64,000 nucleotides of DNA, from positions 77,996,001-78,060,000 of the forward strand of contig NC_087445.1 in assembly GCF_036321535.1 (NCBI RefSeq), in the 5' to 3' direction. Of the stretch, positions 1 through 64,000 are shown piece after piece. Origin of the DNA: Camelus dromedarius (taxonomy: Eukaryota). Position numbers and translations under genes: made by a program. The notes beneath the pieces are model-generated. The model saw only the letters and a program-made list of their open reading frames with translations. It was not told where the DNA came from and made no database searches. How positions within the stretch are numbered: position 1 is the first letter of the stretch; each line of letters starts with the position of its first letter.

Positions 1-467
1 CTCTGAGGAGAGGACAGGGACAAATCTCCCCAAATTGCCTCATGAGAATAATTTATTTTCTGAAAGAATCTGAGAGACAAAATCACAGAAACATCCCGCT
101 CTTGTGTGAGTAAATGGGAGGTGACGTGCCTTCACTTCCGTTTATGACACACCGGGTCCCCCCGAACACGTTCGTCTCAAGGCGCCTATTTTCTGCCTCC
201 GTCTCGCTGCCTTATAAACAGACGCTCTTCCAGTCACGTTGTCCCCTGCAATGGTAAATAATAAACGGGGTGAAATCCCCTGGCAGCCGTCAGCTTGTCC
301 TCTGTGTCTGTGAGTCTGGTTTTGTTTCGTAAGTAAGTTCATTTGTGTCCTTTTCTAAGATTCTACGTGTAAGTGAAATTCATGCCAGGAAAATTCTGAG
401 AACCTGACACTCAAGAAATAAGCTGAATAAAAGTCGCTTCTGAGGCAAAAGATTTAAAAAGTGGTTT

Positions 468-1255
468 CACACAATAAACGCTGGAGAGGGTGTGGAGAAA
501 AGGGAGCCCTCGTACACCACCGGTGGGAACGCAGGTTGTGCAGCCACTGTGGGAAACAGTATGGGGGCTCCTTGCAAAACTCAAATACCACATGATCCAG
601 CAATCCCACTCCCCACTCCTGGGCACATGTCTGGAGGAAACTAATTTGAAAAGCCACCTGCACCCCAATGTTCACAGCAGCACTATTTATGATAACCAAG
701 ACACAGAGACAGCTGTGTCCATCGACAGATGACTGGGTAAAGAAGCTGTGGTGTATCTATACAACGGAATACTACTCAGCCATAAAAAAGGATAAGATAA
801 TGACATTGCAGCAACACAGATGGACCTGGAGATCGTCATACTAAGAGAAGTAATTCAGACAGAGAAAGAAGAATACCATATGGTATCACTTACATGTAGA
901 ATCTAAAATAAGGACACAGATGAACTTATTTACAAAACAGAAACAGACTCACAGACATAGAAAACAAACTTATGGTTACCAGGGGAGAAAAGGAGGGGTA
1001 GAGATAAATTGGAAATTCGGGATTTACAGATACACACTACTGTATATAAAACAGATGAACAACAAGGTCCTACTGTAGAGCACAGGGAACTATAGTCAAC
1101 ACCTTGTAATATCAATTAAAGAAAGAAAAAATGCCTTGTAATAGCCTATAATGGAAAAGAACACAGAAAGGAATATATACGTGTATAGCCAAAACACAAT
1201 GTTGTGCACCAGAAATTAACACAACATTGTAAGCCAACTATAATTCAATTTTTTT
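468..1255 (+). mobile_element. LINE-1 3' fragment (ORF2 C-terminus + 3' UTR)
   Basis: Typical L1 text: ctggagagggtgtggagaaaagggagccctc, atgatccagcaatcccactcctggg, gatggacctggagatcgtcatactaag, aaacagactcacagacatag. Stops and indels disrupt the frame. Confidence 0.9.
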
Positions 1256-3099
1256 AATGGTTTTGCAGAAATAGGATTTCCAAAGGCCGACTCGAGTGGG
1301 CAGAGGTCCTTGGACCGGGTCTGGGTGGAGGGTGTGTGCGGCCACACTCACACACGTGAATGTCCATGCATTCCATTCAGTACTTCGTACAGGTTAATTT
1401 TTGTGTCTATGAAAGCAATGCTCATGATGTTAAAAGCTGAAACAACATAAAGAAGTCAGCAGGAACAACACAGGTGCCATGGCCGGCCCCCCACCCTGCG
1501 CCACTCCGCCGAGGAAGGCACACTGCTGATGGTTGCTGGCAAGTTCGGGGGGGAAACAACACGCTCTGCATCCGCTCTGCTGGGTAGCAGGGCACCGGCC
1601 ACCCCCACGGCCGTCTCTGAGAGCAGCCCGGCCTGGGCTTTACGCGGCCCTGGGCTCCCCCGGCGTGTGGACCCGCCTCCTTCTCTCCGGGCAGGGCTCA
1701 GGGTGCAGGACGGCATCCTTGGCTCCACCGTCCCTACTAAGAGCTCTGTAGGGTTTCTGCTTTGTTAAATGAAGAAGCGTCTTTGTAGAGACCGGTGTGC
1801 AGGAACTGCGGGAGCAGAAGCTCAGGACAGGGCCTCCGAGCGGGCCGGCGGGCTGCGCGGCCTCCAGGTGCCACGGCGCCTGCCCGCGTTGCGGCAGCGC
1901 CGTGACTCGCGGAGGGAAGACGGGCACGAGCGAAGGGGCCTCTGGCTCCTCTCGCTCGCACTGGCTCCGGCTGTCGCCTGGAGGTCCCCCGCTCCCTGCG
2001 GAGACGAGCAGGGAGCAGGCCCCTCTGAGGGTCCTCTGCCCCTCGACAGGAGCGGTGATCACCCGGGGCCCCAGAGCGGCCTGGACGCCCAGCCGCCGCT
2101 CCTGTCCCTGCTCCCACCGCTCACCGCCGGGGGGACAGCCGAGCCACTGACTGTCCTAGAAGCGCCTGGCCTGGACCGAGCAGAGAAGCCAGGGGTCCCC
2201 CTGCCTTGGAGAAGGAGGCCCCCTACACGGGGGCCGACGGGCCCACCGCAGGAACGGTGGGAAGGCAGCCCGTGGGCGGATATGGGGGACCCCGAACCTG
2301 CACAGTTAGGGGCTTGATTACGAGGAAAACTGGAGTCCCTGACGCCGCCGCTCACAACAGGGACGTTTTGACTAAAAACAGATGCCGCCCCTTGCTCCTC
2401 CAGCGAAGACCTCACAGCGTGCGGGAGATAAGGCTTCCTAAAAGGCAGAACACAGCTACGTGTTCCTGTGCGCGCGCTCACACGCGCGAGCCTGCGTGTG
2501 CCTGCGTGTGTGTGCACGTGAGTAACTGGAGGCCAGCGGCTTCAAAAAGGAGGGCAGAAAGCCTCTCCCTTCCAGAACCTGTTTGTTACCCGTCACTCCC
2601 CTGGGCACCCGATTCCCACAGGGATCTGTAATTCCTGCCCCTCCGTGTCTTCAAGTGCTGTCTCATTCTGAAACTCAGCCATGAAATGGGGGCAGGCTCT
2701 CAGTGTGGTAGAAGCTGCCCCGGGCTTTGCCCAGAGCCGGAAGCCATAAAGGAAACTTGACAGATTTCGGCTGCATACTGATGTAAACCTTGTGCACTGC
2801 ACACAAAATCAACAAAACACTAAATCCAAAGGTAAAAGAAAAGTGGCACGCTGAAAAGTAAACGCAGTGCACAGGAGTGTACGGGGGGACGCGCCAGACC
2901 CTCAACGAGAGACGTCCTGGAATGAGAGGAAGGCCCGCCACCCAGCAGAAAAACTAAAGACGCACGGAGAGCGCGCACAGGCAATTCCCAAGCGGCTGAC
3001 AGCACGGTGAGACGCTGTCCTGCGTCGCCAGCAGTCACAGGAGTTAAAGTCAGAGCGGAAAAGGCACGTTCTACCTGTGAGATCGCCGGAGACAGAACG

Positions 3100-3576
3100 G
3101 AACAAAGAATAAAATCACGCCATTTGCAGTAACGTGGATGGACCTGGAGGTCGTCATTCTAAGTGAAGCAAGCCAGAGGAAGACAGACAAATACCATATG
3201 ATATCGCTCATATGTGGAATCCAAAAAGAAGCACAGAAAAAAGAGGACGCTAACGAACTCATCTACAAAACAGAAACAGACTCGCAGGCGTAGGAAACAA
3301 TCTTAAGGTTACAAGGGAAAGGGGGTGGGAAGGGACGCACTTGGGAGTTTTAGATTTGCAAATGTTAGTCACTCTGTATAAAAACAGACTGAAAAAACCC
3401 CAGGTTTCTTCTGTATAACACAGGGAACTGTGTTCAGTATCTTGTAATAACCTTTCATGAAAAGGACTATGAAGACAAATGCATGTACGCATATGCATGA
3501 CTGGGACATGCTGCTGGACACTGGAAACTCACACACTGTAACTGACTGTACTTCAATTAAAAAAAAAAAAAAAAGA
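3100..3576 (+). mobile_element. LINE-1 3' end with poly(A) tail
   Basis: gccatttgcagtaacgtggatggacctggagg ... gactgtacttcaatt followed by an A-tail at ~3556-3576. Confidence 0.9.
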
Positions 3577-4179
3577 AACGGAACGACACCACCCAGGCCC
3601 CTTACCCACCCGGTGGGCGGACCATCAGTCAGCCGGTCATTTCTGGAGGGCATTTTGGCCACAATGCACCATGGTCCTTGGCTAGCGGTGCCTCTTCCAG
3701 TAATCACCCCTAAGGAAAGGCTCAGCCCACTTCCAGCGACACATCACGGAAGCCGTTCATCACAGCCCCGTTCAGGCCCTGGCGTGGGGAGGACACAGCT
3801 CAGTGGTCCCCGGTGCAGGCCCAGGGCACCTCCTCTAAAAATAAATAAATAAACCCAATGCTCCCTCAAAATAAATACATTTTAAAAATAAAAGCAAAGT
3901 AAATAAAAAACAAAAACTGTGGAGAAACATGCCAAAATATTTGTCATCTGTGTTTCTGGGTCATTGGGTTATTAATTAGGTACATTTTCCCAAACTTCCG
4001 GTAATGAGAAAATCTTATTTATTAAAACCGTTTGCTGAAGCATTAATACAATGTTTTCATGGGTTTCTCGACACTTGGCCCCCAAATCCCCCAAGCTGAT
4101 TAGACTAGAAATAGCCCCCTTCTCGTTCCCACAGGAGAAAGTTTCTGATTTTTCATCCTGTCCAGCCCCCAGCACTTGT

Positions 4180-5030
4180 CTTTAAAGCACCTTTATTGCG
4201 GTATAAGTATTGTACACAACACTACACATAGTCCGATGTACAGTTTGAAGAATTCTGACAGATGTGCACACCCACGACACCACCGCCACAATCAAGACAG
4301 CTAGCACTTCCATCTCTCCCCAGGAGGTGACAATTTCTACTTCCCAATTAATCCCTCCCCACCCCCTTTCCCCCCTGGTAACCGTAAGTTTGTTCTCTAT
4401 GTCTGTGAGCATGTTTCTGTTCTGTACATGAGTTCNNNNNNNNNNNNNNNNNNNNNNNNNNNNNNNNNNNNNNNNNNNNNNNNNNNNNNNNNNNNNNNNN
4501 NNNNNNNNNNNNNNNNNNNNNNNNNNNNNNNNNNNNNNNNNNNNNNNNNNNNNNNNNNNNNNNNNNNNNNNNNNNNNNNNNNNNNNNNNNNNNNNNNGTA
4601 TAAATATACCACAGCTTCTTAGCCCAGCCATCTGTCAATGGACACTAAGGTTGCTTCCACGTCTTGGCTGCTGTAAATAGTGCTGCTGTGAACAATGGGG
4701 TGCGTGCGTCTTTTCGAATTATATTTTCCTCCAGATACATGCCCAGAAGTGGGATTCCTGGATCATAGTTCAACTCTATTTTTAATTTTTTAAAGGAATC
4801 TCCACACCGTTTTCCACAGTGGCTGCACCAAACAACATTCCAACCAGCAGTGCAGGAGGGTTCCCTTTTCGCCACAGCCTCTCCAGCATTTATTGTTTGT
4901 GGACTTTGTAATGATGGCCGTTCTGGCTGGCGTGAGGCGGTACCTCAGTGTGGTTTTGATTTGCATTTCTCTGACTAGTGATGTTGAGCATTTTTTCAAG
5001 TGCCTGTTTGCCATCTGAACCCTGGCACTT
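4180..5030 (-). mobile_element. LINE-1 fragments (older L1M piece plus younger L1 3' part spanning an N-gap)
   Basis: Reverse-strand ORF2 C-terminal peptide [38 protein letters not shown]. Gap at 4436-4597. Confidence 0.85.
4436..4597. other. Assembly gap (162 N)
   Basis: Run of N inside an L1. Confidence 1.
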
Positions 5031-5949
5031 TCTAGACAGGAAACGAAACCCCAGTTCACCCTCCTATATATCTGGGTCAAGGAGGCCAGTAGGGATGGAC
5101 AGACAGACTGTATTTGTGTCTTGCTTTCAGTCTGCCCACACACACACTGGTCTGGCTCAGTCCCCACCGGCCCTGGGCCCCTGAGCAGCACCGGGATACT
5201 ACAAGCCCTGGGCGAAGATTTCGGCACTGTTTGAAAAACAAAAAGAACTGGAAGGACCTTCAAGGCCACACAGTCGGTGAAGAGACCAGAAATAGAATGC
5301 GGCTAATAGTCCCTGGTGGGTTCCTGGAAGACAGCGCTCTCTCTCCCCTTCCCAAACTGGCCAGATGTCCAGCAGAGATGTGTCTTTAACATCTACTTCC
5401 TCCTGCGGGCACCAGGCTGCAGGTGCACATGGGGAGCTGGCCCCAGGTTGCCCCAGCCTCAGAGAGCCTGGAGGCCAGGCCTGGGGCCTGCACACACTCA
5501 GGGCCCCTGCTGCTCTGAAGTCCCCCAAGGCTTATATTTCACCCTACTTCCCGCTTCCCTGCCGCGGGCTCCTGCCCCCGGCTGTTCATCCCGTCTCAGC
5601 CTCGGGGTCCTTATCCCTAAGTCTAGGCTGAAGCAGGGGGCACAGACACATAGAAGCATCCGGCAAAGACAGCTGCAGGCCTGGGCAGCTTTCTTGGAGA
5701 GAAGGCTGGCCCTGCAGCCCGGAGCTCAGAGTACTTGAGGGCGGTGGGGGGGTGTCAGCAGGAAGAACTCCTGCTTCCAGGGAGCCTGGCTTAGCCTTGA
5801 GCTTCGCGCAGCCTTAAGGCAAGGAACCACTCCGCCAGCCGGGAGGGGGAGGAAGGGGGGGAGGGTACGGTGCCGGGCACACAGCGGACACTGGACAGGT
5901 GGGAGCTTCCAGTAACGGCGCAGCTGAAGATCAGAGTAGCAGGATCAAC

Positions 5950-7250
5950 GCTCCACTAGCCCACCAGCGGCTCCCCGGCCGCCCACACCTCCCAGCCTAA
6001 CCTTCCCACCGAGGGACCGCGGAGGCAGGGCGGTGTCTGCCGACGCGGCCACTCAGCGCGCGCCCCTGGCGCCGGGCAGCTGGGGCCCGCCGGGGACAGG
6101 GTGCTCGACAGCACCGGAGGGCCCCCGCCTCCGGCCGGGAGCGGGGTGGAGGTCAGACATCAGCCGACTACTCACTCCAACCGCACCAGGCGCGTTTCGG
6201 GGGCCTGTCCGAGTCCGGGGAGGGGTGGGGCGTCTCCGAAGGCTCGGGCCGCCTCCGGGCTGGGCGGGCGGGCGCGGGGCGCCGGCGCGGGCGCGGGGCG
6301 GGCGCGGGGGCGGTGCGCGGCGCCCGCGGCTCCTCCGCAGCGCGGCCGGCAGGTGGGCGCGCGCTCGCCGGGCGGGGGTCCGGCCGGGCCGCGCGCCTCC
6401 CCCGGAACTCGGCCGTGCCATTCCCATGATGCCCAGCCACCGGGCACGGCTTCCGGAGCGCGGCCGCCGCCGCCCCGCCGCCGCCGGTAGGTCCGGGGTG
6501 GGGGCTCCACGGGCCGCCCCGCCCCGCGCCGCGCGCCCCGCCCCCCCCGCGCACCACCCCCACCCGGCGCCGGCGGCCCGGCCCCCTTCGCGCGGGGACC
6601 CGCCGCCTCTCCGGGACTCGGCGCGCGGGGCGGGGGCCGGAGGGCCGGCGCCCGGCCGGGCGGGGCGGCGGGGGCCGGGTCGGAGGGCGGGCGTGCAGGC
6701 CGCAGCGCGGCGCCGGCCGCCGGGGAAGGGATCGCGGCGGGCGGGGCGGGCTCGGCTGGGCGCCGGCGTCGTTACCTGGCCGGGCGGGGATCGCGGCCCC
6801 GGAGACGGCTCTCGGTCCTCCCCCACCCACCCCGCCCCGCGCTCTCCGCGCCCGCGTTCCTCGAAGCCGGCCGGGCGCGCTGCCCAGGTGAGGCGCAGGT
6901 GAGGGCCCGCGGCGGGACGGCTTCCGGCCTGGCCCCGGCGCTCGCGGCTCACCGCCCCGAGCGCGGCGGAGGGCCGAGGGCCCGGCGCTCCCGAGAGGGG
7001 CGGTTCGCGCCCTGCGCCCCGCGCAGCTTCCGGGAGGGTCACCGGGCTCCCCGGCCGGCCCCTCGCCCCCAAGCCCACGAAGCCCAACATACACCCCGGG
7101 GGCGCAGCCCTGCGTGGAGGCCTGACCCCTTCCCTGCCGGAGGGCCCGGTCGCTGCTCCAGGCGCCAGGATCCCTCCCCGCTGAGGCCGCGCTGGGGGTT
7201 AGCACCCCCAGGCCGGGGGCAGGGGAGCAGCCCGTGCTCCGGGTGAAAGA
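5950..7250 (+). promoter_or_regulatory. CpG island / PPP1R26 promoter and first non-coding exon(s)
   Basis: Extremely dense CG and GGGCGG boxes. Candidate donors at 6487 (gtaggt) and 6888 (gtgagg). ZNF143/Staf-like TTCCCATGATGCCCAGCC at 6421-6438 and ETS-like CTTCCGG at 6450-6456. Confidence 0.8.
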
Positions 7251-9980
7251 TCAGGGCGGGGGCAGCCGGGAGGGTCTCGCCTTGCCTCGGGGCCCCCAGG
7301 CACAGGCAGTGAACCTGCAGCTTTGCTAGGGAGACGTCCTCGCCCTGTTGTAAAGTCTCACCTTCCCGCAGGCCAGGGTCGAATTCTAGCCAACGCCCAC
7401 TCCGGGCTGGCCCTGCTGAGAGGGCCCTCTTTCTGGGCCTGGTGCCCTCACTCGACCCTCCCCTCCCTAACCCTGGGGGAAAACTGGGACTGGGAGGTAA
7501 GAAACAGGAGCTGTGCAGCTTTCGGGTGCACCCAGGAGATGTATGGGGGGCATCTCGTGCAGGGAGCCAGTCTATCAGGTTGATAAGCATTAGCAGGGAT
7601 CTGCCCTCCTGGAGGTTAGTGTCTAGACTGAGAAAAGGTCCAGGCACCCTCCTCCACTTTTCAAATTCTGGCACCACGGGGCTTTGGTGTGCAGACCTGG
7701 ATGTCCCCACAGCCTCCTTCCAGACCCAGCTCTGGGGCCCTTGGGCTGCAGGGTGGCAATTTGGCAAAGTGGAAGCCCCTGCCTTCAGCTCACAGCCTCT
7801 CCAAGCACAGCTCAGGGGAGTTTTCCAGAACGATTCATCTCACAGAGCTGATTGTTTCAAAGCCACAAGCTGTCGCCGGAGACGCCCTCTGAATTTTTAA
7901 CCTCATTCTGGCACTAGGTAGTTTGACACTTCAGAAAACCATTCACTGAGAGTCCGAGCTCTCTACGCACGTTTAAGAGCGGTGACCATGGTCAGCTTGG
8001 TTAGAGGGGATGAGCGGTTCCCCTTTGGCCCACGCTGCTTCCTGAGTAGTAATCCTGCAGCCCCGTGCACTTGAGCTCGCCCCTGGGCCCGTCTTTTAAG
8101 ATGGCATTGATGTTTAAGGAGTTCATATTTTCGATTCAGACTCTTCACAGCCCAAGGGCTACGCGAATGTCTCGTGGTCTCTCACTTTGCTGAGGCAGCT
8201 TGAATTATTACCGCAGTGTGCAGGGTGGGCACAGGCCAGTGACAGAGCCCTCCCCCCTGCACTGCTGGTCCCCAGGGGTCTTCGGCCATGGCGGGGGGTT
8301 CTCCCGGGAGGGGGCTGTCGTGGGGTGCTAGAACCTGAGGACTGGTAGACGGCTGCACGCGCTCCCCCAGCCGCGTCACCACCTGACGGTGGCAGACCTA
8401 TGGCCCAGAAGAGCTGCACTTCAGTTGTGATTAACTGTATTAGCCTCAAGGTAGGTCCTTCCAGAATTTAACTCTGAGCCCCTGAATTACTGCAGTTTCT
8501 TTCCACCCGAAATATCTCCCAGCCGTGGCTTCAGCCCCTGAGTTAGGACTCTGAGCCTTCAGTGCTGCCAGCAAACGTCCACTTAGTAAGCGGGCGTGGG
8601 ACGCCACAGCATGTCCATGGAGGGACAGAGACCCGGCCCCCCGCGCTGTTCTGCAGACGTCCCATGGAGCCTTGTCTTGAAGAGCGTTCCAGGTGACTGC
8701 TGCCTATTCTTTTACGTGGCAGTTTAGCGAAACTAAACTTTTTTTTGAGTGCAAATCAGCAATAACAAAGGGACTTCCTTCTGAATCGGTGGCGCCCTCT
8801 GGTTAATTGCTGGTCGCAACTGTTTGGGCACATCTGTGCCTAGGTGGCCGGGCCAGGCTTTCTTGGAAAGGACTGGGGTGTGTAAACACAGGATTCTGTG
8901 TCTGTCGGAAGGAAGCTTCTAGCGGAGAAAGATCTGCATTGGAAGCAAAGCAAACACACAGACCACTTCCAGCCACCCACCGAGGTCCGGGGTGGTGACA
9001 GCCTTGCCCAGCTCTGTTTGGGGTGGGAATTCACCTTCCTGTTTCCATAGGTGCTCCCGAGCGCCCCTCTTGCATCTCAGCTGCTCTGCATTCCAGTTTG
9101 GGACCCGGAAAAGTCAGAGAAACGTTCAGAATTAACCGTTACATGACATGTCTCGCGGCTTTCTAACCTCCTGCGCAGGGCCTGCGCCCCGCTCCTCTCC
9201 GCGGCAGTGGTCCCAGACCTTTAGCGTAAAGGCTGCTGGGAGCAGATCTTCAGAGTGTTCCTGAGACCGGCCCAGCGGCTCTGCTGACCCGGCCACATTT
9301 GGTCCGAGACGTGGAAACTGGGAAAGCCACACTGGATGAGAAGGGGCCCATGACTGCGTTCAGGGGAACTTTTGTGCTAATTAGTGAAAAATAACGATGT
9401 GGTCCCATGAGACCACCTGGGAAATACACAGTTGACATTTTCAAACAAAAGGGCTTTGGTGTAGATGGTTCTGTAAAGGTGTTTGGAGGAAGCACATCAA
9501 CTCGCTCACGTCACGTAACTTCTCATTTCAGGAGCTGCGGTTCCCAACAAGGCGGGCCGACCCAGGACGTCTTGCTGAGCCTGGATTCACACCAGGCATT
9601 CTTTTCTGCCTGCAGAGAAGCACTTGAGGCTTTATCTCAGTGGCACCTCCTGACCACTTCTGGAGGGAAACAAGCCCTCTGTTTCTTTACAGAGAAGATG
9701 GACAGACGGACAGAGAAACAAGGTTCATGTGGGCATCCGCCGGCTCCATGCAGGCTGCTCAGATGCGTCTTCTCATGAACCTTCTCAGCCATTCTCCCTT
9801 TACAGCTGAGGACGCCGAGGCCCAGGAGGCGTGAGTGGCTTGCCCGGCGGACCCTCGCCAAGCCTGCCCGGGCGCCGTGACCGGACCTCGGGCCCCATCC
9901 CTTCGTGCCATCTCCTCCAGGATGTGAAGCCGGCAGAGAAGCCAAGCGCCGCCTCTCTGCCTGCCCTCTCGTCTGCTAGG

Positions 9981-12900
9981 ATGTTTCTCATGAACGCCCC
10001 TCCTGTGCTCGCTCTCCAGTCCAAATGGGAGGCCTTTGGGCCACCCGGGATCTGTAGGTTTCCCGGATGCTTCTCAGAGCCCAAAGAGGGCGTCTCGAGA
10101 GCAGCGGTGAGCGCCAAGGTGCAGATGGTCATCAGCACACTTCAGGGCGACGGGGCCGCTCTGGGCATGAGCGGCGAGCATGCCCGGCCGAGAAGCCAGA
10201 GGGCAGAGAGAGGCTGCGGCGCCCGGCTGGCCGCCAGCCCTGCCTTTGCTGCCTGTGGTCTTGCTGCTGGTTTTGACCCCAAGGGTGAGGAGGAGGCCGC
10301 AGACCTCGGCCCCCTGGTGCTGGATTCGGACAGTGACGACTCCGTGGACCGGGACATCGAGGAAGCCATCCAGGAATACCTGAAGGCCAAAAGTGGCGCC
10401 GCCCCGCCGCCCAGGGCTGCAGACTCGGCTAGTCGATGCAAACCAGAGCCACCTCCGAGCAGCGCCCCAACCGCCCTGGGTCCCCCAAACCTGGCAGCTG
10501 GCTCCAGCCAGGGAGCGGGCAAGGACCAGGGCTCTGCCTCCCCAGCCAGTGTGAGCAGCGATGACTCCTTCGAACAGAGCATCCGGGCGGAGATCGAACA
10601 GTTCCTGAGCCAGAAGAGGCAGCGCGACACCCCGAAAGGCGGCACCCCTGCCGACAGAACAGCAGAGCCCAGTGACGGCCCTGCCCCATCAGCGCGCAGA
10701 CCCAGCAGCACCCCTGCTGACAGAACACCAGACCCCAGCGACGGCCCGGCCACGTCGGTGCGCAGACCCAGCAGAGAGCCGGTGGTCAAGGCACACCAGC
10801 AGGACCTGGCCGGCACCTGTAAGGAGTTTGTCTTCCGGAAACCTCCCCGGGCCGCAAAGTCCGGTGCGCTGCCCAGAGGCCCCAGGTCCAAGGTCACCAC
10901 CGAGCCTGCATCCACCGCGGGCCGCCCTGCAGAGGCAGCCCCGAGCAAAGGTGGGGTCCGGAGGGGTGCTGGCTCAGGGAGGAGGAGGAGGAGAGCCAGG
11001 GGCACGGCCCCAGTGTGCGAGACGACTGACTCCAGCAGCGATGATGGCATCGAGGAGGCCATCCGGCTGTACCAGCGGGAGAAGAGGAAGGAGGCCAGCG
11101 CCGACCCGCCGCAGAGGGCACCACGTGCAGAGGAGAAGGGGCCCGGGCCCCCCGCACACGGTGCCTGGCCGGAAGCCCTCAGGAAAGCCCTGGGCAAGAA
11201 GAAGCCGGTGGCCGCCAAGCCCTCGGACCTCACCCCTGGTGGTCTGGACCCCGACCATCCCTCCAAGCCCCCCAGGGAAGTCACAGCTCCTGCACCTCCA
11301 GTACCCACAGCCGCCAAAGGCGACCTTGTGGACCGGGCCCCATGCCGGGCAGACACATCCACCGAGCTGATGTGCGCTGAAGCCATCCTGGACATTTCCA
11401 AAACGATCCTGCCAGCCCCCCCAGAGGGCAGTGACAGACCCCTGCCCGCCAGCCCACTCCCTTATCCCCCAAACGTGCCTTCCCGCTCTGACGGCGACAG
11501 CAGCTCCGTGGACAGTGACGACAGCATCGAGCAGGAAATCCGGACATTCCTGGCCCTGAAGGCACAGTCAGGAAGTTTGCTGGCCGGAACGGAGACCTGC
11601 CCGCCGCCACCAGCACAGAGCCCACTGCCATCGCCCGGCCTCAGGGCCCCAGCCTTTAAAACTCCAGACCTGTCGCTGAGCTGCAAGAGGAAGCGTGGAG
11701 GTGGAGGCGTCGGCAGTGCGGCACGGCCGTGCCCGCCCAAGAGGACCCGAGAGACGGCCATGGCGCAGGAAGGGGCCCAGGACACGGACCGCGGCCAGGG
11801 GAGAGCGCAGTCCGGCCAGGGCAAAGCCAGCGAGGCTCTCGGAAGGGAAGGCGAGACCAAGGGCCAGCCTCTCCCCTGCAGGACGGTTGGGCTCGGTGAC
11901 GAGCACGCAGCCCAGGACATAAGGGGGACCTCGTCACCCGGCCCTGGGAAGGCGGCCGAGGTGAGGCAGGTGGACGGGAAGGGGAGCTCCGAGGACAAGA
12001 GCAGCTCGCTGGACAGCGATGAGGACCTGGACACGGCCATCAAGGACCTGCTGAGGTCCAAGCGGAGGCTCAGGAAGAGGTGTAAGGACCCCCGAGTTGG
12101 GTGCAAGAAAAAGGTCAGATTCAGCACCACAGAGACGCAGTTCTTGGATAAACTAGGCGGCTTCCAGAGAGACTGGAAAGACAGAAGCCCACACTTGCTG
12201 AAAAGTTGCCTCTCCAAGTCCAAAAAAGACGACAGGGATTCCCCAGGGAGACCTCCACGTGTCCTCTGCAGGGAAACGGAGAGAGCAAAGTCAGACTGCA
12301 CTGCCACCGAGGACGCACCCCCGGCTCTCCGGTCCAGGGTCAGAGCTACGGGAGGGAACCTGTTCTCCAGTGAAACGGAGGCCCATGAACTTGCAGGTCC
12401 AGCCCCAAGCCCCAGTTCCCTCTCCGATGACAGCAGTTCTGTGGACAGTGATGACAGCATCGAACTGGAGATTAGGAAGTTTTTGGCAGAAAAGGCCAAG
12501 GAGTCCGTGAGCGGATCAGAAATTCAAGGAGGGGGCCCCACAGCTCTTGGGACAGGGAGCATGGCCAGGCCAGAACCGCCATGCCGGAAGGTGCCACCTC
12601 CCGGCCCAGCCCTTCATCCCGGCGTGTGCACGCGGAGTCAGAGAGCCAGGGCGTCCTCACAGCAGGCCGAGGGCCCAAGGGGCCTGGGGAGAGCCTTCAC
12701 TCCGGCCGGCAGGAGCAGCCCCCGCGCCGAGCAGGCCTGCCTCCCTGCAGCCCTGGCCAGATGTGTGACTGTGTCTGCCAAAGGCTCACCAGCCGGTAGG
12801 AGAAATGTTTATGCTCACAAAGACCAGAGCACGAGAGGGGCCGAGCCTGTCGTGGGGGAGAGCGCTTTCGGTCAGCTGCCGGGCTGTGTGGACCCCGGTG

Positions 12901-13574
12901 CCCGGGCGGAGAGCCGGGGCTCGCTGGCGCTGACCCCAGGCGCCCAGCAGGACGGGGGGCCCCGGGCCGGCCTCGCCCCACCCTGGAGTGACTTTGCGCC
13001 CCGGAGCCGGCTGCAGAGCGCATGGGCGCTGAGCTCGGGGGGCAGGGATGCAGCATGGAGAGGGGGCCTCGGGGGCCAGAGAGAGAAGGGGTTGGAGGGC
13101 CAGGCCCGGGGCTCACCCAGCCTCGGGATGGACCCCAGGCGAGGCCTGCCCTTTGCCGGCTTCTCCCCGCTGCTCTCCAGGCAGCTGTTCCACTTTGGGA
13201 AGGGCATCTCCTGGGGGGGCAAGCAAGCCAGCCTCTTCAGTCCCCCCCTGAGTCTGCCTCTGCAGGGCCCGTCCTTCTCGGCCTTCCGAGGGACCCAGGC
13301 CGGCCACAGCCCTGTGTTTGGCGGCTCTCACTTGCTCGTGAAGAAGGAAGGGGGCCACTGGCCGCACAGGAAGTCCCAGGTGGGGCTCAGCCTGCAGGGC
13401 AGGAGGAACTCGGGGCCAGAGGAGAGCCTCTTAGACCTGGGGTGCAGGCAGAGGGTGAGGGACCGAGACGACGAAGACCAGGAGGCGCTGGGCAGTGACG
13501 CCAGCGAGCTGAGCGACACCTCGGTAGAGGAGGGTGGCAGCCCCGGGGCCAAGGGCACCGTCCTCAAGCTGTGA
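9981..13574 (+). CDS. PPP1R26: Protein phosphatase 1 regulatory subunit 26, single coding exon, 1197 aa
   Basis: The open frame starts MFLMNAPPVLALQSKWEAFGPPG at ATG 9981 (A at -3) and ends at TGA 13572-13574. It contains repeated DSDDS-(I/V)E..I..(F/Y)L motifs and a KVRF (RVxF-type) PP1 docking motif at 12111-12122. Exon acceptor ctcctccag|G at 9920/9921; AATAAA at 14174-14179. N-terminus and neighbours match my recollection of human PPP1R26. Confidence 0.95.
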   Translation: MFLMNAPPVLALQSKWEAFGPPGICRFPGCFSEPKEGVSRAAVSAKVQMVISTLQGDGAALGMSGEHARPRSQRAERGCGARLAASPAFAACGLAAGFDPKGEEEAADLGPLVLDSDSDDSVDRDIEEAIQEYLKAKSGAAPPPRAADSASRCKPEPPPSSAPTALGPPNLAAGSSQGAGKDQGSASPASVSSDDSFEQSIRAEIEQFLSQKRQRDTPKGGTPADRTAEPSDGPAPSARRPSSTPADRTPDPSDGPATSVRRPSREPVVKAHQQDLAGTCKEFVFRKPPRAAKSGALPRGPRSKVTTEPASTAGRPAEAAPSKGGVRRGAGSGRRRRRARGTAPVCETTDSSSDDGIEEAIRLYQREKRKEASADPPQRAPRAEEKGPGPPAHGAWPEALRKALGKKKPVAAKPSDLTPGGLDPDHPSKPPREVTAPAPPVPTAAKGDLVDRAPCRADTSTELMCAEAILDISKTILPAPPEGSDRPLPASPLPYPPNVPSRSDGDSSSVDSDDSIEQEIRTFLALKAQSGSLLAGTETCPPPPAQSPLPSPGLRAPAFKTPDLSLSCKRKRGGGGVGSAARPCPPKRTRETAMAQEGAQDTDRGQGRAQSGQGKASEALGREGETKGQPLPCRTVGLGDEHAAQDIRGTSSPGPGKAAEVRQVDGKGSSEDKSSSLDSDEDLDTAIKDLLRSKRRLRKRCKDPRVGCKKKVRFSTTETQFLDKLGGFQRDWKDRSPHLLKSCLSKSKKDDRDSPGRPPRVLCRETERAKSDCTATEDAPPALRSRVRATGGNLFSSETEAHELAGPAPSPSSLSDDSSSVDSDDSIELEIRKFLAEKAKESVSGSEIQGGGPTALGTGSMARPEPPCRKVPPPGPALHPGVCTRSQRARASSQQAEGPRGLGRAFTPAGRSSPRAEQACLPAALARCVTVSAKGSPAGRRNVYAHKDQSTRGAEPVVGESAFGQLPGCVDPGARAESRGSLALTPGAQQDGGPRAGLAPPWSDFAPRSRLQSAWALSSGGRDAAWRGGLGGQREKGLEGQARGSPSLGMDPRRGLPFAGFSPLLSRQLFHFGKGISWGGKQASLFSPPLSLPLQGPSFSAFRGTQAGHSPVFGGSHLLVKKEGGHWPHRKSQVGLSLQGRRNSGPEESLLDLGCRQRVRDRDDEDQEALGSDASELSDTSVEEGGSPGAKGTVLKL

Positions 13575-16500
13575 GCGCGCCCCCGGCCGAGGCGCACGGG
13601 GAGCAAGTGTGCGCGTCCCCGCGCGCGTCTGACACTGAGGTCACAGTGCGGGGGGGGGGGGTGCCCGGAGGACCCCGTCAGCCTGTATATCTGTACACTA
13701 ACACGAAACGATGTTTTTATTTAACAGATGTGTCCTGGTAAATATGATTTTTGTAGCTTTTTTGTAAATTATTTAAAGTGCTGTAAAAAATATTTTTAGC
13801 AAATGCTGTCGTCCAATTTTGTAGGGCGTTCCTCGCCCCAGTTCTCGGTCGTCTTCGCACAAGTCTTAGATCCGCAAACGCCTGGGGTTCCACCCGGCCC
13901 AGCCTCTGCCCTTTGGGGCGACTGCTGGTGGAAATACATCTCACGTAAAAGAGCCCCCGGTCCCGGGAGCCCCGAGCGCGACTTCTGAACACTGCCATCA
14001 CCACCTCCGAGCGGAGAAGCGTCTCAAAGCACAAAGGCCGGCAAGCAAACCGGCCGTCCCGGCTGCGTGTGGAAGTCCCGCCGGAGCTCCCCAGGCAGGT
14101 CCCCAGCTCACGCCTGCAGCCCATATGGTTTAATGTCCAGTCCCGTTCGATGATGACATGATTCTAACAGCTCAATAAACCTCTTTTTATACAAGAACTG
14201 CTGTTCTTCGTTTTTAATCACAAGGTGACAGCTGGCCCGCATCAAGTGTCCTTGTCTTGATCGGTGCAAGCAAAGTGGTCCAGACTTCTGAGAACCCAGG
14301 GCAGAGCCCAGCACCCTCCAGGGCCGGGAGTAGTCAGGGCTGCGCTCCGACAGCCTTCCCCGGCCTGCCCGCGTCGCGGCTGCGGGCCGGGCCTGTGTTC
14401 TCGCCGCGCAGCACGGGGTAGAGCGAGGCGTCCTATGCCTTCTGCTCGGAGGCGGGAGGGACAGCTGCGTGCACAGGGCTGGGTGCCCAGTCACGACATC
14501 TGCACGGCGACTGTCGGCAGACTTTCCGCAGCCGCCATGGGTGTCGCACCTCACCTCTGCAGTTCAGCTGTGATGGGCCTGGAGCAGGGCTTACTTTGCA
14601 GCTGACCTTCATTGTTCTTAGAATGAGCAAGTGAATTTTCTACACATTGTCCACCCCTGGGGTTTTAGCAGGAATTCACTTCTGTGCCCAAATGGGGACG
14701 TGCACCAGCACCCACGGTCAGCGTCAGCTGAGTCAGACGCCGTGACGAGCAGGTCCTGTGGCCTCTGTGACTGTCCTTGTCTGCACGACATGCGTGTAAT
14801 ATCTCCTTGGTCGAAAATTCATTCACTTAAATGCTTCCAAGAACAATTTATTAATCCATGCTTTAAATTTGATTTAGTTTTTAGGGACTGCTTTTAACAC
14901 TTGGAAACAAAAATCAGCTTGTTTTGTACGTAAGAACTGGTTTGGGGTTTTGTTTTTGTTCTTGATGCTAATCAATCGGGCACTGCTCATGAGTCAGTTT
15001 ATGTAGTCTGTCATCTGCAGAGTTGCCTCTGGGGGATGTTGATGTGAAACCCCAGCGTCTGGGCCCTGTCAGTGTCCGCCCTGTGCCGTCAGGGCCTTTA
15101 GCCTGAGCACCTCTGCCGCCGCCCATCCCAGGCTCCCCGAGCCTTCCTCTCCTCCCGCCTCCCCAGCCCTGTTCTGTGTGCTTACCGGGCACTACCGGCC
15201 ATCCCTGGATTGCCGACAAGCCACACCGCATGAAAGCTTTTGCTTCCACACCCTACATCCTGGGTCAACCCTGGCACACACTGAGGCCAAGGTCAGAGGT
15301 CCCCGCGCACTGTCTGGAAAGGGACCTGCAGTGGGGCAGACGGGAGCACCGTCAGGGAGCGATGCCCGGCTGTGCGTCTGCCGCTCTGGCCCGGCTCCTC
15401 CGGGGATCCGGGCCCGACCACGCGTCCCGGGAGCTGCTGCACGAGGTGGTAAACGTGTGCCCTCTTGTAGGAAGAGGCTCGGGGAGGATGTGTCACCAGA
15501 TGGAACTGTCGTGACTAAGACCCGTGGCGGGGAGGGTGGAGCTCAGCGGCAGAGCGCCGACTTAGCAGCACGAGGGCCTTGGTTCAGTCCCCAGGGCCTC
15601 CACGAGCAGCAGCAGCAGAAAGACCCACGGACAAGCCTGAGCCAGAGAAGCCCGCTTGCTTCCCGAGAAGGGGCCACGGGGCCTTCCCCTCCCTGCAGGG
15701 AGGAGGGAGTGGCCCCATCTGGGCTGTCTAGTCCTCCGGGGAGGGAGGGAGGACAGGGTCTTCTAAAGGGAAGAGTCACTCCTGACTGCTGCTCCGGACC
15801 TGTCTTCCGCAGGGTTTCCCCAGCCGAGACACACTCACGCCGGGGAACCAGGCACTCAGTCCAAACACTAGCGCTTTATCTGCTCATGTACACAGCATTG
15901 CGCCCTCAATGTCGCATCTCTCTCCTTGAAATTAATTACAGGCCCGTTTAGAGGGGGAGAAAGCACCTCTACCATCCACCCCTGTAACCGCAGCCGGGTG
16001 TGAACCAGGCAAGGCTGCTGCGGACGGGGAGACACACATTGTCTGCAGAATCTCTTGAGGTTTCTGGTGCTCTATGTGTTGGACGTAGGGGACTCCCCCT
16101 GCCAATGTCAGCACATTTCACTCTGTATTTGGAACCATTTATTCTAATTGGAAACAAAAGATGAAATGTCACTGAGGAAAAATACACAAATGAAAACGCA
16201 CCTTTAGAGTAAGTGGTTACTGGGTTTCATCCGACTCAGCAGCTAAATGACGTGACTGGTGAAGTGTTAGGAACGTCTCTTTGTCGACGTTTCATTTCAG
16301 AGCGGAACAAAAAGGCAGATGAAGCCAAGGCCGGCGGCGGCGGGCGGAGAAACAGGCTTTCGGGAACTGCCGTGCGGTTTATCAAATCACCTGCGGAAAC
16401 TGGTTTCTGTTACCCTCTGTGTTCCGATCACCTTTTCCGTAATTATTCTGACTGGATTTGAGCTTTTGGAAGAACTCAGTACAGAGATCAGAAAAACGAT

Positions 16501-17660
16501 GGCTGTCGCTTCCCTTCCATTTTTCACCCATCCGCTCCGTGTGCTCTAACCCTGAGCAGAAGGCATGTTCTTGGACAGTTCAATCAGACCTGTCAATCTA
16601 AACTTCACCTTCCCTCGACACAAAGGTCCCAGTTTGAAAGTATGTTTAAAAAGATCAGTTTCATAAAGTGTATCATCACTGGAGTTCCTGTGTGACCTGT
16701 GCAGAGAGTTAGGGTGGGTCTGGGGGTCACCCAGCCCCTCCCAGGAATTTCAGGGCCTGCTGCAGGGTGCCTCCTCTGGGCCCTAATTTCCCATCTGAAA
16801 ACGGAGGCACAGGAGTCAGGCTTGCCCCCAGGCATGAGCATCAGACGAGGCGACACCGGCAAAGCCCTTGGGACCCTGGAGACATCAGACAGGCGGGCGG
16901 GGGCACAGCCGGCCGGCAGCTCACGGGGCCCAGGTGCCAGAAACGGGAATTAGGAGCCTGGGCTGGAGACGGTGAGTTTTCAGGACGGGCACGCATGTTA
17001 CACAGAAGGTATTTCTGTTTTCTGCCTTTCTGTTTATTCCGTGTACAGAGTTTAACTTTACACGGACTCATTAACACCTGTTACAGAAATACTAGTTATT
17101 GGCCATGACAGTTAACTAAAGCACGTCCTGACTGTGATGCCAGATTAACTGGCATCTGTTCTGTCCATGGATGTCAGCCCGACTGGTCCTCCGAGCCTGC
17201 GCCCCGACACGGCCACCCGCTGAGAGCCAGCCCCGCGGTCCCTCGCACACGCGTGTGGCTGGGCGACGCCGTCTTGTTACAGGGGTGCAGACGTGCCGGG
17301 GCCAAGGTTGGAGGGGAAAGCCACTTCGCCTGCTGGCTTTAGCCTCACCGGGACAACCGGCACCTCCCCACCGGCCGTAGGGGAAGGGATTCCTTCCTTT
17401 CCTTGAGTTTAGAAACTGCGTCGATCGGGTGTTCTCTCTTTTGTTTTATTTGAGTCTAAATACAGAAGCATTCTTGTATTTTGATATTTTTAATGAAAGC
17501 TTGTAAACACTAATTTGCAGCTCGACCCCCGGTGTCTCCGCTGACTTTCCAGCTGAGAAGCTGGATGTTACACAATCCTGGCTTCAGGCTCAGCTTTGTG
17601 TTTTCTGCTCAATATATTGATTTTTCCTGGAAACCATTTCCCACTCCAAACTGAACGTTA

Positions 17661-17750
17661 AGAATGTTGCCTGCATGCATGAGGTCCTGCGTTCAATCCC
17701 CAGAACCTCCATTAAAAAGAAAAATAGAAGTTAATTTAAAAATAAATAAA
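17661..17750 (+). mobile_element. 5'-truncated tRNA-derived SINE (camelid Vic-type)
   Basis: gcatgcatgaggtcctgcgttcaatccccagaacctccattaaaaag (B-box-like GGTTCAATCC) followed by an A-rich tail. Confidence 0.75.
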
Positions 17751-18574
17751 AACGCACCAAAAAGAGATTAACAATAATTTTTTTTAAACCTAAAAAGAGT
17801 GTTGCCAAAATGTTGACTTTTGTGTAATAATAATAAAAAATTTTTAATGAAGAAACAATCGGTCATGGCATTGAATTTCTTCCCAAATCCTTATGTGAGT
17901 AAAATCTCTTCGGGTCAAAGTCTGTGTGGACAAGGTGGCGTCGATGGTCTGTGGCAGTGATTTCTTCTGTCTGGCTCCAGCTCTTTCCAGGTCTCCTGCG
18001 ACGAGCAGGCCCTGCTCCCACACAGCAAGGGGGGCAGCGTCGCGTCTGGAAGATGCTGGAGGACGCATTCTGTCATGGAGAACGTCCCTGTGCGGAGGGG
18101 TCTCTGCATCACAGCAAACGCTGGCTGAGAACTGACTACACAGAGAGGAACGTCCCCTTAACGCAGTTATTACCCCTACTTGAGAAGGATGTATTCTTCC
18201 CTGCCTGCTGTTAACTCTTTATTGAAAATGTAAGCTGAACACCAAGTGGAGCACCACCATCACCGTCACCCCACCCCCGCCAGGCGCACATCACCCCTCG
18301 CCAGCCTCGTCTGTCTGTCCCGCCTCCGCCCCAGCCCTCATCTGTGGCCAGAGGACGGTCAGTCCGACTCCAAGCGTGGCCTCTGGGTCAGGGCCAGCAA
18401 GGGCCCCCCGCCTGCTCCCACCTGGAACTGCCCTCTCGGGGTCTGCTCTGCTTCCCTGCCCAGCTCTCGTCTACACCCTGGGCTGGGCATCCTCCCCTCC
18501 CTCCATGGCCTGGCAGGATGCCTGAGAACAGAAAATCTGCTCTGTAACTTGTCACGAGTATATAAATGGCTCCC

Positions 18575-18655
18575 GGGAGGAGGGGTGGAGAGTAGAACGC
18601 ATGCTTAGCATACACGAGGTCCTGAGTTCAATCCCCAGGACCGCCATAAAAAAGA
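18575..18655 (+). mobile_element. tRNA-derived SINE (camelid Vic-type)
   Basis: gtagaacgcatgcttagcatacacgaggtcctgagttcaatccccaggaccgccataaaaaag. Confidence 0.8.
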
Positions 18656-18668
18656 TTTTGTATTTAAA

Positions 18669-18797
18669 TTCTTTTTTCTTTTTTTTTGGAGGGGATAATT
18701 AGGTTTTTTGGGTTTTTTTAATGGAGGTACTGGGGATTGGACCCAGGACTTAATGCATGCAAAGCATACACTTTACCACTGAGCTACACTCTCCCCC
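18669..18797 (-). mobile_element. tRNA-derived SINE (camelid Vic-type)
   Basis: Reverse complement reads gggggagagtgtagctcagtggtaaag..tgcatgc..gtcctgggtccaatccccagtacctccattaaaaaa plus A-tail. Confidence 0.85.
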
Positions 18798-19206
18798 AAT
18801 TTCTTTTAATTAAAAACGAAAAACAAAAAAATGGCTCTCAAATAAAGACACAGGGAGGGCTATCTGGGCATTCCCAGCATTCAGGCCGAGACTGGGGTCC
18901 CAGGACACCCACCGCCCTGTTCCTTGACTACAGATGACTCGGGAATTCAGGGCAAACATGGCAAGGCCTTTAATGGGAAGGCAAGCTCTGATCCATCTTA
19001 GATGTAAAACGGGGGGGCGGGGGCACCACAGCCCTGGTGGCATGTTTTTCTAACCTAGAGAGGAAAAATACTATATTTGCAGGGGAAGAGTAAAGCGTGT
19101 CCCTTTACAATTGGGCAGATTATCAAAGACTAGGGCTGGCGACTGTCCAGACCGTCACCGCCGGCGCCGGGAGGGCCCTGGACGGAGGGTCTCCCACCGC
19201 TGCCCC

Positions 19207-22200
19207 TCAGTCGCAGATGGACGGCTTGTTGGCCCGGTAGCTGGGGTGGAAGTTGAACCGGTCGAAGGAGGTGATGTAGTTGTCGGGACCTGTCACGATG
19301 CTCTTCTCCATGTACACGTTGAAAGTATTGTTCTGGAACATTCCACCAGCTGCAAGTTGTTTAGAAAATCTATGCGAATTTGGATAAAATACCTTCTGGA
19401 AGTGAAAAGGGAACACTTGGATTAGTGATGCATGGTAGCGCTCTGGAGCAGTCAGTCACGAGGCATTTTTGGAAGAAGAATAAGAATTTGTAAGAAAAGG
19501 TCTCTATCCCTAAGGAGCAGAGAAGCCAGGGTGGGCAGGCTGGCCCGGGTTGCCCCTGACCTTCCCACTTCACGCCTCATGTCAGGCAGTAAGTATTACC
19601 AGTACCTCCTTCCACTAGGACGTGGACAGGAGGGTCCACTACGGCCCCCCGGACGAGGCGCTGCCACACCTGGGCCCGGCACCCGGGTCAGGCCCAAGCG
19701 GCACCCAGGTCTGCGCCTGCCGGCTCTGCTGCTGGGGCCAGTCACCGGGCCGCTCTGCGCTGGAGCTTCCCTTCTGTGGAAAAGAGCCAACGTCAGTGGG
19801 CTTCAGCCTTGCCTGTGTGTTGGAATCCCTTGCGGAACTTTGAAAGGACCCTGATGCCCACACCCCACCAGCCGAGGGGGCCGGGGACGGGCTGCCCTAG
19901 CGAGGCGAGGCCGCCGGCATGTGCGGCCCCCGAGGGTAGGAATCGTTCCGGCAGCACAGCATCCTTAGGTGACCTTGAGGTTTCTGACGCCAGTGGCCTG
20001 GACCACTGCCAGGTAGTACGCCCGGGACAGGCGACCTGTTCTCGGCCATCCTTGTGTCAAGGGGTCACTTGGCGTTTTATCTCTTCGGCAGGAAGCAAGT
20101 GCAAAGAGAAAGGGCTTCAGTGCGTCGTTTAATAGGGTTTGTTTTTCAGGGCAGTTCTGGGTCCACAGAGAACCTGAGCAGGGCGCACAGACTTCCCACA
20201 CCACCTCCTCTCCAGGACACACGGGGAAGCCTCGCATCAGCCTGGTGCCCCCACGACAGCTGAGCCAGTCCCGACAGGTCATTGCTAACTGAAGCCCAGA
20301 GCCTACGTCTGGGTCCGCCTTCTGTGCTGTGCGTTCTGGGCTTTGGCAAGCGGATGGTGAATGACGTGTGCCCGCCATCACGGCGTCACAAAGAATAGCT
20401 TCCTTGGCTGTATTTTCTAAAATGCAAAGAAAGCATTTTTGTTTTCTGTTCCCACATGGGAAGTCCACACTGAGGGCGGCTCAGTGAGTCCAGAGGCCAC
20501 GTCCAGGTCAGGAAACTGCACACCAGGCTCCAGGCAAAGCAGGCTGATAAGGAGCAGGAGCAACTCCTCCCATGCTCGCCTCCTGAGAACCTGGTGCTGC
20601 GCCTCACAGAGCCCCGCGAGCCAGCCAGTGCCTCTTTTATGAAAAGCAAAACATTCGGGCCTACGTTGGTGAGTCCTCTGTCATTTTCATGGAAACAGCT
20701 GATCTCTGGGGAAACTTGGAGCCGCCTGATTCCAGAGAGGGGTCCTGAAGCACTCTAGAAAGCTTCTAGGTAAGTAACCTTCTCGTCAGAGCCCTACCTC
20801 CCATGCACATCAATTAAATAAGCTAATATCCAGATCTTCTAAATGAGGAATAGTCTAAGAGGAAAAACACGGCCACCCCACAATGGGTGGCCCTGCTGTC
20901 TTGAGTACCTAGGGGATGCTTACGCTGGTCCCTCTGCCCTTCTCCTGGACCCAGCGGGGGCATCAGGGGGTTCCAGGACGCCCTCTGCAGTGAGAGGTCG
21001 ATCTCAAAAAGGGGTCGGGTTCCCCCAAAGGCACACAGATCCCTGCGTCCTTCTGTAACCAGTGCTTTCGTCAGCCAGTGCTACCTCTTAAGGCGGCAAG
21101 TTAATAGCTAATAAAACAAGGTATTATTCCAAAAAGAAAGCAGTTCTTCGTTTACTTGCCTCAAAACTTACTGCTTTCGGTTGCAGGAGTTGGTTGGTTG
21201 TATGAGTGAATGGGGCCAGGTCTTTGGGATGTCGTAAGCAAGTCTACATGCAATTTTTTCTTTCTCTCTTTTTTTTCAATCTAGGTAGTTTATTTTGGAG
21301 ACAAAGCAGTACATGCCCTTTTTTCACCCTTTAAATGCTTCATTGCTAAATTCATTCACTCATTTATTTCTACCCTCCCCTGTCGCAAAAGGATTTGCGG
21401 GATCCTTTCCACTTTGTGACGTTGGAACTCTGAGCCCCTCCGCTCCTCCTCCCTCCACGCTGTGCTGCCCTTTTGAGACTTTCAGGGTTTCAGCCTCCTG
21501 CTAGAGACGCCCCACCCACACACACGAGCACGCGCACCGTTCTTTGCTTCCTGCTTACCGGCATCTCATGCACCGTGGGGGCTCTGCTCCCGTAAGCTTG
21601 GTTACTGGTCCTGTACACTGAGGGGGGCTCCTTGGCCCTGGCAGATGAGAAACATACTTTATTTTCCACTCACTTACTCTAAATTCTGCTCAAGCCACAG
21701 CTTTCACATATTGGGTCCATGGAGCCTTGTTGGAAATGCCCCAGGTTGGTGATGCCGCGGTGAACCTGGGCTCCTGCGGAGCGCGAAGCTGGCCTTCCTG
21801 GCAGGCTCAGCCTCCCGGGCCCCGCCCCTGCTGAGCTCTGCCAAAGCCCCGCGGACATCCCAGGTGGCAAGTGCTGGCCCTCAGCCCTGGCGGGGCCTGG
21901 GCCCAGGCCGTCATTTCCCGGGTGGGTGGGCGGGCTGGGAGCGGAGGGGCCGCCCCCAAGGGGAGGGTCCCTCCTACTTCTGAGCCTCCAGGAGAAAGTT
22001 TCACAGAGCGGCGGGGGATTCAGACACCCCAGCTCCGTCGCGTACTAACTGCGGGCTCTCGGGCAAGGCACTATCTTTCTGCATCCCAGCTGTCTCTCCT
22101 GGGAAATGGGGATGATAACAGAGCCAAGTGTACAGGCCGGTGGAGGCACCAAGCGAGGGGCAGGGAAGGCGCCGCCGGCGGGGTCTCAGAGGCTGCGGCG

Positions 22201-22751
22201 CAGGAAAGCTCGCAGGCCACGCCCCTCAGCAGCCTGGTGATGGACGCGTCGCCGGAGCCCCCGCCCCACCTCCGGCAGACGCGTCTTCTCAGCCTAGGGA
22301 GGAGAGGGGACGCCACCCGCCCCGGGGTGCGGCTGGGCTCAGCCTGGGCTGTGGGATTTCCCCTGGGGCACGCCCTGCCCCGTGTCACCCCACCGAGGGG
22401 TGGGAAGCTTCAGGTAGCACTTCTGCGCCCCTCTGATGGTTGACGGGGACCCCGCTTTGACTTGGGGCCAGGCTGGGGCCCGGGGTCTCTTGCACACAGA
22501 GCTATCTAGCAGCGCGCAGGGCCAGCTGGGCATCGGTCGGCTGGACCGGCGGCCTTTCTTTCCTCTTTGCATGCCGGGTGGACCCTGACCAGACTCCCTC
22601 GCCCTCACCTGTAGCCCCGAAACCACGCCGGGTTGTTGAACCTGGCCGGCAGGTCCTCGCTCACGCGGTAGTAGTCACTGGTTTTCTCCGGGGGGCCCTT
22701 GGCCTTGGGCTCCTCCGGCTCCGCGCACACCTGGGGGTTCTCCTCGGACAT
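19207..22751 (-). CDS. PIERCE1: PIERCE1 (C9orf116), ciliary microtubule inner protein; complement(join(19207..19395,21559..21637,22609..22751)), 136 aa
   Basis: Exon 1 MSEENPQVCAEPEEPKAKGPPEKTSDYYRVSEDLPARFNNPAWFRGY; exon 2 RAKEPPSVYRTSNQAYGSRAPTVHEMP; exon 3 KVFYPNSHRFSKQLAAGGMFQNNTFNVYMEKSIVTGPDNYITSFDRFNFHPSYRANKPSICD*. All introns are GT-AG. Lengths 143+79+189=411 nt. Candidate ATTAAA on the minus strand at 18969-18974. Confidence 0.95.
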
Positions 22752-22759
22752 CTCGCCTC

Positions 22760-23773
22760 CGTCCACCCGAGCTTCGGGGACAAGAAAGAGCAGACAGGAA
22801 ACAGCCTCTCAGCCCGCGGGACCACGAGGGTCCGCGCGGCGTCCTGTTGCCAAGCGACGGGCTGGTCCCCTGCGTGGGTGGGCGGGGCCCTTAAAGGCGC
22901 CGCGCCGCGGGGCCCGGGCCCCACGGCTGGCAGGTGGGGCAGAAGTCCGAGGTCTAGAACCTTCTGTGGCGAGCAGCCCAGGCCCTGTGCTGGCCGTGAG
23001 GGTGAGGAATTGCTTCCCGGGGTTGCAGTGCCGAATGCCTTATGGTCAGTAGCCATCGGCCCAGACACTTGCCAACGTTTTCTCAAACGCAGTGGGAGGC
23101 GGATTTCGGGACGGAGGAACCTCGGGCCCTGGTTCAGGTTCCCCAAGGCCGCTCCGCAGGCAGTGAGCTCACGCTCGCCGTGTGGGCTTCTTGACCCCCC
23201 AGCCCTCCGACTTAAGGCCCCCCCCAGAATTAGACTCCAGATTTGCCTAACTATGGAATTCTTCTAAGACAAATGTTGTTCAAAAATTAAAACGCTTTTG
23301 GACAAGCGTGAGGTGGTGCTGTACTGGTCGGAGGTGAGGGCGGTCCCCATCGCTCGGCGGGTTCCCAAGGGGACGACTGGGGGCCTCCTCCGCCTCCGGG
23401 CACCGTGCAGGGAGCGGGCGAGGACCCCGGGAAGGGGGACGGGGCGGGGGGACCCGCCCCCCAGGCCCAGCGCTTGCCCGGACCCCGATCCCGACCCCGC
23501 CTCATGCGCGTCCGCGGTGCCGGGCAGATGTGGGGCTCAGGGCCTCGTGCGTCCGGAGGACGGCGCGCTCCGACCCGAGGCGGGGGCCAAGGGGCGGGGA
23601 CGCGTCGCGAGCGGGGCTCCCGGAGCGAAGCCGCGGGCGCGCAGTGGCACCTCCGGGCCTGCAGGCGGCGCTGCGACAGAGGCGCGGCCCGCGGCGGAAG
23701 GAGGAGCCGCTCGTGGAGCCGCCGCGTCCGTCCGCCCGCCTCCCGCGTCCGCCCGCCTCCCCGTGTCCGCGCC
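22760..23773. promoter_or_regulatory. Bidirectional CpG-island promoter shared by PIERCE1 and MRPS2
   Basis: The start codons at 22751 (-) and 23774 (+) diverge across about 1 kb of CpG-rich DNA. X-box-like GTTGCCAAGCGAC at 22846-22858. Confidence 0.8.
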
Positions 23774-26672
23774 ATGGCGTCCGGCCCGGCGCTACCCCGG
23801 CTGCTCGGCGCGGGTGAGCGCGCCGGGGCCCTGGGGCCGGGGGCGCGGCGCGGGGCGCGGGCCCCCTTCCCGGGCCGGGGGCGGGCGGAGGGAGGCGGGG
23901 GGGGCGCGCCCCACGAGCCCGCTGTCCCCGCAGGTGTCCGGCGCAGGCCGCTCCGGCTGCACGTCGTCCCGACGGCGACCCCGGGCCCGGCCGGGCCGAG
24001 CAGCAGGACGCTGGGGAGCGCCGCGGCCCCCGCCGCCCGCGAGCCCGGGAGCAGCAGCGGTAACGCCGGCTCCTCGGCGCCGGGGGAGGGGGGTGAAACC
24101 GTCCCGCCGGGGGGCCCAGGCGCCCTGGGTTTAGACGTGGGCCCTGGAGGGACGCGGGCCCCCGGAGCCCCCGGCCCCCAGCAGCCCCACCTGCTGGGCC
24201 GCACGCGCTTCCAGGGGCCTCGGCGCGGGGGGCGGGGGGCCGCCGACCCTTCCCGGAATCCTGGCCGTGTTTCCGCGGGCGGCTGGACGGCACCGCCGGG
24301 ACTTCAGGCATCAGCCAGGCCCCTACTTTCCCAGTGAGGGTTTGACCAGGTTTACCCGGGGCGACGCCACCGTCAGACTTGGCCTCTACCTCGAGTCTCC
24401 AAAGAGGCCCCTGTGGCCCTGGGCCCCCTCAGCGTCTGGGCTTCCCGCCCTCCCCGCCCGCGGCCCCCTGGACTGGGAGCAGGGGCCCAGACCCTGCATC
24501 CTCCCTGCCTCCCCGCCCTAGATCTCAGCGAGAGGATCCTCAGCGAGCCCCTCAAGCACTCTGACTTCTTCAACGTCAAGGAGTTGTTTTCGGTGAGAAG
24601 TCTCTTCGATGCGCGAGTGCACCTGGGACACAAAGCGGGCTGTCGGCACAGGTGGGTGACGTCCCTGGTGAGTGTGGTGATTCCTCCAGGGGTTTGGGAC
24701 CCTGCCTTGGGGTCCAGGGCCACTCCAGTTTTTGCGAGAGAACAGCCCCCTCTGCCTCCAGATGGGATCAGTGACCCCAAAAACGGGCAGGTGTTTATGC
24801 TCAGATGCGGTTTGTTCCCCGCTCCCATGCGTCTAACTGGGTACCTTGGAGTGGGGCCCATGGTCCTGGGTGGGGACAGGCCAGCAGCCGGTCTTGTGAA
24901 CCGGTGATGGATGAGGGGGCTGCCATGGCCACCCACATCTGGAGGGGAGGTCTGGAAGATTATGCAGACAAGTAGAAACTGGCTCAGTTTCTTCACAAAG
25001 TTGTAAGATGGCTGAGTTGGAAATGGATTGAAGGGGCAGGTGGGAGGCCACTGGGGGAGGTGATTGTGGAAGTTCAGGGGGAGGTGACGGGCCCAGTTCC
25101 TGGGGGCAGAGTCCGGGTTGGGGTTGGTGTGGGGGGACAGAGCAGGTGTTGGTGTCCTTCCCTGAGATGGTCAAAGCCACATCAAGGCCTGGGGGACATC
25201 AGAAACTTGGTCCTGTGCCAGGTGACCTTTCGGCCACCCCAGTATTGATGTCACACAGGCCCTAGGAGGGAGTAGCCTGGGCCTGGGGGGCACCATGTCA
25301 GGACCTCTTGAGAACATCTGGAGAGGAGAGGAGGTCCCAGGCAGGACCTCTGGGCTGCCAGCATCTTAGGTTCCAGGAAGAAGGGAAGTGGCCAAGAAGA
25401 GGGAGGGAGGGCATCCACTGTGGGCAGCTACCCAGAAGTCACCTGAGGTGAGGGCAGGTGGAGGTCGTGGGGCCTCGAGCAGTCTGTTGAGAAGAAGGGA
25501 CTGAATCCAGATGCGAGTGAGCAGGGGATGAGGACCAAGGGACGGTCTCCTGCCCCCATCTCTCTGTCCTAGTCAGCCAGTCTGTGCCCTTGGGGCTCTC
25601 CTCCCGGGCCTGGCTGGCTTCTGTTCTGTCCCCTCACACTCGCAGCCCAGGGCACCCCCTGCTCTGCTGGTCCCCCAGGCGGGGTGGGGGAGGGGGAGGC
25701 AGCCTTGGTTGTAAAGCCTCAGAGACGGAACTGCAGCCGGCCCAGCAGTACCAGCAGAATGGTCTGCGCATCGCGTGGGCGTGTCCAGACAGCCGTGTGG
25801 CATGAGCTGTTAGAACCCCCATGCAGCAAGGTGGAGGTTCCGAGGCCGAAGCCGCTTGCCTGAGACGCGGAAGTGGCCTGTGGCCCAGCCTGCCCTGCCC
25901 CCGCCCCCACCCCTGGCTGCCTCTGGCCGTCACTCCTGGGACGAGGCGCTTGCCGTTCTCGTCGCACTGAGGGGCTGCGGGCTGCACCAGCCCCGTATGG
26001 TGTGTCCCCCGTGGAGGGGCCGAGGGGGCCCGTTCACGCTGGCCTTGGTGCGTGTCTGGCAGGTTCATGGAGCCGTTCATCTTCGGGAGCCGCTTGGACC
26101 AGGACATCATCGACCTGGACCAGACGGCCGCACACCTGCAGCTGGCCTTGAATTTCACGGCCCACGTGGCCTATCGCAAGGGCATCATCCTGTTTGTGAG
26201 CCGCAGCCGGCAGTTCTCACACCTGATCGAGAGCACGGCCCGGGACTGCGGCGAGTACGCGCACACCCGCTACTTCAAGGGCGGCCTGCTGACCAACGCG
26301 CCCATCCTCCTGGGCCCCATGGTGCGCCTGCCCGACCTCATCATCTTCTTGCACACGCTCAACAACGTCTTCGAGCCCCACGTGGCCGTGAGGGACGCGG
26401 CCAAGATGAACATCCCCACCGTGGGCATCGTGGACACCAACTGCAACCCGACCCTCATCACCTACCCCGTCCCTGGCAATGACGACTCGGCCCCCGCCGT
26501 CCACCTCTTCTGCAGGCTCTTCCAGACCACCATCAACCGGGCCAAGGAGAAGAGGAGGCAGGTCGAGGCCCTGTACAGACTGCAGAGCCCAGAGGGGGCC
26601 GCGGGCCGGGCTCCAGCCGACCCTGCTCCCCCAGGAGCGCAGGCCGGGCTGGACTTGGGTCATTCCCCTTGA
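23774..26672 (+). CDS. MRPS2: Mitochondrial ribosomal protein S2 (uS2m); join(23774..23813,23934..24059,24522..24651,26063..26672), 301 aa
   Basis: Exons of 40+126+130+610=906 nt joined by GT-AG introns. Contains the uS2 signatures [36 protein letters not shown] and [36 protein letters not shown] at 27137-27142. Confidence 0.97.
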
Positions 26673-28654
26673 TGGGCCACCCTCCTCCTGGGTGAAGCAG
26701 CAGCCAAGCCCGTTCCTAAGCTGGGAACAGCCCCCCATGCCAGTCCCCTCCCTCCCCCTCCTCCCTCCCCCGTCGTCCCAGGCACTGGGTCCCTGCTACT
26801 AGGAACTTCTCAGCAGCTGCCCGCCCAGGGCTCCACGTCAGACCCACGACCCCAGCAGGCTCCCAGGGCAAGCGGCCTGTCCACAAAGGACCCATTGGGA
26901 GCCACCTTGCCCCTGGGTCCTGCAGTCCTTGCTTCTACCTCGAGATGAGCCCCCCCATGGGTTGGCAGGGTTCTCACACCGGGTCGACTTTTACTCTCAG
27001 AACACCCCAAAGTCAGGCTGCTTCCTGCCGCCTGGTTTCAGGAGCCGTTTTGTAACATGAGGCTGCAGGGCGAGCCACTCCAAGATCCTGTCTGGGTTGG
27101 AACTGGCCGGGCAGAGCGGGCAGCACAATTCCAACAAATAAAACTGGGCTTCCAGCAGGACGGTGCCCGGACCATCAGGTCTGCAGTGTGGTCTGTGCTC
27201 TTGTCTCTGCTCGCCCCCGGGAGCGCACAAGACTCATCTGTGCCCTCTGGTGCTCGGGCTTCGGGGAGGCAGACGTGCAGACGTGTTGGGTGGGAGGGCG
27301 GAGGCCCTGGCTGTGCCTCGGCACCGTCCTCCGTGCTGGGGCTCGGAGGCCTTGGGACCTGCCCGCGTCCTGAATGGTCAGGAAGGACGTATGGACGCTC
27401 ATTCCCGGGTTTCCTGGGTGCTCCCTCGTCAGTGAGGCCTGGGGTGAGGTGCGGGCCGCTCTTTCCGGGAGCCTGCCCTGTGGCGCTCAGCACGTTCGCT
27501 CCCGGTGTGCCTGACCGCCCCCGGGAACCTGTCTGCTGGCGAGGGTCTGTGAGGGCGGGGCAGGCTGGCGCACGGGGGCAGGAAGCCGAGTCCTGGGGTC
27601 CACTCAGCGTCTCCTTTCAGGGAGGGGGTGCATGCTGGAGGTTCCTGGTGTTCTCTGGAGACACGCTGGGTTCCTGGTTCAGAAGGTGCAGGAAACCGAG
27701 CGTCTCTTTGAAAGCACCAACTGACCAGTCTTGCTTTGATTTGCAAACATGAAGTATGAAGATGCAGATCTGTAGGCAGGTAAACCGAGGGGCCCCCCCC
27801 CAGGGCTTCCCCCCACTGGAGACCCCGTGTGTGGGTGTGGGTGAGTTTCCCCGAGCAGGTGGCCTGTGGGGAGAGCCAGCAGGGCCGCCCCTCGGCATTC
27901 AGGGAGACCCCCGTGGGAGCCGAGGGCCTGGAGATGAGCACAGTGTGGAAATGCTTCCTGGCCGTCCGTGCACAGGAGTTCCCGGAGCACAAACTGGGCC
28001 TCCCCAAGGCTGCAGGGGGTCCACACCACCCCTCAGAAGCGGGCATTTAGGGCACCACAGGCAGCCTGGGGGCGGTGAGTGACACGCAGGGAGACATGAG
28101 TACACAGGAGCCATGGGACTGGCTGGAGGGGAGCAGCCCGGGGGGACAGACTCCCTGGAGCACCCCTGCCTCACCCCATTCCCTAGGGGACCCTAGGATA
28201 CTTGCAACCCGCTCTGGATCCAGGCAGTGAAGACCAGCAGGGGCGACAGCAGTGTCTGAGTCACTGGCTGTGCTTCCAGCCCAGGTGCTGGGGGCAGGGT
28301 GGGCAGGAGCGGCGCACCCAGTGGGTGTCCCAGTGGACAAGCAGAAGCAAATGAGCCCGATGGGTCCAGCTGCACGAGGACCAGAGCCAGGGTCGGGGCC
28401 TCTCTGGGAAGAGCAGCGAGGGGACCAGAGGGGCTCAGGTTGACGGAGCGGGCGTGGCCTCAGCCCTGCGGGAGGGCACCTCCAAGTTTGCCTCCCTGGC
28501 GGTGAACCCCAAGAGATGCCAGAAGCTCTGAAGGGGGTGAATGCGCCTAGCCTTGGGGGCACGAGAGGAAGGGCCGCCCCCGAGCCCTCGACTTGCCCTT
28601 TATGCCTGAGCTCTGGGCCCTGGCAGGGCTGGGCCCTGCCCGCTGGCCCCGCAG

Positions 28655-31370
28655 GCGCCTGGAAGAGCCGGGCTCCGGACTGGGCAGGTGCACCACGCCC
28701 CCAGCCTGGGCCAGGACAAGCCTAGGGCGACCGTGGGCACAGAGGGTCTCCAGAACCAGGCCTCGGGATGGCTGTGACCAGACGCCACCCAGACACCTCC
28801 CCAGGGCCCCGCCCAGGGCTTCGCCTCTTGAGTGCCCAGTCCCCCGCCAAGAAGCTGGGCCCCTCCCTTCACCCACCAGTGCCGTCCACCCCGGGCCTAG
28901 GCCGGGTGCGAAGGCAGTTTGCATGTATTTGTAAGGCTGGCCGAGACAAGTCTTTGTGTGCTGTTGCGTTTCAGGATGTGAACATGGATATTTGGGGATT
29001 GTTTTTGAACTGCCTCTCCTTTGAAAATTGGCCCCCGTGTGAGAATGAGTCAGCCCTGAACCCGTGAGAGACCTGGGGTGGGGGGGTGGGGTCACAGCAG
29101 ACCCCGGGGGGGAGCTGGCGGGGCGCCTGGTGCCTGCCTTCCAGGGCAGCGACCTCTCCTATGTCACCATCTTCCTGTGCACCTACCGAGCCTTCACCAC
29201 CACGCAACAGGTCCTGGACCTGCTCTTCAAAAGGTGAGCCCCCGCGCCCCTCCTGGCCGTGTGACTTGGGAGCGCCACTTCACCTCGCCGAGGCTCCGTT
29301 TGCGCCTGTGAAGGCCGGGCTGCCCAGAGGCCCGGCCGCACGGGGCTGGCAGGACATCGGGTGAGCGTGCACGGCGCGACCCTGTGCCCGGCCCTGCGGG
29401 AAGGGCTGCCGGGGCACCTGCGGTTCTTCCTGAGGGTTTCCTCTCCCCCGCAAAGAAGCCCCCGCCCTTGGGCAGGGCTGTCTTCCCGTTTGTGAAGGAG
29501 GTTCCGGGTTCCGTCGCGGGGCGGGGGCCCTCCCAGAGCAGGGGTCACTGGGCTCTGGCTGAGCCCACTCAGATAGCTGTAAGGGGCCGACTCGGGGCTA
29601 CACACGGGGCCCCCACTGTGCGCAGGCGCTGTTTCAGGCCTTTGGCGTAAGTCAGTGACTGGGGCAGATGGAAACCCCTGCCCTCCCGGGGTTCCACCCT
29701 GGTCGGGGGGTCAGCCAGTAACACCGGACGTCACAGCAGGTACGGTAGATGTGACGCCCTCACGGCCTCCTCTAGATACGGATGCATCCTCCCGTACTCC
29801 GACCAGGACGGCGGGCCCCAGGACCAGCTGAGAAAGTGAGTAGGCTTTGGGTCTGATGGGGGGGCCTCCTGTCTCCAAGATGGGGACTTTGTGGGGCTGA
29901 GGCTGGGGAGGGGCTGGGCAGGGCTGAGGTCTGGAGGCCTCTCCTGCAGGAGGAAAGGAGTCAGGGAGCCGTGGCTGGGGTCCTGAGTCCCCAGGGAGCA
30001 GAGGGGAGACTGGGGGCTCAGAGCCGCCCCTGAGAACATCCATCCCCTCCCAGATCTGGGGCCCAGGACAGGAGATGTGAGGGGCAAGCTGCTCACACGT
30101 CGGCCTCGTGCCCCAGTGTGAGTGCTCGGCTGGGGCTCACGAGAGCTCAGTCGGGGCTCGGGGGCCGGCCGTGTTCCCAATCCCGAGAAAAGTGTCACTG
30201 GGGTAATGAGGCTGACACGCGATGCGGAGACAAAGGCAGCCCTTCGGGGCTGAGCTGCAGGCTCAGGTGCGCGAGGCCCAGGAAAGCCAGGCAGGGGCCA
30301 CGCTCTGCTCATCCCCTCCTCCCTCACACACTCATGCAGCACCTGCCGTGTGCCGGCCAGGCCAGTGTGATGGAGTAGACGTGACCCTCCCTGCCCTCCT
30401 GCAGTTTCCACTCCAGTGAGGAGGGCCTGGGGTCGGACAGGAGTGAGTCAGGTTCCCTGAGAAAGGGAGAGGTGGTCACCACGGATGGAAGGCTCCCTCC
30501 CACGGAGACTGCCCGCCCCACCTGCTGACCAGGCTGCCCCTGTCTGGGTGGGCTGGGGCGGGGCTGGCCTCTGGATGGGCAGGGATGGGCCCCAACACCC
30601 AGCCGCCTTGGAGGTGCCATGGGAGGGCAGTGCAGAAGGAAAGCCCAGGCCTCTGACTCTGTCGTGCCCCGTCCCCCACCACTGCCTACCCCCAGTGCCA
30701 TCTCCTCCATCCTGGGTACCTGGCTGGACCAGCACTCAGAGGCCTTCTGTCAGCCACCGGACTTCCCCTGCCTCAAGCAGCCGGTGGCCTACATGCAGCT
30801 CAACATGCCTGGCTCTGACCTGGAGCGCCGCGCCCAGCTTCTCCTGGCCCAGCTGGAGCATGCTGACCTCACCGAGACAGAGCCAGAGGGTGAGGAGCTC
30901 TGGGGGGTGGGGGGGCGATATGAGCACGTGGGGAGGGGCCCCAGAGGCCGCTGCTGGGCCAGGAGCAGAGGTGGGCCTCAGACCACCGGCGTGCTGGACC
31001 GCAGGCGGGGAAGTCGCCCTGTGCCGGATTCTCGTGCCAGAGCTCCTGTAAAAGGCGGCAGGACGTTTTCTGTCTTTGGAAAGGCACCATTTGGAAGGCG
31101 GGCATGTCCATCTCCTCTGTGGCTTCACCGCTGTCTCAGCGTCTCATGATGGCTCCAGCACCAGCTCCGGGACCATCTGAAGATCTGGACCAGCCGCAGA
31201 AGCACCAGCAGAACTGAAGCCAGAACCAGAGCCAGAGGCATCTCCATCAACAGGTGCGCCAGGGTGGGAGCCAACAGCACCGTCAGTCCCATCAGCACCT
31301 CTGCGGCTGGAGCCCGGCGCGGCGGGGACAAGGCCCCGCGGGAGGCCACCCTCAACTCGCTGCCCCAGGA
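28655..31370 (+). pseudogene. Unprocessed, 3'-truncated RALGDS-like pseudogene (REM-domain exons only)
   Basis: Exon ~29038-29233 reads ENESALN(P)*ET..[frameshift]..LVPAFQGSDLSYVTIFLCTYRAFTTTQQVLDLLFKR. Exon 29740-29835 reads YGRCDALTASSRYGCILPYSDQDGGPQDQLR. Exon 30696-30889 reads AISSILGTWLDQHSEAFCQPPDFPCLKQPVAYMQLNMPGSDLERRAQLLLAQLEH. A degenerate upstream exon at 28655-28726 (EE..G..QVHH....GQ) and a frameshifted Pro/Glu-rich exon from 31140 flank these. Lesions: in-frame TGA at 29065-29067, frame change before 29127, no CDC25 domain found. Confidence 0.9.
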
Positions 31371-31379
31371 CGTCCCTTC

Positions 31380-31860
31380 CCTCTCTTGTTTCTGTTTTTG
31401 TTTTTAATTTTACTTTCCCCTTTCATGTTATTTGTGATGCTTTTTATCTTATGTCTTAATACAATCAAGCTTAACTTTTTAACTTTATATTGAGCACTTG
31501 AGGAGCGCGTAGTCCACTCACGTGACCTTCAGGCCTGTCTCAGAGCCGACCGCCTCACTCCCCAGAAGGAAGCCCTGGACGGAAAGCCGTCGCCCCCCGG
31601 CCCTCCCTCCCCCGCCCCCCACACCCCCTAACCTTTCTGTCTCTGTGTCTTTCCCTGTTCTGGATGTTTCCATAAACGGAATCGTGCAACACGCAGCTTT
31701 TTGTGTGTCTATTTTGAGAGAATAGTTCATTTTTGTTTTCTTTTTCTACCTGAAATAGCACTTCTGTTACATGAAGGGGAAATCCCGATGGAGTAAAGGT
31801 GGAATGCACAGAGTGAAGCCCTTTCGGCAAACACGTGCACAGTCTCAGGGCAGAGACCCC
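31380..31860 (-). mobile_element. Old L1M 3' fragment abutting the end of the RALGDS-like relic
   Basis: T-rich start, then ttccctgttctggatgtttccataaacggaatcgtgcaacacgcagctttttgtgt, which resembles the reverse complement of an L1M 3' UTR. Confidence 0.65.
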
Positions 31861-32779
31861 GTTCTAAGTGTGACAGCAGCTCCCTAGGACAGAAGGGACA
31901 CGCCCGGCTCCTCCCGGGCCGAACAAAACCGCGAGAAACGCGGAGAGAGCGGGTGAGGCCGCACCCAGACCTGAGCTGCGCTCCTCACGCCCAGGAGCAG
32001 AGAGAGGGCGGACCCCCCTGCGGGCCCCGAACTCTCCAAAGTCAGTGCTTTTAAAAGGGCCCAAGAACAAACATGCAGTTCCAACGAGAGGCCGCACACA
32101 TGGTCAGTACGTGTCAGAGACGCTTGACCTCACTGATGGGGACACGCAGACGTAACCACTGTGGAGACAGCACCGGCCACCGTCACACTGGCAGGTTCCT
32201 CGTCTGGAGGTGACCAGCCCTGGGGACGACGTGAGGGGCAGAGGCCCCCCGGGCCCCCCAGAGGGAGGTGTGGAGGACACGCCTCTCTGGGAGAACCGTG
32301 TGCATGCTGTACCCAGGGCGCTAAGCCTAGGCTCACCCACAGGAGTTCTTGCACAGGGTTTTGAGATGTATTTTCAAGTGACCCATCACAGCGTTGGCCG
32401 AAATGGCAGGGACCTGGAAACAACTCTAGTGTCCATGGAGGGGGACGGGGTCCATCAGTCCTGGTCCACGCGGACGGGCGGTGCTATGCAGCTGCCCCAG
32501 TGGGTGTGCGGGTCTCCGTGCTGACAGGGGAGATCCAAGGGGTCCTTTTTCATGAGAGACGTGTGGACAACCATCTGCATCCAGGAGCTCGTCTGTAAGA
32601 CTACATGTATCTCATGTCAACATGCAGACACGTGTATATGTAAACGAATCTGCGTCTCAGACAGACAGACAGAGACAGAATGAAACCAACAGAGCCCGAG
32701 GGAAACACACCGAGCCGCTCACGACGGTTGTCCTGGGGTGGGACTCGGATCTCTCCTCCTTTAGGTGATGTGAGATTTT

Positions 32780-32955
32780 TTGTACGTGTGTTTGTGTGCA
32801 TGTGTGTGTGCATGTGTTTCTGTGTGACACGTGTGTGCATGTGTGCCTTCCCGTGTGTATGCAGGAGCGTACACGCGTCTTGTGCAGATGTGTGCGACAT
32901 GCATGTCTGTGTAACATGCCTGAATGTGCATGTGCACATGTGTGTGTGTCTGTGC
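32780..32955. repeat. Degenerate (TG)n/(CATGTG) low-complexity tract
   Basis: Alternating purine-pyrimidine run gtgtgcatgtgtgtg... Confidence 0.85.
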
Positions 32956-33809
32956 ATGGTCGGGGGAGATTCCAGAACATTCCCCCGGCTACACAGTTCT
33001 TACTCCAGTGGTGGGTGGCCCCATCCCCACCAGACCCAGAACCTTCTCTGAGCCCTCCAGCCTGAACTTGCAGCCCCTCTGCTGGGGATGCATCACCGTG
33101 TGGTCACGACAAAGCTCGGGCCCCCTTCTCGGGGGTCTTCCCGCTGCTCCTGAGGGGTCAGCCACGCTGTTTGTCCCCTTTAATGGCTCCTCACACACCA
33201 GTGACACTCGTGTGGCAGGAGGGAACATCTGCTCCATGGAATTAGCCTGGCATGTGCCCCGCCCACCGAGAGGCCCTCGGAGTCACCGTCTCGCTGGTCC
33301 CTGGCAGCGCTGCGCGCGGTGCCCTTCGCGGCCGGTCCAGGCCAGACCCGTCGGTGTGTTAGACTCACGGCAGGGAGCCCTGCAGGTGCAGATGGGCTGA
33401 GGGGCGGGTCAGCTCCCCTTGAGGTGGGAGACCATCCCGGATCACCCAGGCGGCCCAGAGCTGTCTCACCTGTTGGGAGGGGCAGGGTCAGAGAGGGAGG
33501 ACGGGAGGATGGGACAGGGTCAGAGTGACGCCCATGGGGTGACTGCGCTGGACGCTGCTGGCCCTGACGGTGGACAAAGGGGCCGCCAGCCCCAGGAAGG
33601 CGGTGGCCTCTAGAGGCTCAAGGTGAGAAAACGGATCCTTCCCAGGGGCTCTGGAAGGGAACCAGCACGAACTAGAAAAACAACCCTGGTGTGTGAAATG
33701 GACGGTTTGCTGGGGAGGCCGCCCTGCCGTCCGGCAGACGAGGAGGCGGGGCTGGTCCGCTCGGGAGAGGCAGGAGGTGGCTCTGCACGGAGGGCCTGGT
33801 CCAGGCCCG

Positions 33810-33880
33810 TGGGAGTGTGTGTCTGTGCTTGTCTGTGTGTCTGTGTGTATGTGTGTGTGTCCGTGTGTCTGTCTACGTGT
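33810..33880. repeat. Degenerate (TG)n tract running into an N-gap
   Basis: gtgtgtgtctgtgcttgtctgtgtgt... directly before gap 33881-34008. Confidence 0.85.
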
Positions 33881-34008
33881 NNNNNNNNNNNNNNNNNNNN
33901 NNNNNNNNNNNNNNNNNNNNNNNNNNNNNNNNNNNNNNNNNNNNNNNNNNNNNNNNNNNNNNNNNNNNNNNNNNNNNNNNNNNNNNNNNNNNNNNNNNNN
34001 NNNNNNNN
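33881..34008. other. Assembly gap (128 N)
   Basis: Run of N after a TG tract. Confidence 1.
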
Positions 34009-34227
34009 ATGATGGTGGTGGTTCACAGTAACAGGAAGTTCTCTCACAGTTTGGAGGACAGGTGTCTACAACCAGGTGCCGTCGGGAAGTCACCCAGGGC
34101 GTGTCCTGAACCAGTGGCGTCTGTGGCCGCAGCCCAGCATCTGAAGCCCTGGACACATGGCTGCCTGGGCTCTTCCTAGGGTGGGGCTGGGTGTCCCTGT
34201 GACCTCTGCCCCCTGGTTCCTGTCATC

Positions 34228-35115
34228 CAGTCTGACTGTCCTGGTTCCTACGAGCTGTGAGAGCCACAGGACCATGGCCCTGAACTGTATTTCCACATAA
34301 ACCCACTGGAGAGCCTTCTGGCACCTGTAGTCAGAGCCCCGGTTGGCCAGATGCTTATAAAGAACAGTTAGCCCGGTGGCGCCAGCACCGGGGTCTGTGC
34401 AGAGCTGGCGCCCAGCGTCCTAGGCTCTGTCCTCAGACAGAAGGACAAGAGACGTGACTGCCGATCGTGGAGAAAAGTTTACTGGGTGATGAAGATAGTC
34501 TGGAATCAGATGGTGGGGGGGCCAGGACGGGGGCTGTGCCTCCCAGAGGATGGGGAGGGTTTGCGTGGGGTTTCTGAGTTTGACGTGGAGCAAAGGTGCA
34601 GTGACCGGCGTCCTTCACTGGCCACCTGGCCTGGGCAACCTCCCAGCTGTGGCCTGGGACCCCTTGAGGCTGAACCCTGAAATGGTGGGTGGTGCTGCTA
34701 ACTCTGCAGGGCCAGCCCCGCGGCTGGGGGTCACCTCCATCTGCCAGGTGGACAGCAGGGCCTTGTAAGCACTGTGGACACCAAACCAGAGACTCAGGTT
34801 CCAGATGATTCTTCCTGACAAATTCTAACCAGACCTGGGGGTCAGGTAGCTCCTCTGCACAGACAAGGTGCTCCGTCCCAGGCTGGGAACAGAGAAAGGA
34901 CACCCCGGCCACCTGACCCAGCATGTGTGCAGGAAGGAAGGGCTGGATTTCCCACCCAGGGAACTGCCGGGACCATGATGTGGACCGACAGGGGAGAGGC
35001 GCAGCGAGAAGGGACAGTGGCCGGGAGGCTGTGAGGCTACACCAGATCAGGGGCAGTGGTTTGACCAGCGACCTCCTTCTTCTGAGTGTCCTCTCGGGAG
35101 GAGTGGTCCCAGGGC
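34228..35115 (-). pseudogene. Possible highly decayed lipocalin (OBP2/LCN1-type) relic, exon 3-4-5-like pieces
   Basis: Three AG-preceded segments lie at lipocalin-like spacing: 35051-35115 (..QKKEVAGQTTA), 34773-34882 (110 nt, GTEHLVCAEELP after a good pyrimidine tract) and 34228-34324 (..EIQFRAMV). Similarity was judged by eye only and is weak. Confidence 0.3.
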
Positions 35116-36554
35116 CTGCAGTACAGCCCCCAAGGTGAGCAGAGGACACGACAGGCGGGCTGTGGCATCCATGGGGGCATCCATCCATCCATCCTCAGAG
35201 CCCCTTCAGGAGAGACCCCACCGCTGAGCAGTGAGGAGGTCAGCAGGCCGACACCCCAGGGACAGCACCCCATGGGGGTGGGGGGGCCGGTCCCACCTCT
35301 GCCCCTGCAGGCCCACCGCGGACACCCTGGCTCCCACCTCCCCACTGGACCAGAGGCTCTTGTGAGGGTCTCCGTGCTGTTCAGCCTCCTCCCCCCACCC
35401 CATCCTTCTCAGGCTTCACCCCCGCACGCCCTCCCTCTCCCACCTGTCTCAGCAGCCGCTTCCCGGGGGACCCAACTGAGCAAGAGTTGGAGGAAACGCA
35501 CCAGGAGCAGAAAGGGAGAAGCAGAAGTGCCACGTTTGCAGGGAAGTTAGCTCTGTGTGGTCAGACCCGCGGGCTCCACTTCCCACCCCTCCACCCCCCC
35601 AACCCCCGTGCCCACGGCAGCCGCCGCCGGGACCTCTGACCTGGGCCTGCGGGGCTGCTCTTGCTTCGGGGCCACTCCTCGGCCTCTGCCCCAGAACCAG
35701 GTCCGGGTGGGGACAAAGCACAGTGGTCCGATGGCAGGACGTGAGCCCCCACGACGCCAGCTGCCTCTGAGAGGCTGAGGTCCTCCGGGGCCTCCGGGGT
35801 CCATCCCCTGGGAAGTGCGGGCTGTAGGATTCTGTTCAGATCGCTCTGCTTCCGCGCTCATCTCAGCCCTGACCGTCCTCCCCGGACACGAGGGCCCTGC
35901 AGGGTCCGGGCCTCCCTGCAGCTCACGGCCCAGCCCGGAGCCCACCCTTCCACCCCGCGTCCACACCCCCTCCCGGTCCCAGCCCACCTGAGGGACCCCA
36001 CAGACAAGCAGAGCCACCGAGGATGCGGAAGCTCTTTATGTGAAGCCAGGAGAGGGGTAGGGGGCTGGGGGAGGAAGTGGGGGGGCCAGGGGGGCGGAGC
36101 AGCCCAGGCCCCCGGGACAGGGCCCCTTCCCTGTCCTACACGACAGAGGGTCCCGGTGGGGCGGCCCCAGGGCTGCTGTGGAGACTTGGCGCCCCTGCCG
36201 TGGAAAGGGGGAGCGGTCAGTGAGGCCAGGAGGGGAAGGGGGAGGGCAGATGCAGGCCACTAGGGGGCAGAATCCAGCTCCCGGTGCACGGGTGGGTGGG
36301 GGCAGACCCCGTGTTCCCGAGCGCACAGCAGTGAACCCAGCAGACACTGGGGGAACAGAGAGGGGGCCTAAATGTCTGGCAATGAAGCTCAGGAACAGGC
36401 ATCGAAGGGAGGGTCCCGTCCCAGAGGGGCTCTCGGAGCAGAGAAGTCCCTCCTGGCTCAGGCCGGGCCCCGCCTGCCTGCGGCTTGGGGAGCCCCGGTG
36501 GCCCCTGACGTCCCACTGGACCCAGGACTCTGGTTTGCTTCAGGGCCACTCACC

Positions 36555-38796
36555 CTAATCACTTTCAGGATCGCAGCTTTCTGTAGAGACCAAGACAGAG
36601 CCAGGGGTGGGGAGACGCCGGGACAAGGGCCGAGGCCCCTCCCCACCCGCAGCGCAGACGCGGGTCACGAGACCCAGCGCGGGGCCCTGGCGGCCCTGTG
36701 ACCCGTCACAGCACAGGTGTCTCCCCACGCAGGCGCCGGGGAAGGGGCAGGAGGGTCATGGGCTGCGTGGAGAAAGAGGAGAGGACACAGGGAGGGACAC
36801 GGGGACACAGCAGGGCCGCCCCCTTACCCATCAGTGCAGGAATGAAGATGTCCTCCTGGGGTAATCCCTCGCGCTGCGTGAACTTCTTAAAAGCATCCAG
36901 GGCTTCCTGGTTCACGTCGGGATTCCTACCTGCAGGCCAGGCACCCGGTGAGCCCCGGACTTGGGGAGCAGATCCAGGGAGCAGGGGCCCCTCCCTGCAC
37001 CAGGGTTCACCCTGGAGTGGCCGAGGGCAGGAGGGGCGCTCAGCCGGGGAGTGGACACAGAGCAGGTCAAGAGGAGACAGGCCCCCACCCAGCTGACACA
37101 TCCCCGGGAAGGGGGGTAGCAGTGGGGACACCCTGAGTCCGTGAGTGCTCTGGGGGGCCCCGGGCTGGCTTCCGAGGCTGACCTGTAGGGTCACGTCCCT
37201 GACCCAGAGGAACGTGCTGCCCTCTGACCAGAGAATTCTTGGACTTGACTCCCAGCCCGGAGAAGGCCTCCAGGAGCAACACCGCCCTCCCCAACGCTGA
37301 CCAGCCCCGCGTCCGAGACCCCGGGAAGCGGCTCTTTGCAGCAGCAGTGGCTGGAATCCACTCCGTGAGTGGTCTGTTGGGCCCAAGAGGGTGATGTCTG
37401 TCCCTAGCCTGTGGGGGCCCCTGAACCCACCCTTCCCAGGGCAGCACCCAGCCCAGCACAGTGGGTGGGCCCTGTGCAGAGATGCGGGCGTGTGGGGGCG
37501 GAGACTTACCCACAAGCTCGGCTCCTCTGAACTTTCCCCCGTGTACTCTCCTTCGCTATAGAACACAAGATGCCCCTTCCCGGGCGTCCCATCCACGTGC
37601 AGGTGGCTCTTGCCCCAGCTGCGGGAGGTCGGGGGCAGGGTGCGTTAGCATCTAACCCCAGGACCCCGACCGCCATGCCCCCGGGTCCGGTCACCTGTCC
37701 CCCGGTGTCCCCGCCTGGCCTCAGCCCCAGGAGTGGGGTCCCTAAAACCAGGGCCCCCCTCCCTGTGACTGCCCCCTCCTGGCCACAGGACAGAACAGTG
37801 GGGGCAGGAGGCTGCCTGGGGGAACGCTCCCCCTCTGGGTGCCCCCAGCCGTCCAGGACTCACAGGCACTGTATTCACTGGGCACACTGGTCTTTTCTAG
37901 GACAAGCTCCACTTCAGAGCACCAGCCATCGATCCTGGAGAACAGAGCCCAGGGGGCAGGGCCTCGATGTCCCCTTCTGCTTGGAGGGAGGCACCAGGCC
38001 CCCCACCCCAATCTCGGAGCAGCACGGCTGACCCCAAATCCCAGCGGGTCCCTCCCACCTCCACTGCCTCATCCCAGCTAAGCCACCCCTGGGCCCCTTC
38101 CCCCGCCGAGTTCAGGGTTATTCAGCATCTCCCCATGCCTGCAAGGTGGCAGGAGAACCCTGAGTGGGGCTGGCTCTGTGGCCACGGTCCCGACGGGCCT
38201 GGCCAGGGGTCTGGGGCCATGGGAAAGGGGCCAGCGTGAGGGGACAGGGCCCCAGACACTCACATGTGCCTCAGGGAGACCTGCACGTGGCCACTGCCCA
38301 GCTTGGAGAACGTGACGGGGGCACTGTCCTCGGGGAGATGACCTTGTCCCCTGGGACAGCCTTCATGAGCCACGCCCCTGCCATCTGAAAGACGGAGCTG
38401 CTGGCTGTCTGCTGGTCTTCCTTGTCACCAGCTACCGCTGCCTGTGGCCAGCTCGCCTGCCCCCAAGCCCGCAGGTGCACCCACAGCCCCCTGCCGGCTG
38501 CCCCCTGAGCACACCCGAGGTCCTCCCACTAGCGCGCTCCTGGGGCACCGGCTGGGGCCGAGGACACAGGTCGGAGGCCCCTGTGGCTCCCAGTCCTCCT
38601 GCTCTCTCTGCCACAGCCTGTGCGGAGGGCCGAGCCTCCTGACCCCAGGGTCCTGGTCTCCGTGAGCAGGGAGGGTTCGGCCTCTGGCCCGTCGCCTCCA
38701 CTCCACCCCAAGGGAGCCTCCCATCCGGCTCCTGGAGGGACTGGCCTGCAGGGCCACAGTCAGGCTGAGGCTGACGGTCAGGAGCAGGGTCCTCAT
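36555..38796 (-). pseudogene. OBP2A/OBP2B-type odorant-binding lipocalin, apparently pseudogenised
   Basis: Exons are ~38723-38796, 38264-38384, 37864-37934, 37510-37618, 36828-36929 (GRNPDVNQEALDAFKKFTQREGLPQEDIFIPALM) and 36555-36580 (ESCDPESD*), with a non-coding exon from 36135. Lesions: exon 1 donor reads GGGAGG instead of GTGAGG, exon 1 is 74 nt, exon 2 is 121 nt (needs 3n+2), exon 4 is 109 nt (vs 111). Confidence 0.85.
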
Positions 38797-38877
38797 CTCT
38801 GGGGCTCTGCGCCCACGGCCGGCAGACTGGCTCGCTGGGGCTGGGAGAGGCCGTGCCAGCCCCTTGAACGGCCGGCC

Positions 38878-38920
38878 TTTATCCTCCCGGCTCAGGGTCC
38901 CCCGCGGAACTTGGCCCAGC
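38878..38920 (-). promoter_or_regulatory. GATAAA (TATA-position) box plus upstream GCCAAGTTCCGC element of the OBP2-type gene
   Basis: Minus-strand GGATAAAGGCCGGCC lies about 85 nt upstream of the ATG. The same motifs occur upstream of the LCN1-type gene. Confidence 0.55.
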
Positions 38921-39364
38921 CCAGCCACGGCCCCGGCCAGCTGGCGAGGCAATGTCCTCATTTCCAACAACGGCCCATTCGGCCCTCGGGCTGCCTCGCG
39001 CCCTCCCTACATGGTCGGGGGGGAAGCGGGAGCCCCCCTGCCCTTGGAGCCCCAGATGAGGGTACAGCCTCGCTCCTTACCCGCCCTCCTCCCCTCGCCC
39101 ACCTTTGCCCGCTCTCCCACCGGTCTGCCCCATGGGCTGATGGAGGACAGTCCCCGGAGCAGAGAGAGGCAGCTGTTCAAGCAGCTCAGGCCCCATCCGT
39201 GGCCCTGCTGCTCCCGGGCCTGCAACCTTCCACTCTGCATCGTCCCGTAAGGGGCCCTGTTGGGGATTCAGAGCTTAGTTCAGTCCTGCCTCCTCCAGGG
39301 AGGATAGATAGATAGATACCCCTGTAGCACGTTCTCTGTTCAATTTTCTGTAGAGAACCTTTCT

Positions 39365-39755
39365 CATTCTTTAGGGCGACCAAAACAAAGGACCCCAAAC
39401 TAGGGGGCTGAAAACAACAGAAACTTACCATCTCCCAGTTCTGAGACCAAAAGTCAGAAATCAAGGTGTCACAGGGCCCGGCTCCCTCTGGAGGCTCCAG
39501 GGAAGGGTCCTTCCTGCCTCCTCCAGCTCCTGGTGGCCCCAGGCTTTCCTGGCTTTGACCACATCACCCCAGTCTCTGGTCTGTCCCCACGTGGCTTCTC
39601 CCCTGTGCCTCTCTGGACACCAGTCCTTGGAGGCAGGGCCCACACCAATCCAGGGTAGCCTCACCTCGCCCTCTGTAACTTAATTAATCACATGTGCACA
39701 GAGCCGCTTCCAATCAGCTTAGACTCCCGGTGGGGTATTTTGGGGGGCCACCCAG
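39365..39755. mobile_element. MLT1-type MaLR solo LTR
   Basis: ggctgaaaacaacagaaacttaccatctcccagttctg..aaatcaaggtgtcacaggg..gctccctctggaggctcc..gggcccacaccaatccag matches the MLT1 layout as I recall it. Confidence 0.75.
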
Positions 39756-40879
39756 CCTACCGCCATGGTCATCCTGCCTTGAATGGCCTTGCTGGTGTCT
39801 TCGTCTTCCTGTTTGCTGTCCCAGGAAGGGAGTCTGACCACTTGTTCACAACTGCTTGTCCAGTGCACAGAGGAGCACCCCCCACGAGAGGGGCCCGTCA
39901 TTCCTCTGGTGACTCGGGCCTCCTCTCTCGTGGAGTCCAACCATGGCCCCCCCAGAGTATCCCACTGTCTCCACCCCACCCAGCCAGGCGAGGGGCACAG
40001 CTACCAGTGGCCTGACCCTCCATGGAGCCCCTGCTGCCTCTGAGCAAGGAGCCCTGTTTCCTTTCCAGAGACAGAGCAGGTTCTGAGCTTGGAGCACCTT
40101 CCTGGGACCGAGGGCTGACCCCAGCGGGAGGCCAGGGCCGCAGGTGGACGCCAGGGCCTCACAAAGTCATCTTTGTGCCTGCCTGGGCCAAGTATACCAA
40201 CCCCGGGGACAGAACTGAAGGTGTCAGCTTGACCCTGTAATTACCGTAATTACCCCCGAAGGTGCTGCTGACAGAGCCCAGCTTTCCCCAGGGGTGGGGT
40301 CACGAGGGGCAGGCCCAGCGCCCCCTCAGGAGACAAGGAGGCTGGTCCAGGCTGCAGGGAGAGGGCCCCCTGTTCCCCGCCTGCGCAGCCTTCTCCCAGG
40401 GACTGGCAGGAGTCCTGCCCCTACCGCGTCGTGGGGAGGCGGGGTGTACCCTGCACCCCTTAACATCCTGGTTCCTGCAGAGACCCCGGGACCCACCCCC
40501 ACTCTCAGGGAGCCTGGACATCAGGGCACCCAGGGGCCCAAGAGGGAGGTTTGTCCGCAGCCCAGCGAGGTCTGTCGGGGAAAGAACAGACGCTGGCAGC
40601 CAGCCCGGGCGTGGGCAGCAGGCCCAAGGCGGATAAGGAGGCACTGCTCCCGCGTTTACAGACGCAGGGGAGCGTGAGTGTGGGAAGGAGCACACACCGG
40701 GAGACCAGGACGGAGGGTCGCACAGCGCGGCCGCGCAGCCAGGCCAGCCGGCTCACTGCAGACCTGTTCCATGGAGGGTCATCCTCTCACCATGCAAAGC
40801 GCCGGAGCCCCTGGACCCCCACGTGCAAGCAGATGGGAGTCACACCCACGGAACCCGTGCCTTTCTTTCCAAATTCTCT

Positions 40880-41780
40880 CTGCATCGATCACAGGTCTCA
40901 GTGCGATGCAAATCAATACAACATTTAGAAGAAAACAAATTTTCATGACCTGGCATTAGGCAAAGGATTCTTAAGTACAGCACCAGAAGTATGCTGATTA
41001 AAGAAAAATTAGTGAATTTGACTTCATCAGAATTAAAATTTTTTGCTTTGCAAAAATGAAATTAAGAGACTCAAAAAAACAAAAAACCGAGACCCAACAA
41101 GCTACACGCTGGAAAAACAATTTGCAAATTGCACAACCCTAACAAAGAATATATAAAAAATCTCAAACCTCAACATTAAAAAAGCCAGCAATCCAAAGAA
41201 ACGAGCAAAATACTTGAACAGACATGTCCCTGAGGAAGGCGCCTGGGGGCAAGTGGGCAGGGGCTGAGGGTCACTGTCACCTCCGTCGGGGCATGCCTGA
41301 CGGACGGGAGGGTCTTTAACGAGCCCAGACGAGGGAGGGGAGCTCGCTGGGGACGTGAAGCGGAGCGGCGGTTCTGGAAAACCGCTTGGTGGTTCTTACA
41401 CATCTGAACGTACACAGCCACCGACCTGGCAGTTTCCCTCCCGGGTTTTGATACAAAAGAGATGAGAACGGGATGGCGCTACCTTGTGTACACAAGTGCT
41501 CACAGCTGCTGCACACACGAGCCGGGTGCCCACACCTCCGACAGGTCCGCGGGTGGGACTTGTCTCCTAACAACCGAACAGGTGTCGGCGGCAGAGCTGG
41601 CATTGCCAGGGGACACAGCCAGGCTCAAAAAGCGACAAGCCAGGGACCACTCGACTCTCCGGGTGGAGGGGAGACCGGGGGCTCGGGGATGGGGGAGATT
41701 TGACAGCAAAGGGGAGCGGGGGGAGGCTCGGGGGACGGTACTGCTCGGTGTCCTGACGCGGTGGGGGTGCACAATCTAAG
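40880..41780 (+). mobile_element. Old L1M(C)-type ORF2/3' UTR fragment, distal half GC-shifted
   Basis: catgacctggcattaggcaaaggattctt, ttgacttcatcagaattaaaa, cttgaacagacat, followed by a degenerate 3' UTR. Confidence 0.7.
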
Positions 41781-42259
41781 CCTGAGCTGAACTCCCCAGA
41801 AATGTGCGTAAGACGTTTTCCTCTGTGTTACTTTTAAAATAAAATAATAAAAAGCAGATGTGTTGAAAACAAAAGAATGGAAAAGGGCTGTCTTCGTCGG
41901 TCTATAACCAAGTTCCCCTGGCTGGGGGCTCCTAAACCAGACGGGCATAGTCCTCATTTCTGGGGGCCTGGGGGTCAGGGAGTCAGCCACTGGGGTCAGT
42001 GGGCGCCCGCCTCGGGGCTGTGGGCTGGCCTGGCAGAGAGACAGAGGGAGCAAGTCCGCATCGGGACCCCTGTGCTGGGACCCCCCCAGCGCCGGCCTGG
42101 CTCCTGGCCTCCCCTGTCCCGTCACCTCCCCAGCCCCTCCCCCCTCTCGCACTCACGTGGGGTGAGCCCCACTTCATCACAAGGGCCCAGCGGGAAGTGG
42201 CAGGAGAAAACGTGGGTGCCTCGACACAGGGAAGCTGGCTGCTGATGGGAGGGGTGCCA

Positions 42260-43730
42260 GCAGAAAGACAGCCGAACCAGAGAACCCGGCTGTGTCAGGA
42301 GAAATAATACAATCCTGCGAATAGGGAGAAAAAGTACCGAAGATAAAAAGCAGCTCCGGGAGCTGTGGGACGAGATCAGACAGCCCACCACGTGTGTGAC
42401 TGAGTCCCAGGAGGAGGCAAGAGACTCGAGGGCGGAGGAACCCTCTGAGGAGATACGGACGGAAGTTGTCCAAATTTTACGAAAAACCTTAAATTACAGA
42501 TCCGAAAGCTCAGAAAACCCCAAGTAACATAAATCAAGAGAAATCAATGCCTCAACATCAAAGTCCCAAAAACCAAACTTAAAGAGAAAATTTGAAAACA
42601 ACCAAAGGGAAAAACTATGTCGCACACAGGAGAGCATTAAGCTGAGCAAGGACCGTCATTTCATCAGGAGCCAGAGGCCAGGACGCTGTGGGACAACACC
42701 TCTCAAGGGCTGAAGGAAGTAACTGCCAACCCAGAATTCCACCTCTGCTGAAAATATCCTTCCAGGACAAAAGCAAAATGTTAATTATCAGAGAAATGCA
42801 AGTCAGAGCCACAGTGAGGTTTCACCTCACACCAGTCAGAATGGCCATCCTTAAAAAGTGCACAGACGATAAATGCTGGAGAGGGTGTGGAGGAAAGGGA
42901 GCCCTCCTACACTGCTGGGGGGAATGCAGTTTGGTGCAGCCATTATGGAAAACAGTACAGAGATTCCTCAGAAAACTAAAAATAAATTTACAATATGATC
43001 CAGCAATCCCACTTCTGGGCACATATCCAGAGGGAACCTTAACTCAAAAAACACATGCANNNNNNNNNNNNNNNNNNNNNNNNNNNNNNNNNNNNNNNNN
43101 NNNNNNNNNNNNNNNNNNNNNNNNNNNNNNNNNNNNNNNNNNNNNNNNNNNNNNNNNNNNNNNNNNNNNNNNNNNNNNNNNNNNNNNNNNNNNNNNNNNN
43201 NNNNNNNNNNNNNNNNNNNNNNNNNNNNNNNNNNNNNNNNNAGTGAAGTAAGTCATAAAGAGAAAGAAAAATACCATATGATGTCACTCATATGTGGAAT
43301 CAAAAAAGAAAAAAGAAAAGAAGACACTAATGAACTCATCTACAAGACAGAAATAGTCACAGACATAGAGAACAAACTTACAGGTACCGGGTGGGGGGAA
43401 GGAGAATGGAGAGGGATAAATTGGGAGTTTGGGATTTGCCGATACTAACTACTGTATATAAAACAGACAAGCAGTATGTGTGTATGTATGTGCATGTGTA
43501 ACTGAATTGCTCTGCTGTACACCTGAGACTAACATTGTGAACTGACTACACTTCAATAAAAAAAAAAAGTAAAGGAGAACAACAGGTGAACAACAAGGTC
43601 CTGCCGCACAGCAGGAGGAGCCGAGCTGGACGGCTTGAGACGGCCTGTAGTGAAGAAGGACATGTGTAACTGAGTCGCTACGCTGCACGCTGGGGATTAA
43701 CGCTATACGTCAATGTTTTTATTTTTTATG
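42260..43730 (+). mobile_element. L1 cluster: old ORF1 relic (42260-42780), younger 3' fragment with N-gap (42780-43570), second degenerate tail (43570-43730)
   Basis: ORF1-like cagatccgaaagctcagaaaaccccaag. ORF2 C-terminal peptide [32 protein letters not shown]. Gap at 43060-43241. A-tail at ~43556-43568. Confidence 0.85.
43060..43241. other. Assembly gap (182 N)
   Basis: Run of N inside an L1. Confidence 1.
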
Positions 43731-46382
43731 TCTTTTTTTTTTATACTTCAATTTTTAAAAAAAAGAATAAAAGCAAAATGAAACCTCTGGATGAAAGAAA
43801 CCAGAGGGGAAACGCCAGAAGACGTCCTTGGGGCTGCCGGGAAGTGATGCGGGCAGAGCCCAGGGAGAGCCGGCGTCGGACGCGCAAGGAGGTGGGGACC
43901 CGAAACCTCCTCCGTTCCTCCCCAGCAGATGCGACCACTCCAAGCCACCAGGTGGCCGTCGCTGGGGGGCCACCGTCCCGCAAAGGGCGCAGGGAGAGCG
44001 GGTCAGGTCGGCTGCCGCGTTTCTGCGTTTGCGGCAAAGCTGCCCGTCGCCGGCCCTCAGCAGGCGGTGAGCGTGAGAGCTGTTGCTGACACCCCGGGGT
44101 TCACTCGGACGCTGGCACTGGGCTCCCGCGGGCACGCAGGTCTTTGTCCTGGCCGCGTGTCTTCTTCTTCCTCACCTCTGCTCCTCCGAGGGACACGCCC
44201 TCTTCCAAAAAGCCCCCACCTGACGGAAGCAGTGCCCAGCATCTCCGGCCCGGCCCGGGAGAAAGCGCGGGGCTGCTGGGGAGGCACCCCTGTGCTCCAT
44301 GCCTGTTGCGCTCCCCGTGTGCCTGCCGGGGGCGGGCATGTGGTCAGCCCAGCCCGTGGGGCGGCAGCTCTGGGTCTGGGGCACAGGCTTGGGGCGGAGC
44401 TGCTGGGACCCCGTGTTCCTGTTCTCTCTGTGGACTCACATCACCCCAAAGCAGAGCCTTGACCACAGGCTGTGTTCAGCAGAGCAGCCCCTGTCCCCAT
44501 AGGGCCCCTGCGGACAGTCATCCCGACAAGCAGGCGTCCTCCCGGGGGTGCCCAGCGAGCAGGAGGGAGGAGAGCCCACCCGGGCCTCCCAGCAGCCGCT
44601 GAGCACCTGGGCTCCATCCCGACTCCGTGTGCCGGCCGGCGGGCCTCCATGGGCGGGGGCTGCAGCATGTGTCCACTGAGCACCCTCGTGTGTGGGTGGT
44701 AGGGACACCCCCACCCACAGGCTGCCCTTTGGGGGCTGAGCTGACTCCTGTGGGGCCACAGGCTTAGCCAAGCCAAGGAACCACACCTGAGGTACCTGTG
44801 CACCTACCCCAGGCGACCTCAGAGCGGGCACTGTGTCCTGAGCCGGGCGTCCCAAGCACCTGCTATTGGAGGCCCCCAGGCGCCGTATAAGAACCAGGAC
44901 CCCCCGTGGGACACAGGTGTGTCGGCCCTGTTCAACGCGCTCTTCCCCCAGTCTGAGGCCCTGGTTGGGGTGCCGGAGTCCCCTTCCGGAGCAGTGGGTC
45001 ATGTCCACACCCCACCCTTCCCTTGTCCAGCCATCCTGCTCCCGGCCACGCAGCACCAGATAGCTGGGGCAGCTCCGCCGCCCCGGACCCCTGGAATCAT
45101 TGCAATAGCTGGTTCACAGGGTGCCCAGAAAAGCCAGCTCGCCCCACTCCGTGCGCCTCACCGAGCTCCCCCTTAGCTCACCTCCTGGTCACACTGTCCC
45201 CAGAGCAGCCCCTGCCCGGCAGGCTCTGTGTCCAGAGCCACGAGGAGCCCAGAGCCCTGCGTCTCATCTCCAAGAGTCACCGGATCGTGTCGCGCCATCA
45301 GAAAAACTTTAAATTTCATGAGTCACCAGGAACCCCCGAAATGTGTCAAAACAAGTTGACCTGAGGTGACTCAGCCCCAGGGCTGTAACTCACCTTCCCA
45401 GACCCGCCCAGGTGTGGACCGGAGAGACCAGGGCCCGGAGGCAGGGTAGGACGTAGCAGCCTAGAACCGGGGCAGCCTCCTCAGCCCAGGGCACCAGTTC
45501 AGCCCAGCCACACCCCTGCCTGAGCGCTGTCCCCGTCTCTGCCCCATGTCCGGGCTCTGCAGACATGGACCAGGGCCGAGGGTCTACCCAGTTGCAAGAA
45601 CAGAGGCCCCTTTGTCCCAGCATGGCAGGCCCTGCTGATGCAGCTCTGTGGACCAGGACATCAGACCTGCAGGAACTCCCACCAGACACCAGGCAGAGCC
45701 ACCAGCACCCCGACTCCACCTGGACCCTCACGCCCATTGGACTGAGAAAGGACCAGGGAGACTCAGGACATCAGGGGTCCTCCCACCCTTCCACCCCACG
45801 TCCACACCCCCTCCCTGTCCCAGCCCACCCAAGGGGCCCCCACAGACAAGCAGAGTCACCGAGGATGCGGAAGCTCTTTATGTGAAGCCAGGAGAAGGGG
45901 TGGGGGACTGGGGGAGGAGGGGGAGATGGGGAGGCCGGAGGGGGCGAAGCTGCCCAGGCCCCCGGGACAGGGCTCCTTCCAGGTCCTGTGGCACAGAGGT
46001 CCTGGTGGTGCTGCCACTGGGTGCTCCCTGCCCTGGAAAGGGGCGGGGGTCATGAGCCAGGATGGCAGAGGGGGAGGGGGCTGCAGTGGAGAACCAGGTG
46101 CGGGGCTCTCGAGGGCTCAGCAGGAGGGATTTCCCACCTGCTGGGGGAGCAGCTGTGGGGATACGGCAGGGCCGACAGCCTCCCTCCTGCACCCAGCCCA
46201 CGGAGTGCTCACCCAAAGCAGATCTCCCAGCCGCCCAGGCTCCCCGAGACAGCCGGGAGGCATGGCTCACGTGCAGGGGCCCCGCCTGCCTGGCCCAGGA
46301 GGGGTCTCCTGCCCCGCGGGGAGCAGGGCTGGGAGACCGACCCTGTGGCCTCTCAAGCGTCCTCTCCCGCTGCTTACTTACC

Positions 46383-48931
46383 CTAGGCTTCTGGAGAGCA
46401 GGTTTCTGCAGAAAGAGGAAACACAGTTCAGAAGAGCCAGGGAATCCGCTGGCCCAGGGCCCCTTCGCCAGCTGACACTTCACTTGACCCAGAAGGACAA
46501 GCCCGGACCAGAGGTGGGCTGTCCAGTCAGGTGTGCTCTGCTGACAGGGCCACCGGGGCAGCCGGGCAGGAGCGGGCACGGGCGTTCCTCCTACCGCTTT
46601 GCCGGGGGATGAAGACCTCCAGGTGTAGCCCCTTGGCTCCTGCGACCTTCTTGAAGTCCTCCAAGGCCCCTGCGTTGTTCTCAGGGTCCCTTCCTGTGGG
46701 GGAGACCGGGAGCCAGACGGGAGGGTGAGGGTAGTAGTGGGGGGCACCGGCATCTCCATCCCAGTCTGGAGGAGTGATGGGCCGAAGGCTGGCTTGGAGG
46801 ACCCCGCACCCGTGTGGGGCTGGACCCCGGGGTCCTCGGCGGCCGGGAAGAGAGCTCGGCTGGAAAGGTTGATCCAGGAGCCTCCGGAGGGCTGGGGCGC
46901 CCTCGCAGCAGAGCTGGGAGGGGCGGGAAGTGCTCTTGGAGGACACGCCTGAGACTCTGCCTGGGAGTGAGGACCTGCCTGGCTTCAGAGGTGGCGCAAC
47001 CGTCTCCGGCCCTCAGGTCCCTGCCGTCCCCCCGGACTGGCATTCACACAGCTCCTGGCCATGGGGACACTCAGGTGACCCTCTCGGGGGCCTCCCGTCT
47101 GCAGGCAGGGACGGAACTGACGCTCCAGTGCCTCTTTGAGCCTCCTCCCTGGAATTAAGCCCCAGGGGCTGGAATTCCCTTCCCACATGTGGCCCGCCTG
47201 TGACACGGTGACATTCGGATGCCTGCCCACTCGGCCTCTGCTCCTCCCGTGCGCCCCTGCCGAGATGGGACTGGGCGCCTGCATCCTGAACTGGGCGTGG
47301 GAACCAGCGCTTCCTCCCGGGGCGTCTCCTGAGGGCAGGCGGGGGGAGCGGGTGCAGGGGCTGGGACGCGGGACCCTCACCCATGAGCTTCGCCACGCGG
47401 ATCTGCTTCCCGCCGAGCTCGCCTTCGCAGTAAAGGATGTAGTGGTCCTTCACCGCTGACGGTGTGATGTACACCACGCGCTTGCCCCCGTCTGGAGGGG
47501 GAGGGCCCAGCCTTGAGCAAGCCCAGGGCCCGCGCCGGGAGCAGGTTCTCCACCCAGGCCGTGGGGCCCCACCTCCCAGGAGAGCGCACGCCAGAGAGGT
47601 AGTCACACCCCGCCCAGCGGGTCACAGGGGGCCTTGGGGGGTGGGGGCTCCAAGAGGCTGGAGCCTGGGGAGCTCAGCTCCGCTTCTGGGCCTGACATGT
47701 GGCCGCCCTGACCTCGGGCGGGCCAGTCCCTCCTGGGACAAACCCATCAGCCTGGTACGTGGTGTCAGGTGTCCGTATCTTTAAGGCAAATCGACCAGTG
47801 GGAGGGGAGGGAGGTCATTCAATGGGGTCAGAAAGGAGGGGGGCTTCTCAGGCTCAAAGGCTGTCCTAGACGCACCCCCACCCCCCACCCCGGCTGGGGC
47901 TCTGGGACTCACAGGCCGTGTATTTGCCAGGCTCGCTGGCTCTCTCCAGGACCAGTGTCTTGTCCCGGCACTGACCGTCAATCCTGGGACAGAAGCCACA
48001 CAGCGACGCTGCCTGGGGTGCGCCCACCTTGGAACCCAGCCCAGCCCCGGCAGCGCTCCCCCACCCTCACAGGTGGCCACGGGGAGGACAGTGCATCAGC
48101 CACCCCCAGTCCAGACACCAGCTGGGCCTTCAGTGTCTCACATGGCAGCTCCGGGGGTCTCCCTTGGTGGTGGGGAGGGGCAGCCGGCAGTGCTCTTCCC
48201 ATCCACAAGGTCTCACCCGGGCTCATCCCCTGCACGGCACTCCGGGTGAGGCAGGGCGCCCTCAAAGCTGTCCAGTGCCGAGCGTGGTGGGAGGGGCTGG
48301 GAAGGACACCTGCGTGGTCCGCCCACCCCACCCAGACGCTGGCTGTCCTGGTGTGGGGCGGGGAAGCGGGGAGGCCGGCGGCGACACTCACAGAATGGTG
48401 GCCTGGACTTCCAGGTTGCCTCCCTCCAGGACCGTAAGGTTCATGGAAGTCACCGACTCTGGTTTCTTCATGGGAATCTCCTGGTCTGCGGTCGCGGCCT
48501 TCAGATACCATTTCCCTGACACCTGGAGAAGGCTCCCTCCAGTCAGGGCTCAGGTGCCACCCCCCACTCTGCAGCCCCAGACTCTGCCCAACCCTGGGGC
48601 TGGAGCTCAGTGTGCTTTCCTGCCCCGCCCCCAGCAAATGCCCAGCATCCTCGCCAGACACCCCCAAGTGTGGGCTCCAGCCCTGCAGCTCAGCCCGGAC
48701 CATGGGCCCCCTGTCTGGCTCAGGGCCCTCTGCTTCGTCTGACCGTTGCCTCAGGGGCAGGGATCAACGCCCAACCCTAAGATGCACGCCTCCGCCTCTC
48801 TCTGCACACCCCCAGCCCAGCCTGTCCCATCAGAGCCTCACGTCCTGGCCCAGCCCGCCTGAGGCCGGGGGGTCCTGGGCCTGCAGGGCAGCAACGAGGC
48901 CGAGGCTGACGGTCAGGAGCAGGGTCCTCAT
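46383..48931 (-). CDS. LCN1: Lipocalin-1 / von Ebner gland protein / Can f 1-like; complement(join(46383..46405,46595..46693,47381..47491,47913..47983,48392..48522,48842..48931)), 174 aa
   Basis: Exons 90+131+71+111+99+23=525 nt, all GT-AG, frame intact. Signal peptide [18 protein letters not shown], lipocalin GxW motif [36 protein letters not shown]-terminal ETCSPEA*. Non-coding last exon starts at 45985 with CATAAA at 45877-45882. One-to-one orthology to LCN1 versus a paralog is not proven. Confidence 0.9.
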
Positions 48932-49015
48932 CTCCAGGGCTCTGTGCTCACAGCCACCCGACAGGTCACCTGCTGGGGCTGGGAGAGGCTGTGCCGGCCC
49001 CTCACACGGCCGGCC

Positions 49016-49056
49016 TTTATCCTCCTCCGCCCAGGGACCCTGCGGAACTTGGCACA
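49016..49056 (-). promoter_or_regulatory. GATAAA (TATA-position) box plus upstream GCCAAGTTCCGC element of the LCN1-type gene
   Basis: Minus-strand GGATAAAGGCCGGCC at 49016-49021 and GCCAAGTTCCGC just upstream are conserved with the paralog at 38.9 kb. Confidence 0.6.
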
Positions 49057-49440
49057 AGCTACCGACCCGGCCCTTCCTGGCCGCGAACCGTGGTAAATTC
49101 TGCAGAGGAGCAGGTCGACGTCCGCATTGCTGACGCTTGTTCACCACCCGCGGTTGTCTCGGCACCGCCCCCCGAAGGAACCGGTCCACAGGTGTCGTCT
49201 GCGGGGGAAGTGGTGCCAGGGAGGATGTGGCTGGGTCTGAGAGCGTCCCTGGGTGGCTCCTTAGCCTCCGATTCAGCACCAAAAAAGAGACACCTGCTGT
49301 GTGAACATGGCGGTGTATTTGAAAGTCTACACCCCGACAAGACCCGCAGTAAGGAGGCACTTGGACCCCCGCTGCCCCATGCACGGAGCATGCAGATCAG
49401 ACACAGGAAGGGAGAAGCAAGATGGCAGAGCCGTGAAGAG

Positions 49441-49575
49441 GTGTGCATGAACACACACGGACGCACGCGCACACACCCTTACATACACACGTGCTTACGT
49501 GTACACGTGCACACGCACACATGCGCACACCCACGTGTGCACGTGCACATGTATGTACTGCACACACACACACAG
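49441..49575. repeat. Degenerate (CA)n tract with four CACGTG palindromes
   Basis: CACGTG at 49488, 49504, 49532 and 49540 inside an alternating CA/TG run. Confidence 0.85.
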
Positions 49576-49629
49576 AGTCAGGACCAAGGAGAAGCACGAA
49601 CTGGTGCATGGAGCTGAAGCCCTGGCCCA

Positions 49630-50155
49630 GGAAGGTGAGAGGACAGCTGGGCCACCTCCAGGGTCACCTCCGATATGTTATCTGTGTCTGTGACCCCCTC
49701 TGCCTCACAGTGAGGTGAGAAGCCCCATGAAAAGACCGGCAGGACCCCCAGGCAGGGCCACTGCTCTCCTGCCAGCACCATCCTGTTCCCTGGCCCAGCG
49801 GCTTTATCTCACTTTTTACCTCTGAAACTGCTTACTTACCCCTAAAATTCTATTGGTTCCCTGAGCTCACTTCTGATTGGTCCATTTCTACAAAGCTTGT
49901 TCCTAATTAGTCAACTTTCGTTACACCTCATTTGCATATGATGTTGCAAAGTGTAAAACTGGCAGCCTATAAAGGCCTGTGCAAACCCACAGACGGGGTC
50001 CAGAGCTTGGAGTGTTAACTCTTCTGGGCCCGCTGGCGTAATAAACCTGAGTTCTCCAGCTCTCCGAGTGCTGCTGGGTCTCTCGCCCGGATCCAGGTTG
50101 CTGTCACAACTGAGCTGTAACCCTTTGAGCTGTAACACACTTTTCTACAGCAACA
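49630..50155 (+). mobile_element. ERV1-type solo LTR (5' boundary approximate)
   Basis: Ordered LTR signals: ATTGG at 49852 and 49876, octamer ATTTGCAT 49930-49937, TATAAA 49968-49973, AATAAA 50040-50045, U5-like duplicated tgagctgtaac, ending ..CAACA at ~50155. No PBS or internal ORFs follow. No TSD was identified. Confidence 0.7.
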
Positions 50156-50199
50156 GCAGAGCAGAGCAGGGGCCACGGCCGGGGGCAGAGGCTACGACC

Positions 50200-52790
50200 A
50201 AGCAGCTCAACAGAGAATGATGACAACACGGCCGCGGAGAAAGTGCACCAGTTCCACATCTTCATTAAAATGAGCCGAATTATCTGCAAAAGTAGCCTGT
50301 GAAGAAAAGCAGGTTTAAGACAAACACTCAGTTCAGGAATGTACTCCAAGAAACAAAAAGTGTGACTTGCGTTTTGCAAGCGCAGCAGTGTGATGAAGAT
50401 GCCTCAAGATGAAAAGGAACAAGAAATTACGCCATTAGAACTGGGCAGAATATGGACAACACGGAGCTGGGAGTGCAAACCAAAAATACTGAAGGTGAGT
50501 GAGCACTGTGGTGAGTAAAAATCCAATGGATAAATGCAGAACCTGACAAGGTAAAGAGGATTCGTGACCGGAAGACGGTTCTGATGAAATCAATGGAAAC
50601 AGAAAAAGGCAAAAGAGAAGGTGAGATATTGGAGCAGACTGAGCAACCCCAGCCTCCAGTGGGCAGCAAATGGCGCTGAGGACAGTACCCAGAGGGCAGC
50701 AGCTCTGGAAAACAAGAAGAAACCCATCCTCTCGTGCCCACGCAGACACGTGCACACGTGTGCACCTCCACACACGCACGATGCCAGCAACTCTGATCCT
50801 CTACTGCCTTGAAAGCACTGAGAGCTTGTTTAAAGTGAGGAGGGGAGCAAAGACATGTTTTAGTGGATATTTAAACGCACACAAAACAAAATGATGTATG
50901 CTTGCATGAGTTCATAGAAACAAAAGAAATGCACCTTAAGCCAGTGAGAATTGTGTTTTCCGTGAGAATGGAGATGGGGTGGGTGAATAGCTAATGCATT
51001 GTAAAGACAAAGATGCCAACCAGATAAAAGGTAACTTAAGGCAAAACGCCTCAGTAAGGATGAAAAGGGAACCAACAGCACAGTGCCGTGAAGTCGAGGG
51101 CGCACGGCGTCCAAATACAGGCCAGCCCAGGCAGACGGGAGACGAGGGCTGCTGACACAGCGCAGTCAGGGGTCAGGACGGGAGACATCAGGCCTTCTGC
51201 CTGAGAAGCAGGGCTCTGCAGGCCCGACATTCACGCCAGCGCGGAACCTTCTGCACCAAACGACAGAGCGTGTCTACAAAGCCCCTGTGCCCGCCACAGC
51301 TAAGGAACGACATTCTTCTAGATACACACGCGGTCATCATAAAAGCCGCCCACATCCCGGTAGCACGGGGAACTCCTGAGCCGAGACGACGGGGCCTGCC
51401 CTGTCTGACCTCAAAGCAGTGAAATGAAATCCTCAACGCACAGAGTGGTCCGTAAAGGCAAATCCAAACTTTAAAAATGCCCCTAAACAATTTGTGGGTT
51501 AAAGAGGAAATCACAATTTTTTAAAAATGCAGAATATTTAAAACCAAAAAACTATAAACATGGCAGATATTAAAAGAAAAGACACACACTGTGGTTGGAA
51601 CGTCTGTGTGCTCCCCAAACCCTAGTCCCCAGCGTGATGGTGTTAAGGGGTGGGGCGTTCAGAAGGCGATTAGGTCGTGAGGGTGGAGCCCCCACGAGTG
51701 GGATTAGGGCTCTTATAAGAGGGCCCCAAAGAGCCCCCTCACCCCTTCCCAGAAGACCACCATCAGTGAGCGAGCAGGTCCTCACCCAACAGCGGGCCTG
51801 ACAGCACCAGGATGGCGGCGCCATCCCCCAGAACTGTGAGCAACGAGAGTCTGCTGTCTAACCCGCCCACCCTGTGCCCTCCTGTCCTGGCAGCCCCCGT
51901 GGATGGGGACAGCACCATCACAGAAACACACAGAGGAAAACAGCTATGGCTTCAGATGCTTTTATCAAACAACAAGAAAAATGAAAGTAAGTGGGTTATG
52001 CATTCAAATCTAGAAACAATAAAAATAACCCAAAGACATTAGAAGATAAAAAATAGTGAAGACCAGAACCAGTGAGCTAGACTATAAAGAAAAATAGAGA
52101 GAACCCACAAAAGTGAAACCTGCTTTGGGGGAAAAAGGCATTAAAATAGGTAAACTCCTACCAAGACTGCAAAAACATTTAGAAAAGCAACAATCAAACA
52201 GCATGAGGGGTGATGAGGTGATGTAAATGACAGCTAGAGAGTGAAGAAAACCTCAGGCCACAGTGAAGGGGGCCGCGGAGGGCGCGCCCGGCAGGTCCCA
52301 GCACTCTGCGAGGAGCAGCACGGCCAAGAGGAGGCAAGCTGCGGGCTGCTGGGCGTCCAGCTGAGAAAAGAAAAACTCATTCAGAGAGCGACACGCGCCC
52401 AGTGCTCACGGCAGCACTAGTTACAACTGCTGGGATGGGGAAGCCGCCCAAGTCATCAACAGATAAAGGTGTGTGTATGTGCCTTGGAGTACTACTCAGC
52501 CATGAAAAATGAAGTATTGCCGTTCACAGCAACATGGATGGACTTACAGGGAACTATGCTCAGTGAAGTAAGTCACAGAAAGACAAATGCGGTAGGTATC
52601 TCTTAAATGTGGAATCTAAAACTACAGCACACTAGTGAATATAACAAACAAACACAAACAGACTCACAGATACAGGGAACAAAGCCTGGTCGCTGGCGGG
52701 GAGAGGAGGGGAGAGTGGGGAAGGGGGTTAAGAGACACAAACTATGATGTATAAAATAAATAAACTATAGGATTAAAAAGAAGAAAAAGA
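50200..52790 (+). mobile_element. Degenerate L1 ORF1/ORF2/3' fragments, interrupted by an MLT1 LTR
   Basis: A-rich degenerate L1 text throughout. A clear 3' segment at 52380-52790 includes gagtactactcagccatgaaaaa and agcaacatggatggac. Confidence 0.65.
51590..51912 (+). mobile_element. MLT1A-type MaLR solo LTR
   Basis: tgtggttggaacgtctgtgt..cccagcgtgatggtgttaaggggtgggg..gggtggagccc..gggattagggctcttataagag..cccagaactgtgag. Confidence 0.8.
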
Positions 52791-53048
52791 AGGCGTGTTG
52801 TCACAGGACCGAGCAATAGATCCACAGATCAGCAGCAGGCCCGGGCGCCCTGGGCAAACCCAGCTGTAGCACAGGGGACGACAGTGTGTGTGGGGACAAC
52901 ATTAGACAAACAGAACTTGTTATCCACGTGGAAAAGACACACAAACGCAGTTCCTACCTCACACCACACCCAGGTAACTCCTGGCAGATTAAAAGGCTTA
53001 GCTGGGAAACACAAACCTGTAAAACATCTGTCAAAGAAAGTGAGGGCA

Positions 53049-53152
53049 GGGGCAGGGTGTGGCTCAGCGGCAGGGCGTGTGCTTAGCACGCACGAGGTCC
53101 TGGGTTCTACCCCCAGCACCTCCACTAAACAAAATTAACTGTTTTTTAAAAG
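53049..53152 (+). mobile_element. tRNA-derived SINE with 15-bp target-site duplication
   Basis: Body ggggcagggtgtggctcagcggcagggcgtgtgcttagcacgcacgaggtcctgggttctacccccagcacctcc. TSD aagaaagtgagggca at 53034-53048 and 53153-53167. Confidence 0.88.
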
Positions 53153-56100
53153 AAGAAAGTGAGGGCAATGCCTGTGTGACATAGAAGGAAGTCCTCCGGG
53201 TACATAGAGTCCAGACAGAGGAGGGCCAGTGACCGAAGGCAACGCTGGCCGCTTGGTTACCGGAAAGTGTCTGTACGCAGGTCCGCCAAGGACTCCCACA
53301 AACCAACGAGAGAAGGACAACCGACTGGACAGAAACGTGGCCAAGGGTATAGAAGGGGAGGGTGGTCAGGGGGTGAAGAGATTGAAACGGAAGGGGCCGA
53401 TCTCAGCCTGAGCCCGACGGCATTTGCCATGGACAACAGGGATTCCAGGCGTGGTGCCCGGAGTCCTGCTCCAGCGGCCCCGTGACCAGGCACCACGTGG
53501 CAGTGCCCCGGCGCGCTCTGGGCCCGTAGTTCTGTGCTCGGAGGGCCCCCGGGAGGCTCCTGCAAGTCCGGGGTCAGAGGTCCACGCCCCGAGGTAGACC
53601 GCCCTCATCCCAGTCCAGTCCAGACCCAGCCCCCTCTGTCTGGGATTGCTGGATAGTGTGACGTGTGTCCGCACACGGTGTGGTTTTATGCTGTTTTGAT
53701 GGTGATCACACCAAGTGGAACTGATCAGAATTCCCATTTACAGCCCAAACCTACAGCAGAGCCACACTCAGCACACCTGTGTCGGAAGCCACGTGTCTCA
53801 CGTGTTCCGACTGATAGAAGAGATGTTCACACACTGGGGTCTGGGGACGCCGCTCCGGCTTACACGTGGGTTAATGTGAGCGTGACGCTGACCACAGCAG
53901 CCTGCGTGCGGCCCATCCAGCAAGCACTGTGCATCTGCTTTCGTTATTAAAGGAAAGGGTCAGGGGTGAAGGGCGTCCAGGCTGAAACTAAAGACCAAGT
54001 GCCCCTCCTCCTGGGACGCCAGTGCCGGCCCTCCTTCGATGCTGACTCCTGCCCGGGGGCCAGGGCCACACCGACTCGCTGGACGTGGACGTGCCGATCT
54101 GTGCGGGGTTCTTTTGAAACCTTGGAGAAACGTGTCCCTAACCGGTCAGCACTCCTTGTTCTTGACAGGACATAAAACTGGGCTGGAACCTGCATCTCCG
54201 GGACCGTTTCCCAGAGCCGCCTGGGACGCGGGCTTCCGCGCTGGGCCTGCGCTTGCCTCGGGTGAAACTCTTTCCCTCTCTTATGATTGGTTGTTTCTTG
54301 ATTCTGTTCGTCGCCACGACCATCGGCAGGAAGAGCGAATGTCCGTCCCCCAGGCTCTGAGCCGCCTCCCCGTGCTCTTTACATGGCCTGGTGGAGAGGC
54401 GTTTCACAGGGAGCGGCGTCGGGACGGCGGGGACGCCGGGAACCGGAGCCCGGGGGGGGCCGGCAGGGCCGGGTCACATGTGGCGGGTGCTCTCGGACGG
54501 GGTGTGCGCGGCCCTTGCCGGCCGTGGGGTGTGGAGGCCTGCTGGCTTTCCCACCCCCCGATCGCGCGTTCTCAGATCTAACCTGCGTCCAGAAGGTTTA
54601 CTGCTTTTGCTCCCTGTCCAGGCCGTGCGTCCGTTTGCCCCGTCGAGCCTCCCAGGGCTCCAGGGTTGGCCCCCGCCCCACCCCCCACGGCAGGCAGGGG
54701 GTGCTCTGCACAGCTGGTGCGTGTCCTGGTGGCTCGGGTCTCCCCCCTCCCCCGACCTGGGCTCACGAGGCCCTGGGGCGTCGGCCAGCTGAGCCGAGTC
54801 CAGATGTGGACTCGAGCCGGGAGCCCGCCCGGAGGGGAGCCCAGGGCCCCGCGGGCAAGGCGCGGCTTCCAGGAAAGGTCAAGCTGTGTTTGCGTTCCGG
54901 CTCGTTCTCCACCTTGAGCCCCTGCGAGGCTCCCCGGCTTACCTGGACACTGGATGGCTTTGTGCGCCGGCGTGCTCTGTGTCATGGAGAATGTCACACA
55001 AACAAGGCCGTGCCCAGAGGCCACCTAGACCCATGTCCGCCCGTCTCTGCTGCCAGGTGGATGCCAGCGGACGTGGCCTCCCGGGGCAGCTCTGCCAACC
55101 TTGCCCCGCTGCTCCCTCGGTGTGGGGAGTCCCCCTTCCCAGAGCAGATCCCAGGGAACGGGATTCCTGTAGGCAGGCTCTCCCAGGGGCTGGCACCTGG
55201 GACCTCAGCAGGCCCCCTGATGTGGTCAGTACAGGGGCCCCGGCTGGACAGCCTTGGCTGGCCAGGGAGGAGGGGCCTTCCTGGGAGCACCCTAAGCTCC
55301 TGGCCAGACGTCTTCCTGTCTACTGGACACCTCGCTCTGCAGCTGGGAAAGGCCCGGGCAGGGGACTGGTGGGCCAGCCCCATCACTGCCCCCAAACTGT
55401 CTCTGCACTTTGCCTGAGGACCCCAGGAGGCACTCAGAGAAGTAGGAGGGAGGGAAGGAGGAGCCACAGGTGGGAACCCCCCAGAAAGGGGCAGCATGAA
55501 ACCACTAGGTGCGCCTCCCAGGAACTCTGGCCTGGCCTGGCGGACCCAGGCAGGGCCGGGCAGGTCCAGGCAGGGCCGGGCAGACCCAGGGTAGCCAGGC
55601 CTCCGGCCTCCGAACGGCGGTTTCTCCCGCTCCCCCAAGCAGTGGGCGCTGGCGTCCAGGTGGGGCCCTGAGAACAGGGGCTGCGCGAGGGATGCCCCAC
55701 CCTCTGTCCTCCTTTCTGAGCATCTGCCTCCCCCAGGTGAGCGCCAGGAAGGTCCCTTCTGGGCTCCAGGTGGACGTGAACGTTTTGTGATGCAGAAAGT
55801 TCTTTTTGGTGAAAGGCTCAGAAATGCAGATCAAGACATATGAGTAAGACCCTTATCCCCGCCTTGCACAGAATCGTGAAAGTGTGAAGCTGACCTAATG
55901 CCTGAGGTGAGGAGTGGACAAACGGGCAACGAGAGAGCTAAAGCGTCGAGGTCTTACAGCCTTCTTGGGAGACCTTCTGCCACGATTTATCAGCTTTGGG
56001 GAAAAAACAAGTGTTCTCAATATTAAAGACACGTGTAAGGAGAGACGCCACCGTTTACCTGTCCAGAGCTCTGCCCTCCGTGGCCAGCAGACGCACACGC

Positions 56101-59100
56101 AGAGGCACACGGGGGAGGGAGCCAAGTCCCCGTCCGCACCGCCCGCCACCCAGGGCACACCCGCCTCTGACCACTGCTGGCGCCTTCCGGAGCGTCCCAG
56201 CCCTCCAGTTCCACCGCTGACACGAGAGTGACGGCCTCTGCACAAAAACACACCGCCTCTCACTTACGAGCAGGGAACATCATCCACGTTTCGGGCACGA
56301 GCAGGAGGAATTTCATAAGTTTCCAAAATTGGAGTTTCTAGAGCAAATGGCGGGCGCGTTAGTGTTAGAGGTGCTCCAGGGAAGCCCTGCCCACCCCTCC
56401 GGCTGCTACCGGCCAGGGCCCAGCATCCACCAGGGCCGATGGTGCCCTTGGCCTTGGCCCTGAATGGGGCTGTCCCCAAGTCCCCCTCACAGTGAGGGAG
56501 GCGGCGTTGGGAGGTGGGCAAGGGGCCGGCTCACACCCAGCAGCCTCGAGAAGCCACCCTCTCTGCGGCCCCGGACCCCCCCTCTCCCTGACTGCCCACA
56601 GTGTGCCCACGGGGGCACTTTGAGGACGTGAGCACGCAGGGCGGGCAGGAGGGCACCTCTGTCCCAGTCACCCTGGGACTGGCCCAGAGATGCTCTCCCA
56701 TTTCTTTCCTTTTTCAGTTTCATGAGCCCACATACCAAGTACCGTCAGGAAGGCTGCCCCCTGGTGGGGGGGCTGACAAAAGAGGATTTTAACAGAAGAG
56801 GATTTTTAACTCCTACTTTTGAGTTTCCAGCATTTTCTGATTTTCATATAATCAGAATCCAAAAAATAAATTCACATTAAATAGAAGGCAATTTGTTTTC
56901 ATCATAATTTTATATTTCTAAGGAAAAATAGCCATCGCCTGCAACCCCGGCCACCCCCGGACGCCCCAGGAGTCTGACGGGCTGCAGTCAGGCACACGGT
57001 CAGCCTGCGGGCTACTGAGCCGCTGGGGCGGCTCGTTGTCTCCTTGTAGGCATTGAATGCCTTTTTCCCGGGCTCTCCTGGGCAGCTTGGCGACAAGTGA
57101 GGAGGGCTGGCGGTGTGCTCGGGCTGCTGTGCACGGCGGGACAGCGTCATGACGCTGGTGGTGAACTCGGTACCCTTTCCCCCTCCGTGCACCCCTCTCC
57201 CCAACACAGACAAGTGTCCTCCAGGGTGCTGACCACCCTCCCGGCTCCAGGATGGGTCCGATCGACCTAATGGTGACCCATCCCTCTGGTCGGTGACTGT
57301 TCGAACCCTCAAGTAGAGCTGGGGAGAGTTCCCCAGGCCGTCAAAGGCAGCACCACTGCTGACTTCCAGCCACGAGGAAGGGGCACCCAGACAAAGCAAC
57401 AGGATGTGTCTCCAAAACCGCAGCCACTGACCTTTCAGACTCCAGCGGTGAGCCGTGCCCATCTGCAAGCGCTGACGTCCTCGCCAACAATGGTGCAGGT
57501 CACGGCCCCCACGGAACACAGCACCCGCATCCGTGTGCGCGCGGCTTCGGCTGGCTCGGCCGGTAGCTGGCTTGGAGCCCCAGCGTGGACCGCCCGACAG
57601 CGGGCCAGGCGGGCCGCTAAGTTCCAGGGGTCAGTTCGACAACCACCACCTTTCATAAGCTAGAGAAATCACGAGCTCTGTCTTGCTCACAGTTTGCAGG
57701 GCCCCGTCTGCCTTCTTTGTTTCGGGGAAGGGGAGCTGTTGCAGGTCACGGAGGGAACGCTCCCAGAGCCAGAGGGGAGAGGCCAGGACTCCCTCCTCGC
57801 CGCGGGCTCTGCCCCAGCCCCAGCGGCGGGAACTCCTTGCAGCCCTGTGGGCGCCATTGTGGGAGCACTTCCAGGCCCCCCTTTGCCTGGGTTGAGGGGC
57901 AGAGCTGCCTCCAGATCAGCCTGACGCCTCCCTTTTCACAACTTCACAGACATGCGCGTCTCACCCTGTGATGTTCGTCCACCCCAGTGTGCAACTCAGC
58001 GATGCTTAGGGTGTTGGTAGCTCTGTGAGGGCTTCAGGAAAACCGAGTTTTTGAACATTCCCATCATCCCCAGAAAGGCAACATCCTGGTTGCCAACAAG
58101 GAGGGTCTTGTCCCTGGTCCCCAGTGAGTGGTCCAGGGCTCTGTCATGTTCTGCACCCCCAGGTCCCCAGTCCCCCAAGTCCCCAGGCTGCCCCTGCTCA
58201 GAGGACCTCAGAGGGTAGAAAGCATTTTCCAAGGACCTGGAGGACAGTGGGTCACGGATGGAGAACCAAGTCCAACAGACTCTTCTGCAAGCTTGTGGGA
58301 CCTTAGGGGTCCCCCGTCTCGGCACCCCGCTTTACAGAGAGGGAGCTGAGGCCTCATCTCCCGTAGCCCCTCCACAATGGGTGGTCTCATCCCTGTTCCA
58401 GGACCCCCAGACCCTGTCTTCTCCAGGGAGCTCTAGGGGTGACCCCAGCCCAGGCAGTGCCCAGGGGACCCCCCCCATCAGCCTGCAATCTCTCCCTTCC
58501 CCATTCTGTGGGCCTGGGCATGCTGCTACGATGCTGGATACCCCTGCCCCTGGCAGAGCTGCCCCCAACCTCCTTCTCACCCCTCTCACTTCCCCCCTCA
58601 GGGCAGTCAGTCAGTGTGTGTGCGCGTGTGTGTGCGTGCGAGCGCGCGAGGCTACCCAGGGGAATGGGCCCCACATGCGAGGGGTGAGCAGGGGTCCCCC
58701 AAGATCTGAGGGGCTCTCATTCCCAGTGTAAACCCCAGGGGAGGGTTGAGTCTGGCCTGATACCAAATCTAGTACGTGGGCATTAAAACAGGGAATAAAA
58801 CCCAGCCCTGGTGCCACAGTGAGACACGGCCACAGGGCGCAGACCCAGCCAAGATCGTGGTGCGATGTCTCTGTCAAACCCGCAGAAGAATTCAGGTGCC
58901 AGGGAGGTTCTCAAGGAGCACACAAGGGCCTCCAGGATGCTCTAGGCTGAGAGCCCAAATCCCAGCCATCACACCTGGAGAGAGAGGCATGTTTCCTAAG
59001 GACCCTGGGGCTGGCTCGTGGCACCTGGAGGACATTGGCGTCAAACACAGAAAACCCTCCATGTGTCAGAAGAGCCCGGAGCTGAGACGTGGGCACGTGA

Positions 59101-59679
59101 TGCCTCAGGGCAACTTCTCCAGGCAGGAAACAGACCGAGGGCGTCGCACACTGAAGTGTGTCCTGATGCCTCCTTCAGACGTGGCCGAAGGGAGTGAACA
59201 CATGAGAGAGAAGTGTCTCAGAGGACAGAGCCCTGAGGACAATGCATCGGAGCCACCAAGCCAGGGCTTCAGGGACACCCACCCCCAGAGACCCGGCCTG
59301 CCAGCAGACGCGGAGCCCGCCACCCTTCCCCCACAGGATCGCCCAGCCCTTCGCCTGCTCTTGGTCCCCAGTGCTGAGCCCTGGGCCAGGGTCACTCCTA
59401 CTCTGGCTGGAAGGTGTGTGACGTAGGGGACCCCTGCAGGACGCAGACCACGAGACCCTGGATTCAAGCGTCGCGTCCTGGCTGGATGAGACTTGGGGAA
59501 CGTGAGACAGAAGGTGGGGGAAGACCCTCGAGGCGCAGAAGGGAGGTGAGCTGGTGTGGCCGAGAGCAAGGACTGAGCAGCAACTCGGAGGACGCGGCAG
59601 AGTGACTCTGTGCCTGTGTCGAGCTTTTGAAGGATTCCGGCTCCTTCCTGACCTGTGTGCCTTTGCCACGGCTGTGAGA

Positions 59680-59922
59680 CCAGCACGCCACGGTCAGCCC
59701 ACCACTTAAAGCACAAGGGGCTTGCGGAGCTAAGCCAGCTCAGACCAGCCCACCTCCTGCCAACACAAACCTGTGAAAAGAGATCCAGCTGAGAACCATG
59801 GAGCACAGGTGAGCCCGGCTGGCGCCAGCCGGTCCAAGCTGACACCCCGGCGGGAAAGCTAAACTGGTTTATGGCACCAAGACTTTGTGCTTGTTTGTTA
59901 CACGGCAGTAGCTGACTGATCC
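59680..59922 (+). mobile_element. MLT1-type LTR 3' portion
   Basis: Ends with ggtttatggcaccaagactttgtgcttgtttgttacacggcagtagctgactgat, typical of an MLT1 3' terminus. Confidence 0.6.
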
Positions 59923-60905
59923 TATTGTTTTCTCTTCAGGTGATCTCATCCATGCCTGCCACCTTCGTCACCAAATACACATGGGTGACGCCAAAGTATC
60001 TGCCTCTCACCCAGGCCTGGACTCCACCTCCCCCCAGAACACCTGCATTTGGGTGTCCCGGGGCTGCTCAAGCTCCGGCCCACCCCGGTCTTCTCCAGAC
60101 CACCGCGTTGCCTTTCCAAGTGGCCCAGAATCCGTGTCCCCATCTACATCTCCACCGCTCTGGGGTTTTTCAAAGACCGTTTATCTTCCAGGGAGGCCCT
60201 GTTCCCCGAGCCCCACCATCACTTTCTTAACTCCCACCGCCCTTCATTTCTCAGCTCGAATGTCTCTTCCTCCAAGAAGCTCTCTCTGACTCCTCATCCC
60301 TGTCCCGGAACAGGTGGGACCTGCCATTGTTTTGCAGTTGGCACCTGTAAGCGTGTCTCCCTGGGCCTGTAACTGTGTGCTCGGGTGACTGCGCTGGTGT
60401 CTGCATCCCCCAGTGACGGAGCTGCGTGTGCCTGTTTCGCTCACTGCCCCCCACGGCCAGCACCACACCCACCACGTGAATGCGCGGCGCTAGGCGAATG
60501 GCTTCCTGAGCAAGGACAGGATGTCAAGGAAGACACAGAAGGTGGCAGAGACGCTGCAGAGAAAGCATGAGGCAGGCCGCACCGGACCAGCCGTGGTCTG
60601 TTTCGCAGCAGGTAAGGGACGGCAGCGTGTTTCTGCCAGGGGATCCAGAGGACACAGGCAGAAGGGAGGCTCCTGGCTTGGCATCCCCTGGCCAGTCAGC
60701 ACGTGCCCTCCCACCCCTATCCCTTCGTGATGATAAAGGGCCCTGCTGGGCTCAAGTCGTGGCACCATCAACGGCTTGGGGTCACCAAACTCCTCTCAGC
60801 AAGCAGTTGGATATGCAGACCTGCAATTTGGAACAATGCTCCCAGGGTCCAGGGGGACCACAAGTCGAGCTTTAAAGGGGAGAGCTGGTGGACAGCAGCT
60901 TGCTC

Positions 60906-64000
<3,095 letters not shown>

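Follow-up and report, generated by a model that had tools for sequence, protein, structure and literature searches.

How can three exons of a gene fragment look nearly unchanged when the exons flanking them are ruined? The question is raised by a relic of RALGDS, the gene of the Ral guanine nucleotide dissociation stimulator, which lies in a 64-kb stretch of Camelus dromedarius DNA (the window, in what follows). An earlier note on the window had left this as a puzzle; the explanation that fits it best is gene conversion, with the parent gene as donor. In our judgement the relic is quite probably an unprocessed, partial and scrambled RALGDS pseudogene, ancient at its place beside MRPS2, with a core that was refreshed by recurrent gene conversion. 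A literature search revealed neither a description of this relic nor an account of conversion between RALGDS and a pseudogene.

Architecture of the relic

The following features were identified.

28455-28590, + strand: scrap of a RALGDS CDC25-domain exon; both intron edges kept, acceptor AG mutated; ahead of the REM exons, against the parental order
28685-28933, + strand: decayed end of the preceding RALGDS exon and start of its intron; 66.5% identity to gray whale authentic RALGDS (L005 11668-11920)
29032-29120, + strand: REM exon E1, broken 5′ half; acceptor AG changed to CG, TGA at 29065-29067, net +2 nt frameshift
29121-29233, + strand: REM exon E1, intact 3′ part; donor GTGAGC at 29234; 92-95% nucleotide identity to whale, against a background of about 72%
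29740-29835, + strand: REM exon E2; CAGCAG acceptor at 29734-29739, internal alternative acceptor AG at 29774-29775, donor GTGAGT at 29836
30696-30889, + strand: REM exon E3; preceded by CCCCCAG, donor GTGAGG at 30890
29112-30900 (boundaries approximate), + strand: putative gene-conversion tract, from mid-E1 to just beyond E3, both introns inside
31080-31217, + strand: terminal coding piece in the C. bactrianus and C. ferus models of NCBI, ending with TGA at 31215-31217; 97.6% identity to P0001 and P0002 (tblastn)
about 31157-31370, + strand: truncated remnant of the proline-rich linker exon; frame broken, outside the conversion tract
31387-32304, no strand assigned: downstream non-RALGDS sequence; 74% identity to gray whale L003 13144-14078

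From 5′ to 3′, the copy may thus be read as a scrap of a CDC25 exon, the decayed tail of an upstream exon, the intron-containing stretch of REM exons E1-E3, and finally the truncated linker exon. Positions 29032-31032 align with gray whale authentic RALGDS (L005 12638-14656) across both introns, in agreement with the segmental duplication at the DNA level that had been proposed. The intact donors of the three exons are likewise as the earlier note described them, with a GT after 29121-29233, 29740-29835 and 30696-30889, E1 being intact only in its 3′ part, and the CAGCAG acceptor is indeed located before E2. The REM domain had been called almost unchanged; compared with alpaca authentic RALGDS, it has 10 residue differences in 132 in-frame codons. 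Exons were analysed singly, with dN/dS taken as a sum over the in-frame blocks; positions 29126-29179 were left out of the alignments with C. ferus, the second whale assembly, cat and stoat, and of the comparisons of the scrap and the lesions.

The E1 piece 29049-29234 matches the Pfam family RasGEF_N (PF00618) with E=8.3e-10 and 39.3 bits (cut-off 28.3), over profile positions 12-49 of 106. E2 and E3 alone fall below Pfam detection, yet they are 82-91% identical to the REM exons of RALGDS; E2 reaches 88-91% by tblastn, and the E3 stretch matches RALGDS-type proteins with E values down to 1e-34 in a homologous protein search. E2 includes a 12-residue alternative segment, which is present in some authentic RALGDS isoforms and absent from others. 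E1-E3 therefore correspond to the REM exons of authentic RALGDS, with which they share their boundaries and the alternative 36-nt acceptor; however, the relic lacks the downstream CDC25 (RasGEF) and RA domains and, in the camel, the region of the first REM helix is broken and has no in-frame start codon.

The upstream stop, the frameshift and the loss of a splice site, all claimed previously, were found again in the first half of E1; the stop derives from a change of TAT to TGA, as revealed by a three-way alignment of the camel relic, whale authentic RALGDS and the cat relic, and the bin 29060-29119 has just 59% identity to whale. No ATG occurs in the open piece 29049-29234, the whole REM domain is not readable in one open frame, and the NCBI camel models translate E1 in the wrong frame. 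With E1 disrupted in its first half, and with a start codon missing from the open frame that contains the intact half, the camel relic probably encodes no REM protein, and we infer that its function was lost.

The copy had also been said to end before any CDC25 exon. This holds for the sequence following the linker remnant: tblastn with the authentic proteins P0241 and P0078 finds only E1-E3 and a 20-residue upstream scrap, and no RALGDS-type CDC25 or RA domain downstream of the REM exons. That upstream scrap, at 28455-28590, is itself derived from a CDC25 exon and was overlooked; it is 77% identical over 135 nt to gray whale authentic RALGDS (L005 18195-18327, blastn) and 65% identical to authentic RALGDS over 20 amino acids (tblastn).

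An L1 had been said to cut the copy off; ten ORF pieces from 31254-33400 gave no L1-related or otherwise relevant Pfam match, and a short motif near 31660 may resemble L1. Self-comparison of the window revealed no second copy of the stretch past 31370. As the segment 31387-32304 is shared with the gray whale at 74%, whatever terminates the copy is old. The long ORFs at 54-64 kb of the window, where the next gene was sought, had no Pfam match.

Position and age of the locus in mammals

Positions 19045-32304 of the window, which extend from MRPS2 across the relic, are colinear with the gray whale (L003 10-14078, 70-74% identity), and the cat alignment is colinear too, with PIERCE1, MRPS2, the relic and the scrap all included. 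In C. ferus, gray whale and Leopardus, the relic and its CDC25 scrap directly follow MRPS2 on the 3′ side, and the camel scrap has its counterparts at the equivalent position in L003 (whale) and L006 (cat); in the same way, the decayed remnant at 28685-28933 has its counterpart in the whale relic (L003 10347-10486, corresponding to authentic L005 11668-11807). The linker remnant looks more like its equivalent in the whale relic model P0027 than like the linker of alpaca authentic RALGDS. The presence of an MRPS2-adjacent relic in camels, gray whale and cat makes it older than the split between Carnivora and Cetartiodactyla, as the claim of an ancient copy required; what was found is thus an orthologous relic in two other lineages, and not a recent dispersed paralogue confined to camelids. 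An older gray whale contig (L004) was discarded as a chimera that does not represent the locus, in which authentic CDC25 exons are joined to the relic inside a shared scrap of 63 nt.

Rearranged copies of the relic occur in reindeer, hyena and stoat, and the sequence beyond the relic varies: lipocalins in the camel (C. ferus has the order MRPS2, relic, lipocalin), a PIP49-domain gene in the hyena, a GT6 gene in the reindeer and RALGDS itself, at 58 kb, in the gray whale. The reading frame is not common across species either, E2 being missing in the reindeer, E3 truncated in the cat and only E3 left in the stoat. NCBI annotates protein-coding LOC genes at the locus in several species, with gene models in camels, whales, cats and stoat.

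According to a synteny survey (Yamamoto et al. 2017, PMC5571153), the ABO-MRPS2 block was repeatedly inverted or moved in mammals, LCN1/3/4 genes lie at the boundaries of the rearranged fragment, including a GBGT1/MRPS2 boundary, and non-cetacean cetartiodactyls have a different arrangement; further synteny background is found in PMC5377540. The relic resembles these boundaries in being at the MRPS2 end, with variable content beyond it, whereas a RALGDS fragment at the boundary is not described in the passages of the survey that were searched (PMC5571153). The earlier note assumed a parent gene megabases from the relic, which finds no support: in the gray whale, authentic RALGDS is 58 kb downstream of the relic on the same strand, and the block has been inverted or moved repeatedly (PMC5571153). 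The copy would have arisen beside MRPS2 by a rearrangement at the DNA level, before the Carnivora/Cetartiodactyla split, and would have stayed attached to this rearrangement-prone boundary since then.

Probable exchange with the parent gene

The clearest sign of exchange comes from the gray whale. There, 2005 bp of the relic (L003 10671-12675) are 98.95% identical to authentic RALGDS (L005 12643-14646), introns included, whereas the relic pieces flanking this tract are about 70-81% identical to the authentic gene; in a second gray whale assembly, the same tract is 99.5% identical to authentic RALGDS. In the camel, the exons of the corresponding tract are 90-95% identical to whale, with conserved intron peaks of 83-92% (29960-30139 and 30380-30499), and the mean identity of the tract introns to whale, about 0.76-0.77, is slightly higher than the 0.69-0.73 of the orthologous flanks.

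Three residues of the camel relic, two in E2 and one in E3, recur in alpaca authentic RALGDS (P0226) but in none of 11 other orthologues, with an estimated probability of chance occurrence of at most about 6e-5. P0097 had been tried as the camelid authentic RALGDS and was rejected, since it is a diverged member of the RALGDS-like family. Similarly, the residue states of odontocete relic models match odontocete authentic RALGDS, those of mysticete relics match the mysticete gene, and the reindeer relic has ruminant states in common with Bos authentic RALGDS. Five replacements are instead private to the relic, at sites invariant in 12 authentic orthologues; four are in E3, and one introduces a proline where 12 of 12 authentic orthologues have leucine. 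The three camelid-only shared residues, together with the five private changes, point to repeated gene conversion with neutral decay afterwards. The orthology of the locus and the 99% tract of the whale are direct observations, while in camelids conversion is suggested by the shared lineage-specific residues and by an intron identity only slightly above that of the flanks. The 5′ half of E1 (29032-29120) is an old, unconverted part: in the three-way alignment, it has derived bases that are common to the camel and cat relics and absent from the authentic gene.

A tract spanning some 1.8-2 kb, from the middle of E1 to shortly after E3, would therefore have been overwritten repeatedly by interlocus conversion with authentic RALGDS, in independent events in camelids, whales and ruminants, and would decay neutrally between these events; it is this repeated overwriting that may make the three exons look nearly unchanged.

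CYP21A1P/CYP21A2 and GBAP1/GBA1 are textbook examples of an unprocessed pseudogene kept similar to its nearby parent by interlocus gene conversion. The RALGDS relic resembles them in keeping its introns, in bearing disabling lesions, in having lineage-specific states in common with the parent and, in the whale, in the bounded near-identical tract between diverged flanks. It differs from them in that only a three-exon core is exchanged, in its scrambled order, with the CDC25 scrap 5′ of the REM exons, and in a pairing that seemingly dates from before the Carnivora/Cetartiodactyla split.

Other readings and significance

An extension of the conversion account, which we consider unlikely, is that the relic is a long-lived, two-way conversion partner of RALGDS, and that it may also mark the original MRPS2/RALGDS junction of a reused breakpoint. 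If this were true, the camelid-specific Q, R and Q states of the REM domain of working RALGDS could have originated in the pseudogene and then entered the gene, and the CDC25-before-REM order would be a trace of the rearrangement by which RALGDS was first split or duplicated at the boundary of the ABO-MRPS2 fragment.

Distinctly unlikely is that purifying selection keeps the exons because the locus still yields a functional spliced RNA or a small protein of REM type, for instance in reproductive tissue. The exon identity of 90-95% between camel and whale, against a background of about 72%, the pairwise dN/dS of 0.26 with whale authentic RALGDS, which is also compatible with purifying selection, the intact donors and acceptors of E2 and E3 and the gene models in camels, whales, cats and stoat all speak in its favour. 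In addition, RNA-seq contigs from reproductive-tract samples contain 36-59% of the sampled words of the stretch, so the region may be transcribed; however, these shares exceed the exon fraction of about 22% and thus point to unspliced RNA or DNA carry-over. Selection does not yield lineage-specific residues that match the local parent in camelids, whales and ruminants, and it leaves the 99% identity of the whale tract, introns included, unexplained. Furthermore, no ORF is common across species, half of camel E1 is broken and without an in-frame ATG, the leucine conserved in 12 of 12 authentic orthologues is a proline in the relic, and the felid orthologues change at a neutral rate: in two of them, residue differences are 5/53 in the REM frame and 12/136 elsewhere. 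Between the window and C. ferus, exon mismatch is 0.86% and background mismatch 1.33%, a difference that is not significant.

Very unlikely, in turn, is that the relic is a fossil of the duplication that created the human 9q34 lipocalin clusters (GBGT1-OBP2B-LCN1P-ABO and MRPS2-LCN1-OBP2A), having moved with a lipocalin cassette. The relic is ancient and sits at an MRPS2/lipocalin boundary, and the synteny survey places LCN1/3/4 genes at the boundaries of the ABO-MRPS2 fragment (PMC5571153). However, no lipocalin was called in the 10-kb flanks of the relic in cat, hyena, stoat, reindeer and gray whale, and therefore the relic is not tied to a lipocalin cassette; with the whale parent 58 kb off on the same strand, it suffices to assume that RALGDS was partly duplicated locally or left a remnant at a breakpoint. 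Moreover, the camel lipocalin is tail-to-tail with the relic, the orientation that the earlier note had already held against a simple cassette copy.

Finally, although a RALGDS-like family does occur in many mammals, it is hardly credible that the relic is a recent member of an amplified laurasiatherian or camelid one, given that the camel members are only about 56-66% identical to the relic exons (P0052, P0054 and P0056 66% in exon 3, P0056 56-62% over the three exons), where authentic RALGDS and the orthologous relics reach 82-98% (82-89% in exon 3), that the relic flanks are orthologous across two orders and that its ORF is broken. The REM-only genes named “ral guanine nucleotide dissociation stimulator-like” do resemble the relic in being RALGDS-derived with the REM part alone remaining; they form, however, an intact, diverged family (about 66% in exon 3), whereas the relic is broken, lies elsewhere and is close to authentic RALGDS.

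The relic is thus an ordinary unprocessed pseudogene with a probable conversion history, and there is no sign of a new biological mechanism. Clean splice sites, a dN/dS of 0.26 and exon conservation across orders can all arise by concerted evolution, and none of them proves function here. The same caution concerns annotation, as the locus is labelled “uncharacterized protein” or “RALGDS-like”, with models that are out of frame in an exon or run into introns. Because it can be dated and lies where the repeatedly rearranged ABO-MRPS2 block ends with MRPS2, the relic could serve as a marker that helps to order the inversions of the ABO/GBGT1 region.

Parts and lesions of the camel relic

The partial RALGDS copy just 3′ of MRPS2 (the relic) contains three REM-domain exons with donor sites, already recognized in the earlier note, which are read on the forward strand as E1, E2 and E3. 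Its segments are the following:

28455-28590, upstream of the REM exons: CDC25-domain exon scrap, 135 nt, with both intron edges
28685-28933, after the CDC25 scrap: decayed tail of the preceding exon
29032-29120, + strand: broken 5′ half of E1, compared with whale authentic RALGDS
29121-29233, + strand: intact part of E1, donor at 29234
29740-29835, + strand: E2, preceded by CAGCAG, internal alternative acceptor at 29774-29775, donor at 29836
30696-30889, + strand: E3, donor at 30890
about 31157-31370, after E3: proline-rich linker-exon remnant, frame broken

Homology searches were run on each exon separately; E1 has a Pfam RasGEF_N match above the curated cut-off, and the stop-free piece containing E3 matches RALGDS-type proteins with E down to 1e-34 in the protein homology search. 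Compared with authentic RALGDS (the working parent gene) of the gray whale, the 5′ half of E1 carries an acceptor changed from AG to CG, a TAT to TGA change at 29065-29067 and two extra bases that shift the frame; the stop, the frameshift and the loss of an acceptor, reported in the earlier note, are real. Comparison with authentic RALGDS revealed no CDC25 or RA exon 3′ of the linker remnant, and the earlier note was correct in placing no CDC25 exon downstream, but it overlooked the scrap upstream. The position of this scrap, before the preceding-exon tail and the REM exons, indicates that the copy is scrambled relative to the parent gene. The L1 proposed to cut off the copy was not confirmed: no relevant Pfam match was obtained at the relic 3′ end, self-comparison found no second copy within the window of the sequence beyond it, and 31387-32304 is common to camel and gray whale (74% identity).

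Orthologous copies and chromosomal setting

The C. ferus chromosome record CM020771 matches the 15 kb around the relic at 98.3% identity; the gene order in C. ferus is MRPS2, relic, lipocalin (opposite strand). The NCBI models LOC105068620 (C. bactrianus) and LOC116663377 (C. ferus) match the relic at 98%, both translating E1 out of frame. The gray whale is colinear with the window from MRPS2 through the relic (70-74% identity), and Leopardus, a cat, shows PIERCE1, then MRPS2, then the relic, its CDC25 scrap likewise present. Reindeer, hyena and stoat have homologous copies in rearranged surroundings, the neighbour being a GT6 glycosyltransferase gene in reindeer and a PIP49-domain gene in hyena; MRPS2 was not found within 10 kb of the stoat copy, nor was an MRPS2 gene called within 10 kb at the reindeer locus. 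Since copies occur in camels, whale, cat, reindeer, hyena and stoat, the relic predates the Carnivora/Cetartiodactyla split. The ancient DNA-level duplicate with retained introns envisaged earlier is supported by the MRPS2-adjacent relic in C. ferus, gray whale and Leopardus. The other option raised, membership in the amplified REM-only RALGDS-like family, is ruled out, because the camel proteins of this family reach only about 66% identity to relic E3 and 56-62% over all three exons, versus 82-98% for authentic RALGDS and other species' relics.

About 7 kb past E3, at 11197-11517, the hyena locus (L002) retains the first exon of the CDC25 region in diverged form, 54% identical to authentic RALGDS, so the ancestral relic may have extended further 3′ than the camel copy. 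In reindeer (L007, 6580-7878), degenerate C-terminal and RA-domain exon fragments, 46-69% identical to residues 714-892 of gray whale RALGDS (P0241), lie upstream of the relic in reversed exon order. Two features are confined to the whale locus (L003): an additional copy of E2 with part of intron 1, abutting the CDC25 scrap (10003-10109; absent from camel, cat and hyena), and a linker-exon-like fragment 4 kb downstream (16377-16699, minus strand).

PMC5571153 reports several inversions or moves of the ABO-to-MRPS2 fragment among mammals; MRPS2 and GBGT1 are placed there at boundaries that LCN1/3/4 genes fill, a GBGT1/MRPS2 boundary among them. The persistence of the relic with MRPS2, while its other neighbour varies by species, fits these rearrangements as described there, which also undercut the earlier premise that the parent gene must lie megabases away. 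The element at 58093-58758 is a neighbour of the relic in other species, where its place and orientation vary: it lies 3′ of the relic in cat (L006, 20291-20995) and hyena (L002, 9660-9829), and immediately 5′ of it in reindeer (L007, 9301-9656) and stoat (L008, 8936-9014). This is a sign of repeated rearrangement at the relic boundary. The window also holds about 9.7 kb (35941-45660), with a second lipocalin paralogue, that are extra relative to C. ferus (L001) and bordered by runs of N (33881-34008 and 43060-43241); L001 18718-22445 is 98.5% identical to 45661-49391 and matches 35941-38938 only in patches (81-83%), so that the extra stretch reflects either a true duplication or a region collapsed in the other assembly. 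A 344-codon ATG ORF in GC-rich sequence (54383-55417, + strand), which had no match in the Pfam search, is probably a chance ORF.

Probable gene conversion from authentic RALGDS

In gray whale, authentic RALGDS is found 58 kb downstream of the relic, in the same record and on the same strand. Relic positions 10671-12675 of L003 are 98.95% identical to 12643-14646 of the authentic locus (L005) over 2005 bp, both introns included, whereas the flanking relic pieces reach only about 70-81%; in an older, independent assembly the same tract is 99.5% identical. This tract is the mark of a recent gene conversion, which spans exactly E1 to E3. The older contig (L004) joins authentic CDC25 exons (1-2621, 99.76% to L005 15820-18266) to the relic (2559-9886, 99.78% to L003 10107-17435) inside a 63-nt shared exon scrap, within which 30 nt match exactly; the contig is most probably a chimera produced in assembly, which would make protein model P0081 an artefact.

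The same signature appears, at the protein level, in other lineages: delphinid relic models carry odontocete authentic RALGDS residues and mysticete relics mysticete ones, the reindeer relic has ruminant states in common with Bos RALGDS, and the camel relic has three residues (E2 positions 22 and 31, E3 position 47) in common with alpaca authentic RALGDS and absent from 11 other authentic orthologues (rough chance estimate 6e-5 or less). The 5′ half of camel E1 shares with the cat relic derived bases absent from the authentic gene, suggesting that camel E1 combines an old unconverted half and a parent-like half; the camel tract would then begin near 29112-29120. Camel-whale identity is 90-95% in exons, about 0.76-0.77 in the tract introns, with peaks of 83-92%, and 0.69-0.73 in orthologous flanks, which fits weakly with introns copied along with the exons. 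Two segments of relic intron 2 (29960-30139 and 30380-30499), 83-92% identical to whale, may have been copied from a conserved element within intron 2 of RALGDS. It is inside this intron, just before E3, that the rat (P0033), reindeer (P0119) and stoat (P0040) models place their translation start.

Decay, RNA signal and origin of the relic

No common reading frame survives across the species' relics: E2 is missing in reindeer, E3 is truncated in cat, and nothing but E3 is retained in stoat. Five replacements, one of them leucine-to-proline, are private to the camel relic and fall at positions where 12 authentic orthologues do not vary, and two felid relic orthologues differ at the same rate in REM-frame residues (5/53) and elsewhere (12/136). 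Between the window and C. ferus, 3/349 exon sites differ against a background of 1.33%, a non-significant difference of low power. Pairwise dN/dS against whale authentic RALGDS, computed on in-frame blocks exon by exon, is 0.26; this value mostly reflects parent-gene constraint before copying and thus is no proof of relic function.

RNA-seq runs labelled “reproductive system metagenome” (X15-X20) contain 36-59% of the sampled words of 28600-31400, namely 55-59% of sampled 31-mers in runs labelled reproductive-system samples (P10, P11) and 36-40% in two runs of another study. Since exons account for only about 22% of this interval, intron or flank must be represented in the contigs, whose source could be unspliced RNA, read-through transcription or DNA carry-over.

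Recurrent conversion would account for the intact middle exons beside ruined flanks, which had puzzled the earlier reader, given the 98.95% whale tract and the lineage-specific shared residues. Orthology of the relic and the whale tract are held more firmly than the account as a whole, conversion and loss of function in camel less firmly. That account, which we consider likely, is of an ancient, scrambled, unprocessed RALGDS pseudogene beside MRPS2, its introns kept, whose REM exons would be held parent-like by repeated conversion of the E1-E3 tract from parent RALGDS, with decay between conversions.
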